Shown piece after piece: positions 1-64,000 of a stretch of DNA of 64,000 bases (position 1 is its first letter; each line of letters opens with the position of its first letter). Below the pieces are notes generated by a model, which made no database searches, had not been told where the DNA came from, and saw nothing but the letters and a program-made list of their open reading frames with translations. The position numbers were made by a program, and so were the translations under genes. The DNA comes from Botryllus schlosseri (lineage: Eukaryota): contig CM119371.1 of assembly GCA_051294905.1 (NCBI GenBank), positions 4,714,001-4,778,000 of the forward strand, read 5' to 3'.

Positions 1-1654
1 TTTGAAAATGACATGGATTTCAAGATATCGGACAGATTTCCGTCAATGTCAGTTGACAAACTTGAGTTGCACAGAGAATGTATGATATTCTTCAGTTGTG
101 AAAGTCATGAATGGTATAAAATCTCTGATCCGTACAAGTAGGCCTACATGTAAGAGGGAAGTCGATTGAAAATGAAATCAATTAGGCTACTGATTACATA
201 AATACCAACCTATATTTATAGCAAAATTCAAAGTCGGATTTGTATGCATCAATTTGAGGTTCCAATTCTGCCATATGAAAGTCCAATGATTGATTACTGC
301 ATATGATGGCCGCTTCTTACTTGTCACATATGTTTCTGTGTCTCTATATTAGTAGCACCTGTCAAGTAAAGAAATAAGATGATACAGCTTTGAAATAATA
401 GCACTGCAATTGTGACGAGGGATGCAAAAATTCGTTTTCTTTGCAAAAGCATTTTCTTCGCATTTTCTTCGCAAAATCATAATAGGTTAAAATGTGGATT
501 GGTAGGTTTTATGACCTCATAAAAAGAAAGTCTATACTCAGCATGGAGCCAGGCAAGAACTCGAATTTGCACAACTTGTTGGCAGGTTACAGGCTACAAT
601 ATTACCCTAGTTTGACGCTTGATACCCAACACGTAACCCGATCACCAGGATGCAGGATTTTGCCAAGTCTTGCTGATAATAACGTTAAAAGTCTCTGCAA
701 TATGCAGTAGCTAAGGCTGGGCACAATGATTTGAGTCGAGTAATGATTGAGGATGTTTTCGAGCACCGAAATGATACGATCCTTGCCACTCGACAAAAAT
801 TATAGTTTTGTTAGCACTGTCCACAAGGGTTGTTCAAAAACAACTTTTTTTCTTCAGATTCTGGGGATTCACCGATCAAGTTGTTAGGTTGCCTAAAAAA
901 GGCTGCACAACAAATTTTGCTCAATTCCAATCAGCCGAATTCAATCAAAATTTTTGTCTTTATTAAAACAAATTTTTTTTTTGTAAATTCTATTGTCAAT
1001 CCCTTTAATTTGTTAAGCTATCTGCAAAAACAATACAAAAGAAATTTGACGCGATTCCAACCCGTGGAAGCAAAGTGATTTGATTTTTTCATCTATTTTT
1101 CTGGGATTAGCCTACCCACCATCAATGCTATTTTTGCGAATCCAAACCAGCAATAACTTCACTACTACTGGTTGGAAGTGAGAGAGAATTGTTATGCATC
1201 ACTCTTTCAGGCAATTTCATCGGATTAACAGTAAAATTTGAAAATATGTAATTTTTGTATAAATTTAAAAATGTCAATCGGCTCTTCCGCGGCTTCGGCT
1301 GTTTGGAATTGAGCCATATTTGATGGGCAGCCTCTGAGAGGTCATGATCTACCCACAGCATTGTCACTAAGTGGAATGAAATAGGTGTGGTCGAAAAGAT
1401 ACGAAATCATCTTCAATGTGATGCAGAATTGCAAATATGGCATTATATTTTTGTGGTCGCGTAAAAGGTACTTAACCGTACTTCCCACATCCTCCATACT
1501 GTTATGACGTCATATTGAGTGATACTCGAACACTCGACTCTAATGCTAATACTGGATCCAGAATCAAATCACTCAGTTGCTCGAATTTTCCCAGTCCTAC
1601 CACTGAGACCCTCACGATTCCCGTTTAATAAACTTCCAGATAGATGTTCTTATA

Positions 1655-4600
1655 TACTCACAAAACACAGCCCATCGAGCAGGTCTCCACATCGAAACTG
1701 TGCCCACTCTTTCCGATAACTTGCGGGCAATATAGTTGAGGGTGCGGCAAAAAGTATTTTTTGTTTGGCCGTCAAAGTCGACTTTGGTAGCCAAGATGAA
1801 ATCTTTGATCATCACCTCCATATCGTTCAGGAATAGATTCCAATCTGTAGATATAAATTCAATATTCGATGACACAGGTATACAAACTTGTACAAACTAC
1901 CAATGTAGTTAGTTGGTGGTCCACTCACAACTGCCATTTTGAGGAGTTCTGGTTTTAGTTGAATAATGTAAAAGCAAATTGTTGTAGTTGCATCTACAGA
2001 TCTTGAAAGGCGAGTGTTTCTACTTCAAGTTGTGCATTTAAAAAATGAAGCTGCCGACAACTAGAAAACGTATGTCGTCATGATACCGGTGTTCTGGTAC
2101 ATGATGTTTTTGCAGCCTTTTCTAGCTCAAATAGGATTGTAACCAAGTCACAAAGTTCCGAGTCACAAGTCAATCTCAATCTCACTTTTATAGTTTTATC
2201 TCGAGTCAAGTCGAGATATTTTCAATTCACCACCGAGTCAAGACCGAGTCCAAGTCAGCTAGTAGAGATTCGAGTCATAGTGTTTTAACATGAGTCCGAG
2301 TCCAAGTCATTATGTTCATTGTTCAGTTATCAGTCCTATCCAATCCACTTTTGCAGCTCTCCTCGAGTGATATAGAATGCTCACAACCAAAATATCGTAT
2401 TTTCCTTGGTTCAACAGTTTCTGGCCCTAATTTTCATGTATCAGGACTGATATACGAAATACTAATCATGTGGTGAGTTTTCTATTCTTTGAAGGTACAG
2501 TGACAGTCCTAGTCTCAAGTCACCAAATAAGCGCAACTTGGTTTGGACTAGAATCGAGTCATGACTTGAGTCATTGCAGTCCTGGCTCAGAGTGATCACG
2601 CCAAACAGTGGCATAGGCCGGGCTGAGTATTGGAGGGTCGAAACCACTCTTGTTTCAAACTTGAAACCCCGTCAATTCGAGATGCCAATTCTCAATTCTC
2701 CAATATTTCTCAGCTCATTTGTAAGTTAAACCAAATAATCATTAGTGAGCCGTGTATAAGTTAGTTAGTAGCGGATTTTCAATGGTCGTTGGTTCTAGTA
2801 GAGAATTAGGTAAAGTGAGCAGTTCTAATTCTTGTTGCGCAAGTTTGAGGGACGGTCAAACTTGACAAAAGTTTTTGCAGACCGGTGCACCTTCCAAACT
2901 GGAAACTTCATTTAATACTTGCTTTTGGATACTGAACGTGTAATAAATAGGGCTGGCTAAAGTAGGGTACCTGAGTGATTAGAATATGAATCGAGTCATG
3001 AGTTTGATCCACTCATTGTTAACGTCACAGCAACACCACAAAGAACATAATACCGGTTCTAGTCACATTATAAAGATTATTTGGCATTTTTATGACCATA
3101 GCTATTCATTGTACTATGGGACAATGCTTTAGGTTGGTCCCGACTTCACAGAAATGTCATTTTCAGCAACGTGAGTAGCTTTGTACTACATGTTTTGTAT
3201 GCTGCGATACGACCAATCGAGGTTTGCAGATTTTCACAGTGAGAAATATGATCGAAAGCATAATTCCAATTGGTTCAGTTCAGCTTATTGTTAACATAAT
3301 TTTTCCATTTTTGGCGAGGAGTGTTGTCAGTGCTCGAAACAACCATTTCCTACTGCTTGACTCAAATTATTGGAATTGATACTCGATTCAGATTTGAGTC
3401 ATCAAATTATTGTGCACAGGCCAAGTGATCGCAGTTGCGTCACAAAAAATGATCACATGATCCAAACTAGATTAGAGTTTGAATTATATGAAACACATTT
3501 TTCCAAATTAGATTAGAATTAAAATTACCTAGTTGGAAAATAAATCAAGTTCAGCTCAAATCGGAGTTGATTATCATAAGAACGAGAATACTAACTGACT
3601 GTTCCCCAATCTTGACTTATTTCAAACTGTATAAATAGAAATAGTTGACTAATTTGATTGGAATTACATGACAAGTTTCTCGCCCTATTCAGCCTAATAT
3701 AGAATAATAATGATCTGGTTATCCAAGTCTGTTAGTAATGAACATCACAGATCTAATACATTTTCGACAGGCACAGTAAGAGGCACATTACATTTGTAAT
3801 GAGGAAATGCTTTTACCCTTCTTTTACACAACTCGAGAATGATGTAGACAAAAACCATGTCTTGGAAGAATCCGTGAAATCCAACGACGCGATTGTCATT
3901 CAGAGTTCGATGGAGACTGATCTCTCGACACATTTTGTCTTTTGCTACTTCACAAGCAATTCCTGAAATTAGGTAGTAGATTTAGTTGCGGATTTAAAAA
4001 GTGAGTAATTCTAATTACGTATGTAAAAATATTTTAGTTGCCGATCAACTAGAAAATACGTGTCTTCGTTTGTCGTGAATCATGATAACGGTTTTTTGTT
4101 GTGTGATGTTCTTGCAGCTGTCTCAGAGTCATCACTACTAATAATGGTGAAGCCGCGGGCAAATCCATATTGAGTATTCTGAAAAGGTAGAAGTACTATT
4201 GCTACGGACTGACTTTGCTTACATGCGTTCAGATGTATCCTTTCTCGTTTATTTCATGTTCAAGTATAGCAACGGCTGCAAAGTGGTTCAAATAAATGTG
4301 CTGAAGGTTTGGAAATATGTCTTGAGCTAGTAGCTCGAATATATCAAGGTTATCGGTTAAGGTGCTACTTATCGGTATTGGCTCAAAAATAAGATATCTG
4401 TCGTGTCGGGCTCTAGTTTGGATGAGACTCGAGTGCGAGACCAGAAACGTAATACGATTCAGAATCCAATAAATCAGGAACTCGGTTTTGCCTAGAATTA
4501 CGAAAAAACTCACTGTTGAAACTCAGGAGAGGACGCCTTTGCTGTAGTTGGCTTTCCGAAATCCTAGGCGTCATCGGTTATGGGCAGTTTTAGTGGAATG

Positions 4601-4672
4601 TTGCCGTTGAAATACTTGCTCGCCAGCACTTCCTTTACAGAGGATCGTTGAAACGGGCCGATTTCCATCATT
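1655..4672 (-). pseudogene. PLK1-like: Polo-like kinase 1 pseudogene, copy A (scattered decayed exons; may continue off the left edge)
   Basis: About 3816-3960 reads [36 protein letters not shown] followed by a GT donor (PLK1: [30 protein letters not shown]). About 1655-1850 reads NLFLNDMEVMIKDFILATKVDFDGQTKNTFCRTLNYIA (DFG/activation loop, mutated and frameshifted). About 4510-4672 resembles the kinase end plus D-box-like RRPLLSFN. Stops and frameshifts are present. Confidence 0.85.
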
Positions 4673-5026
4673 CTAATGGGAAAATCACAGATTGTAAGTC
4701 ACATTTTTACAAGTATGTTCGGAAATCAGGATTTGTGGATTTAAAACTAAGGAGCTTCTTATAAAATAAGGAGCTTCTTATTGTAGTTCCATGATTAATT
4801 ATGAACTACGGTAATTGAAATCTCATGAGAAAGTGAAAATGTCGACAAATTGCATGAAATGGATGGCAGCAAGAAACACATATTTACAGAATGACCACAA
4901 CATTACAATTTGAAACGAAATTGTAAACTATATGCACAGACTGCTAATTACCAGAAAATATGACAAAGGATAATGCACACGAAGCTTAAAATGTAGGTGA
5001 AATAAACTATAGCATTAGCTCATCAC

Positions 5027-5404
5027 CAGGGCAAGTTTTTGCTGCAGTTAAATCCGCGGAAAGTTGCATTCATTTATTTATTTTTGACAAAAGTTGCACT
5101 AAAAAACACATTTTGCTCAGTTGTCTAAAAAATGTCAATTTACCGTACCAGCTCCCGAAATACCCGTACTTCGGTCCTGATTTACGGTGTTTCAGTCGAA
5201 TATGGCCGTGTATATCACCAAATCCAAAAATACTTTTATGAATAATCGAAAAAGTTGCAAAATGTTGCATGACAAAAATGGACAAATTTGCAAACAGTTG
5301 CACTATAAGATTCCTTCAAACAGCTTAAAACAGCATTCTACATATCTTAGGAGTATTTAGGAAGCTGCCGGAAGCTGTAAAAAAAGTTGCAAAAACTTGC
5401 CGTA
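5027..5404. mobile_element. hAT-type MITE
   Basis: TIRs CAGGGCAAGTTTTTGC / GCAAAAACTTGCCGTA; 8-bp TSD CTCATCAC at 5019-5026 and 5405-5412. Confidence 0.75.
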
Positions 5405-5746
5405 CTCATCACACTGTGATACAAAGATTTGAATATCCACATCAAACGTCTCTGAACAACAGACCCAGCGCAAATTACCACAAAGAAATGTTCATTGAAA
5501 CTGATTCAGGCAGTGAGAAACAAATTTCAGGCACTAATCATAAGCCGTAATCAAAATATGAAACTGGGAGAAACATTTTCAAACTGAAAAAATTAGGTGA
5601 GAAAAACAACGTATACAGAAATTTTATTGTGGCAGAGATAAATGGATATGGACAAGAGGCTTAGTAACACGAAGATACAAGTTCACCACCATTTCTACAC
5701 ACCCGGCACAGTAATTATTTAGCCGGAAAGGTGATTCAAAGATATA

Positions 5747-6200
5747 CCTTAATTTTCCGAATATAGTGCGCCCCCATGTATAATATGCATCCTGAAAATG
5801 GCGTGTAAATTCAGGGATATCCTGCACCCATGCATAGTACGCACCTTGTATTCGCAGTACATAAATAATTGTTTTAAGTATATGATGTCGTTCTGTGATG
5901 CGATGTCACTGTTGAACAATCATGACATAACCGTCGCTAATCTTAACACAATTATTGGCATTGCTAGCAACACGCTTCTCGCAAATTGGCAGCGCGTTAC
6001 ACTCTATAATACGAAGTACTAAGCACGATGGCTGGAAGTGATGCGCGATTTGAAACAAACATGAAGAAAGGGGTGATTTGAAATTTTTTATCGAGGTAGA
6101 TTTTTTCAAGGCTTGTTGTACCCATGTATAATACGCAACCCCCCTATTTTAGGGCAAAAAATTTGGTAGAATTTTGAGCATTATACATGGAAAATTGCGG
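5747..6200. mobile_element. pogo/Tc1-mariner-type MITE, family A copy 1
   Basis: TA|CCTTAATTTTCCGAATATA ... TATACATGGAAAATTGCGG|TA; homologous to 12887-13587 and 20160-22953. Confidence 0.8.
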
Positions 6201-6449
6201 TATGTGTTGAGTGTTGAGTACTCGCACAGATTTGATCGGAATATTAAATCGTATTGATATGATAGAGTAGGCAAGTAACAGCATATTTTAGTATAAGCTA
6301 TTTCTGTCAATGTTACTGCATCATGTTCGGGATCATCATCACGAGAAAAAAAAGACATGCGTTCCGCTATTCTACTGTAGCCTATGTGTATTTCCATGTC
6401 TTGTCAAGTCACCAAGCTGGGTAAACTCTTTTCCGCAAATCTGACATGC

Positions 6450-9158
6450 TTAGTTTCTGACTACAGTATGTGTATTTTCATGTTGTTTCGAGTTACCAAG
6501 CCGGGTAAACGCTTTTCCACAAATCTGACATGCATAGTTTTTGACTCCAGTATGTGTATTTCCATGTCTTTTCAAGTTACTGAGCTGAATAAACGCTTTT
6601 CCACAGATCTGACAGTCATAGTTTTTGACTCCAGTATGTGTATTCCCATGACTTTTCAAGTCACAAAGCCGGGCAAACGTTTTTCCGCAAATCTGACATG
6701 CATAGTTTTTTACTCCAGTATGTGTATTTCCATGTCTTTTCAAGACATCAAGCTGGGTAAACGCTTTCCCACAGATCTGACACTGATAGTTTTTGACTCC
6801 AGTATGTGTATTTTCATGTTGTTTCAAGTTACCAAGCCGGGTAAACGCTTTTCCACAGATCTGACAGTCATAGTTTTTGACTCCAGTATGTGTATTTCCA
6901 TGACTTTTCAAGTCACAAAGCCGGGCAAACGCTTTTCCGCAAATCTGACATGCATAGTTTTTTACTCCAGTATGTGTATTTCCATGTGTTTTCAAGACAT
7001 CAAGCTGGGTAAACGCTTTCCCACAGATCTGACACTCATAGTTTTTGACTCCAGTATGTGTATTCCCATGTGTTTTCAAGTTACTGAGCTGAATAAACGC
7101 TTTTCCACAGATCTGACAGTCATAGTTTTTGACTCCAGTATGTGTATTTCCATGTCTTTTCAAGTCACAAAGCCGGGCAAACGCTTTTCCGCAAATCTGA
7201 CATGCATAGTTTTTTACTCCAGTATGTGTATTTCCATGTGTTTTCAAGACATCAAGCTGGGTAAACACTTTCCCACATATCTGACACTCATAGTTTTTGA
7301 CTCCAGTATGTGTATTCCCATGTGTTTTCAAGTTACTGAGCTGAATAAACGCTTTTCCACAGATCTGACAGTCATAGTTTTTGACTCCAGTATGTGTATT
7401 TCCATGTCTTTTCAAGTCACAAAGCCGGGCAAACGCTTTTCCGCAAATCTGACATGCATAGTTTTTTACTCCAGTATGTGTATTCTCATGTGTTTTCAAG
7501 TGTCTGTTCAGAGCAAACGCTTTTCCGCAGATCTGACATGCATAGTTTTTTACTCCAGTATGTGTATTTCCATGTCTTTTCAAGACATCAAGCTGGGTAA
7601 ACGCTTTCCCACAGATCTGACACTGATAGTTTTTGACTCCAGTATGTGTATTTTCATGTTGTTTCAAGTTACCAAGCCGGGTAAACGCTTTTCCACAGAT
7701 CTGACAGTCATAGTTTTTGACTCCAGTATGTGTATTTCCATGACTTTTCAAGTCACAAAGCCGGGCAAACGCTTTTCCGCAAATCTGACATGCATAGTTT
7801 TTTACTCCAGTATGTGTATTTCCATGTGTTTTCAAGACATCAAGCTGGGTAAACGCTTTCCCACAGATCTGACACTCATAGTTTTTGACTCCAGTATGTG
7901 TATTCCCATGTGTTTTCAAGTTACTGAGCTGAATAAACGCTTTTCCACAGATCTGACAGTCATAGTTTTTGACTCCAGTATGTGTATTTCCATGTCTTTT
8001 CAAGTCACAAAGCCGGGCAAACGCTTTTCCGCAAATCTGACATGCATAGTTTTTTACTCCAGTATGTGTATTTCCATGTGTTTTCAAGACATCAAGCTGG
8101 GTAAATGCTTTCCCACAGATCTGACACTCATAGTTTTTGACTCCAGTATGTGTGTTCCCATGTGTTTTCAAGTTACTGAGCTGAATCAACGCTTTTCCAC
8201 AGATCTGACAGTCATAGTTTTTGACTCCAGTATGTGTATTTCCATGTCTTTTCAAGTCACAAAGCCGGGCAAACGCTTTTCCGCAAATCTGACATGCATA
8301 GTTTTTTACTCCAGTATGTGTATTTCCATTTCTTTTTAAGACATCAAGCTGGGTAAACGCTTTCCCACAGATCTGACACTCATAGTTTTTGACTCCAGTA
8401 TGTGTATCCTCATGTGTTTTCAAGTGTCTGTTCAGAGCAAACGCTTTTCCACAGATCTGACACTTATAGTTTTTGACTCCAGTATGTGTATTCTCATGTC
8501 TTTTCAGGTGTCCGGTCAGAGCAAACGCTTTTCCGCAGATCTGACATGCATAGTTTTTGACTCCAGTATGTGTATCCTCATGTGTTTTCAAGTGTCTGTT
8601 CAGAGCAAACGCTTTTCCGCAGATCTGACACTTATAGTTTTTGACTCCAGTATGTGTATTCTCATGTGTTTTCAAGTGTCTGTTCAGAGCAAACGCTTTT
8701 CCGCAGATCTGACATGCATAGTTTTTGACTCCAGTATGTACAGTTCCATGGGTTTTCAAGTGACCAAGCTGGGTAAACGTTCTTCCGCAGATCTGACATG
8801 CATAGATTTTGCTTCCAGTATGGATAGTTCCATGTGTTTTGAGGTCGCCAACCCGCACAAACGATTTTCCACAGATCTGACGGAAGTGATTTTCGACTCC
8901 AAGGTGAGCAGTACGTGTATCAGCATGTCTTTTCAAGGGACCGATCGGACCATACTCTTTGCCAATGCCCTTGCGTTCATGATTTTTCAAAAAAGTGTGG
9001 GATATTAAATGTTTTTTTAATAAAGTGATTGCAGCAAAGGTTTTTCCACATATCTCACATTCGGTATTTCGATCTATAAGGTGGAATCGCAAGTGAGCTT
9101 TCAATCCGTCCTTACGATGGAAGCTCTTTCCACAGATCGAGCACATCTTCCTTGTCAT
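6450..9158 (-). CDS. Tandem C2H2 zinc-finger protein ZF1 (902 aa, about 30 fingers plus 2 degenerate)
   Basis: Open ATG-initiated ORF of 84-bp units CQICGKAF-x5-LK-x-H-x-NTH with linker TGVKNY; no effector domain visible. Confidence 0.9.
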   Translation of the reverse strand: MTRKMCSICGKSFHRKDGLKAHLRFHLIDRNTECEICGKTFAAITLLKKHLISHTFLKNHERKGIGKEYGPIGPLKRHADTRTAHLGVENHFRQICGKSFVRVGDLKTHGTIHTGSKIYACQICGRTFTQLGHLKTHGTVHTGVKNYACQICGKAFALNRHLKTHENTHTGVKNYKCQICGKAFALNRHLKTHEDTHTGVKNYACQICGKAFALTGHLKRHENTHTGVKNYKCQICGKAFALNRHLKTHEDTHTGVKNYECQICGKAFTQLDVLKRNGNTHTGVKNYACQICGKAFARLCDLKRHGNTHTGVKNYDCQICGKALIQLSNLKTHGNTHTGVKNYECQICGKAFTQLDVLKTHGNTHTGVKNYACQICGKAFARLCDLKRHGNTHTGVKNYDCQICGKAFIQLSNLKTHGNTHTGVKNYECQICGKAFTQLDVLKTHGNTHTGVKNYACQICGKAFARLCDLKSHGNTHTGVKNYDCQICGKAFTRLGNLKQHENTHTGVKNYQCQICGKAFTQLDVLKRHGNTHTGVKNYACQICGKAFALNRHLKTHENTHTGVKNYACQICGKAFARLCDLKRHGNTHTGVKNYDCQICGKAFIQLSNLKTHGNTHTGVKNYECQICGKVFTQLDVLKTHGNTHTGVKNYACQICGKAFARLCDLKRHGNTHTGVKNYDCQICGKAFIQLSNLKTHGNTHTGVKNYECQICGKAFTQLDVLKTHGNTHTGVKNYACQICGKAFARLCDLKSHGNTHTGVKNYDCQICGKAFTRLGNLKQHENTHTGVKNYQCQICGKAFTQLDVLKRHGNTHTGVKNYACQICGKTFARLCDLKSHGNTHTGVKNYDCQICGKAFIQLSNLKRHGNTHTGVKNYACQICGKAFTRLGNSKQHENTHTVVRN

Positions 9159-11639
9159 TATTCTGGATTATCTGTATATTACTTTACTTCTTGAAGCATC
9201 CCACATCAAACGCTCTCTGCTTGAAAACGAGGATCCAACGATAGCTTGGATGCGCTATTAAATAGTATTATAATTCTAATATTATGGCAACTCAGTCTGA
9301 AATACAGAAAGAATTAGCAAAAACGGAGCAGTGTGATGAATAAAAATATCCAAGAATAACAAACTTATGATTTAATATTACTAGTTTAGTAGATTTATTA
9401 GGCATTGTGATGATCGGTAACCTGACAATTCAGACGTGTAGTTCCTTATAGATGTTTCACCCAAACTTTGTAGATCACAATTACATTTCAGATTCGCTTT
9501 CGGATATTGGTTGCGGGTAGAACATTTGGGACGTTCAGGCTTTCAACTTGATCGTTCGAAAGATTTCAAGTCGAAGTTACCAAACTGTTAATTTACTCTG
9601 TCTTCAATAAGTCCCAGGGATGACTGAATATTAGATTCAAAACAGTTTTGAACCAAGTGTGACACCATCAGCCCAGTTTGGCCAGGCGATTGGGAGTCGG
9701 AGTGGGCACCATGGCCTTGGTCACGTTAAACACCAGTGGTTCTTCAACGTTTACGACCACTACCCGAATCTGAGTGGCATTATCATCTCGCGACTCAAAC
9801 CTCACTTATCAAAATGAATGCATGTCTAATGCTAGTATGCTTGACTTTTCACGGGCATGTCTGAAATGGTGAAGATGCAGACGAGCAGCTGTAGACAACG
9901 GAGTTCTATGAAACATGATTAATTACAATACCAATAATAATTGTTGATGTCGCTTGATATTCATCATTCAGGGTATTATTTATACACAACTCTACTTTAT
10001 GAGCATTTTTCTACACACGAACTACTTGCAGCCAATTCTCAAGATCAGGATCACCATGCTTAGTCCTGTCGTTGATCTTTGGAGATTTCTTATGAAATCC
10101 ATAAATGCCACCGTCTTGTTTTGAAGGCTCCGGGTTGAAATTCATTCAAAGTTAATTGAACTGATTTGCCGACAGTAAAGGCACTGGTATCAATCCACCA
10201 AAGATGCATGTGCATGAGGGGTCGACGAGGGTCGGTGGCGGTCTGAAATGGGTACGCAAAGATAAAAAGGTCGAGAACCACTGATCTAATAGGAATGCAT
10301 CTCTGTTTCTTAGACCGATCAAGTGCTTACATGATGCAGTGCTCACCATTACGAACTTTCATGTACAATTTAAATAGAATGGATATAGTTTATGCTTTTA
10401 AATTTTCACGGACATGTAACCGAGTAGTGTATTGTACCATATCAATTTGTTTCAACATCTCGAGGCTTCGTATTCGATCCTCTATTTTGGCTGATAATAA
10501 CAGACTGTATAGCATGTGGCAATACAGTTACTCTCGTATTATTTAGCAGTTCCGCGTGTTGGTGAGCGATACAATGCCTCTTTGTATATATAGTTTACAA
10601 TATATTTGTTATTTGATTTAAGATGAATGGTCATTTTGGTCAATTATTCTGTTTTTCACACACTCAGCAAAATGTAATGACTTTACATCATCACTCATAG
10701 TTCGAAAATTCAATTTGACTTGAATCATGACATGAGTCGTGAGTTGATTTGACTCGAGTAACCTCCAAAAACGAGTGACTTGAATTGACTCGAGTCATCT
10801 TCGAAAATCGATTGACCTGACTTGACTCGACTCAATATTTGCAATGACTCAAGGTGACTCGTGACTCGAACATAGAGGCTTGATCCCTACACTGGCTCTC
10901 ATTTTATTTCTTATCTGCCGCCTGGTTCTATTGAAAATGCTTCAGGAGAACGTTATCGTGTGAATCGAGTTGCTTGCTGTACACATATTTCCATAAGTAT
11001 GAGAATGAGCTGTGATTTGATATGAAGTTAAATTGATTCAACTACAAAGTTTTCACGAATTCTGTATCGGTAAGTCCAAGTCTAATCTAATTTGGAAATT
11101 TGAAAAATGTGTAGCTAGCTAGCTAACTTTAAAAAAGCTGAAAATTTCTAGTTGTCCAAGTCTGCCCTAAACCCATTACAAACACAATAAATTTTAACAT
11201 GTTCGCCGGAAATTCTTATTGATGAAGGTCATATTGTTGTGAATAGAAAAGGACCCAAAAGTGGTGCATGGATCCCGACACTGGCTACAATTGACAGCAG
11301 AACTAAACTACATGATTTTAGTACACACAGTTCAAACTACAAAGAGGGGACAGTGCCTGAAAATCCTAGTTTCCAAATTGGTTCCCTTTCTATAAGCATC
11401 ATTTCATTTTGAATGGCATTTTACCATATTTTACCATATATAATGAAAAGCTATGCATATCACTTTTTGAATTCCCCGGGCCATTCAATACGATTTCAAT
11501 AAGTTTCATTCCAATTAACTTAGTGACCACATGAGTCACCCCATTAGTAATCAGTAGATCTGAATCGAGTATTATGCTTCGAAGTCAAGTTGGGTATTCG
11601 AGTATCCTTCATTGTGACGACATGAGTATAAGAGAGATG

Positions 11640-12700
11640 TGTTAAGTTCAGACATGTACCGTTTATGCGATCACGGAGTGTATAATGCTAGTTTTCCATC
11701 ACAATAAAAACAACCTGTGATTTTAGACCATAGCCATTTCATTCAATTTTTCACAACCATTCGTGTTTTCAATCCTTCCACAGAAAAAAGAGTATAAAAA
11801 CTAATTCTCGTTGGTAAGTTACCTCTTAGTGGCAAGGATCATATGATTTTGAGACTAGAAAAAACCATCCTTTATTATCCTTATCAACTCATTAAAATCC
11901 TGGTGCACACTAGGCCACTACCCAGCCCTATCACTAGCGCTTTCAGATCATCTTTGGACCTCGCCAAAAATTTAGCATCACGGGACCCAAATATTTTTTT
12001 GGTTTCATAAGGCTTAGTTGACTCTGCAACTGAAGATGGAATTTCCAATTGGAAATAGTATTATCTTTCATAATCCAACATTTCGTACCCTACTACTTCT
12101 ATGGGTTGGAATTGAGGCATATGCATCGTTTAATATTTTTGTAGACAACCTAATAATTCCATGTGGAAGCCAGTACAATTTCAATGAAATTTTTGATTGT
12201 TGCCGAAAATCAATAATATTCTACCTTAATAGCTTTCTTTTGAAATACTGGGCCATTTCATCAACTAGCAAGTAAAATTTTGAAAACAAAATGGATTTTT
12301 TGACAACCCCAGCAGTCAGTCTACTATACACAGCCCAAATAATATAACACTGTAATACGAGCAGGAATGTTGGCAGCATCCCAAATATATATCTTCTAGA
12401 ACAGTAGTTCTTCAAACTTTTCAAGACACTACTCCTTGGTCAGTATTAATAACTTTCACCACCCACTTATCATCAAATCAAAAGGCAAGGTATTTTGAAA
12501 GCTATAACTGTTTATAGCAGTGCTTCTTGACATTTTCTAACTAACCTGGCTATCACATACACATACAACAGTCTGCAAGACTTCGGCAAACCACAAAACC
12601 AAAATTTATCTCATCACCCAACTGATGCATTACTATAGAAGACTAGAGCGCAAAATCAACTGTGCATAAACAACAATGTGAAAATTACAGAACCATTAAT
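11640..12700. repeat. Duplicated non-coding block upstream of ZF1, paralogous to about 18785-19880 upstream of ZF2
   Basis: Colinear matches such as AATTCTCGTTGGTAAGTTACCTCTTAGTGGCAAGGATCATATGATTT and CATCAAATCAAAAGGCA.GGTATTTTGAAAGCTA in both places. Confidence 0.85.
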
Positions 12701-12886
12701 AAAAGATTTTCACAGAAAAAGAAAAAAATATTAATGAAGATTTACTGCAAATAAGGGCGACTTCTGCTGTGTGGGTCTGGTGTATGTCTTGACGCCAGCG
12801 TACCCCCGAGACTAGCTCAGCGTGACCCTGGGGTTCATGTGATTGAAAAAAAATTGATATCGGACTACACATATAAATTACTAATA

Positions 12887-13587
12887 CCGTAATTTTCCGA
12901 ATATAGTGCGTCCCCATGTATAATACGCACCCTTAAAATGACGTGTAAATTCTGGGAAAAAGCCTGTACCCCTGTATAGTACACACCGTGCATTCGCAGT
13001 ACATAAATAGTTGTGTTCTAGTACGCGATGTTCTATTTTGCAATGTCACTCTCGAACAATCATGACATAACCACCGCTAATCATAATACAATTAACGTCA
13101 TTGTCTCTAAATGAGAGTAAGATAGTAGCCAAAGCCTGCGAGGCCAGCGACACATGACATTTTGCGCAAGAGGCCTTTTACAATTACAGATGCGATTGCT
13201 CAGGCCAACGGTTATGTCGGGCGCACCAATCCTGTTGGGGATGCGACTGATTACGCAAACGATGATATCTTGCGCACATGGCCTCTTGTGTATGCAAGAG
13301 ATCGCGTACTGTGCAGAATACTCTTGTTAATTGGCAACATGCTTTTTGTTAATTGGCAACGCGCTTGTCTATTTGGCAGCGCGTTACACTCTATAATACG
13401 AATTACGGGTTACGATGGCTAGAGATGATGCGCGATGGGAAACAAACATGAAGAAAGGTGTGATTTCAAGTTTTTGATCGAGGGAGATTTTTTCAAGGCT
13501 TGCTGTACCCATTTATTATAGTACGCACCCCCTATTTTAGGTCAAAACATCGGTAAAATTTTGCGCATTATACATGGAAAATTACGG
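12887..13587. mobile_element. pogo/Tc1-mariner-type MITE, family A copy 2
   Basis: TA|CCGTAATTTTCCGAATATA ... TATACATGGAAAATTACGG|TA. Confidence 0.85.
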
Positions 13588-14540
13588 TACTTGGAAGGCA
13601 AATTGCGTTGAGAGCAACAACCATTTTTCAGGCTCTTGAATATTCAGTTAAGAATATCATGTAGCGTCAGCAATCAAGGCTATTTACTCTGCACATTGTT
13701 TGGAATGCAGCGACCAAGACAATAAGCTTTGTACCATCGATATACATTTCAGTACAGTGGTTCTTGAACTGGGGGCGCGAAAACGAAGTTTACCGGATTT
13801 TTTTTCGCGCTTCGCGCGATTTAATCTCGGCCTGTGGTTGCTGCCCTGTGTATTCTCAGACTTTGATATTTCAGAATTCTCTCATCAACAGCTATAACCT
13901 TCCATGCCATCAAATTTTCACTATCATAAATGGAGGCGTGCTTAAAGAAGTTTGACAAACACTGTTTGAGAGTCTTAGAAAAACAGGAATAGGGGTTTAT
14001 AGAGATTTAAAAATGTATCTGGTTTAACATTGTTTCGAATCATGGCAGCAAATAGATATACCGTCACTTTTTCATTACCTAACATCAACACATTCACTGA
14101 GCAGCATTTATTAACAATGTAATTTAGAAATAAAATCAAAATACGCTGGGGAATATAGCTTTAATTTTTCAGTTGGCCCGCCAACGTATTTTCTACTTCT
14201 CATTTGGCCCGCGGAGGAAAATAATTGCCCACGCCTGTTCTAAAGTGTCAATGAAGACGACCCACCTTTGGCGCATTTTAACAAGCAAAAGCTTGTTTTG
14301 TTCCGACTCCAGTGAGTTTAGAGCATTTAGCAAATCCACCTTCTCCAAGAAATGGACATTTTGTGTATAGTTCCCTCCCAGTAAAGTCATCACAACTGAA
14401 TTCGGAGATCTCTTTCACAGCAAGTTACACATTTTAAGATATTATCGTGAAATCAAAACCAATTTAATCTGCAAAATGCATTATCGTTCATTAGCATGCT
14501 GGCAGCAGACTAATACAAGCTACTGGATGTTGAAACTGCA

Positions 14541-15446
14541 CAATAGGGCTGTTCAAAAATAAATTTTTCTTCTTGATTACAGCCATTCAGGCATTGTCAG
14601 GTTACCTTAAAAACGCCGCACACCAAATTTGGTTCAATTCTAACATGGATAAGGCTCCGCAGATCCAATTAAAATTTCTAATTTATAAAGTAAAATTTAA
14701 AAAAAAATTCAAATTTTTCTGTCAGCCTCATGAAATTATTGAGCTGTCTTCAGAGACGATGCAAAACAAATTTGACTCAATTCCAACAAGTAGAAGCAGA
14801 GTTATTTGAGTTTTTTGTTGACAATCAACGGATTATCTCCGATCAAGGATAATCCGAGGATTATGAACGAAAAACTCAAATACCTCAGCTTTTACGGGAT
14901 AGAATCGAGCCGAATTGTATCATATCAATTTGTAAGTAGGTATGTATTGCATCTTATCAATTCGTTTCTCTATTCTCTATTTGGGCTATAAACTGAGGCT
15001 ATGCAATTACTTACGTAGTTGCATTTCTACGTATATGTGAGCGATACAGCTATTTCTTGCGTACGTATATTTAACTTCATATTCGTTCATCGGTTCAGAA
15101 TCAATGACCACTCAATCTGCATTTCAGACAGCTAGCAACATGCAATGGTGTAAGCATGCCTCATACTTCCAAAAGACAACTTGACTTGAAATATGACTTG
15201 ACTCGTGACTCGACTTGACCCGACTTGACTCGAGTCACCTTCGAAAATCGATTGACTTGACTTGACTCGAGTCAAAATGTGCAATGACTCGAAATGACTC
15301 GTGACTTGAAAGTAGTGACTTGATCCCAACACTGGTAAGAATTGAACCAAATTTGGTATGCAGGCTTTGTAATGGTAACCTGACAATTTAATCAGTGAAT
15401 GGCTGGAATCCGGGAAAAAAAAAGTTATTTTTGAACAGCCCTACTG
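14541..15446. mobile_element. Decayed Tc1/mariner-type MITE (family B) with a nested hAT right-end fragment
   Basis: Ends CAATAGGGCTGTTCAAAAATAA / TTATTTTTGAACAGCCCTACTG match the 38107-38721 element. Internal 14930-15333 matches the right end of the 27553-55102 hAT. Confidence 0.65.
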
Positions 15447-16251
15447 CACAAGTAAGTCTGATTGAACGACGTTTGAAAATTAGTGATTAACGAAAACACA
15501 ACTCAATGGACTTGATTACAAAGTAACTCATTCACCATATTTTATCGGAATGAGATTGGCTTTCCAAATGAACATCAGTACAAAATTACTGCAGAATCAG
15601 ACAGACAGAACTACCACTATACAGGATAAACGAAGCATTTGCTAGCTATAGCAATGGCTGCAAGATCATCACACAAACGAAAACCTATCACGACGATTTT
15701 CAAAAAATGTAGAACGCTTGTCAAAAAATGTAAATCAATACTCAAAAATGTTGAACAATAGTTTTCACTATCATGTTGACCAGTGTTAATGCAATAGGTT
15801 GCATGAGTATCGTAAAATGTACATGGAAAATACGTAAGCTCATGCAGTATGATAGTCAGAGATATGTAGTAATACATTCACTCATGTACTCGATAATGTC
15901 CAGCTCCAGGCGTGAAACACACGTAAATCGGCATCGCTATGAATTTGCAACTCTTTGAGATTCGATAAGTCACCAATTATGTGATCCTAGATTCGCACAT
16001 TGGTGATTTATCATAATTACATATTCTAGGTAAAAGTGAGTTTTTAATTGAAAGAATACTGGTACTGGAGGTCATTTCAAAATCTTCATACCCTTTTTTC
16101 ACTTGACCTTGCGTGACTTTCGAACTCAACATGTTAATCCATATGATACTTGATCTTGGCCGTTTCAGAAAGTTTCAGATTTATGATGATGGTTATCCAT
16201 ATGCAAATTGAGGGTACCCTTCTCAGTGAACACTTTACTACATATAGCACA

Positions 16252-18585
16252 TTATGTATGATTTATTCCAGCATGCACATCCATATGACGTTTGAGGTGA
16301 CCCTCCCGAGTAAATGCTTTGCCACATATAGCACATGTATGACTCTTTATTCCAGCATGCACTTCCATATGACAATTGAAGTTACCCTTCTGAGTAAATG
16401 CTTTATCACATATAGCACATGTATGATTTTTGATTCCAGCATGCTTATCTATATGAAACTTGAGGGTAGCCTTCTCAGCGAATGCTTTCCCACAGATATC
16501 ACAAACATGATTTTTGATGCCAGCATGCATATTCATATGAAGCTTGAAGTTACTCTTCTTTGCGAATGCCCTACTACATATAGCACATGTATGACTCTTT
16601 ATTCCAGCATGCACTTCCATATGACAATTGAAGTTACCCTTCTGAGTAAATGCTTTATCACATATAGCACATTCATGTTTTTTGATGGCAGCATGCATAT
16701 CCATATGAAGCATGAAGTTACTCTTCTGTGTGAATGCTTTATCACATATAGAACATGTATGATTTTTTATTCCAGCATGCCTATCCATATGCAACTTGAG
16801 GGCACACTTCTGAGTGAATGCTTTACCACATATAGCACATGTATGATTTTTGATTCCAGCATGCTTATCCATATGCAACTTGAGGGTACACTTCCGAGTG
16901 AATGCTTTACCACATATAGCACATGTACGATTTTTGATTCCAGCATGCTTATCCATATGCGACTTGAGGTGACCCTTCTGAGTGAATGCTTTACCACATA
17001 TAGCACATGTATGATTTTTGATTCCAGCATGCTTATCCATATGCAACTTGAGGGTACCCTTCTGAGTGAATGCTTTACCACATATAGCACATGTATGATT
17101 TTTGATTCCAGCATGCTTATCCATATGCAACTTGAGGTGACCCTTCTGAGTGAATGCTTTACCACATATAGCACATGTATGATTTTTGATTCCAGCATGC
17201 TTATCCATATGCAACTTGAGGTGACCCTTCTGAGTGAATGCTTTACCACATATAGCACATGTATGATTTTTGATTCCAGCATGCTTATCCATATGCACCT
17301 TGAGGTGACCCTTCTGAGTGAATGCTTTATCACATATAGCACATGTATGATTTTTGATTCCAGCATGCTTATCCATATGCAACTTGAGGGTACACTTCCG
17401 AGTGAATGCTTTACCACATATAGCACATGTATGATTTTCGATTCCAGCATGCTTATCCATATGCAACTTGAGGGTACACTTCCGAGTGAATGCTTTACCA
17501 CATATAGCACATGTATGATTTTTGATTCCAGCATGCTTATCCATATGCAACTTGAGGTTACACTTCCTAGTGAATGCTTTACCACATATAGCACATGTGT
17601 GATTTTTGATTCCAGCATGCTTATCCATATGCAACTTGAGGTGACCCTTCTGAGTGAATGCTTTACCACATATAGCACATGTATGATTTTTGATTTCAGC
17701 ATGCTTATCCATATGCAAATTGAGGGTACTTTTAAGAGTGAACGCTTTACCACATATAGCACATGTATGATTTTTGATGCCAGCATGCATATCCATATGC
17801 ACCTTGAGGGCACATTTAAGAGTGAATGCTTTACCACATATAGCACATGTATGATTTTTGATTCCAGCATGCTTAACCATGTGCCCTTTGAGGGTATCCT
17901 TCGCAGTGAATGCTTTCCCGCATATATCACATACATGATTTTTGATGCCAGCATGCATATCCATATGAAGCTTGAAGTTACCCTTCTGAGTGAATGCTTT
18001 ACCACATATAGCACATGTATGATTTTTGATTCCAGCATGCTTAACCATGTGCAACTTGAGGGCACCCTTCTCAGTGAATGCTTTACCACATATAGCACAT
18101 GTATGATTTTTGATTCCAGCATGCTTAACCATGTGCCCTTTGAGGGTATCCTTCGCAGTGAATGCTTTCCCGCATATATCACATACATGATTTTTGATGC
18201 CAGCATGCATATCCATATGAAGATTGAAGTTACCCTTCTGAGTGAATGCTTTACCACATACAGCACATGTATGATTTTTGATTCCAGCATGCCTATCCAT
18301 GTGCAACTTGAGAGTACCCTTCGAAGTGAATGCTTTCCCGCATATTTCACATACATGATTTTTTATGCCAGCATGCATATCCATATGAAACTTGAGGGCA
18401 CCCTTCCGACTAAATTCTTTACCACATACATCACATTCAACATTTCTAATACCAACACGCATATTCATAAGATGTTTGCGGTTACTATTCCCGTTAAATG
18501 CTTTCCTATAGATATCGAATCGACATTCTTTAAAGTCGTGATCAATAGTAGAAACTTGATCCACAGCATGCTTTTCTTCATGACA
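16252..18585 (-). CDS. Tandem C2H2 zinc-finger protein ZF2 (about 26 fingers; probably a 3' exon)
   Basis: 84-bp units CAICGKAFT-x-K-x2-LKLHMDKH with linker AGIKNHT. The ORF-track start at 18564 is GTG; the frame stays open to a TTTTCTGTAG acceptor-like site ending at 18586. Confidence 0.88.
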   Translation of the reverse strand, partial: CHEEKHAVDQVSTIDHDFKECRFDIYRKAFNGNSNRKHLMNMRVGIRNVECDVCGKEFSRKGALKFHMDMHAGIKNHVCEICGKAFTSKGTLKLHMDRHAGIKNHTCAVCGKAFTQKGNFNLHMDMHAGIKNHVCDICGKAFTAKDTLKGHMVKHAGIKNHTCAICGKAFTEKGALKLHMVKHAGIKNHTCAICGKAFTQKGNFKLHMDMHAGIKNHVCDICGKAFTAKDTLKGHMVKHAGIKNHTCAICGKAFTLKCALKVHMDMHAGIKNHTCAICGKAFTLKSTLNLHMDKHAEIKNHTCAICGKAFTQKGHLKLHMDKHAGIKNHTCAICGKAFTRKCNLKLHMDKHAGIKNHTCAICGKAFTRKCTLKLHMDKHAGIENHTCAICGKAFTRKCTLKLHMDKHAGIKNHTCAICDKAFTQKGHLKVHMDKHAGIKNHTCAICGKAFTQKGHLKLHMDKHAGIKNHTCAICGKAFTQKGHLKLHMDKHAGIKNHTCAICGKAFTQKGTLKLHMDKHAGIKNHTCAICGKAFTQKGHLKSHMDKHAGIKNRTCAICGKAFTRKCTLKLHMDKHAGIKNHTCAICGKAFTQKCALKLHMDRHAGIKNHTCSICDKAFTQKSNFMLHMDMHAAIKKHECAICDKAFTQKGNFNCHMEVHAGIKSHTCAICSRAFAKKSNFKLHMNMHAGIKNHVCDICGKAFAEKATLKFHIDKHAGIKNHTCAICDKAFTQKGNFNCHMEVHAGIKSHTCAICGKAFTREGHLKRHMDVHAGINHT

Positions 18586-18784
18586 CTACAGAAAAGACCC
18601 ACAGATTTTTAGCATTTCATCATAGTTCAACTACACTATCGCCACATCTGCAATGCAGGGAAGTGTGGAACTATTTTAAACAAAGAGCATTATAAGATTG
18701 TAGACATAGCAATAACTATAATGATAGAGTACAACATACAAAACTACACGACTATACTATACGACATGAAAATAAGAAAGAGGT

Positions 18785-19880
18785 CTCAAGTTCAGACATG
18801 TAGTGTTTATGCGAGCATTAAGTGTTATGCCAGTTTTAAATCACAATAAAGATAACAATTTCATTCAATTTTTGACAACAATTCTCCACAGGATAAAATA
18901 GCATCGAAACTATAATTCTCGTTGGTAAGTTACCTCTTAGTGGCAAGGATCATATGATTTCGCAACTCAAAAATCCATCCCCTATTGCCCTTATCAAATC
19001 ATTAAAATCCCTGTGCCCACTACCCAGCCGCAGCAATCACTACTGTAGCGCTTTTCTTATCATCTTTAGCGTTTACCAAAGATTTAGCATCGCGGGACCA
19101 AAATATTGTTTTTCGTTTCATAAGGTCTAGTTAACTCTGCAACTGTGCAGTAATACAGGCTCATGAATCCAATCAATACAGTTTTAAAGACGGAATTTCC
19201 TATCTAAAATATTATTATTCCTCATAATCCAACATTTCCCACCATACTACTTCTAGGCCTATGGGTTGAATTGAGGCATATGCATGCATCATTCATTATT
19301 ATTTGTAGGCAACCTAATAATTTCATGTGGGAACAAGTACAGTTTCAATAAAAATTTTGATTGTAGTCAAAATCAATAATTTTCTACCTTAATAAGCTTT
19401 TTTAACAACTTGGCAATTTCATCAACTAGCCAGTAAAATTTGAAAACAAAAGTGATTCTTGAAGAATCCCATCAGTCAGTCCACTATACACAATCACACA
19501 TACCTAATAATATAAAACTGTAGTACGAGAAGGAACGTTGGCAGCCTCTTAAATGTAGGTATATCTTCTAGAACAGTAGTTCTTCCACTTCTCAAGACAC
19601 ACCTCATCGGTCAATATTTGAAATTTTCACCACCCAATAAACATCAAATCAAAAGGCAGGGTATTTTGAAAGCTACAGCTCTTTATAGCAGTGATTCCTG
19701 ACCTTTTCTAACTAACCTGGCGAGCCCATAAGATAATCTGCAAGCCTTCAGGAAACCACAAAATTTACCTCTTCACGAAGACCAAAATCTATTACATTAC
19801 ACAACTGATGCATCACTATAGAATACTAGTGCGAAAGATCAGCAGTGCATAAACAACAACGTCAAAATTACAGAACCATT
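18785..19880. repeat. Duplicated non-coding block upstream of ZF2, paralog of 11640-12700
   Basis: Colinear similarity with 11640-12700. Confidence 0.85.
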
Positions 19881-20743
19881 TATGCAGTATGCACATTGCA
19901 CATTTACAAGTTTACGAAACAGATGATTAGCCTACAAATTGGAAATCACGTATCAAATCAGTAATTTGTCTCCAACATAAAATACTACGGGATTTTGGGC
20001 TACTCTTCTGGCATCCCCTATTAACGCTCGAAAATCCTTACTGGAGTGAATGACGATGATGCGCAGTAATGAATTCCAATTAGCATGCATAATTGCATAC
20101 TCCATAACACTGTCCAATTTCGCGGCCCGATTAAAGAACTGTCACAAAAAAACGAGTAACCGTAATTTTCCAAGTATAGTACGCCCCCATGTATAATGCG
20201 CAGTGCGAACCCCTAACATAGCGTGCAAATTCTGGGGAAAAGCTTGTACGTACCCATGTATAGTACGCACCCTGCATTTCAGTACATGATTAGTTCCGAT
20301 TTAGTATATGATTCTTTTCTGTTTTACGATGTCACTGTTGAACAATCATGGCATAACCATCGCTAATCATTATATAATTAACGGAATTGTCTTCAAGCGA
20401 TAGTTAAGGCTAGCGAAACGGCATATTGAGCACAAGACCTATTACAGATGCGATTGCTAATCATTATACAATTAACGGTATTGTCTCTAAATGATAGTAG
20501 ATAACAGCCTAAGCATGCGAGACCGGCGGCGATATAGTTTTAGGCACACGACGCCTATTACAGATTGCGATTGCTCAGACTAACGGTTTTATCGTGCGCG
20601 CCAGGTCTGTTGGAGATGCGACTGATTACTCAAGCGATTATATCTTGCGCACATGGCCTCTTGTATATGGATATGTGACTGTTCAGGGCTGTTGTTGGCG
20701 CGATTAACTAGCGAGAATTACCGCGCGCGATTGCCTATGAGCG

Positions 20744-22640
20744 GGTACATGGACATATCAGCATGCGACACAATAGCAAGCGACATTTGAGCATGCGACA
20801 CTTGAGCATAGCGACTTTTGGTCATGGCGACTCGTGGGCATGTAGACATATCAGCACAGGGACATATTAACATGAGGACATATTAGCATGGGGACACATA
20901 AGTATAGGGACACACGAGCATGGATAAACGTGAGCATAGGGACACATCAACATGGTGACAATTTAATAAGTGCCACTTGAGCATGGTGACACATGAGCAT
21001 GCGATACATGAGCCTTTACGACACATGAGCATGGGTACACAAGAGCATGGGCACACATGCGCATATGGACACATGGGCATGGGGACATAAGATCAAAGGT
21101 GCATATGGGCATGGGTCACGTACGCATGCGACACATGAGCATGCGACACGTCTACATGCAGACACTTGAGCATGCGACACGTGGATATGCAGACACTTGA
21201 GCATGCGACACTTGGGCATGCGACATTTGGACATGGGACACGTAGATATGCAGACACTTGAGCATGCGACACTTGGGCATGCGGCACTTGAGCATGCGAC
21301 ACTTGAGCATGCGACACTTGAGCATGCGACACTTGCGTGTCTTAAGCGACTTTTGAGCATGCGACACTTGAGCATGTGACCGTATAGATTTGTCCGAAAA
21401 GCTCCAAATATCACGGTAAAGCGATAAAGGTTGTCATTGCTCCACATATATTGGAATCGTTTACACGTATCAGACGAACTGAAAGAATATATCCTTTTGT
21501 GAGACGAAAGCGATTGCAAATTAAATTCGCATTTCGACACGGGACTTATTATATTATTTTAGTTTTACGTGTCGTGGGTGGGTAGGGGGAACATTAGGGT
21601 CGGAGGTGGGTTAGGGTTAGGATTAGCGTTAGCTTAGGGTTAGGATTAGGGTTAGTTTAGGTTAGGGTTATGATTAGGGTCCATGTTGGGGTTAAGGTTT
21701 CCCAAGAATAGGGATGGGGGATGGATATTAGGGTTGGTTAGGGTTAGGATTAGAGTCAAGGTATCCCAAGATTAGGGTTGGGGTGATGAGTATTAGGGTT
21801 GGTTAGGGTTAGGGTTAAGGTATCCCAAGATTAGGGTTGGGGGTTACGAGCATTAGGGTTGGGAGGGGGGATATTAGGGTTGGTTAGGGTTAGGGTTAAG
21901 GTATCCCAAGATTAGGGTTGGGGGTTATGAGTATTAGGGTTGGGAGGGGGTATATTAGGGTTGGTTAGGGTTAGGGTTAAGGTTAAGGTATACTAAGATT
22001 AGGGTTAAGAGTTAGGGTTATGGTTAGGATTAGGCTTCGCGTTAGGGTTGCGGTATCCCAAGATTAGGGTTGGGGTGATGGGTATCAAAGTTGGGAACGG
22101 GGATATTAAGGTTGGAGGAGGGGAGATATATCATTTTCGGACTGGTATAAATCCATGATTTTGACGCTAGTTAACTACACACTAAGAAATGACAAATGCT
22201 CAAGTGTCGCATGCTCAAATGTCGCATGCTCAAGTGTCGCATGCTCAAGTGTCGCATGCGCAAGTGTCCGCATGCTCATTTGTCACCATGCTAACATGTC
22301 ACCATGCTCATATATCACCATGCACAAGTGTCAACATGCTGAAGTGTCCCAATGGTTATGTGCCCCCATGCTCACTTGGCACCATGCCCATGTGTAACCA
22401 TGTTGATTAGTCCCCATGCTAATGTGTAACCATGCTCAAGTGTCGCATGCTAATATGTATCCATGCCCATGTGTCCCCTTGCTCATGTTTCACCATGCTG
22501 ATATGTCCCCATGTGCATGTGTCCCCATGCTCATGTGTCCCTATGCTCATGTGTTACCATGCTAATGTGTCCTCATGCTATAGCGTCGCATGCTAAACTG
22601 TCGTTTTTCATTGTGTCGCATGCTCATATGTCGGGCAACC
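20744..22640. mobile_element. Non-autonomous Mutator (MULE)/foldback-type element with subterminal 15-bp tandem repeats
   Basis: 9-bp TSD CTATGAGCG (20735-20743, 22641-22649); imperfect TIRs GGT..GACATAT.AGCATGCGACACAAT; CTTGAGCATGCGACA arrays on the left arm and their reverse complement on the right arm. Confidence 0.8.
21594..22115 (+). repeat. Degenerate interstitial TTAGGG/GGTTAG telomere-like tract
   Basis: Many TTAGGG hexamers and variants; a larger unit ATTAGGGTTGGTTAGGGTTAGGGTTAAGGTATCCCAAG recurs. Confidence 0.9.
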
Positions 22641-24239
22641 CTATGAGCGATCTAATTTTGCTCGCGTACAAACGGCAAACCAACTCTGCAGGAGATCGCG
22701 TGCTTGTGTACAAGACTCTATTGGCCACACGCTCCCCGCTAATTGGCAGCGCGTTACACTATAATACGAATTACTGTACGCGATGGCTGAAAGTGATGCG
22801 CGATTGGAAACAAACATGAAGAAAGGAGGGATTTCAAGTTTTTCATCGAGGGAGATTCTTTTCAAGGCTTGTTGTACCCAAGTATAATACGCACCCCCAT
22901 ATTTTAGGGCAAAAATCGTGAAAATTTTGCGCATTATACATGGAATATTACGGTATTTGCTCATCCGATTCATAGCAACGATGAGATGGAATTTCTCGGC
23001 TCGTGCCCGTCATATCGACATGTGCAACGGAAATACATAGTCACGGGGCCTACGATAACTTAAGTTATCGTAGGCCCCGATAGTCATCATTATTTTCGAG
23101 TCGTATACAATTGGCCAACAAGGTTGTGCTGATGATGAAATTACGGGTCTGCCGAATACCCACAATTCACAGGCATATTTCGCATAATGATGTTCGACAT
23201 TCATGTACGAAAATTGAACATTGAACATACCACTGGTCTGCTGTTAAATTCCCAGGAACATGATTAGTTGGAAAAAGATGATAAGTTGGATAAAGAAGCG
23301 CCAAAGAGGAACATATTCTTAATCTCGCGAAGGCCTGCTGTTCAATTATGTGAACTCAACAGATATGGTTGTTGCATATATATTAGCATCTTATGAAACA
23401 CGTCGGAGCCGGAGCTACCCCTCATATAACTGGCTCGAGTTCCGGCTCCGGCTGAATTTTATGTAGAGCTCCGGCTCCAGCTCCGGTAAAAATGCATGGC
23501 TCCGGGGCTCCGGCTCCAAAGCCCTGATGCTACGATACGACTATTGGAGTTTTCAATCCTTTCGAAGTGGAAAATAGTATTATTTATAACTATAATTCTC
23601 ATTGAGAAATCATATTCAAGTGGCAAGGATCATATAACATCGGTACTCGAAATAACCATCCTTACTATTCGACTCAAATCACAAGAACTAATACCGATTC
23701 AGAATAAATTATCGTATACTGTGCAATGGTACTGGTTCGCCTCAGTACTGTAGTGCTTTTCAGATAATCTTTGGAGCTTAACAACAATTTCACACCGTGA
23801 GACCCAAATATTATTTCTAGTTTCATAAGACATAGTTAACTATGCAACTGTGGGATGATACAGGCTTAGGAACCTGCTCAAGCCAGTTCTAATTCTGATA
23901 GAATTTTATGTCGACCAAATTATTTGGAAAGCAGAGTTTCGTAATCTTTACTAACTTGACGAATCAATACAATAATCTGCAAGTCTTTATCGTAAAACTC
24001 CTCATAGATTGGAACATTTATTAGCAAACACAGAAATTTACTTTCAAATGTTGTTCATTCTGATTAACGGTAACATCCTACAAAATGTGTCGTAATGGAG
24101 CAACTAACTTGCATACAAATCTTTAGTTCTCAGATTTAAAAAAATGCATATTTTGCAGTGCATATAGCTTGGCTTCAAACCAAAATATCTACCAAGCTCT
24201 CCGCTCTTTCGAAAATATCTCCGAGAAAAAATTAAAAGC

Positions 24240-24737
24240 CAGACTTGGACAACTAGCAAAATATTAGCTTTTCCAAAATCGACTAGAAATACAATTATAG
24301 CTTTACCATGTTTTTCAAATATGACTAGTAATAGAACTGTAGCAGGCAGCTTTTTTCTGAATTGACCTATTATTAGATTTTTTAGCTTTATCGAATTAGA
24401 TTATCATTGGAATGATAGCTAATCAGGTTTTTCAAAATTATGTTCAAAGAATTAGGCTACTAAATTTTCGAAAACCTGAATATAGAATCAAGTTCAGTTA
24501 ATATATCAAATCAGCGTTCATTCTCATAAGCATGGTAATGGCATATGTCTCTACACCGAACTCGGTTCGTTCCTCACTATACGGTTTTCCTGAAGCATTT
24601 TCAGGAAACCATGAATTGCATTAGAATTAAAATGAGAGCATGGAAACATTACACAAATTAGATTAGAATTAGATTAACGACATTACCGTCTCATTAGTCT
24701 AGTCAGACAACTAGAATGATCTAGTTGTCCAAGTCTG
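24240..24737. mobile_element. MITE family with CAGACTTGGACAACTAG TIRs
   Basis: Inverted 17-bp ends and AATTAGATTAGAAT subterminal repeats; other copies at about 63485-63963, 11000-11164 and 51968. No TSD recognisable. Confidence 0.65.
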
Positions 24738-26729
24738 TTGTAGCACCAAAGCCTCTATTAAACACGCAGTCACCCAAGTAAGCCAACCTCACGAGCCGAT
24801 GTTAAGACTCGCTGTGAACTCAGTTGCATTCTAATTCATCATTCCTACAAGAATGGTATTGTCGCATTAAAAATAGTATCATCAAATGGTAATGGCTCGC
24901 ATAATTATACAGATTCACAATAAGGAGTTATTTGTATTTCAAGAGAAATTCTGCTTGCAATAATAGCTGATTGTGTTACTTGCAACAAGTTCAATCACTG
25001 GCGTATGGCAGTAATGATATAACTCTTGGTATCAGAGGGTGTATGATTACAGTATTTGAAAAAAACATCTCTCTCTACTCTATACTAAAATGATTGCGAT
25101 TGATGCTCGATTCAGATTCCAGTACCCGAATAATAGTGACCAACCGCACTGGTGACATTAGCTGCAACAACATGACACAATAGAACACTGGTATCACAAT
25201 TTTCCGTTCAAAAATGACAACACATATTTCTAGTTCTGGCTTCGTTTTTTTAAATGCACAACCAAAACTAGAACTGCTCCATACTCAAAATCATCAACTA
25301 GAACTGCTTGGAAAAACAGTATCTAGTTGATCGTCAACTAACTAGATTGGTATTTGGAACAAGTCTGCGCTCTCTCTCTCTTTATCTCTCTCTCTAGGCA
25401 TGCCTGGAACACAATGTGAGGTAGTGGCGAAATCAGCAAATTAGCAATCAGTGTTAGGCAAGTTGCTGCAACATGAAGATGTCATGGACGAGATTCTAGA
25501 AACCTGGCAGCCTGAGTCATGCAAGGCATTATTATACCAATACAAAACATAACACATAGCAAGCTATCAGGATGAGCCTCACTTGTACTGGCCGGCAATT
25601 TTCCAAAATACTCACGTAACAATATCTGTGCTACTGTTATTACTACACGCGCGCTTTTGTATCGCTTTCGGAAGTGCCGCATATCGATTTTACAATCCGG
25701 CACACCCTACAAATTACAGACACACCTCCATCACACCCATTTACTGGCAAAACATCACCGAGATTGAACACGGTAAGCGCAGGGGTCGGCGACATGATTT
25801 GTCATGGCACGCCGACTGATTTGATGCACACGACGTCTTATTATTACCTTCATTGTTGCAAATCAGTATCAGTTTAGGAAGAATTTTCATCATTTCAAAA
25901 CACAGCAAGGCTGCGATATAATGAAGAGATGAGAAGATGTCGAAACGACGTGGATTAGTCTTTGAAATCAGATCCCAGCTGCGCCTGCCTTGGCGATATA
26001 AATAAGTGGTATGCGTATGAACTGGACACTGGATGAAAAATAAGAAATAACAAAAACGATAAGTAAAGAAAATGAGTGACCGTAATGTCGATAAGCGAGG
26101 TTGATGTGTCAGAGCAACTACGGTTAAACTTTATGGCTCACAAGTATTTAATCGGCAAAAAATGATTGCGTTTCAACTTGCTAGGGTAGTGATGGTGAGC
26201 GTCGGCACCATCCAGGCAGGCAACCCGGATTGATTCCCGCCGTCGGAGGTTAACCTAGGCTCCTCGTCCCCGCCAGTGCCGATGAAGAAAGAAAATGAGC
26301 AAGCAATAGCTTCGGAAAAATGACCGACGAAGACAGAATAACATCGAAGAAGACTATGATGTGACATCTGGCACTAGGTCGAGGTGGATACCAGTTCAAG
26401 AGTAATCGACTGATTGGTCGTTCGGCATCTGTTCATTACATCGCATTGTGTGTCTTGTATATCGCGTTCTACATTGTGTGTGTCTTGAGCAGATCAAAAT
26501 ATAATCTGTCGATTGATTAATTGGAATGTGGACTGACTTGACGACTGTCGGATAACCGGCTGACGGCGAGATGCTGTTCCACACTATAGGTCCGGGTCCA
26601 TTTGCTACCATCGTTTACTTTTTTATTTTCCTTTTTAAACTTACATTTTTTACCGCCTGACAGTGTAGAGCAGGTATGTCGAACTAAAATGGGGTATTTC
26701 CACTTCATTAGCTTCCCTGTCAGCTTAGT

Positions 26730-26872
26730 GGGTTACCCACATGCTACCCCATTAAATACCTCTGTAATATGGGGCCAAAAAGTTACGGGACCCGTTTGGT
26801 TTCCCAACTTGATTACCACATTTCATCCCAGCTTTGTTACCTTGTGGTACCCAAGTAGCCGTGCTACCTGGG
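26730..26872 (+). mobile_element. Solo right end of an EnSpm-like element related to 43874-52523
   Basis: AAATACCTCTGTAATATGGGGCCAAAAAG ... GGTACCCAAGTAGCCGTGCTACCTGGG is colinear with about 52382-52523. Confidence 0.8.
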
Positions 26873-29629
26873 AGCCGAATAGGTTGGCTGGTCTATATAA
26901 ATTATAGTTATCTATAGTAATCTAGAGTCTGTCTGTCAGCCGTCAGTAACATCGGATGCAGCAACGAAAACATATAGATGCTACCGTGCCGGCTTGTGCA
27001 CTTGAACGCACGTTGCTCCATGCCATAATGCTTTGTAACACTCTACAGCAGACCTGGGCAAAGTGCGGCCCGCGAAGCCATTCTGTGCGGCCCGTGAAAG
27101 GTTGCTCGGAATTCGTAATATAAAACTTGCTTTTTAAATGTTGACTCGTGGACCAAAACCATATGCTGTAAGTAAACAGACAATTCGTTGACTTTGAAGC
27201 CTGTCCAGTGTTCATTAATATGCCAAGATTACGCGGCCTACGTACCTTACATGCATAATCCAGATTCAAAATAAAGGCAATGTGGCTAAGTATGAGTAGC
27301 AATACTCTACTCTGCTGTTAAATTATAGTTGTATATAGTTAAATCCCCAGGAACATGGTTAGTCGGAAAAGGTAGCGCCAAATAGGAACAGATCCCTAAT
27401 TTCGTGAAGGCCTACTGTTGAATATATGAACAATTAACATTGAACACAGTAGATATCGTTATTGCAATGTTGCATATATAATAGCATCTTATGAAATACG
27501 TCGGAGCCGGAGCTCCTCCTCAAATAACTGGCTCCAGCTCCGGCGAAAATGCCAGTGTTGGGATAACTCGAGTCATGACTTGACTCGAGTCACCTTTTTC
27601 GAATGACTTGACTTAACTCGAGTCACTTTGCTAAAATGACTTGACTTGACTTGACTCGACGTATCAGAAATATGGATTGACTCGTGACTCGGAGAAAAAT
27701 TCACGAGTCAATTTCAAGTCATCAATTAATCGGTGTCGATAAAAATCACTGAATCTTGCAAACGTTTGTGTAACCGTGAGAGCGACCAATCATTTAATGA
27801 TCGTGCGTTTTAGTGATCCTCCATTGTTCTCTCACAAATAAATTGACCGCAAACGACATGATCGAAGCTTATAGCTTACGTTGTCGTAGACCAGGGGTTC
27901 TCAACCCGCGGCCCGCAGAGGTCTATTTTGCGGCCCGTGGCCTCTTTCGTTACGAACGCAATTACTACTGGCCCAGCATTGTTGCATATTGATTTAGCTA
28001 CTTAGCTCTCGTATCGCACAGTCGGTGTTTCGTTTGAATACCCATTCTTTGACGTGTTCTGGTCTCTTGATATGTTCTCGAGTTTAGATTGTTATTGTTC
28101 TGAATCAGTATTGGTATGGGCCTTTAGTTTTTCGCTAGTTGCGTGCAATCACCAACTCACCGCGCGCTCCCTCGTACAACAGTGCGTGATGATTGAAAGA
28201 AAGGTCATTGGGCTCGAAAGTCACGTGACTTGTGGTTCGCTGGGGCCAAACAACTTCTTAGATAGCCGCTCCCTGTGTTAATTTGCGATATTGGTATGTT
28301 TTCAAACCGTATTTTCTGTCTCAGTGAGGTTGTTTGAAGTACAGTTCTGGGTTTTATGTTATCTTCTATGACTTATTAGCTAGTTTCAGGACTTTTAGAC
28401 ACTAACTAGGTAGGTTTATGTTGTTTTGCAGCCGCGCAAAATGCCAGGGTAGGACGTGCCAATTTGTTATAATGGATGAGAAAACAATTCGGAGTAGTCT
28501 TTCCATCGACTTCTGAATTGCCAGAAAACGACAGGAAAGTGACTGAAATTAATAAATCTAGTGGGAATGATAAATATAATTAACATTTGATCTATGTTGA
28601 CTTGTTTGTTTGGTGGTATCAAATGTCATACCGGTATTTTGTGTGCCCCAAAGACAGCTTCAATAGCAAATGATTTAAGATAACCCACAATTATTAGATT
28701 TTTAATAAAGTGTTTATATAGTGAAATTGGCCTAAGAATAGATGCATCAAACTGCAGGCATCGGTTAGGTATTAAGATATCTGTGCCATTTATCGAAAAA
28801 GATAATCAAGAATTTCGGTCAGCCAAATTTAAGTTTAACCATGCCAATCAGAAGGAAGTTATTGATTGTTTCAAGGATAGTGCTGAGAAGACTGCTATTG
28901 CCGGACAAGGACAAGAGTACCGTACTTTCGACTTGGTTTTTGTGATGATGCAGCGATTTACAATTTCGTATCATTCTAACTGGAATGTAAATCTTCTTTC
29001 AATGGAAGACCAGGTCTTGCTGTTACTCATGACACTACTTCGTATAATTTAGTACTGGCACTGTTGCCAATGTTTTTTCTAAATTTTGGTCAAGTTTCTA
29101 TACATCAGTGTTGTTCAAAAACAACTTTTTTTCCAAATTTCACTGTCTAGTGAACAAAATTATTAGGTTGGCTTGAAAAAAGGTTGCACGCTAGATTTGG
29201 CTCAATTCCAACATGCAGAAGTGAAGCTATCAGATTTTACAAAAAAAATTTAATTTATTGAAAAAATAACATATTTTATAAAATTATACTGGCTATGCCA
29301 TGAAATGGTTGAGTTTTCAAAGAAATGTATAGCAAATTTGGCTAGTTGAACCAAATTTAAAATTTTCTACCTTCAGTAGCTTTTGCATTGCCCTATACAA
29401 AATTTACACAAATTTCTTGAACAAAAATCAGAGGGTTGGCTAATTCATAACCATTTTATTCTCTTTACAGATACTTTTTAGATGTTTAACAAATCAATGC
29501 AAACATTGATGCTAGCCTCACTCATCTGTACCTGATTGCTGTGTTAGTGAAGTTGCACTGTGCGCTATACGTAAACCATATCCGGGGCATCTCTGATCCC
29601 GGCATCTTGTATGATGCAATTGATATCTC

Positions 29630-30080
29630 TGCCACCAACTGCTCTCCAGAAGACACCATCTCCTTCATCGCAAGAACGAGAAGCACACGCACGCTATTTA
29701 CCCCTTGAACCGTGAGAAAATGCAGCTCAACTGTCTATGGAATGACGTCACCGTGGGGAGGTGGAGCGAACACTTCAAGACGCTACCGGCCTTAAAAGTC
29801 GGGACCACATATACTTCCTGAACTTGGTAGAAACCACCCAAAACGCTGGGAAGGAACTGACATTGTTGTCGACATACGGTACAATCAACGCCACCAGTAG
29901 GTCATTTGTGTGAGACCAGCCTCGTAACCATACGGACCCAACAACACTTGTATCCCTTACCGTCGTTCTCAGTGCCAGGGCCAGAGCACCCTAAATTTAC
30001 AGAGACGCCGTTCAGGATCTTGGCTTGTCAATGGAAGATACTGACGTCGACGCGATGCAGCAACGCAATAACTACAGATT
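29630..30080 (+). mobile_element. Probable Ty3/gypsy integrase C-terminal relic
   Basis: Frameshifted RWSEHFKTLPALKVG ... NHPKRWEGTDIVVDIR ... TIRTQQHL resembles the LPxLxVGD..NHPxRWxxTGxVV..TxRNRxxL tail of gypsy pol. No LTRs found. Confidence 0.5.
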
Positions 30081-30884
30081 GCCATGGAGTACTCACAGTT
30101 ACACTGCTTGCTGTGATTCTCGTTTACGTCAATTTCGATATACCAACACAGTCCTCTCAATTGTATTGCTTATGCCTGCCCATTTTCAAGCCAACTCTGT
30201 GTGTTTAAGTGAGTCGTCAGTTTAGGACTACCTCCACAGTAGCAGTGTATAGCTTTAGTCAAAACTGCATCCTTTTATGGCACGTTGGCAACATTAATCA
30301 GGAATGCCTAATCTGTGACCAACATTCTATTTGTTTCATTCTCGGTACAAAGGAAATACATTCTCAAGTTGTGAATTTGTCGAATTTATTGGCCAGTTAT
30401 TGATTTCGTCAGCACTCTTAGAATTTTGTAAAATCAAGCGAGAGTATGCAAGATTAAGGAAGTATTGTTGTGGAAATATTATTATATCAGAATTAGGTAG
30501 TTCTTCTATTCAGAATCTTAGGGTATCATCGGTTCCAAAACGAATAAATGGCATAAGTTTTGAGTATACAATGCACAAGCTGCCCTACACTTGTCAAAGT
30601 ACTTGTGATGCTGGGCAAGTACTATAGTATCACCGACTCATTTCAAAATGAAGACTTTCTTCTAAACGCTCAAGTCTATTAATGATCTTGATTTGGTAGA
30701 ATAGGGACACTTGATATCTATCAATACACACATCACAAAAGTGCCGCAAACATGTCCTAAAATTACTTTAAAAAATATAACACTCTAGCAAGTATGCAAT
30801 ATTACATAGTACTCTGAAAAGGTGGAAATACTATCTTCTTTACTTTCATTCAGTGTGCATGCCTCCTCTTTACATCGCCTAGGC

Positions 30885-32012
30885 CAGAGGTCTCAAACAC
30901 GCGGCCCGCCAGAGCATTTTAGATTTTTAATAATTTGACAATATATAAGTGTCACATATATCTTTTCAGGTTATAAAGTCAAAATTCCCTCTTAAATTGC
31001 TCCGCAAGCCTGAAACTATTCACCAAACTTCACTATCACATCTATTGCAAACGCTACCATGCAGGGGAAGATTCACTATTTCGCCACATTTCCAATTCAT
31101 GATGACAAAACCTGACCCTTAGACGATTCGTGACTGAAATTTATGAGTTGGAATTGGACGCGACCTTTCTTATAATTACTCAGAATCGGGCTAACTCGAT
31201 AGCAAAATGAAAATGACTCCAGTTGACTCGGAGTGACTCGGAATGCCGTGAATTTGTTAGAACCATGGACGCAACAAACTAATCGCGTATCAGGGGAATA
31301 GTAACAGATCAGAAGGTCGCAGCTTGGTATTTCGCTAACTAAGCAAGTAGTTATGGCAACCATGGGCAATCTGTTAGTTACATCTTTGGTCGCTAAACCA
31401 TGTTATTAAGGCCACTTCAAGGTACCGAGTGGTACGCTCTAACGATGTAACAACAATGGGTCGTTTGGCGCTCCGACATTTCAATCACTAAGACACATTC
31501 AATAATATATTTATATTATATTTATATTTTTTTCTGCTCCTGTATTTGAAGATATTTGGCCATGAGATTAACAGCCTACATATCGGAAGTACACCTGAAT
31601 CCTGGATTGGAATTACAATGCTCAACCTAAAAATGTTTTGATATCAGATCAGTCTCTATTATCAATCTGTTAAATTCAAAATATTCATAGAAGCTGCAAA
31701 ATTATAACCCGATAGCTTTTATGATGGAATCATACATTTGTCCGCCCATATGATGTCTAAATCTTATAATTAATATATATCAAGTACAACAACAATTCTA
31801 TTCAAATAGTTATAAATGTGATGATTCTTTTCGTGCCAGGCCTAAATTGATACAAGAGTAAATCACATTTTGACGATATGTGTTTACTGTCAGTCTGCTG
31901 GATCGGCTCACCTACTTGGAAAAACATAGATCACCCCTATAAGTGCTGCGGCCCGCGGCGTCGTCAAAACGGGAAAACTGGCCCGCGAGCACATTTGAGT
32001 TTGAGACCTCTG
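30885..32012. mobile_element. Buster-type hAT non-autonomous element
   Basis: TIRs CAGAGGTCTCAAAC / GTTTGAGACCTCTG; TSD GCCTAGGC on both sides; GCGGCCCGC subterminal motifs. Confidence 0.9.
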
Positions 32013-33446
32013 GCCTAGGCCAAGATGGGTGTCTGATTCCATAGACTACTCCAAGTCGCTTCGACATCTTCCTGTCTTTTCATTGTATCGCATTTTGCGG
32101 TGTATTAAACTGATAAAATTGCTAATAAAGCAATGATGATGATCGTCTGTTTGAACTTTGAAGCATTTATGTTGTGGTGCAAAGGTCTCTTTGCTTTTTG
32201 ATAAGCTTTTTCTGAGTTCCTGTCACCCATTCGTTCACCATCTTTCTTCTCTTGCTTGCTTCCATACGTCCTCGTCAGTGGTGCCGATTTTAGATGTAGT
32301 TAGGTAAGCATTGGGGAGTCCAGATAAGCCTCCGACCCACTTGCGTCAAGTGGCATTCGAACTCAATTCCAACGCTTCCCCAATCTTTCAGGTAATTTTG
32401 CAGTTACCAACCTCTACGTCATAAACTTTCTTTCTACTCATGGCTGAACTGAATATTTCCCAATTCTCTGCCATCACCACCATACATTGCTGATGTTGGA
32501 TGGTCGTTGTCTAAATCATTTTGACTTCTTCTGACCAGATTCGGATTAATTTTGAAGAACTCGCAAATCGTAAAAGTAGCTTAACCAAATCCATCTGAAA
32601 TCAAATTTAACACGGTACGGTAATGTTACAATATTACTAATCTCCGATGTTGACTGATCACGGACTCCTTGTCGATAAGTATACACTTGAAGCATAATAA
32701 TGCTGCAGCCATACGATGAATACTTAGTAGGTCCAGATGAAGGTACTAAACCTTGGAATTACTTGTTTGACATAGGCTATCTTAAACTGCTCTACTCCAT
32801 CATGTTAATGGAATACTATACATTGTCATCTATCTGCACGAAAATAAAATCAATCCTGTTTTAGCCACTTTCGTAACACAAACACATAATGTGACAGCAA
32901 AGACCAGTGCAACAGCAGAAATTGCGACATACAAATGCATTACTGTCGCAGAGAAGATGATACCAGAAACGCGCTTGGCCCCAGACGGTGGTTGCTATGC
33001 TGAAAAGTCACGTGACTTTCGAGCCCAATAACTTCGGCTTTTTTTTGTGCGCGGCACAGATTTTCTATGCGTGGCGACTTTGTCAGCAGTGTGCGGCCGC
33101 GCACGCGCGCAGCTTGAATTTGATGAATTTGCTTTCTCATATAAAAAAGGAAAACCTATATTCGTCATATTTGTCGCAGAACAGTTGTCGTAACGAAGCA
33201 TAGAAGCTTAAAACGATGCCATTAAAGTTTATTCTAGCAGGTTACATATCACCTGATCTTAGAAAAAAACGTTACTACCTAGGCATCAAGCCCAGTAATC
33301 CGTAGTTCGAGGAATTATTAAAATTGCCAACGACGTTACAGACGCTTTGGAATATCGCTAAACCCAAGAAATATTCTAGAGAAGGTGTGATTTCACTAAT
33401 ACTTTAACATACTGTGCGAATATTCGCTGTTTCCGGGACTTAGCAG

Positions 33447-33638
33447 CAATGTTTCCTCCGAGCTGGGCACGTGCACAAATGCGCAGTGCTGACACGATCT
33501 GTGCGCACAGAAAATCTAAGTTGCGCACAAAAATCCGAAATGATGACCTTTTTTATAGTCTTTACGCACGGTTGTCCAATGGTCTGCGCAGTAAGTTGGT
33601 GAGTGTGCGCAGACTCGTCAAAATTAGAGGGAACACTG
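33447..33638. mobile_element. Short hAT MITE (192 bp)
   Basis: CAATGTTTCCTC / GAGGGAACACTG; 8-bp TSD CTTAGCAG. Confidence 0.8.
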
Positions 33639-33931
33639 CTTAGCAGCAAGGACAACATTACCTGACAAATTTCGAAGCTAAAGTTGTCCGATTCAACTAT
33701 AGATAACTAACCTACGGATAGATCAATGATATATATACAATGATTGGAAACTGCCACGCCCCTTAACGCTATAAGATAGTTTCCCGGCGAAATCAGTCCG
33801 TCGCGGGATATGCTTGAGTACAGAAACGGGATTGCGTATGTCGACTGTGGTGGGGTGCTGCGATCGGCGTTGCTGGCATACTAATTCACTGATTTTCCCC
33901 AATCGGTTTAGTTTTTGTTGGTTTCTTGAGC

Positions 33932-36270
33932 ATAGTGAGGCAGTGCTGCATAATAGGATGTAATACAACTTTTAACAATGCACATTTATCAAAGTACAGA
34001 CTAGCTGCGAAGCATTTTAGCATCAGTTGCAACCATGCATGTACGACACAGCCTAAAGAATTTATAGATACTGTGGGTGAGCGTCAATATAGATGTGCAG
34101 AACCTGGAAGGATTGTTGAAAGAGGATTTGAAATTTTTCTGGCAGCATTTACGTCACCTGATTTTTTAAAAGAGAAGGCTTGATTACGATAATTGTGTGA
34201 GCAACTAAGTTGTTTTAGATAGTATATATTGTAATATTGTGAGGCCGAATTCACCAAGGGCCGAGTTAACTGGCAACTATTGTACCAATATAGCGATTGT
34301 ACCTTCATAATATAAAATCGGAACTAACCGAAAACTATCATTGTACTGATTGCTAAAATGCTAACATATATAACTTTTTACTTGATCAGGCCGTTGAATC
34401 CACATCAATGATGAGAATCGGCATTGTTCCAAAGAATATACCATCGGCAAAACAATGCACTAGAACAGTGGTTCCCAACGTGGGCGATTTGGCGGTCTAG
34501 GGGGGGCGAAAATGGCGAAGGGGGGGGAAATGGACAAAGGAGGCGATGGGGGGGGGGCGAAAATAGCGAAGGGGGCGATAGGGGGGCAATGACGAGTTAA
34601 AACGGCTATGTTGGAGTCAAGTCAGAGAAATAACCTTTTTTTTAATTTTTAGTCATCCCACGAAAATTCAGTTGCAAAAGTGGAAAATTCGACATGGAAC
34701 GGAAAAGTTGACCTTTTTTTTTTTAGTCAACCCGCCGGTGATTACTGTTTGTATACCGGTTTTTCGGTTCACAAAATTTGGGGGGCGATGATCGGCGTTG
34801 AGCTTGAAAAGTGGGCGATGAGTCGAAAAAGGTTGGGAACCACTGCACTAGAATGACATTTAGGATAATCACTCCATAGTTAGTATTGTTCACATCGACC
34901 TGGCGTGATATGTCGTACTTCTCTCAATAGTTGAATCTTTCACACCGGGGTGTCCGAAAACATCTACCAATGCCCATTTATTCAAAATATACCTGGTAAA
35001 CGTTTTGGCACTTCTTTGATATGAACTACCTGTTGTGAGGTGTTCCCCATGAATTGCCTGTAAACCTTGAAATTTAACATGGAGTACTCGTTAAGATTGA
35101 TAGCTGGAAGGATTGTACAAAATAGATGATTTATGCATTTGCGAGCAACATTCTATGGTGTCTTATTCATTGAAAGGTTAGGAAATGATTTTGTAACCTT
35201 CGTCATTGTATAGTGTGTACGTCTATGGTTTTTTATGTATAACCTTCATAACTTTTCGCCATTTGCATCACGCTTTATGACCTGAGCATGAGCATCAACT
35301 TGCATTGTATGTGCTGCTACCCAGGTTATTTTTCCAGCAATGTAACTGCACAATCATCCAATGCAAAATCTCTCTTGAATATGCACATTGCTCATATATA
35401 TTGCATATGCGGCAGTACGGAAAATACTTGACGGATTGAATAAATAACTTGATTTCAATTGTAGTTGACTGGCAAAACTGTGACATAACAAATTCCCATT
35501 CTGTAAATGTCTAATGCATAAATTTTTTACAGGATCGTTAACATTTTTTTATAAATTATAGTCCATTCTAACTTTCAAGAAAAGATTGTTCGTGTATTGA
35601 AACAGCCGCAAAGCAACCCAAAGCCGCGAGGAAATTGAAAAGGATTCAGGGATCCTAATAAAAGTGCAAATCATTATCTTGTGGGATTTCGGCACGCCAG
35701 GTCGTCCATGAGAAGCAACCATGTCATGTTCCACTTTGCTTCAGACATTGAGATATTTCCAAAGATTGTAGTCAAAATGAATAATACTTTGACGAATGGT
35801 GCCGGATTGGATTGATACTCATTGGATCGATTGATGCAGAGAAAAATAGTCTTGCTGAAAGAAAATACATATTATTCGAGTACGAGAGGTGAAGAGATGG
35901 ACACTACAATGCAACCTGTGGATAATTTCGTGTGCCTTGTGAATATGACAACCAAGTTCAGCTACAACTGCCATTTAAAGCCATATTGCATTCCAGATAA
36001 TATTGCTTCACTTGTACTAGCTGGAAAAAGATATGCCGCTACTGCAAAACTGAAGATATTCTTATGCCGCAGAAACAGCAACGAAATTCGTGAGCAGGGA
36101 AGCTTATCAAAGAGACAAGAAAACAACAACAATGATAAATTTGATACGGACATTTTTGCCAACCATCGAGCAGACTACCTCATTATCACCAAGAGATTGA
36201 GTCTTGATCCGTTATTGGAATCATTTTTATCCTGATCAGGAAATCTGGCCGCACCTGCGATATGGTAATT
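33932..36270 (+). pseudogene. Decayed P/THAP9-like transposase (outer copy)
   Basis: N-terminal VRQCCIIGCN (THAP-like CxxxxC) and C-terminal DYLIITKRLSLDPLLESF/..IRKSG resembling the P-transposase motif YLLTxRLxQDxLExFFxxIR; many stops and frameshifts. Confidence 0.72.
34466..34845. mobile_element. Buster-type hAT MITE inside the P element (mirror copy 42558-42938)
   Basis: CAGTGGTTCCCAAC / GTTGGGAACCACTG; TSD CACTAGAA; GGGGGCGA subterminal repeats. Confidence 0.9.
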
Positions 36271-36597
36271 TTCAAAGAATAATTGATTTCTAAAGAGGCT
36301 TGAAACATACTAGTGTTCAAATGCCATGGTACTTGATGCTTGAATGCCCTCCGATGTTCAACGTCATGTGAGATCGCTGCTCTACCATCCAACTGCTGTC
36401 CTGTTATTGTCATTAAGAGAGGATAAGAAAGCTCGAAAAAATAACATTTGAGAATATATATTTTTGTTACGTGACAAGAAACATTGACGTTATCAACTAC
36501 TAGGCACAGTTATTCGATTGTTCATAATAGCACAGCACAGTTTCACAAATTACAACAAAAATAGATGCAGACAGTACATTTATCGAATGGCTTAAAC

Positions 36598-37294
36598 CAG
36601 GGCTGGCCAACCTTTTTGGCCTAAGGGCCACATTTGATTGACGAACTTTTGTGCAGGCCACTAACCGCGCTAAGCGCGAAAATTTTTTGAAGTTCGTAGA
36701 TCAATAATATTGTCACTTGACTGTATTGCAGGCCTGCTGTATATCGCTGGGCTAAGTTTGCAAGGACTGGGCTATTCGGCGCATGGACATATCGATATCG
36801 AAAGCTGTGACCAACATGCGCCAATCATGTCCTGCCTAGGTTACATGGTCGACGGTCTTACTGCGAGCGCAAACGCAAGGTCGCATATGTTGAACGACAC
36901 TTTGTCTCGTAATCGCGAATATAGTTAGACTCAAGCTGATACATTAGGTGTTCTTCCATTTTCACAAAAGGGCAACAATATTAAAAACAAGAAATCGAGT
37001 GGCAACATATTGCGCTAAGCTTGTAGAAATTTTTACCTTTGATAAATCTATCGCAAATTATTCTGCTTTATTGTAGTGTACGAAGATATACCAATATGTG
37101 AATGACTGATGGATCTGTCAATGCGTCGGAACTGATATTCTAGTCATCACATCTCAAGTATTGCGGCCAGACTAATCAAATTTTGGTTGGCCTTGCAAGC
37201 TTAAAATCTGTGCAATCCATTATATTAGAAATTTCGGAAATTACCTCGCGGGCCACTCAAAACCTTCTCGCGGGCCACGGGTTGGCCGGCCCTG
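36598..37294. mobile_element. Buster-type hAT MITE inside the P element (mirror copy 40076-40805)
   Basis: CAGGGCTGGCCAACC / GGTTGGCCGGCCCTG; TSD GCTTAAAC. Confidence 0.9.
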
Positions 37295-38106
37295 GCTTAA
37301 ACATAGGTATATCTGATATTGTAATTTGCATAAACAAGAAAATCCCTTTTTGCTACATATTGACTTGACTTAAATGCTTTCCGTTGACTAGGATTTTGGT
37401 TCTTGTTATTCTGAATTTAGATGACAACAAGTCTGACATGATAACAAAAGTTGTTTATGCAGTTTTTAAGTGTTATAGTAAATGAAATATCCATACCCTG
37501 TATAAAATTTTCAATGATATTATGGTGTTGGTATCCTCATTGAAATTTAGACACGACTAGTATCAGAGCATTTAGGAGTCCATGAAGAGGTGAGGTATTT
37601 AAGCTGTTCAAAATCCTGCTTCTGTAATACCCATGCGATGACACATTGTTATGATGCTCGGATTCGATCAACTTCTTCCATGATCACCTCGACCGTTGAG
37701 GGCATAGATGGTGATGTGGAGATGGAGATTTGTTGAGTGAAGGGGATTGTTGGATAGTCTCTATCCCGTCCCATTCTTCGAAGTCACCATCTTGCAAGTC
37801 AACTATGACTGTAAGAGTTGACAAACTGGACTGGACATGGACAACATCACAATTTAATGACTATACAAAGTATATGCTGTGAACAATCATTTATAGATCA
37901 TTGGCTGTGCACAATGATATATATACAATGATTGGAAACTCCAGTGAGCTCTGCGTTTGAGCGCGTCGCGAGTCATGCTTCACTACAGGAATGAAATCGA
38001 TGTAAACAAACGGTTCGCCAGCAATCTTTCTTCTGGAACTGGCGTTAATGTAGTGAAAAGTTTTTTAACGAGACCTATTTTGCACGTGAAATGTGTGCAT
38101 ACTGTA

Positions 38107-38721
38107 CAGTAGGGTGGTTCAAAAATAACCTTTTTTCCTGAATCTTGCTGGATACTTGATTAAATCGTTAGGTTGCCTTAAAAAACGACGCACACCAAAT
38201 TTGAATTCATTCCAACCAATATTCGCGGATTTCGTAGAGTTTGAAAATTCTGAATTTGCCTGAAAATGCAAAAAATTTCCAATTTTTCTGCCAACCCCAT
38301 GAAATTGTTGCGCTGTCTTCAAAAACGATGCAAAACAAATTTGACTCAATTCCAAGCTGTAGAAGTGGAGTTATTTCAGTTTTTCTTTGATAATTCTGGG
38401 ATTATCCTTGATTGGTGGATTATCCCAGAATTATCACCAAAAAACTTGAATAACTCCGCTTCTGCAGCTTGGAATTGAGTCAAATTTGTTTTCCATCGTT
38501 TTTGAAGACAGCGCAACAATTTCATAAGGTTGGAAGGAAAATTGGAAAAAAATTTTTTTTGCATTTTTAGGCAAATTCAAAATTTTAAAACTACGAAATC
38601 TGCGAATATTGGTTGGAATGAATTCAAATTTGGTGTGCGTCGTTTTTTAAGGCAACCTAACGATTTAATCAAGTAACCAGCAAGATTCAGGAAAAAAGGT
38701 TATTTTTGAACCACCCTACTG
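38107..38721. mobile_element. Tc1/mariner-type palindromic MITE (family B, young copy)
   Basis: TA|CAGTAGGGTGGTTCAAAAATAACC ... GGTTATTTTTGAACCACCCTACTG|TA; empty site in the outer copy near 53075-53080. Confidence 0.92.
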
Positions 38722-40075
38722 TACAGGTTTTGGCCAATACCAGTAGCATGGCTTAATATTCAGACGAAACTGATGTACCAGTGTGCCTACGTGATGAACA
38801 CTATGATCGGAGGTGGTCTCGCAGTATCAAATAAAGGTGGATACTTCATAGTACGAGCTAGAGTTGGGATCAGGTCACTATCTTCAAGTCATTGCAAATT
38901 TTTAATCAAGTCACGAAGTCATTTCTAATTTTTTCAAGTCAATTCAGGCAGGTTCTAAAACTGACTCTGAAGTCAGGCCTTCTGAAGTTGTGAAAGTAGG
39001 CAAAACCTACTTGAGGATATCGCAAAAAGCATCACGTTTTTGAAGTAATAATAGTCATTATTCCTTTGTTACGGAGATTCATCTTGTGATCCGAATGCTC
39101 ATATATACAATTGAATAAAAATAAAATATTTTTGTTTGATACATATCAGGAGTAATCGTCAGCAGCTTGTAGATACAGTATACAATTGACTAACAGATGT
39201 ATACAAAGTAAAGTCTAACTCATTTCTTCATACTACTCGAGTACTTTTCAGACCGTTCATTTTCTGCTTCAACAAGTAGATTTCAATATCCAATTGACTA
39301 AGAAACGTCTGCAAAACCTGGTCTTAACCTACTTTTTCAACCTACGGTACAATTTACCATGATATGATGGTATATCTTATAAGTGTATGTGTGCGCAAGA
39401 GCGACCCACAATAGGTAGAAAGTTCCTGCCACTGTCCATGTCAGGTTTGATAGACTTGTGCACAGCCAATGATCTATAAATGATTGTTCACAGCATATAC
39501 TTTGTATAGTCATTAAATTGTGATGTTGTCCATGTCCAGTCCAGTTTGTCAACTCTTACAGTCATAGTTGACTTGCAAGATGGTGACTTCGAAGAATGGG
39601 ACGGGATAGAGACTATCCAACAATCCCCTTCACTCAACAAATCTCCATCTCCACATCACCATCTATGCCCTCAACGGTCGAGGTGATCATGGAAGAAGTT
39701 GATCGAATCCGAGCATCATAACAATGTGTCATCGCATGGGTATTACAGAAGCAGGATTTTGAACAGCTTAAATACCTCACCTCTTCATGGACTCCTAAAT
39801 GCTCTGATACTAGTCGTGTCTAAATTTCAATGAGGATACCAACACCATAATATCATTGAAAATTTTATACAGGGTATGGATATTTCATTTACTATAACAC
39901 TTAAAAACTGCATAAACAACTTTTGTTATCATGTCAGACTTGTTGTCATCTAAATTCAGAATAACAAGAACCAAAATCCTAGTCAACGGAAAGCATTTAA
40001 GTCAAGTGAATATGTAGCAAAAAGGGATTTTCTTGTTTATGCAAATTACAATATCAGATATACCTATGTTTAAGC

Positions 40076-40805
40076 CAGGGCCGGCCAAGCCAGGGCCGGC
40101 CAACCCGGGGCCCGCGGGCCACGTGTGGCCCGCGAGAAGGTTTTGAGTGGCCCGCGAGGTAATTTCCGAAATTTCTATTATAATGGATTGCACAGATTTT
40201 AAGCTTGCAAGGCCAACCAAAATTTGATTAGTCTGGCCGCAATACTTGAGATGTGATGACTAGAATATCAGTTCCGACGCATTGACAGATCCATCAGTCA
40301 TTCACATATTGGTATATCTTCGTACACTACAATAAAGCAGAATAATTTGCGATAGATTTATCAAAGGTAAAAATTTCTACAAGCTTAGCGCAATATGTTG
40401 CCACTCGATTTCTTGTTTTTAATATTGTTGCCCTTTTGTGAAAATGGAAGAACACCTAATGTATCAGCTTGAGTCTAACTATATTCGCGATTACGAGACA
40501 AAGTGTCGTTCAACATATGCGACCTTGCGTTTGCGCTCGCAGTAAGACCGTCGACCATGTAACCTAGGCAGGACATGATTGGCGCATGTTGGTCACAGCT
40601 TTCGATATCGATATGTCCATGCGCCGAATAGCCCAGTCCTTGCAAACTTAGCCCAGCGATGTACAGCAGGCCCGCAATACAGTCAAGTGACAATATTATT
40701 GATCTACGAACTTCAAAAAATTTTCGCGCTTAGCGCGGTTAGTGGCCTGCACAAAAGTTCGTCAATCAAATGTGGCCCTTAGGCCAAAAAGGTTGGCCAG
40801 CCCTG
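40076..40805. mobile_element. Buster-type hAT MITE (mirror of 36598-37294)
   Basis: TSD GTTTAAGC on both sides; TIR tandemly duplicated at 40076-40103. Confidence 0.88.
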
Positions 40806-41132
40806 GTTTAAGCCATTCGATAAATGTACTGTCTGCATCTATTTTTGTTGTAATTTGTGAAACTGTGCTGTGCTATTATGAACAATCGAATAACTGTGCC
40901 TAGTAGTTGATAACGTCAATGTTTCTTGTCACGTAACAAAAATATATATTCTCAAATGTTATTTTTTCGAGCTTTCTTATCCTCTCTTAATGACAATAAC
41001 AGGACAGCAGTTGGATGGTAGAGCAGCGATCTCACATGACGTTGAACATCGGAGGGCATTCAAGCATCAAGTACCATGGCATTTGAACACTAGTATGTTT
41101 CAAGCCTCTTTAGAAATCAATTATTCTTTGAA

Positions 41133-43472
41133 AATTACCATATCGCAGGTGCGGCCAGATTTCCTGATCAGGATAAAAATGATTCCAATAACGGATCAAG
41201 ACTCAATCTCTTGGTGATAATGAGGTAGTCTGCTCGATGGTTGGCAAAAATGTCCGTATCAAATTTATCATTGTTGTTGTTTTCTTGTCTCTTTGATAAG
41301 CTTCCCTGCTCACGAATTTCGTTGCTGTTTCTGCGGCATAAGAATATCTTCAGTTTTGCAGTAACGGCATATCTTTTTCCAGCTAGTACAAGTGAAGCAA
41401 TATTATCTGGAATGCAATATGGCTTTAAATGGCAGTTGTAGCTGAACTTGGTTGTCATATTCACAAGGCACACGAAATTATCCACAGGTTGCATTGTAGT
41501 GTCCATCTCTTCACCTCTCGTACTCGAATAATATGTATTTTCTTTCAGCAAGACTATTTTTCTCTGCATCAATCGATCCAATGAGTATCAATCCAATCCG
41601 GCACCATTCGTCAAAGTATTATTCATTTTGACTACAATCTTTGGAAATATCTCAATGTCTGAAGCAAAGTGGAACATGACATGGTTGCTTCTCATGGACG
41701 GCCTGGCGTGCCGAAATCCCACAAGATAATGATTTGCACTTTTATTAAGATCCCTGAATCCTTTTCAATTTCCTCGCGGCTTTGGGTTGCTTTGCGGCTG
41801 TTTCAATACACGAACAATCTTTTCTTGAAAGTTAGAATGGACTATAATTTATAAAAAAATGTTAACGATCCTGTAAAAAATTTATGCATTAGACATTTAC
41901 AGAATGGGAATTTGTTATGTCACAGTTTTGCCAGTCAACTACAATTGAAATCAAGTTATTTATTCAATCCGTCAAGTATTTTCCGTACTGCCGCATATGC
42001 AATATATATGAGCAATGTGCATATTCAAGAGAGATTTTGCATTGGATGATTGTGGAGTTACATTGCTGGAAAAATAACCTGGGTAGCAGCACATACAATG
42101 CAAGTTGATGCTCATGCTCAGGTCATAAAGCGTGATGCAAATGGCGAAAAGTTATGAAGGTTATACATAAAAAACCATAGACGTACACACTATACAATGA
42201 CGAAGGTTACAAAATCATTTCCTAACCTTTCAATGAATAAGACACCATAGAATGTTGCTCGCAAATGCATAAATCATCTATTTTGTACAATCCTTCCAGC
42301 TATCAATCTTAACGAGTACTCCATGTTAATTTTCAAGGTTTACAGGCAATTCATGGGGAACACCTCACAACAGGTAGTTCATATCAAAGAAGTGCCAAAA
42401 CGTTTACCAGGTATATTTTGAATAAATGGGCATTGGTAGATGTTTTCGGACACCCCGGTGTGAAAGATTCAACTATTGAGAGAAGTACGACATATCACGC
42501 CAGGTCGATGTGAACAATACTAACTATGGAGTGATTATCCTAAATGTCATTCTAGTGCAGTGGTTCCCAACCTTTTTCGACTCATCGCCCACTTTTCAAG
42601 CTCAACGCCGATCATCGCCCCCCAAATTTTGTGAACCGAAAAACCGGTATACAAACAGTAATCACCGGCGGGTTGACTAAAAAAAAAAAAGGTCAACTTT
42701 TCCGTTCCATGTCGAATTTTCCACTTTTGCAACTGAATTTTCGTGGGATGACTAAAAATAAAAAAAAAAGGTTATTTCTCTGACTTGACTCCAACATAGC
42801 CGTTTTAACTCGTCATTGCCCCCCTATCGCCCCCTTCGCTATTTTCGCCCCCCCCCATCGCCTCCTTTGTCCATTTTTCCCCCCTTCGCCATTTTCGCCC
42901 CCCCTAGACCGCCAAATCGCCCACGTTGGGAACCACTGTTCTAGTGCATTGTTTTGCCGATGGTATATTCTTTGGAACAATGCCGATTCTCATCATTGAT
43001 GTGGATTCAACGGCCTGATCAAGTAAAAAGTTATATATGTTAGCATTTTAGCAATCAGTACAATGATAGTTTTCGGTTAGTTCTGATTTTATATTATGAA
43101 GGTACAATCGCTATATTGGTACAATAGTTGCCAGTTAACTCGGCCCTTGGTGAATTCGGCCTCACAATATTACAATATATACTATCTAAAACAACTTAGT
43201 TGCTCACACAATTATCGTAATCAACCCTTCTCTTTTAAAAAATCAGGTGACGTAAATGCTGCCAGAAAAATTTCAAATCCTCTTTCAACAATCCTTCCAG
43301 GTTCTGCACATCTATATTGACGCTCACCCACAGTATCTATAAATTCTTTAGGCTGTGTCGTACATGCATGGTTGCAACTGATGCTAAAATGCCTCGCAGC
43401 TAGTCTGTACTTTGATAAATGTGCATTGTTAAAAGTTGTATTACATCCTATTATGCAGCACTGCCTCACTAT
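41133..43472 (-). pseudogene. Decayed P/THAP9-like transposase (inner copy)
   Basis: Mirror of 33932-36270; the paired small ORFs differ by only 0-2 residues. Confidence 0.72.
42558..42938. mobile_element. Buster-type hAT MITE (mirror of 34466-34845)
   Basis: Same TIRs; TSD TTCTAGTG. Confidence 0.9.
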
Positions 43473-46400
43473 GCTCAAGAAACCAACAAAAACTAAACCG
43501 ATTGGGGAAAATCAGTGAATTAGTATGCCAGCAAGGCCGATCGCAGCACCCCACCACAGTCGACATACGCAATCCCGTTTCTATACTCAAGCATATCCCG
43601 CGACGGACTGATTTCGCCGGGAAACTATCTTATAGCGTTAAGGGGCGTGGCAGTTTCCAATCATTGTATATATATCATTGGCTGTGCACAAGTCTATCAA
43701 ACCTGACATGGACAGTGGCAGGAACTTTCTACCTATTGTGGGTCCCTCTTGCGCACACATACACTTATAAGATATACCATCATATCATGGTAAATTGTAC
43801 CGTAGTTTGAAAAAGTAGGTTAAGACCAGGTTTTGCAGACGTTTCTTAGTCAATTGGATATTGAAATCTACTTCCCAGCTAGCACACCCACTTGGTATGG
43901 AAGTGGAATTTAGGTGGTTAGGTGGGGTGGAAAAACGAAATGGGTTGGTAACATGTATACCACATTGAACCCAAGCGGGATTTCCATCCATATAGATGCG
44001 TGGTTATACCATACCAATCCCAGGTAGATTCCAATAAGTCTATCTTGTCGTTAATGTTAATTGCACATATCTATTTGAACTCGGGAGAGTTTTACCTGTT
44101 GAGTTTTTGTAATCAAATCATTTTGAAACCTGAGAAATCCACCTATAGAGAAGCTTAGATTTCCTATACATTACCCACACAGGAACCAACCTTATTTTCC
44201 ATCAATGTTATTTGGTTTATTTAATCGAATAAGAAGGTGTTGCCATATGTAGTAAAGTTTTCTAGCTATTATGCGATCCCTGTTGGTCGCTCTAACATCG
44301 AACTTTAAAACTCCTACCATGCTTTACTTTGTCCATGTGATTTGAACTGTTTAAAATTGACCGTTTGTCACACTGAAGTGAACTGAAATTCCCTTTGCTA
44401 GAGTACTCAACTCCTCAGAGTGTGTGATATAATTTTATAGCGTGGATCGGTAGAATAACGATCGAACCAACTGTCCGGATCCTCTAGAATTTTATTTTTT
44501 CGAGTTCAGTCAGCCATGAAAAGTTATAGTTAATCAAGCCCGCCAATTTCTTAGAACTTCCGTCTTTCGAAGCTCAAGTCGCTCTCGCTACCGTGGCTCT
44601 TTTGCACTGGGACGTGGAAGAAGTCCCTTCGGCTGCAGGTAGAAACGTAGACAGTATTTTTAGGTGACTGAATTGTCAGTTAGGTTGATAGTGATTTAGT
44701 TTTACTGAGAGATACTGATTGAAAAGTAGTAGAGCCTGAAAGATAGTCTGTGCGTCGTATAGAAAACAAGTTCGTGGTTCGTATCAATACCTTTATAGCA
44801 GTAATCCCAAAGCTATATGCATTATAGCCTCAATTATTTGCTAATTTCTCGGTTCAATATAATAGTTCTTTCTCTTGAAAAATATGGTATCTGATTATTT
44901 AGCTGCAGGTCAGTTGTTATAAGTTGCCTTGTACATAAGAGAATCAAAGTTCTAAAATGTATTGGCTTACCCCTATAATATCACCCGTTTTGCTCTACCT
45001 GACCTATTGCTCCCTTGGAATCTTGAGGATTGTACGGTGTTTTGATTGATGAAAGAGAAGCAGAAATGGCGACGCCTGCATGACAATTCTATTCTCTTAT
45101 CCGCATTGTCTTGCTACTAAAATACAGGCTTGTTGTGGAACGTTACATTGTTTCTTGATTAGATAATTGACTAGGCCTAGTAGAGTAAAGTTAGCCTAAC
45201 GATATTAGCTAGCAGTTTTGACACTTCTTCAACACTACGAAGGCATCGAAAAGTGTTCACCACGATCACCGCCTATACATGTTCTCCGTGAACATGTCAG
45301 AATTTATGATGTTTCACGTGGAAATCAGCTGTGCTCCCATTTTATGCTATTTTCTCCTCGCCCAGATATATCGCACAACTGATACGTTAATCTCTGGCGC
45401 ATATCTTGCTGATTGTACCTTAAACGTGGGGTTGTGAACATTCATTCATTCATTACATTCTGTACGCTTTAGCACCTATCTAAATCATGCATCATTTCCA
45501 ATTGCCAAGACAAAAAGTGTCGGATATTTCGTTTGCTAGTGAGGTATATGAGGGATTCTAGTTCATTACAAGACTTCTCCAGCACGGACATATAATATGG
45601 ATATATTCGATTATATCAATATATATTATTGGGATGGCGAATGCGAGACAAAGGCTGCCTCCAAATTTTCTGATGTAATCCGTTTTCTGTGGATTCTGTT
45701 AAAAATCATCATTCCTCAAAGGGTATATCGCCCTTTCTCAGTTTGGCGTAGTTTTACGTGCTATTTGAAAGTTCCTTCCAAGATCACATTGATATCGTCA
45801 ATCTCCATCCTACTGACGCAAGCCTATTTTGATTTCATATACTCGTGTTTTTCCATGGATGCATGTATTGACTTCGCCTCTTGATTCAAAAGACTTTCTA
45901 TCAATATGTCGAATATATTCGATAATGAAATACTCCGTGGAGATGAGTTTGTGAAAGACTTCGCTAAAAGCCTCGAGGGCAATCTGACAGTCGTCAAGAA
46001 TGCCACATTCAAGTCTCAATTTGTTATATCGAGCTATCATTCCGAAACATGCCACTTCATTAGGCTATTTTCCCTTCACTTCTGTTTCTTTATATTCAGT
46101 GTCTATCATACAATGTACATATTGCAATGTGCCATATTACGACGTTAGTGCTTCTTTACACCGTCTTATGGCTATTGGTAGCTGGGTGTCCGACTGTCCG
46201 GCTTTAATGACTGCTTCATATCGTTTCAGTACCTTTATATTTTTTCATTAAATCGCAATCTATTCGTGTTTTCAAAATGATGAAATACCAACATCTGATT
46301 ATCATCAGCTCGCTCCTGCATCACATATTGCCAAGCATGTCCTAGCGACACGAGCCTACAGCCTTGATTCCGTCCACATATGTTTTCCATCGTACGTGAT

Positions 46401-47000
46401 GATGATTTTGCATGAGTTGACTTGACCTATTGATTCAATAGGCTTCATTTTAATCACTCGATTAAAATTGGGGCAGTCATGTAATGAACTAGAACCCCTC
46501 ATGGAGAACATGTATTGGTGGTGATTATGGTATTCACTTTGCGATGTCTTCATACTATCGATGAAGTGCCTCAGTTTTCTGACGCTGAAGTTATTATCTT
46601 CCCAGTTTATAGCCTGGTATATAGCTGACCGAACGCCCCTGCTTCGATCAAGGTATAGTTATCATCGCGCGTGCTGTAGGGTCAGTCATACGGTTCGGAA
46701 AGATGCTGAAAATCATATGTTCGTGTACGCTTCTGTAATCGTTAGCTTAGCGATCATAGTTGATTGATCAAGATGACCCTATAATATCGACTGAATAGGC
46801 TACACCACTGTGTTGACCTGATGCTCATTTTGTTTAACCTTTTGGAAAAAAGTGATTTCACTTTTTGGAAGTCAAGTTGAATTACCAAACATATGTGTCA
46901 ATGTTTTCACTGCATTTTTTGCTAACTGAAAGATCAGCCACAAAAACCTGACTGCAACAGTTGTTTACAGTATAGTTCGTGAATATTTGATTGATCAGTA

Positions 47001-49073
47001 ATGGATATACCTAAAAGAACGCGGAGTCGGAGAAGAAAACAGGCTTATGAAATTTACCTTGGTGAAATTCAAGCTGAGGTGGCAAGAGGACCCTCTGATA
47101 GCTTGGAACAGGCTGAGGGGCAAATTCAAGCTGAGGTGGCAAGAGGACCCTCTAATAGCTTGGAACAGGCTGAGAGGCATCGTGATAGCTCAGATCGATG
47201 TGGTGATGATGGTGTCTTTCAAGTTACCAGTACTTCATATATTGATGCCAATACGTTTACTCAAATGGATGATGTTGCCGACTGGTCTAGTTCAGAAGAG
47301 GAGTCACCTGATAGTCGAAAAGTTGGTAATTTATCCGCACTACTTCGGGACTGGGCATGTAAGCATAATATAACGCATTGTGCATTTCGTGAATTGCTGA
47401 TAATACTCCGCATTCACACTCAATCAGATTTGCCAAAGGACCCCCGAACGTTGCTGAAAACAATGAGAACGGACGACTATGAAATTAAAAATGTGTCAGG
47501 AGGTTTATATCATTACATAGGCCTGCAAAAGGCTATTGAAGGAGCAGTACTGAGGAGGAGCATACAGCAAATCACCATTGATGTTAACGTGGATGGAATA
47601 CCTCTTTTCAAAAGTGCAAGATCATCCCTTTGGCCCATTCTTGCTCAAGTAAAAGAGTTGAAAGGATTCGATCCATTTGTCGTGGCCATATTTTATGGAC
47701 CCGGAAAGCCATCATCAATAGCAGAATATTTAAAAGACTTTGTCGAAGAAATGCGAGATCTTATGGTTAATGGAATGACGATTCAGGAAAAGACATATCA
47801 GGTGGCAATCAATGCTGTTATATGTGACTCACAAGCACGAAGTTTTATCAAAGGAATAAAGGGGCATAGTGGGTACAGCTCATGTGAGCGTTGCATACAA
47901 GAAGGCGAATTTGAAGGTAGAATGACCTTTCCAGAACTTGATGCAACACTCCGCACTGACGAATCCTTCTGCACGATGGAAGATGAAAACCACCATCTGC
48001 AGCAATCGCCTTTGGTGGAACTCGGTATCGGCATGGTGTCGCAGGTTGTTTTGGACTATCAGCATTTGATATGCTTGGGCGTTGTACGGAAAATACTGTA
48101 TTATTGGATATTTCCACCCGGCCCGTTGACAGTCAGACTGCATGCCAGGGATATCAAGAAGATTTCCGATACGCTGTTGAGTTTAAGGCCACATTTATCA
48201 CAGGAATTTTCTCGGAAGCCAAGATCGCTCCTTGAATCAAAGTTATGGAAAGCAACGGAATTTCGCCAATTCCTCCTATATACTGGTCCAGTATGTCTCA
48301 AGGGAATTTTGAAAAAGAAAGTATATAGAAATTTCCTGCTTTTGTCGGTTTGCATTCGGTGCTTACTACATGACAACGCGTATGGTTTGGACTATGACTA
48401 CATCGAGTGCCTTCTAAAGATTTTTGTTCAAGAATTTTCCTGCATATATGGAAAGGAGTCATTGGTTTATAACGTTCACAGCGTAATTCATCTTGTTGCC
48501 GATGCGAAGCGCTATGGGTCATTACAAAACATATCCTGCTTTCCTTTTGAATCCATGCTTGGGAGGTTGAAGGGCTTGGTTCGGAGCTCGCGCAATCCAA
48601 TTGCCCAAATTCTTCGTAGAATTGATGAGAAAGAAAACTCTGAGAGGGAATGTGGGCCTGGGCATGATGAAGCATTGACTCCTCAGTTTTGTCAAGAGTA
48701 CTATTCTGGACCCAAATCTGAGGGCCATAGACAATTCCGTCGGTTTCGATCTGATGCTCTGTCCTTTTCCTTGAATGAAGGGGACAATTGTGTGAATATT
48801 CATAACAAAATATGTATGATTCAGAATATTTTGCAAAATTCCTCCGGAGGCTCCAGTGGTTTAGTAGTATATCAAATATTTCGACATTCTGAGAAATTCT
48901 TCGACCGTCCGTTTGATTCGACCTTGATTGGGATTAAACGGGTTAACCGTTTGTCGTCAAATCTGCATACCGCGAGTATAACAGATATCAGTCACAAGCT
49001 GGTAGTCTTGCCTGATGCAAATGATGTCAATGATGCGTACGTGGTTTTCCCTTTGATTCATCAATCCATATGA
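47001..49073 (+). CDS. EnSpm/CACTA-like DDE transposase, 690 aa, uninterrupted
   Basis: Motifs LPKDPRTLL, NVDGIPLFKS..SLWPIL, ICDSQARSFIK..GHSGYSSCERC, LDYQHLICLGVVRK, WKATEFRQFLLY, YNVHSVIHL and SCFPFES. Confidence 0.9.
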   Translation: MDIPKRTRSRRRKQAYEIYLGEIQAEVARGPSDSLEQAEGQIQAEVARGPSNSLEQAERHRDSSDRCGDDGVFQVTSTSYIDANTFTQMDDVADWSSSEEESPDSRKVGNLSALLRDWACKHNITHCAFRELLIILRIHTQSDLPKDPRTLLKTMRTDDYEIKNVSGGLYHYIGLQKAIEGAVLRRSIQQITIDVNVDGIPLFKSARSSLWPILAQVKELKGFDPFVVAIFYGPGKPSSIAEYLKDFVEEMRDLMVNGMTIQEKTYQVAINAVICDSQARSFIKGIKGHSGYSSCERCIQEGEFEGRMTFPELDATLRTDESFCTMEDENHHLQQSPLVELGIGMVSQVVLDYQHLICLGVVRKILYYWIFPPGPLTVRLHARDIKKISDTLLSLRPHLSQEFSRKPRSLLESKLWKATEFRQFLLYTGPVCLKGILKKKVYRNFLLLSVCIRCLLHDNAYGLDYDYIECLLKIFVQEFSCIYGKESLVYNVHSVIHLVADAKRYGSLQNISCFPFESMLGRLKGLVRSSRNPIAQILRRIDEKENSERECGPGHDEALTPQFCQEYYSGPKSEGHRQFRRFRSDALSFSLNEGDNCVNIHNKICMIQNILQNSSGGSSGLVVYQIFRHSEKFFDRPFDSTLIGIKRVNRLSSNLHTASITDISHKLVVLPDANDVNDAYVVFPLIHQSI
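47065..47175 (+). repeat. In-frame 57-bp tandem duplication in the transposase N-terminus
   Basis: IQAEVARGPS(D/N)SLEQAE occurs twice. Confidence 0.95.
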
Positions 49074-49238
49074 TATGTGTGCGCTAAAAGTATTTAAAAA
49101 ATCTGATCTTCAGTTATAGGCCCAACGCCTAATCATTTCTTGCCACGTGGTAGTGTCGTACCCACCTCATATATAGGTTTTCCCTGTGACAGTATTGAGA
49201 ACATGCATCTTGTTGTTTTTGACAGATCCATAATCGTA

Positions 49239-51095
49239 ATGTCGAAGAAAGTATATTGTGTGGTTGAATTCCTAGACAGCAAGGACAAGGTGTCGGCAGC
49301 TGTCGTGCCAAAGACATGGCTTGGAAAAAATGGCCGATGCTCCTGGCCCTCGAAAATGTCATCTAACAAAATTGACAAGTTGCTGAAAAAATTCAGAGAT
49401 CCTGAAAAAAACTGGGCATTGCACGCCGTTAAAATTTTGGCCGAAACTAGTATGTTTCGTATGCGTATTGGATTGACCTATCCTTGCGTATTACTGTATT
49501 ACTTATTATTTTCTAGATGACTATGCAGAGGCAAACAAGAAATTGCAAAGATCTCTGAGGCAGACGGATTGCGAGCTTTCGGAATCTGCTGGAGCACTTC
49601 CAGCTAAACGGAAGTAAAGCAAAATACTCTTAAAAGTCTTCTCTATGGAATGGAACTTCAAAATATGACTAATGATAACACAGGTCTACAAATTTCAAAC
49701 AAACAAAAAAATGGTGGTGATAAGTCTTTCTCCTTTTTTCGACTTTTGAAAATATATGTCGACGCAGCGCTTTCAGATGGTGGCAGTTTTCATCTTTATA
49801 CATCATAAATGGTCAAAAAATTGTGTTTAATAACTCCATACTTCACTTATTTCCCACCGTTATCTTGCTATATCTGTCCTGCATACTTAGTCGGTCAATA
49901 TCCCATTTTTGTTTCAGAGTGATCCCTACTCGGAAGAGAAGATTGATAGAAGAGACAAGCAGTGACACCGATGATGATGATAGCCCGATCATATGTCCAC
50001 CACCTGTGTGGCGGCCAAATAATTCTAAGAAGTCAGGTACAAATCAAATCAATTATCCCATTTCTGATTCGGTAACTTGATGGCTAGCACAATGCTTTAT
50101 CATTTTTCAGCAAAAAAGTATTGCTACTTGGAGGGGCAACATAGTCAGTCTGTCCGTTCCCTCGGTGACAGGGAAGATGATCCTAGTGAGGAAGTACCCG
50201 CATCATTCACCAAGTCTCGCTGTTCGGACACGCAATACAATGAACCTGATTGGGTCCTCGACAACACTGATATTGATAGTGGTGAAGAAGTGCCCTCCTC
50301 AGTTATATCCTCAACAAATCAATACAATCCTGGTGTGTATTGTATTGATATTCAGCAGATGCATAATATTAAAAAATATTATTTTATGTTACAGTTATAT
50401 CGGCTGAATCGAAAACGATGGGTCGCAGATTGGTGAATCTTCAATCGGACGTCAATCGAATGTCGCGTAGCATCCAGAGAATAGAACATTTCATGGAGCT
50501 GATTCTGCCATACTTCAACGCGTCTAGGACATCAGAACTACCTTCAGTGTTTCCAATACAAGACGGTGAAAAACTACAGAATTTGGATCAGCTTTTTGCT
50601 AGTGAGCCGGGAATTTTTGAACGGATGGTAAACTTGTGCTTTTGCAAACAAAGATCCGTACTAACTCGTACGTTCGTACAGGTGAAGACTCTGGCTAATA
50701 TTGGTGGCGATACTTCCGATGACTTCATGAGACGGGTAATGCCGAGATTATTGAAGAACGAATTTGCAAATCGCTGTAGCGTTTTCGGACGAAATGATAA
50801 ATTTAAGCTGAAGAACACAATGATTTTTAAAGGCGTTTTTGGTAATACCCGAGTAATTTTTATGTCTTTTAATCGGTTATGAATTGATTTACCTTCGACA
50901 GCTGCAGTCAAGATGAACATCAACACAAAAGATTGCACCGAAAAAGATATTGAACGTGCCATGCGAAAGTGGATCACCAATTCAAGAGATCGTGCCGGTG
51001 GTTCAAGATTCATGACACAGAAGAACTCATACCCAGGAGCGACACAGGATTGCAATCGTCTTCAACCAGAAATAGAAAAAAGCAACGCAGAATGA
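49239..51095 (+). CDS. Transposon accessory gene, predicted 7 exons, 411 aa, C-terminal DUF4806-like domain
   Basis: Exons 49239-49449, 49517-49613, 49918-50036, 50111-50332, 50395-50627, 50682-50841 and 50902-51095 join through GT-AG introns in one frame (1236 nt). N-terminus YCVVEF..AVVPKTWL..CSWP; C-terminus LANIGG..FMRRVM..LLKNEFA..SVFGR..KF..RKWITNSRDR. Confidence 0.8.
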
Positions 51096-52139
51096 TAACA
51101 ATCATTTCATAGAATTGAGCACTCATCTGGCCGCTTCGGTGCTAGGACATACTGACAGTGGTGGTCAGTAACAAGTATTTTTACTCTTTCGATACGACGG
51201 ATTATGTGTACTTGATTTGATTATCGATTATTTTGATATTTCTACTTGAACAGTTATTCATAGTGGTTGCAAAGTTTCAAGTAGTTTTGGTATACGTTCA
51301 CACCAATTCTAGGTGTTGAATGACCACTTAGTGTGTGTCAAATCAGCATAAACATGTCAAATAGCTATAGCAGTACTTCTTGAATGTATTTTCAAGTATT
51401 GTACCAGTCAATTTATGGTGTCATTAGTCATTTTTGTTTAGTCGCTCGCGAAGAAACATCTTGTGATTTGAAAGTATGCGCCACCTCTGAGTGAGTATGA
51501 ACGATTGAACATTATCGTTGTTGAAAAATGACTTTTTTTAACAATTTCACTGGTTACTCGATAAAATTGTTAGGTTAGCTAAGAAACTCTCAACATCATA
51601 TACGGCTCCATTTGAAACAGTGGAACTGGAAGCGTAGTTACTGCATTACAAAAATTTGAATGCAAATAAAATAGTTGGTATCTATGGTGACCACCTAACA
51701 GTTTCATAAAGCAGACAGAATAATTGGAAAGAAATATTATTTACATATTATATAATCAATCCAAAACTTTCTCCTGTAGCAATGCGATTACAGGTAGGAA
51801 TTGAACCAAATTTGGTATGCAGCCAACTAACAATTCATCAAGTAGCCATTGAAATTTGAAAAAGAATTAATAAACAGCCCTGTTAAACTTGTGCACCACT
51901 GCTAGTCTATTGTATTTGTACATTTTCGTTTGTTTTGTTTATTATTTGAAATGTGTGAATTTACCAGACAGACTTGGACAACTAAAACATTTTCAGCTTT
52001 TCCAAATTAGATTAGAATTAGTCCTACAGTTTTTTTCCAAACCACATTAAAATTTGAATACTGGCATGTCGCTCCAAATTATATTCGATTGCTATAGTTG
52101 TACAAGTCTGGTTCCAGATAACTGTGCAAGCCTGTCGTC

Positions 52140-52232
52140 TTCGTTTGTTTGCAATATGCCAATTTTCGTTTGTAGTTCGTTTGCAATATACCAATTTTGG
52201 TATTTTCGTTTGTACGTTTGCAATATACCAAT
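52140..52232. repeat. Short subterminal tandem repeat in the EnSpm-like element
   Basis: TTCGTTTG..GTTTGCAATAT(G/A)CCAAT occurs three times. Confidence 0.75.
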
Positions 52233-53857
52233 GTTCCAGGTAACTGTGTGAGCCTTTTTATTATTAATATGGGTTCCCTGGTATGTAAGTGATATATGAT
52301 GGTTCATAGGATATGATTAGATCAGTTACGACTGTAGTGGGTGGATTGAGGTCTAAGCGTGGGATCCCCGCATAAATGAATGGTTAACCCACATGGTGCC
52401 ACAGAAAATACCTCTGTAATATGGGGCCAAAAAGGTACGGGTACCGATTGGTTTCCCCACTTGGTAACCGCACCTCGTCCCATTTTGATACCTTCCGGTA
52501 CCCAAGTAGTCGTGCTACCTGGGTTGTTGAAGCAGAAAATGAACGGTCTGAAAAGTACTCGAGTAGTATGAAGAAATGAGTTAGACTTTACTTTGTATAC
52601 ATCTGTTAGTCAATTGTATACTGTATCTACAAGCTGCTGGCGATTACTCCTGATATGTATCAAACAAAAATATTTTTATTTTTATTCAATTGTATATATG
52701 AGCATTCGGATCACAAGATGAATCTCCGTAACAAAGGAATAATGACTATTATTACTTCAAAAACGTGATGCTTTTTGCGATATCCTCAAGTAGGTTTTGC
52801 CTACTTTCACAACTTCAGAAGGCCTGACTTCAGAGTCAGTTTTAGAACCTGCCTGAATTGACTTGAAAAAATTAGAAATGACTTCGTGACTTGATTAAAA
52901 ATTTGCAATGACTTGAAGATAGTGACCTGATCCCAACTCTAGCTCGTACTATGAAGTATCCACCTTTATTTGATACTGCGAGACCACCTCCGATCATAGT
53001 GTTCATCACGTAGGCACACTGGTACATCAGTTTCGTCTGAATATTAAGCCATGCTACTGGTATTGGCCAAAACCTGTACAGTATGCACACATTTCACGTG
53101 CAAAATAGGTCTCGTTAAAAAACTTTTCACTACATTAACGCCAGTTCCAGAAGAAAGATTGCTGGCGAACCGTTTGTTTACATCGATTTCATTCCTGTAG
53201 TGAAGCATGACTCGCGACGCGCTCAAACGCAGAGCTCACTGGAGTTTCCAATCATTGTATATATATCATTGGATAGATGGGCAGCACGAGAGTCACGGTC
53301 GAGTGATGCGACAACGGCAGATTTGTTGTCGCTTCATAGCATGAAACGGGAGCGTAATTGCTAATCCCATAGATGACGACCCGAGCGCTCAAATTAAATA
53401 ACGTTGATCTTATTTGAAAGCTACAGTCGCGCTGATTCTGATAATATACAATAAATTTTCATCAAGGCAATGGAACCATCTCGAAATAGCCTTCAAAATA
53501 TGAAAATCGGCATTGTTCTAAACAATCGCAACCACGCACGGACCGTTGTTATGGTCATTGTGCTGCGCCGTTGCAATTGTTTTAGAACAATGCCGATTTT
53601 CATGTTTTGAAGGCTATTTCGGGGTGGTTCCATTGCCTTGATGAAAATTTATTGTATATTATCAGAATCAGCGCGACTGTAGCTTTCAAATAAGATCAAC
53701 TTTATTTAATTTGAGCGCTCGGGTCGTCATCTATGGGATTAGCAATTACGCTCCCGTTTCATGCTATGGAGCGACAACAAATCTGCCGTTGTCGCATCAC
53801 TCGACCGTGACTCTCGTCTTGCCCATCTATCCGTAGGTTAGTTATCTATAATTCAAC

Positions 53858-54185
53858 CGTGACCAGAAGAGTAGCCCGTCGACATTTTATCGCATGTTCT
53901 GAAACACGTTGCCGCGTATACTACTTTAGCCTAGCATTGGACGAATCCACCGACTTCACAGACATTGCATAGCTAATTTTCTTGGTGCATTTTATCAGAG
54001 TGGACATATTTGCAGAAATAATGCTTGCATGGCAAACGTGGGGAGCTGGCCAGCGAAAAACATCAACTTGACAAAGTTGACTTATGTAACTATTGGTGGA
54101 TGGCCAGCCGTGAAAGGAAAGGACATAGGTTGATTGGTTTGCTCTGAAATGACCCCGAAATGCCAGACTTTTTCTCATTTCACTG
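53858..54185 (+). pseudogene. Buster/SPIN/GTF2IRD2-type hAT transposase relic
   Basis: YYFSLALDESTDFTDIA*LIFLV (first catalytic D motif). Removing the nested elements restores KLSDSTVTRRV across 33697/53858. Confidence 0.8.
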
Positions 54186-57100
54186 AGAGCTCAAATAAAT
54201 AATGGCCTCTGTTGTAACAAAAAAGTGCCTGTGTTGTGACGCACAAGGCCTAAACGGCGATAAGCGTGACAGTAATACGGCGTGTAATAATAATACTAAG
54301 GTACAAATACCGACTTGGAAATGAATGCAATGCACGCTCCATGAAGTGATTTACTTGCGACGCCAGAAGATACATATTCTCACAAAAACAGCGATTGAAA
54401 ACTTACGAACGATGTCCAAGTGACCATTAATGCTTTGAAATGCATAAAAATGGACTAGACGCCCGTATACGACTAATAAATAGGCTCCAGTAGCCTAAAT
54501 TTGATAGAAGCTCACAAATGCATGGTAATAATGTTTTGGGGCCCGCAGTGTCTTTTGCGGGCAAAATGCGGCCCGTTGTACATGCAAAGTTGAGAACCCC
54601 TGTCGTAGACTAGTATATTAGAGTAATTAATCTCTGTTTTTGCCTTAACCAAACCTCTTGTTTTATTGAAATTGAATATATTTTATATAGTCCTCATCCA
54701 TTGGCGCAGGCTCGAATTGCATCATATCGATTTGTTAATGCGTAATGTATCGCATCCTTTCAAATCGTATCTATTCTCTAGTTTGGCTGGTAACTATAAA
54801 CTGTGGTTTAGCAGTTCTACGTATATGTGAGCGATACAGCGCCTTCTTGCGTGTATATCTAACTCTATTTCAGACAGGTATCAAAATGCAATGACGTCAT
54901 CATGCCCCATACTTCGAAAAGGCAACTTGACTTGAATTGTGACTTGACTCGTGACTTGACTTGACTTGACTCGAGTCACCTCCAAAAATCGAGTGACTTG
55001 ACTTGACTCGAGTCACCTTTGAAAATCGATTGACTTAACTTGACTCGAGTCAAAATGGGCAATGACTCGTGATTCGAAGGTAGTGACTTGATCCCAACAC
55101 TGGAAAATGCACGGCTCCGGCTACAAAGCCACGGATTGATGTGAGTCGTGATTGTGATACCCGTGTTCTGTTTTGTGATGTGCTTGCAGGCAAAGCCAGC
55201 TCAGAGTCATCACACAACTAACAGTGACGTTGCCAAGGAATCAGTTTTTGTGGTCGAAACTCATCCCATGTAAAATTTAAAAACCCCGTCCTTTGCATAT
55301 GCCAGTTTGATCTCCATTAACTAGCTAATTTGCACTTGCCTAATTCTTCGGCGTTGAATTACAGTCGGTTTTGTTTTAGTAACGCTTGCTGGCGGGAAGC
55401 TCGTTGGTTCTAGTTTCAGTTTTTTTTTTTAAATTGGGTAGGCCTAATTACTGTTCTATGGTAGAGTTACCATATACTGAAAATTTGAAAAGACACTTTT
55501 TCGGAATTTTCAGACTTACAAACTGGAGTGAAATCCGGAAAATGGTAAATTTTACCCAGCTTTGTGGTTGGTTGACTGAAAAAATGTCATTTTCAGACTC
55601 GACCCCAGAAATATAACACTTTTGTTGAATTCTCAGTTGGTTCACTAAAAAAAGGCCAACTTTTCGGCTCAACTCCCAAAATACCCGCTGGAACGTTACT
55701 TGAGTACTGAATTCCTATATCCCAGTCGAATTATAATCTACATTTGACCCGAATTTTTAAAAAAGAGGACATTTTGGCGTCCTCCGAGGAAACTTTCAAA
55801 ATAGTCGAAAAAAGAGGACAAATCCTCTTAAAAGATGACGTATTGTAACCGAGCCCTAATGTTAAATGACGCAAGTCGAAACTATAAAGTCAGACTTGTG
55901 ACTCGGGACCCGGACTTGGTTACAATTCTTGGCACTAAAACAGTCAGTTTGCAAACCTTTGTGATTTCATTATCGAATGTAGGATTGTATTGCCAAAATC
56001 AATTCCACAAAAGTTGCATCAAGCATGTCACGAATCATCTTCAAACACGAGTCATTCCAAGATGCAATCTGCGTATCGAATACGAGCGTCCCGACTACGA
56101 TCGCATCCGTATTTTGTAGCAGGTCCAATTTGCACGTTGTAAAGTGACGTTACTGGTTGATCTGAATCACATCCCCATCAGACGACACAGAATCAATTTG
56201 GTGTGGTCCTGCATGAAAGAAAAAAATGATAAAACAATCGCCCAAAGTACTCATGTTGAAGTGGCCTCGCAAATTACTAATCAGTTACGAGTAGAAGTAA
56301 CGCGGCAAAATTATACTCAGTTACATCTAGAAATATGTAGATTTTGTCAGATTTAACTGAAAATTGAACAGTGAACATAATAATTTGGAATCTTACACAA
56401 GTCAAAACACTATAACTCGGACTCGACCCTCTACTCGCTGACTTTGACTCGGGCTTGACTCGGTAGTGAATTCAAAATGACTCTCGACTCGACTCGAGTC
56501 AAAACTATAAAAGTGACATTGACTTGTTGTGACTCGGAACCTTGTGACTTGGTTACAACCCTGATTCCTGATTGGAAAGAAATACAAAAAAATCAACTTC
56601 AGTGTGTATCAAACATTTTCAGAAGCACGAGAATGGCAAATGTCTTTACTTCAAGTTTGGATTGTTTCACAAGATACTGTAGTAGTTACAGTAAAACCAC
56701 AAATTCAATTGGAAAATAAGATTATATCTATATTTTTCTTCAATTAGATTAGAACTACATTCACTGTTTTTGCAAGAGCTAGGAAATTTAATTTAATTAT
56801 GACTTTGAAAAAATATGACAAAAAATCTACTTGACATGATATGAAGTCAGGGTTCATTTCCATAAGCACGAGATTGGGAAATGTCAGTAATCCGAGCATG
56901 GCTCGTTTGGCACTATCCAGTTCTCCCGCAGCATTTTCAGTAACAGATTAGATAACAACTAATAAGAGAGCATAGGAAGTTTTGACGAGTCTACTGGGAT
57001 TACCGAGATTAGTGGGTAGGGTTAGTCTACCATATTTTGACATCGTAAAAAGAAAACTATTTGCAAAAATTCTGAAATCAATAGTAACGGAAAAGAAAAC

Positions 57101-60100
57101 GGGCAATTTTCCGAAGTAGTTATAATCTTGTGTTGACTAAAAGGGGTATTTTTTCCAATATTGACTCAGGAAATGCCAATCGAGACATATTTTTCGTTAA
57201 TTGACTTGCATTTGGTGTGTCCGAGTACACTTTTTTCATATCATAAAACTTTTTATAGAAAGAGGACAAATTAAATACAATGAATTATTCGAGTCGAGTA
57301 ATGAGAGATGATATTTTCGAGCACCGAAATGACACGTTCCTTACTACTCGACAAAAATTATAGTTCTGGTAGCACTGTCCACTAGGTTGTTCAAAAGCAA
57401 CTTTTTTTCCAGATGGCTGGTTGGAATTGAGCCAAATCTGGGGTGCAGCCTTTTTAGGCAACCTAACAATTTAGTCAGTGAATATCCGGAGTCCAAAAAA
57501 GTTTATTTTTGAACAACCCTCCTGTCCACTGTGGCAGCCTTGAAACGTCGATTGATCGTATGACAGCAAACTGAACATGTAGTACGAAGCTACGCACGTT
57601 AATGGAAGTGAATATTCAGTTAAGTAATAATCTACCCACAGTATTGCAATAAAGTGCAATCAACTAGGTGTGGCCGTAAAAATATAAAATCACCTTCAAT
57701 GTGCTGCATATCTAAGAACTGGCATTATATTCTTAGTGGTCGCGCAAGAGGTACGTATCTGCACTTTCCATATCATCCATACTGTTATGATGTCTCACTG
57801 AGTGACACTCGGATACTCGACTAAAAGCCTAAATACTGGATTCAGATTCAAATCACTCAGGTGCTTGAATTTTCCCAATCCTACCCCTAAGACCCTCGCG
57901 ATTCCCGTATAATAAACTTACACATGGATGTTCTTATATACTCACAAAACACAGTCCAACGACCAGGTCTCCACATCGAAACGGTGCCCGTTCTTTCCGA
58001 GAACTTCCGAGGCAATATAGTTGGGGGTGTCACAAAAAGGATTTTTTGTTTGGCCGTCAAAGTCGACTTTGGTAGCCAGGATGAAATCTCGCCGAATTCT
58101 TCAAACTTCACCTCCATATTGCTCAGGAATAGATTCCAAGCTGTCAATACAAATTTCATATTCAATTACACTGGTATGCAAACTCTTACAAACTACCAAT
58201 CCAGGTAGTTGATAGTCAACAAACTACTGCCATTTTGATGAATTCAGGTTTTAGTTGCGTAATATAAAAGCAAGTTGTTCTAGTTGTAGTTGCAGATCTT
58301 GAATAGTGAGTGGGTCATTCAAAAAATGTAGTTGCCGACAACTAAAAACATATGTTTTCATGATACCGGTGTTCTGTTGCATGATATTTAAGCAGCTTTT
58401 GCTAGCTCAGAGCAGGGTTGTAACAAAGTCACAAGTCAATCTCACTTTTATAGTCTTCACTTGAATCAAGTCGAGTAATTTTCAATTCACCATCGAGTCA
58501 AGTCCTAGTACAAGTTGGCGAGTAGAAAATTGAGTACGAGTGCAAATCATTATGTTCACTGTTCAGTTATCAGTACAATCCACTTTTTCCAATTCTCTTC
58601 GCGTGATTTAGAATGGCTCGCATTCATAATATCGTTATTTTCCTCGGTTAACAGTTTCTGGCCCTTTTCTCCAGTATCAGGACTGATATACAAAATACCA
58701 ATCATGTGGTGACTAAACTATTCTTCGAAGTTACAGTGACAGTCCTGGTCTTGAGTCATATGACTCGAGTCAGGTTGAGTCACCAAATAAGTGTGACTTG
58801 AGTTTGACTCGAGTCGAGTCATAACTCGAATCATTGCAGCCAAACAGTGGTATAGGCAGGGTTGGTCGAAACCACCCCCGTTTTAAGCTCGAAACCCCGT
58901 CAATTTGAGATGCCAATTCTCTCTCCGATATTTCTCAGCTCATTTGTAAATTAGTAACCAAACAATCATTACTGAGTTGTGTATTAGTTAGTTAGTAGCG
59001 GATTTTTAATGGTCGTTGGTTCTAGTAGAGAATTTGAAAAAGTGAGCAGTTCCGAAACTTGTTGCGCAATGCGCATGTTGAAAATCTAGCAGTTTGTTTG
59101 TTGGTTCTGTGATGGCGCATCTTCCACTGTACATTTCCATCAGCGACTGCCGACAAAAATATAAGGTAATTGGTTTGCTGGAATGAGAAAAACAATATTG
59201 TTTGTTAGACACAACTAAATCAGTGGTTCTCAATTATTCTGAGATAGAGGGACAGTCAAACTTGCCGGTAGTTTTTGCACCCCGGTGAACCATCCAAACT
59301 ATAATCTTCATTTAAAACTTGCTTTTTGATACTGAACGTGCAATAAATAAGGCTTGCTAAAATAGAGTATTAGAGTGTCTTGATTTTGAATCGAGTAATG
59401 AGTTTGAGTCACTCACAGCAACACCACAAAGAATATAATGCGGATTCTAGTCATATTATAAAGGTTATTTGGCACTTTTTGGACCATACCTATTCCATTG
59501 CACTATGTGACAATGCTTTTAGTTGATCACGACTTCACAAATATGTCATTTTCAGCAACGCGAGTAGCTTTGTACTGCATGTTTCATATGCTGCGATACA
59601 ACCAATCGACGTTTACAGCTTTTCAGACAGAGAAATATTATCGAAAGTATAGTTTACATTGGTTCAGTTCAGCTTATTATAAATATATATATTTTTTTTG
59701 TGGCATGGAGCGTATATTGTCAGTACGCGAACAATCATTTCCTACTACTCGACTTAACTTATCAGAATTGATTCTGGATTCAGATTTGAGTCACCAAATT
59801 ATTGTGCCCAGCCCTAGGGATCAAAGTTGCGTCACTAGAAAATGATCACATTGTCCAGGACTGATTAGATTTTGAATTAAATTAAACACATTTTCCCAAA
59901 ATAGATTAGAATTACAATTACCTAGTTGAGAAAAGAAATCAAGTTAAGTTCATATCAAATCGGAGTTGATTATCATAAGCACCAATCTTGACTCGTTTCA
60001 CACTATCTACGTAGAATTAGTTGACTAATTAGATTGGAATTACATTGCAAGTACTTCGCCCTATTTAGCTTAATTTATTATAGAAAAATAATTATCTGGT

Positions 60101-60575
60101 CGTCCAAGTATGCTTGTAATCAACATTACAGATCTCTAACGAACATTGCCTTTTCGACCGGCGCAGTTAGAGGTACATTACATTTATAATGAGGAAATAC
60201 TTTTACCCTTCTTCTGCACTACTCAAGAACGATGTCGACGAAATCCTTGTCTTGGAACAATCCGTGAAATCCAACGACGTGCTCGTGATTCAAACTTCGA
60301 TGGAGACTGATCTCTTGCAACATTTGTCCTTCTCATGCTACTTCAGAAGCAATGCCTGAAATTCAGATACTGGCTTTGGTTGCAGATTTTAAAAAAGTGA
60401 GTAGGTCTAGTTCTAGGTGTGCATGTAAAAATATTTTAGTTGCCGATCAACTAGAAAACATGTGTCTTCGTTTGTTTTGAATCATGATACAGGTTTTCCG
60501 TTGTGTGATGTTCTTGCAGCCGTCTCAGAGTCATCACTACTATTAATGGTGAAGCCACGGGCAAATCCTTATGAG

Positions 60576-62807
60576 CAGTGCTTTTCAACCTGTGTGACGG
60601 TTCGCACTTGTGCGAATGAAAAAATTTGCAGTGCGAATGACGAAGGTGGTGCGAACGGTGCGAATGAAAATCCCGGATGAGTGCGAATGAAAATCGTGAA
60701 TAATAATTGCTTTTCAAATAAACATACGAAATTCAAGGGCAGTGTAACTTTACTTGTTGCGACGCAATTGTAAAAACTTGTTTAACTTACGACGCACCAC
60801 TAGTCGTAGCTCTCACATGCCGTAGTGAATTGATATTTTGGCACTATAATTATTACGTAACCAAACCCTGGTTTAGAAGCTGGTGTAGTGACAGACATAT
60901 AGCAGCCCGTCAGAGGCTGGGAAAATGACGTTAAATTCACTTTCTGCTTACTTTCGCTAAACAATCATCAATACTTCCGTAATACCTGTTCGATTAGTGC
61001 TAGGCACGAGGACAGTAGTAAATACTATTATTACATACTGCCATTTGCAAGTTACAGTAACGCAAATTTTACCCTTTCAGGAGTTAAGTATAGACCTCAA
61101 AGGGTATAATTTTGGGTCGACACGGTGCCAGGACTAGGGTTGGGACTTCGGGATCAAATTTGAAATCCCGGGATCGGGATTTTCCCGGGATTTTAGCTTC
61201 TCAATCCCGGGATTTCCCGGGATTGGCAAAGTAGTAAAATACACATACAAGCTACACAAACTACATTTATTTCTTCTAATATTGCCGCAAAATCATGAGA
61301 GCATCAAAAGTATCATCATTAAGACGGTTTCGTATTTTATTGGCGAAATACCCAAGAGCTGAAAACGCACGTTCAGCCACAACGGATGTCGGCTTAATAG
61401 TTTTCAGTGATTCATATAACTTGCTCAAGTTTTCTGGCCGTTTTTGCTGCAAAGATCCTGCCATAGTTTTTACATATCCAAGGACCCTATGTTGGGTACT
61501 GTGGTCAATAAGCGAGACACGCAGAAAATATGGCTTGATCATAAGCCTCAGCCGACTTTTGATTTGAATTCATGATAAGATTTGTCCGAATGTTTTTTTT
61601 CTTCTGGAAAATTTGGACGAAGACCGCTGGGATGAACTAGTGTAGGCCTGTAGGGGTGTGCAACAAGCGAGTTCAGGCCCATGAGATACATTCATTTTGA
61701 GGCCAACTCCTTCTGCATAGGATCACATGAATACGTGAAGTTTTGGCCAACATACCGCTGATAAAATACGGTGCCAAAACATCAGCGGCGACAAAACCTT
61801 GGCCAAAAATCACCGTCGCTGGATGGCAAAACCTTTCGATATGGATATGCTCCGTTGCCGGCACCGAATAGTCCCGTTCTTGCAATCTGAGTAGACAGTA
61901 GTACAAATGCGACACGCGGAGAAATTTACTTCACTCTAATTTAAAATCGCGTGCCTAAGACGTGTATTTCATGGAGCTGTGTTTGGTAAAATTGTGGTGT
62001 GCGCGTTCTGTATGTCATACATGCTCGTAAAATCGTAGCATACTACTCTAATACCAAAAATTAATCCCTTTTCATGGGTGAGGCTCGGGTTGCGAGATGC
62101 CACAAAAAAATCAGATTTTGGTGGAGGTCTAAAAATCTGCTTCAAGGTTATGTTATGAATATTCAAGTTATATTGAAATAAAGAGTCGATCAAACAGTAT
62201 CGTGACTTTGTTTGATCTTCTCACATACTCGCGAGACAGAAAATTGGATATCGAAAAAAAAAATACAGAACTCATGAGGAAGCAGCGTATCATAAGGTAG
62301 CGAGCTCTAATATGCCTACTCTCCTTGACGGTGTTGGAGATTATTTTCCAAGACATCAGGCACAAGCCTCAACACAAACATGTGGATTTTTCACCCTTTC
62401 GACAAACTGGAGCCGCCGGGACCCTTGTGTCCTCTCTCAAAAACGATTTCTGCCAGCAAGCGTCCTTCATTCGCGGAAAATACGCTGTATTTTGGATGGG
62501 AGTGCAGAACAGTTCTTAAGGCCTGGCCATCCAAACACTGTGGCAGGCGTTATTGTGCAAGATCTGCCGAGAAGCGTTTTAGTGAAATAGCGGAAATCAA
62601 ACGAGGGAAAAGAGTTGCCTTTTAATGAGACATAGTTCATGGCCTAACAGCTACGGTAGCCAATTTGTTGCACATCTGAACAGAATATTCTTATGTATCT
62701 TCAATCTTCATCTTCATTTTGTATAGCAATTTTCGGTAGGCGTGTGCGAATGAAATTTATTTTCCCAAAAAGGTGCGAATGAAACTCAAAAAGGTTGAAA
62801 AGCACTG
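60576..62807. mobile_element. Non-autonomous hAT element with a nested hAT fragment
   Basis: TIRs CAGTGCTTTTCAACCT / AGGTTGAAAAGCACTG; TSD CTTATGAG; GTGCGAATGA subterminal repeats; absent from the paralog near 4165. Confidence 0.9.
61135..61545 (-). mobile_element. 3' end of a second hAT element: C-terminal dimerisation domain plus one TIR
   Basis: LSKLYESLKTIKPTSVVAERAFSALG..RNRLNDDTFDALMILR; terminal TAGGGTTGGGA with CCCGGGA subterminal repeats at 61135-61225. Confidence 0.8.
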
Positions 62808-64000
62808 CTTATGAGTATTCTGTACAAGTAGAAGTACTATTGTTACGGGCTGACTATGCTCACATGCGCTCAGTTGCATCCTTTCTAGTTTATTTAATGT
62901 CCAAGTCCAGCAACGGCCGCAAAGTGGTTCAAATAAATGTGCTGAAGGTTTGGAAATATGTCTTGAGCTAGTTGCCATATTATTTCAAAATAGGTTGAAT
63001 ATATCGAGGTTATCGGTAGAGGTGCTACTTATCGGCATTGGCTCAAAAATAAGATATCTGTCGTGTCGGGCTCTAGTTATGAGAGAGACTCGAGTGCGAG
63101 ACCAGAAACGTAATACGATTCAGAATCCAATAAATCAGGAACTCGGTTTTGCCTAGAATTACGAAAAAGCTCACTGTTGAAACTCAAGAGAGGACGCCTT
63201 TGCTGTAGTTGGTTTTCCGAAATTCTAGGCGCCATCGTCATGCAGGTTATGGGCAGTTTCTGAACAATGCAGCCGTTGAAATACTTGTTCGCCGGCATTT
63301 CCTTTACAGGGGTCGATTTCTAACATTCCAATGAGAAGATCACATATATAAACAACATCAAAGATAGTACCCAACATTTTCATAACATTGTTTGTTAATC
63401 GGGATTTGTGAATTCAAACTATAATACCAATCAAGATTCGTATTTGGATAGAAATAGATTCAAGTATCAGATAAGCAGATTTGCAGACTTGGACAACTAG
63501 AATATTTTCAGCTTCTCTGAATTAGACTAGAATTAGCATTACAGATACAGAGTTAATTTCCATATTAGAATATAATTATCATGATATCTACACAGTTATT
63601 TCCAAATTAGATTAACCTTAGAATGATAGTTACACATTTTTTTCCGCATTAGATTAGAAATAGAATAAAAGCTACACAGTTTTTTATAAAAACTGATTTC
63701 GTGAACCTTTGGACATGGAATCAAGTTCAGTCCATATCAAACCAGAGTTAATTCTCATAAGCATGAGGATGACAAATGTTTGTACAGGAAGTTTGTCTCG
63801 TTTTGCGCTTCACAGTTCTCCTGTAGCAATTTCAGGAAAACCAGAAATTAGATCAGAATTGAGAGTATAGAAACATTTGCCATATTATAATTAGATTTCA
63901 GACATTCGCTCCAATTAGTTTTATTAGATAACTCTGCTACGATTATTTAGTTGCCAAAGTCTGACTATGACTATCTAAAAGTACTTCGTTACTGATCACC

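Follow-up and report, generated by a model that had tools for sequence, protein, structure and literature searches.

According to the description by DeMarco et al. (2006; PMC1636069), TRC elements carry CCC ends, generate 2-bp duplications and have a second, spliced open reading frame (ORF) behind the transposase. Plant CACTA elements are described with CACTA...TAGTG ends and a target site duplication (TSD) of 3 bp (PMC4158355). The CMC/CMCT clade (EnSpm-Mirage-Chapaev-Transib) is characterized in PMC12730594 by a DDE triad together with C(2)C and H(3-4)H motifs, comprising two Cys and three His residues. In the 64-kb window, i.e. the whole stretch of DNA that was analysed, we found an EnSpm/CACTA-type element of 8,650 bp (43874-52523; Table 1). 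It is very probably a complete and recent copy of a low-copy family in the CCC-ended animal TRC branch of the CACTA/EnSpm (CMC) superfamily, working by the two-protein mechanism that we propose below. A preliminary description of this DNA had spoken of a structurally complete, two-gene EnSpm/CMC-type element, and the borders, the 2-bp TSD, the open transposase and the predicted seven-exon second gene all support it. The element has the DDE, C(2)C and H(3-4)H residues of the CMC/CMCT clade, its TT duplication lies within the 2-5 bp of that clade and the predicted fold of its transposase is RAG1/Transib-like; CCC is present at both termini, and a 2-bp TSD, seen for one insertion, is present as in TRC elements. 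It does not belong with plant CACTA (En/Spm sensu stricto), as it has CCCAG ends and a 2-bp TSD. CCC ends and a 2-bp TSD define TRC elements in the published account (PMC1636069). As this combination was published in 2006, the element adds a member to a described group and is not an unusual type.

The left and right 12-bp ends are identical at 11 of 12 positions, confirming the CCCAG termini and short imperfect terminal inverted repeats (TIRs) reported before. The filled site reads CTAC-TT / element / TT-GTTG and the empty site CTAC-TT-GTTG; the latter was found, as had been claimed, within the same window, in a sister copy of the host repeat. In addition, contigs from three of the four sequencing runs (X1, X11 and X17) fuse position 43871 to 52524, with 8,652 bases absent and a 2-base overlap. 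A shifted placement of the ends with a 3-bp TSD was considered and rejected: there is a single TT at the empty site, and ends moved in this way would not be inverted. The exact end 12-mer occurs three times in the window, at the two element ends and at an orphan end (26861-26872), and with two mismatches allowed there are 6 occurrences compared with 3.66 expected; the motif alone is not rare, and the proof of insertion therefore rests on the empty site. TGGGT/TTGGT motifs, which were picked post hoc, number 6 in the left and 4 in the right 150 bp versus 0.66 per 150 bp internally. A long regular motif array was absent from the left subterminal 150 bp.

Table 1. Positions of the element, its genes and the surrounding host repeat in the 64-kb window.
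Feature	Position	Strand	Remarks
Host copy U1, composite non-autonomous repeat	33724..53271	-	identical 29-bp end on both sides; 7-bp duplication GATAGAT
Host copy U2, nested in U1	37912..43680	+	8-bp duplication GCTGTGCA
Empty target site in sister host copy	39274..39275	-	single TT
Left TSD copy	43872..43873	+	TT; 2-base overlap at contig joint
Left TIR	43874..43885	+	CCCAGCTAGCAC
Left subterminal 150 bp	43874..44023	+	many short TGGGT/TTGGT and GGT(A/T) motifs
5' non-coding region	44024..47000	.	no long ORF
CMC/EnSpm-type DDE transposase	47001..49073	+	intronless; 690 aa; no internal stop
In-frame 57-bp tandem duplication	47065..47178	+	acidic, low-confidence N-terminal linker of transposase
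Gene 2 exon 1	49239..49449	+	conserved 70-aa beta-rich domain, possibly Tudor-like
Gene 2 exon 2	49517..49613	+	splice signals and frame only
Gene 2 exon 3	49918..50036	+	basic, then acidic; splice signals and frame only
Gene 2 exon 4	50111..50332	+	acidic linker; splice signals and frame only
Gene 2 exon 5	50395..50627	+	DUF4806 (BEN-type) region begins
Gene 2 exon 6	50682..50841	+	DUF4806 core; acceptor position common to relatives
Gene 2 exon 7	50902..51095	+	end of BEN-type domain and stop codon
3' region with abundant-repeat pieces	51500..52160	.	same repeats elsewhere in window
Right subterminal 150 bp	52374..52523	-	motif-rich; 83% identity with orphan end 26729-26872
Right TIR	52512..52523	-	CCCAGGTAGCAC, as read on minus strand
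Right TSD copy	52524..52525	+	TT

Host copy U1 contains both the EnSpm element and host copy U2, which is without the element and has a small insertion of its own. Around the insertion site, the two copies were compared over 938 bases, with 935 matches, 3 mismatches and 1 gap; the flank matches between the element-bearing copy and its sister were 198/198, 558/559 and 210/213, and 18 of 4,179 positions differed in the remaining part. The argument that a near-identical sister without the element speaks for a recent insertion is thus supported by the 935/938 matching bases, and it is highly likely that the element family moved recently. U2 is a further member of a host repeat that is abundant, and does not represent the allele that this locus had before the insertion. 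It is very unlikely that the age indicated by the host copies is too young, either because the sister lost the element by exact repair from one of many empty templates, or because the two copies are assembled haplotypes whose empty site gives no date. The empty form is abundant in other runs (joint depth of 1130 in X1 versus 32-92 over both genes, depth not being copy number), and templates for exact repair would therefore have been available. However, the sister match holds on both insertion flanks, the 8-bp duplication and small insertion of U2 agree with true nesting of one copy in the other and not with joined haplotypes, and the element ends, ORFs and splice sites are all intact. The label "P" given earlier to the host repeat was not confirmed: it goes back to CA..TG ends and 7-8-bp duplications, which we take to be diagnostic of a P-type host repeat. 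A THAP-looking remnant in the repeat found no THAP match in Pfam.

Near 44200-44280, the 5' non-coding region of the element contains a short fragment of an abundant repeat. It also has two inverted pairs, both diverged, formed by 45222-45291 and 46499-46568 and by 45548-45581 and 46469-46502. The repeat pieces of the 3' region are also present in the copies from other runs and are therefore a feature of the family. No second full copy of the element's own family, and no second TSD, was seen in the data examined. Four organism labels carry the element (word shares 0.28-0.63), and horizontal transfer was considered; it is unsupported, and X11, a DNA-type run with another label, also has the empty host repeat in one contig.

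The transposase ORF proved to be stop-free over its 690 codons, as described previously. Conservation was examined in an alignment of the best 120 of 849 matches, from which P0002, a fused piggyBac/EnSpm gene model, was excluded. The expected catalytic-motif blocks were all found: the putative catalytic and zinc residues D198, D276, E517, C295/C298, H355 and H493/H497 are each invariant in 119/119 aligned relatives and all eight are kept here, the acidic triad D198/D276/E517 being assigned from conservation and spacing. Motif I of the TRC elements (DeMarco et al., 2006) is matched completely at residue 191, and the metazoan/fungal box A motif is matched but for Gln instead of Leu/Met at 354, a strict match being present in 111 of the 119 relatives in this alignment. 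An AlphaFold model of the protein (pLDDT 81.5) had its best structural matches in the PDB to RAG1, an amphioxus RAG-like protein and Transib (E 6e-9 to 2e-5, TM about 0.4-0.5); a PDB sequence search with the transposase profile gave no match. Among 21 aligned proteins, Pfam returned weak matches to two plant-associated models, DUF4218 (20/21) and Transposase_21 (3/21). The named relatives among the matches listed are animal proteins, from fishes, sea cucumber, shrimp and sea spider. In viral contigs, 44 pattern matches included no relative, and the exact proteins of the element were absent from the protein collection searched.

We give slightly less than an even chance to the possibility that this copy still makes a working transposase. 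Two residues past D276, the second catalytic Asp, it has Gln278 where the relatives have Pro in 119/119 (best 120 of 849 matches), and the Gln codon is one base away from a Pro codon. Altogether, 6 of the 115 conserved columns, that of Gln278 included, show a residue other than the consensus one, the median among the matches listed being 3. Such changes would fit a copy that is structurally whole but has an impaired transposase, moved in trans or damaged after insertion, and is thus not an active autonomous element, which we regard as a serious possibility though one just short of even odds. The RNA runs examined, in which no expression was seen, also point this way, as do the copies in other runs, which diverge by 0.4-3% (for example 1/257, 7/902, 8/471 and 18/582 bases), too much for a burst of identical copies. 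On the other hand, both ORFs are open (the second as predicted) and the six introns are canonical. Moreover, some of the departures are lineage traits: Gln354 is common to the element and P0003, the closest relative among the matches listed, and Ser400 is also found in an X17 contig, whose sole difference across 48119-48375 is at 48245. Sole-deviant residues at otherwise invariant columns occur in 13 of the 120 sequences of this alignment, and one such change is therefore not rare. An impaired transposase contests only the "active" part of the reading, not the identity of the element.

As to the expression data, neither gene was hit by a read from the raw RNA run X22, which bears another organism label and of which about 12% was covered. 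Contigs of X17, whose RNA origin is a guess, cover non-coding parts; one spans intron 6 without a gap, and those listed are unspliced. None of the 15 contig joints listed, out of 29, coincided with a predicted intron, and among the matches listed there was no RNA dataset containing the two genes.

The second gene is predicted to consist of seven exons within 49239-51095, joined across six GT-AG introns into 411 codons with a single terminal stop; the spliceable gene proposed before is thus supported as a prediction. Its last part matches DUF4806 (Pfam PF16064) with 27.8 bits at a cut-off of 25 (50373-50879, translated together with its intron). The near-identical P0122 scored 26.7 bits and another relative, P0125, 60.1 bits, and the spliced domain aligns with that of P0125 without gaps at introns 5 and 6. 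DUF4806 is presented as a subtype of the BEN domain in a preprint (bioRxiv 10.1101/2023.12.06.570431, citing Pan et al., 2023).

The domain encoded by exon 1 was modelled with a pLDDT of 87.9. Among 48,161 chains the top three structures were all Tudor domains, namely ARID4B (Z 5.7, rmsd 2.0 over 47), RBBP1 (Z 5.0) and JMJD2C (Z 4.3), followed by the next at Z 2.5, where a match with Z < 8 may reflect merely a common arrangement. Foldseek found no match to the model at E<=0.001, the Pfam Tudor family matched none of the 51 members of the exon-1 domain and a PDB sequence search with exon 1 gave weak unrelated rows only. In the protein atlas, exon 1 matched only unnamed eukaryotic clusters, with low recognition. 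Judging from the model, the first domain of the second protein is possibly Tudor-like. When full-length relatives of gene 2 were sought, 0/155 candidates were accepted at E<=0.001, a weak test in which the ORF retained an intron; the exon-1 profile, likewise a weak test, gave one match among 7,989.

The arrangement of the two genes was followed in related loci, taking the best 80 of 543. The exon-1 domain lies downstream of the transposase, on the same strand, in 43 of the 44 loci whose sequence continues for 1.5 kb or more downstream, and in 35/36 after near-identical loci were merged; in the same set of 80, all 64 matches to the domain were in this position and none was obtained on reversed decoys. 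The transposases of the loci with the domain are 36-46% identical to that of the element. Intron positions are shared too: the donor of intron 1 is kept in 57/63 loci (again from the best 80 of 543) and the acceptor of intron 5 in 14/14 matches examined. Gene 2 is therefore unlikely to have been captured from the host or to be carried passively without taking part in transposition, since cargo would not stay so uniform behind the transposase. A captured gene would agree with the presence of BEN domains in host transcription factors of the ordinary kind (PMC5704228) and with the annotation of zebrafish DUF4806 genes as host genes (bioRxiv 10.1101/2023.12.06.570431); against this, two ORFs, of which ORF2 is a helper, are given as the norm for CACTA elements (PMC4158355).

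CCC ends were also found in the related loci L028, L051/L052, L059/L061 and L060/L062/L063/L064, and a family with a 36% identical transposase has the same end CCCAGGTAGCAC next to three different flanks. At the two-ended loci L028, L051, L052 and L062 no duplication was visible; they are repeats put together by assembly, in which flanks of different copies may have been united. When the related loci were scanned blindly for TIRs and TSDs, all pairs obtained were chance-like. A relaxed end motif matched 19 times in 483 kb (13 inward-facing) compared with 3-14 times in 20 shuffles, and the ends were therefore taken where near-identical loci diverge.

We read the gene 2 product, by analogy, as a counterpart of maize TnpA, and propose the following mechanism. 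The DDE transposase, with its predicted RAG1/Transib-like fold, would cut both ends of the element and join them to the target with a 2-nt stagger, giving the TT duplication. The second protein would take the part of TnpA: its BEN-type domain would bind the short motifs that lie within 150 bp of either end, and so assist in end pairing or regulate the promoter of the element. The first domain may be a reader of chromatin or DNA.

Taken as a single element, the locus is mostly ordinary, since CCC-ended animal CACTA relatives with 2-bp TSDs have been known since 2006. What is new here is the DUF4806 (BEN-type) end and possibly Tudor-like start of the second gene, with gene order and intron positions kept across relatives. 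This supplies concrete domain content for the putative helper protein of the branch, which the account of DeMarco et al. (PMC1636069) leaves open. With an intronless transposase, defined ends and a proven TSD, the element is also a clean, compact template for an animal CMC excision assay. On balance we favour a wider view, in which a protein with Tudor-like and BEN (DUF4806) domains fills the place of TnpA in the CCC-ended animal branch of CACTA. On this view, many of the DUF4806 "genes" that are lineage-expanded in animals (zebrafish chromosome 4, Hydra, a beetle) would belong to such transposons as second ORFs or derive from them by domestication. In Hydra, DUF4806 is listed among the expanded domains alongside transposase domains, with 69 and 54 copies (PMC7642931), an expansion that would be explained if DUF4806 rides on such elements. 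A link between DUF4806 genes and ORF2 of CCC-ended transposons was not found in a full-text literature search, and Repbase, Dfam or Pan et al. (2023) may state it.

The closest described systems are the TRC elements of Schistosoma mansoni (SmTRC1), Tribolium and Aedes, which like our element have CCC ends and a 2-bp duplication recognized through empty paralogous sites (PMC1636069). The element, at 8.65 kb, is within their size range of 4.5-9.2 kb, transposase motif I and a spliced second ORF behind the transposase (predicted here) are common to both, and its end resembles those of Tribolium (CCCTAGTAGCAC...) and Aedes (CCCAGTCAAC) closely (PMC1636069). Differences are seen in the TIRs, which in SmTRC1, likened here by its published description, are 54 bp long compared with 12 bp, and in box A, where TRC has Leu/Met and the element Gln (PMC1636069). 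For the second protein of the schistosome element, that article reports no similarity to other TRC elements and names no domain, whereas ours has DUF4806 and a first domain shared with relatives (PMC1636069). Zebrafish EnSpm-N49/N49B and their autonomous partner similarly have a 2-bp duplication (CA there), a short TIR, two proteins in the partner and recent movement in an animal genome; their ends are CACTCAAAAAAAT and not CCCAG, and their mobility was documented by mutation, while that of our element is inferred (PMC13189230, PMC11202377). Maize En/Spm (TnpD and TnpA/ORF2) also combines a transposase having the DDE triad with a second ORF, which in plants supports transposition (PMC4158355, PMC1636069). 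Compared with plant CACTA, the transposase of the element is intronless and its subterminal motifs are short and lack regularity; a Pfam search of its second protein gave no TnpA-type domain of plants. RAG1 and Transib, whose TSD is 5 bp, have different ends and only 8-11% sequence identity with the transposase. They are the nearest solved folds to its model and have the C(2)C and H(3-4)H motifs in common with it (PMC12730594).

Contigs from sequencing runs X1, X11 and X17 (the last only guessed to be RNA) connect position 43871 to position 52524, overlapping there by 2 bases, thus confirming the borders of the element and its 2-bp target site duplication (TSD) independently of the present assembly; a fourth run, raw RNA under another organism label, had no coverage at this site. 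The left end of the 8,650-bp element is CCCAGCTAGCAC and the right end, on the other strand, is CCCAGGTAGCAC, with 11 of 12 positions identical. TT is found on each flank and a single TT at the corresponding empty site. The CCCAG ends with short imperfect inverted repeats, the 2-bp TSD and the empty site in the window, all claimed in the preliminary description, were therefore borne out. TGGGT/TTGGT, motifs picked after inspection, occur 6 and 4 times in the terminal 150 bp, against 0.66 per 150 bp in the interior. A further right end, an orphan, shares 83% identity with the final 144 bp of the element and closes with the identical 12-mer; it is probably the remnant of a related family, and no left end to pair with it was seen in the window.

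Positions of the features in the window
Feature	Position	Remarks
EnSpm/CACTA-type element	43874-52523	inserted in U1
Transposase gene	47001-49073	690 aa
Gene 2 (model)	49239-51095	411 aa
Empty site	39274-39275	in U2
Orphan right end	26729-26872	
Host copy U1	33724-53271	7-bp duplication; carries element
Host copy U2	37912-43680	nested in U1; 8-bp duplication; without element
Stop-free stretch of host repeat	33902-34180	mirror near 43230-43500
Split palindromic element	about 33700-33723 and 53272-53832	
Palindromic element	38102-38726	about 610 bp; only in U2
Diverged relatives of the latter	14533-14916	also elsewhere
C2H2 zinc finger arrays	6450-9167 and 16252-18585	minus strand; about 30 and 27 units
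Inverted arrays	20748-22633	
Long repeat	1341-4692 and 57624-63347	77-84% identical

The insertion lies inside a composite repeat in which a single 29-bp end sequence bounds both sides, and whose two copies, U1 and U2, are identical at 935 of 938 bases near the insertion site, with 18 differences in 4,179 over the remaining part. This is most simply read as arrival of the element after U1 and U2 had split, and hence recently, in agreement with what had been proposed from the sister copy without the element. In X1 the empty form had a depth of 1130 and the element genes 32–92 (depth, as the tool warns, is no copy number), so the host repeat is abundant, and the EnSpm family looks low-copy.

The host repeat, provisionally named P from its ends and TSD, is non-autonomous and bounded by two copies of one left end. 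It sits within another copy of itself, having integrated precisely at the 8-bp site that adjoins the inner element's end, a nesting that suggests transposition of P type from two left ends, and a hot spot in the target. The outer copy splits a small palindromic element, and the far arm of that element, still intact, bears out the 7-bp duplication. A stop-free stretch resembles by eye the start of a THAP zinc finger; no THAP domain was matched there in Pfam. The palindromic element confined to U2 has borders compatible either with an 8-bp duplication and TAGGG ends or with a TA duplication and CAGT ends. Elsewhere in the window, long, open zinc finger arrays with an 84-bp period lie in tandem paralogous genes, a 15-16-bp unit in inverted arrays with TTAGGG-rich repeats in the core looks like a foldback-type element, and the second copy of a long repeat is broken by insertions.

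The transposase is encoded, as had been described, by a single frame open throughout. Among 8,000 candidates, 849 relatives were found at E ≤ 0.001, the nearest full-length one being 55% identical; those named among the best 120 of the 849 are animal proteins. The catalytic motifs expected in the preliminary description are present: D198, D276, E517, C295, C298, H355, H493 and H497, all eight, were invariant in an alignment with 119 relatives, and by sequence they correspond to DDE + C(2)C + H(3-4)H, given in the accessible text of PMC12730594 as the CMC/CMCT clade signature. Pfam gave DUF4218 alone, under the cut-off, and for the relatives additional weak Transposase_21 and DUF1258. The predicted structure (pLDDT 81.5) best matched RAG1, an amphioxus RAG-like transposase and Transib. 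The protein departs from the consensus in 6 of 115 conserved columns, against a median of 3. Two of these changes are lineage traits, since the nearest relative also has Gln354 and an X17 contig also has Ser400; Gln278, beside D276, stands where 119 of 119 relatives have Pro. Judged from the alignment, these departures and Gln278 would count against full transposase function. A sole deviation of this type occurs, one each, in 13 of 120 sequences.

The second gene, claimed to be spliceable, holds up as a predicted model of seven exons with GT-AG introns throughout, exons 2-4 being based on splice signals and reading frame. Its C-terminal part is above the Pfam cut-off for DUF4806, a BEN subtype (bioRxiv 10.1101/2023.12.06.570431; PMC10789644, both seen in part), and when spliced aligns without gaps at introns 5 and 6 with the related protein P0125. 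Near-identical pieces (97%) are present in other public assemblies. For the predicted exon-1 structure (pLDDT 87.9) the top three matches were Tudor domains (Z 5.7, 5.0 and 4.3; next 2.5), a likeness that serves as a lead only. P0125 itself carries DUF4806 twice, together with an N-terminal segment similar to the transposase start, and may derive from an element that was deleted or spliced.

Of 543 metagenome loci carrying a related transposase, the best 80 were searched with the exon-1 profile; it gave 64 matches in 63 of them, all downstream of the transposase on the same strand, and zero on reversed decoys. Where the downstream sequence reached 1.5 kb or more, the domain was present in 43 of 44 loci (35 of 36 once near-identical loci were merged), and where it reached 4 kb or more the BEN part was present in 11 of 15. 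In 57 of 63 loci the intron-1 donor lies at the identical codon position, and the place of the intron-5 acceptor is conserved in 14 of 14 matches examined; the two-gene layout is thus a property of the whole lineage. The right end CCCAGGTAGCAC recurs with three different flanks (L060, L062, L063) in a family whose transposase is 36% identical and whose left end is CCCAAGTAG (L062, L064). L028 has CCCAGTTAGC at each end, and L051/L052 and L059/L061 start with CCCA as well. In the four related loci where both ends are present, all of them assembled repeats, no TSD was visible. Complete 12-14 kb relatives (L051:2294-14510, L052:1219-13435, L060, L062, L063, L064) are identical or nearly so between contigs with differing flanks; L051/L052 and L060/L062/L063/L064 are probably young multi-copy families of the element's branch.

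No RNA dataset was listed for the two genes, and no reads fell on either in the raw RNA run. X17 contigs cover non-coding parts and run through intron 6 unspliced, and no predicted intron was among the 15 of 29 joints listed. These observations neither support nor exclude expression. Copies in other runs diverge by about 0.4-3% from the window copy, and no second insertion site of the family was among the rows listed. Of the candidate active family proposed earlier, kind, structure and recency stood, and activity stays putative. By analogy with its family, the DDE transposase would cut and paste the element with 2-nt staggered strand transfer, and the second protein, like TnpA (PMC1636069, PMC4158355, in part), would use its BEN-type domain to bind subterminal motifs, aiding end pairing or promoter control.

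Interest in the element centres on its helper gene and on its potential as a template for assays. Full-text searches of the literature turned up no description of the domains in the second protein; DUF4806 has been reported, in the text available, as expanded genes in zebrafish, Hydra (PMC7642931) and a beetle, and PMC3485254, PMC4455052, PMC9341512, PMC5704228 and PMC12062965, in part, served as background only. The accessible text of DeMarco et al. 2006 (PMC1636069) describes relatives of CACTA in animals that have CCC at their ends, a second ORF that is spliced, and 2-bp duplications demonstrated via empty paralogous sites; the present element therefore belongs to an already described kind and is new as a family member. 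Their Tribolium and Aedes ends are closely similar to those found here, whereas zebrafish EnSpm, as far as described in the parts seen of PMC13189230 and PMC11202377, shares the 2-bp duplications and two proteins but has CACTC instead of CCCAG ends.
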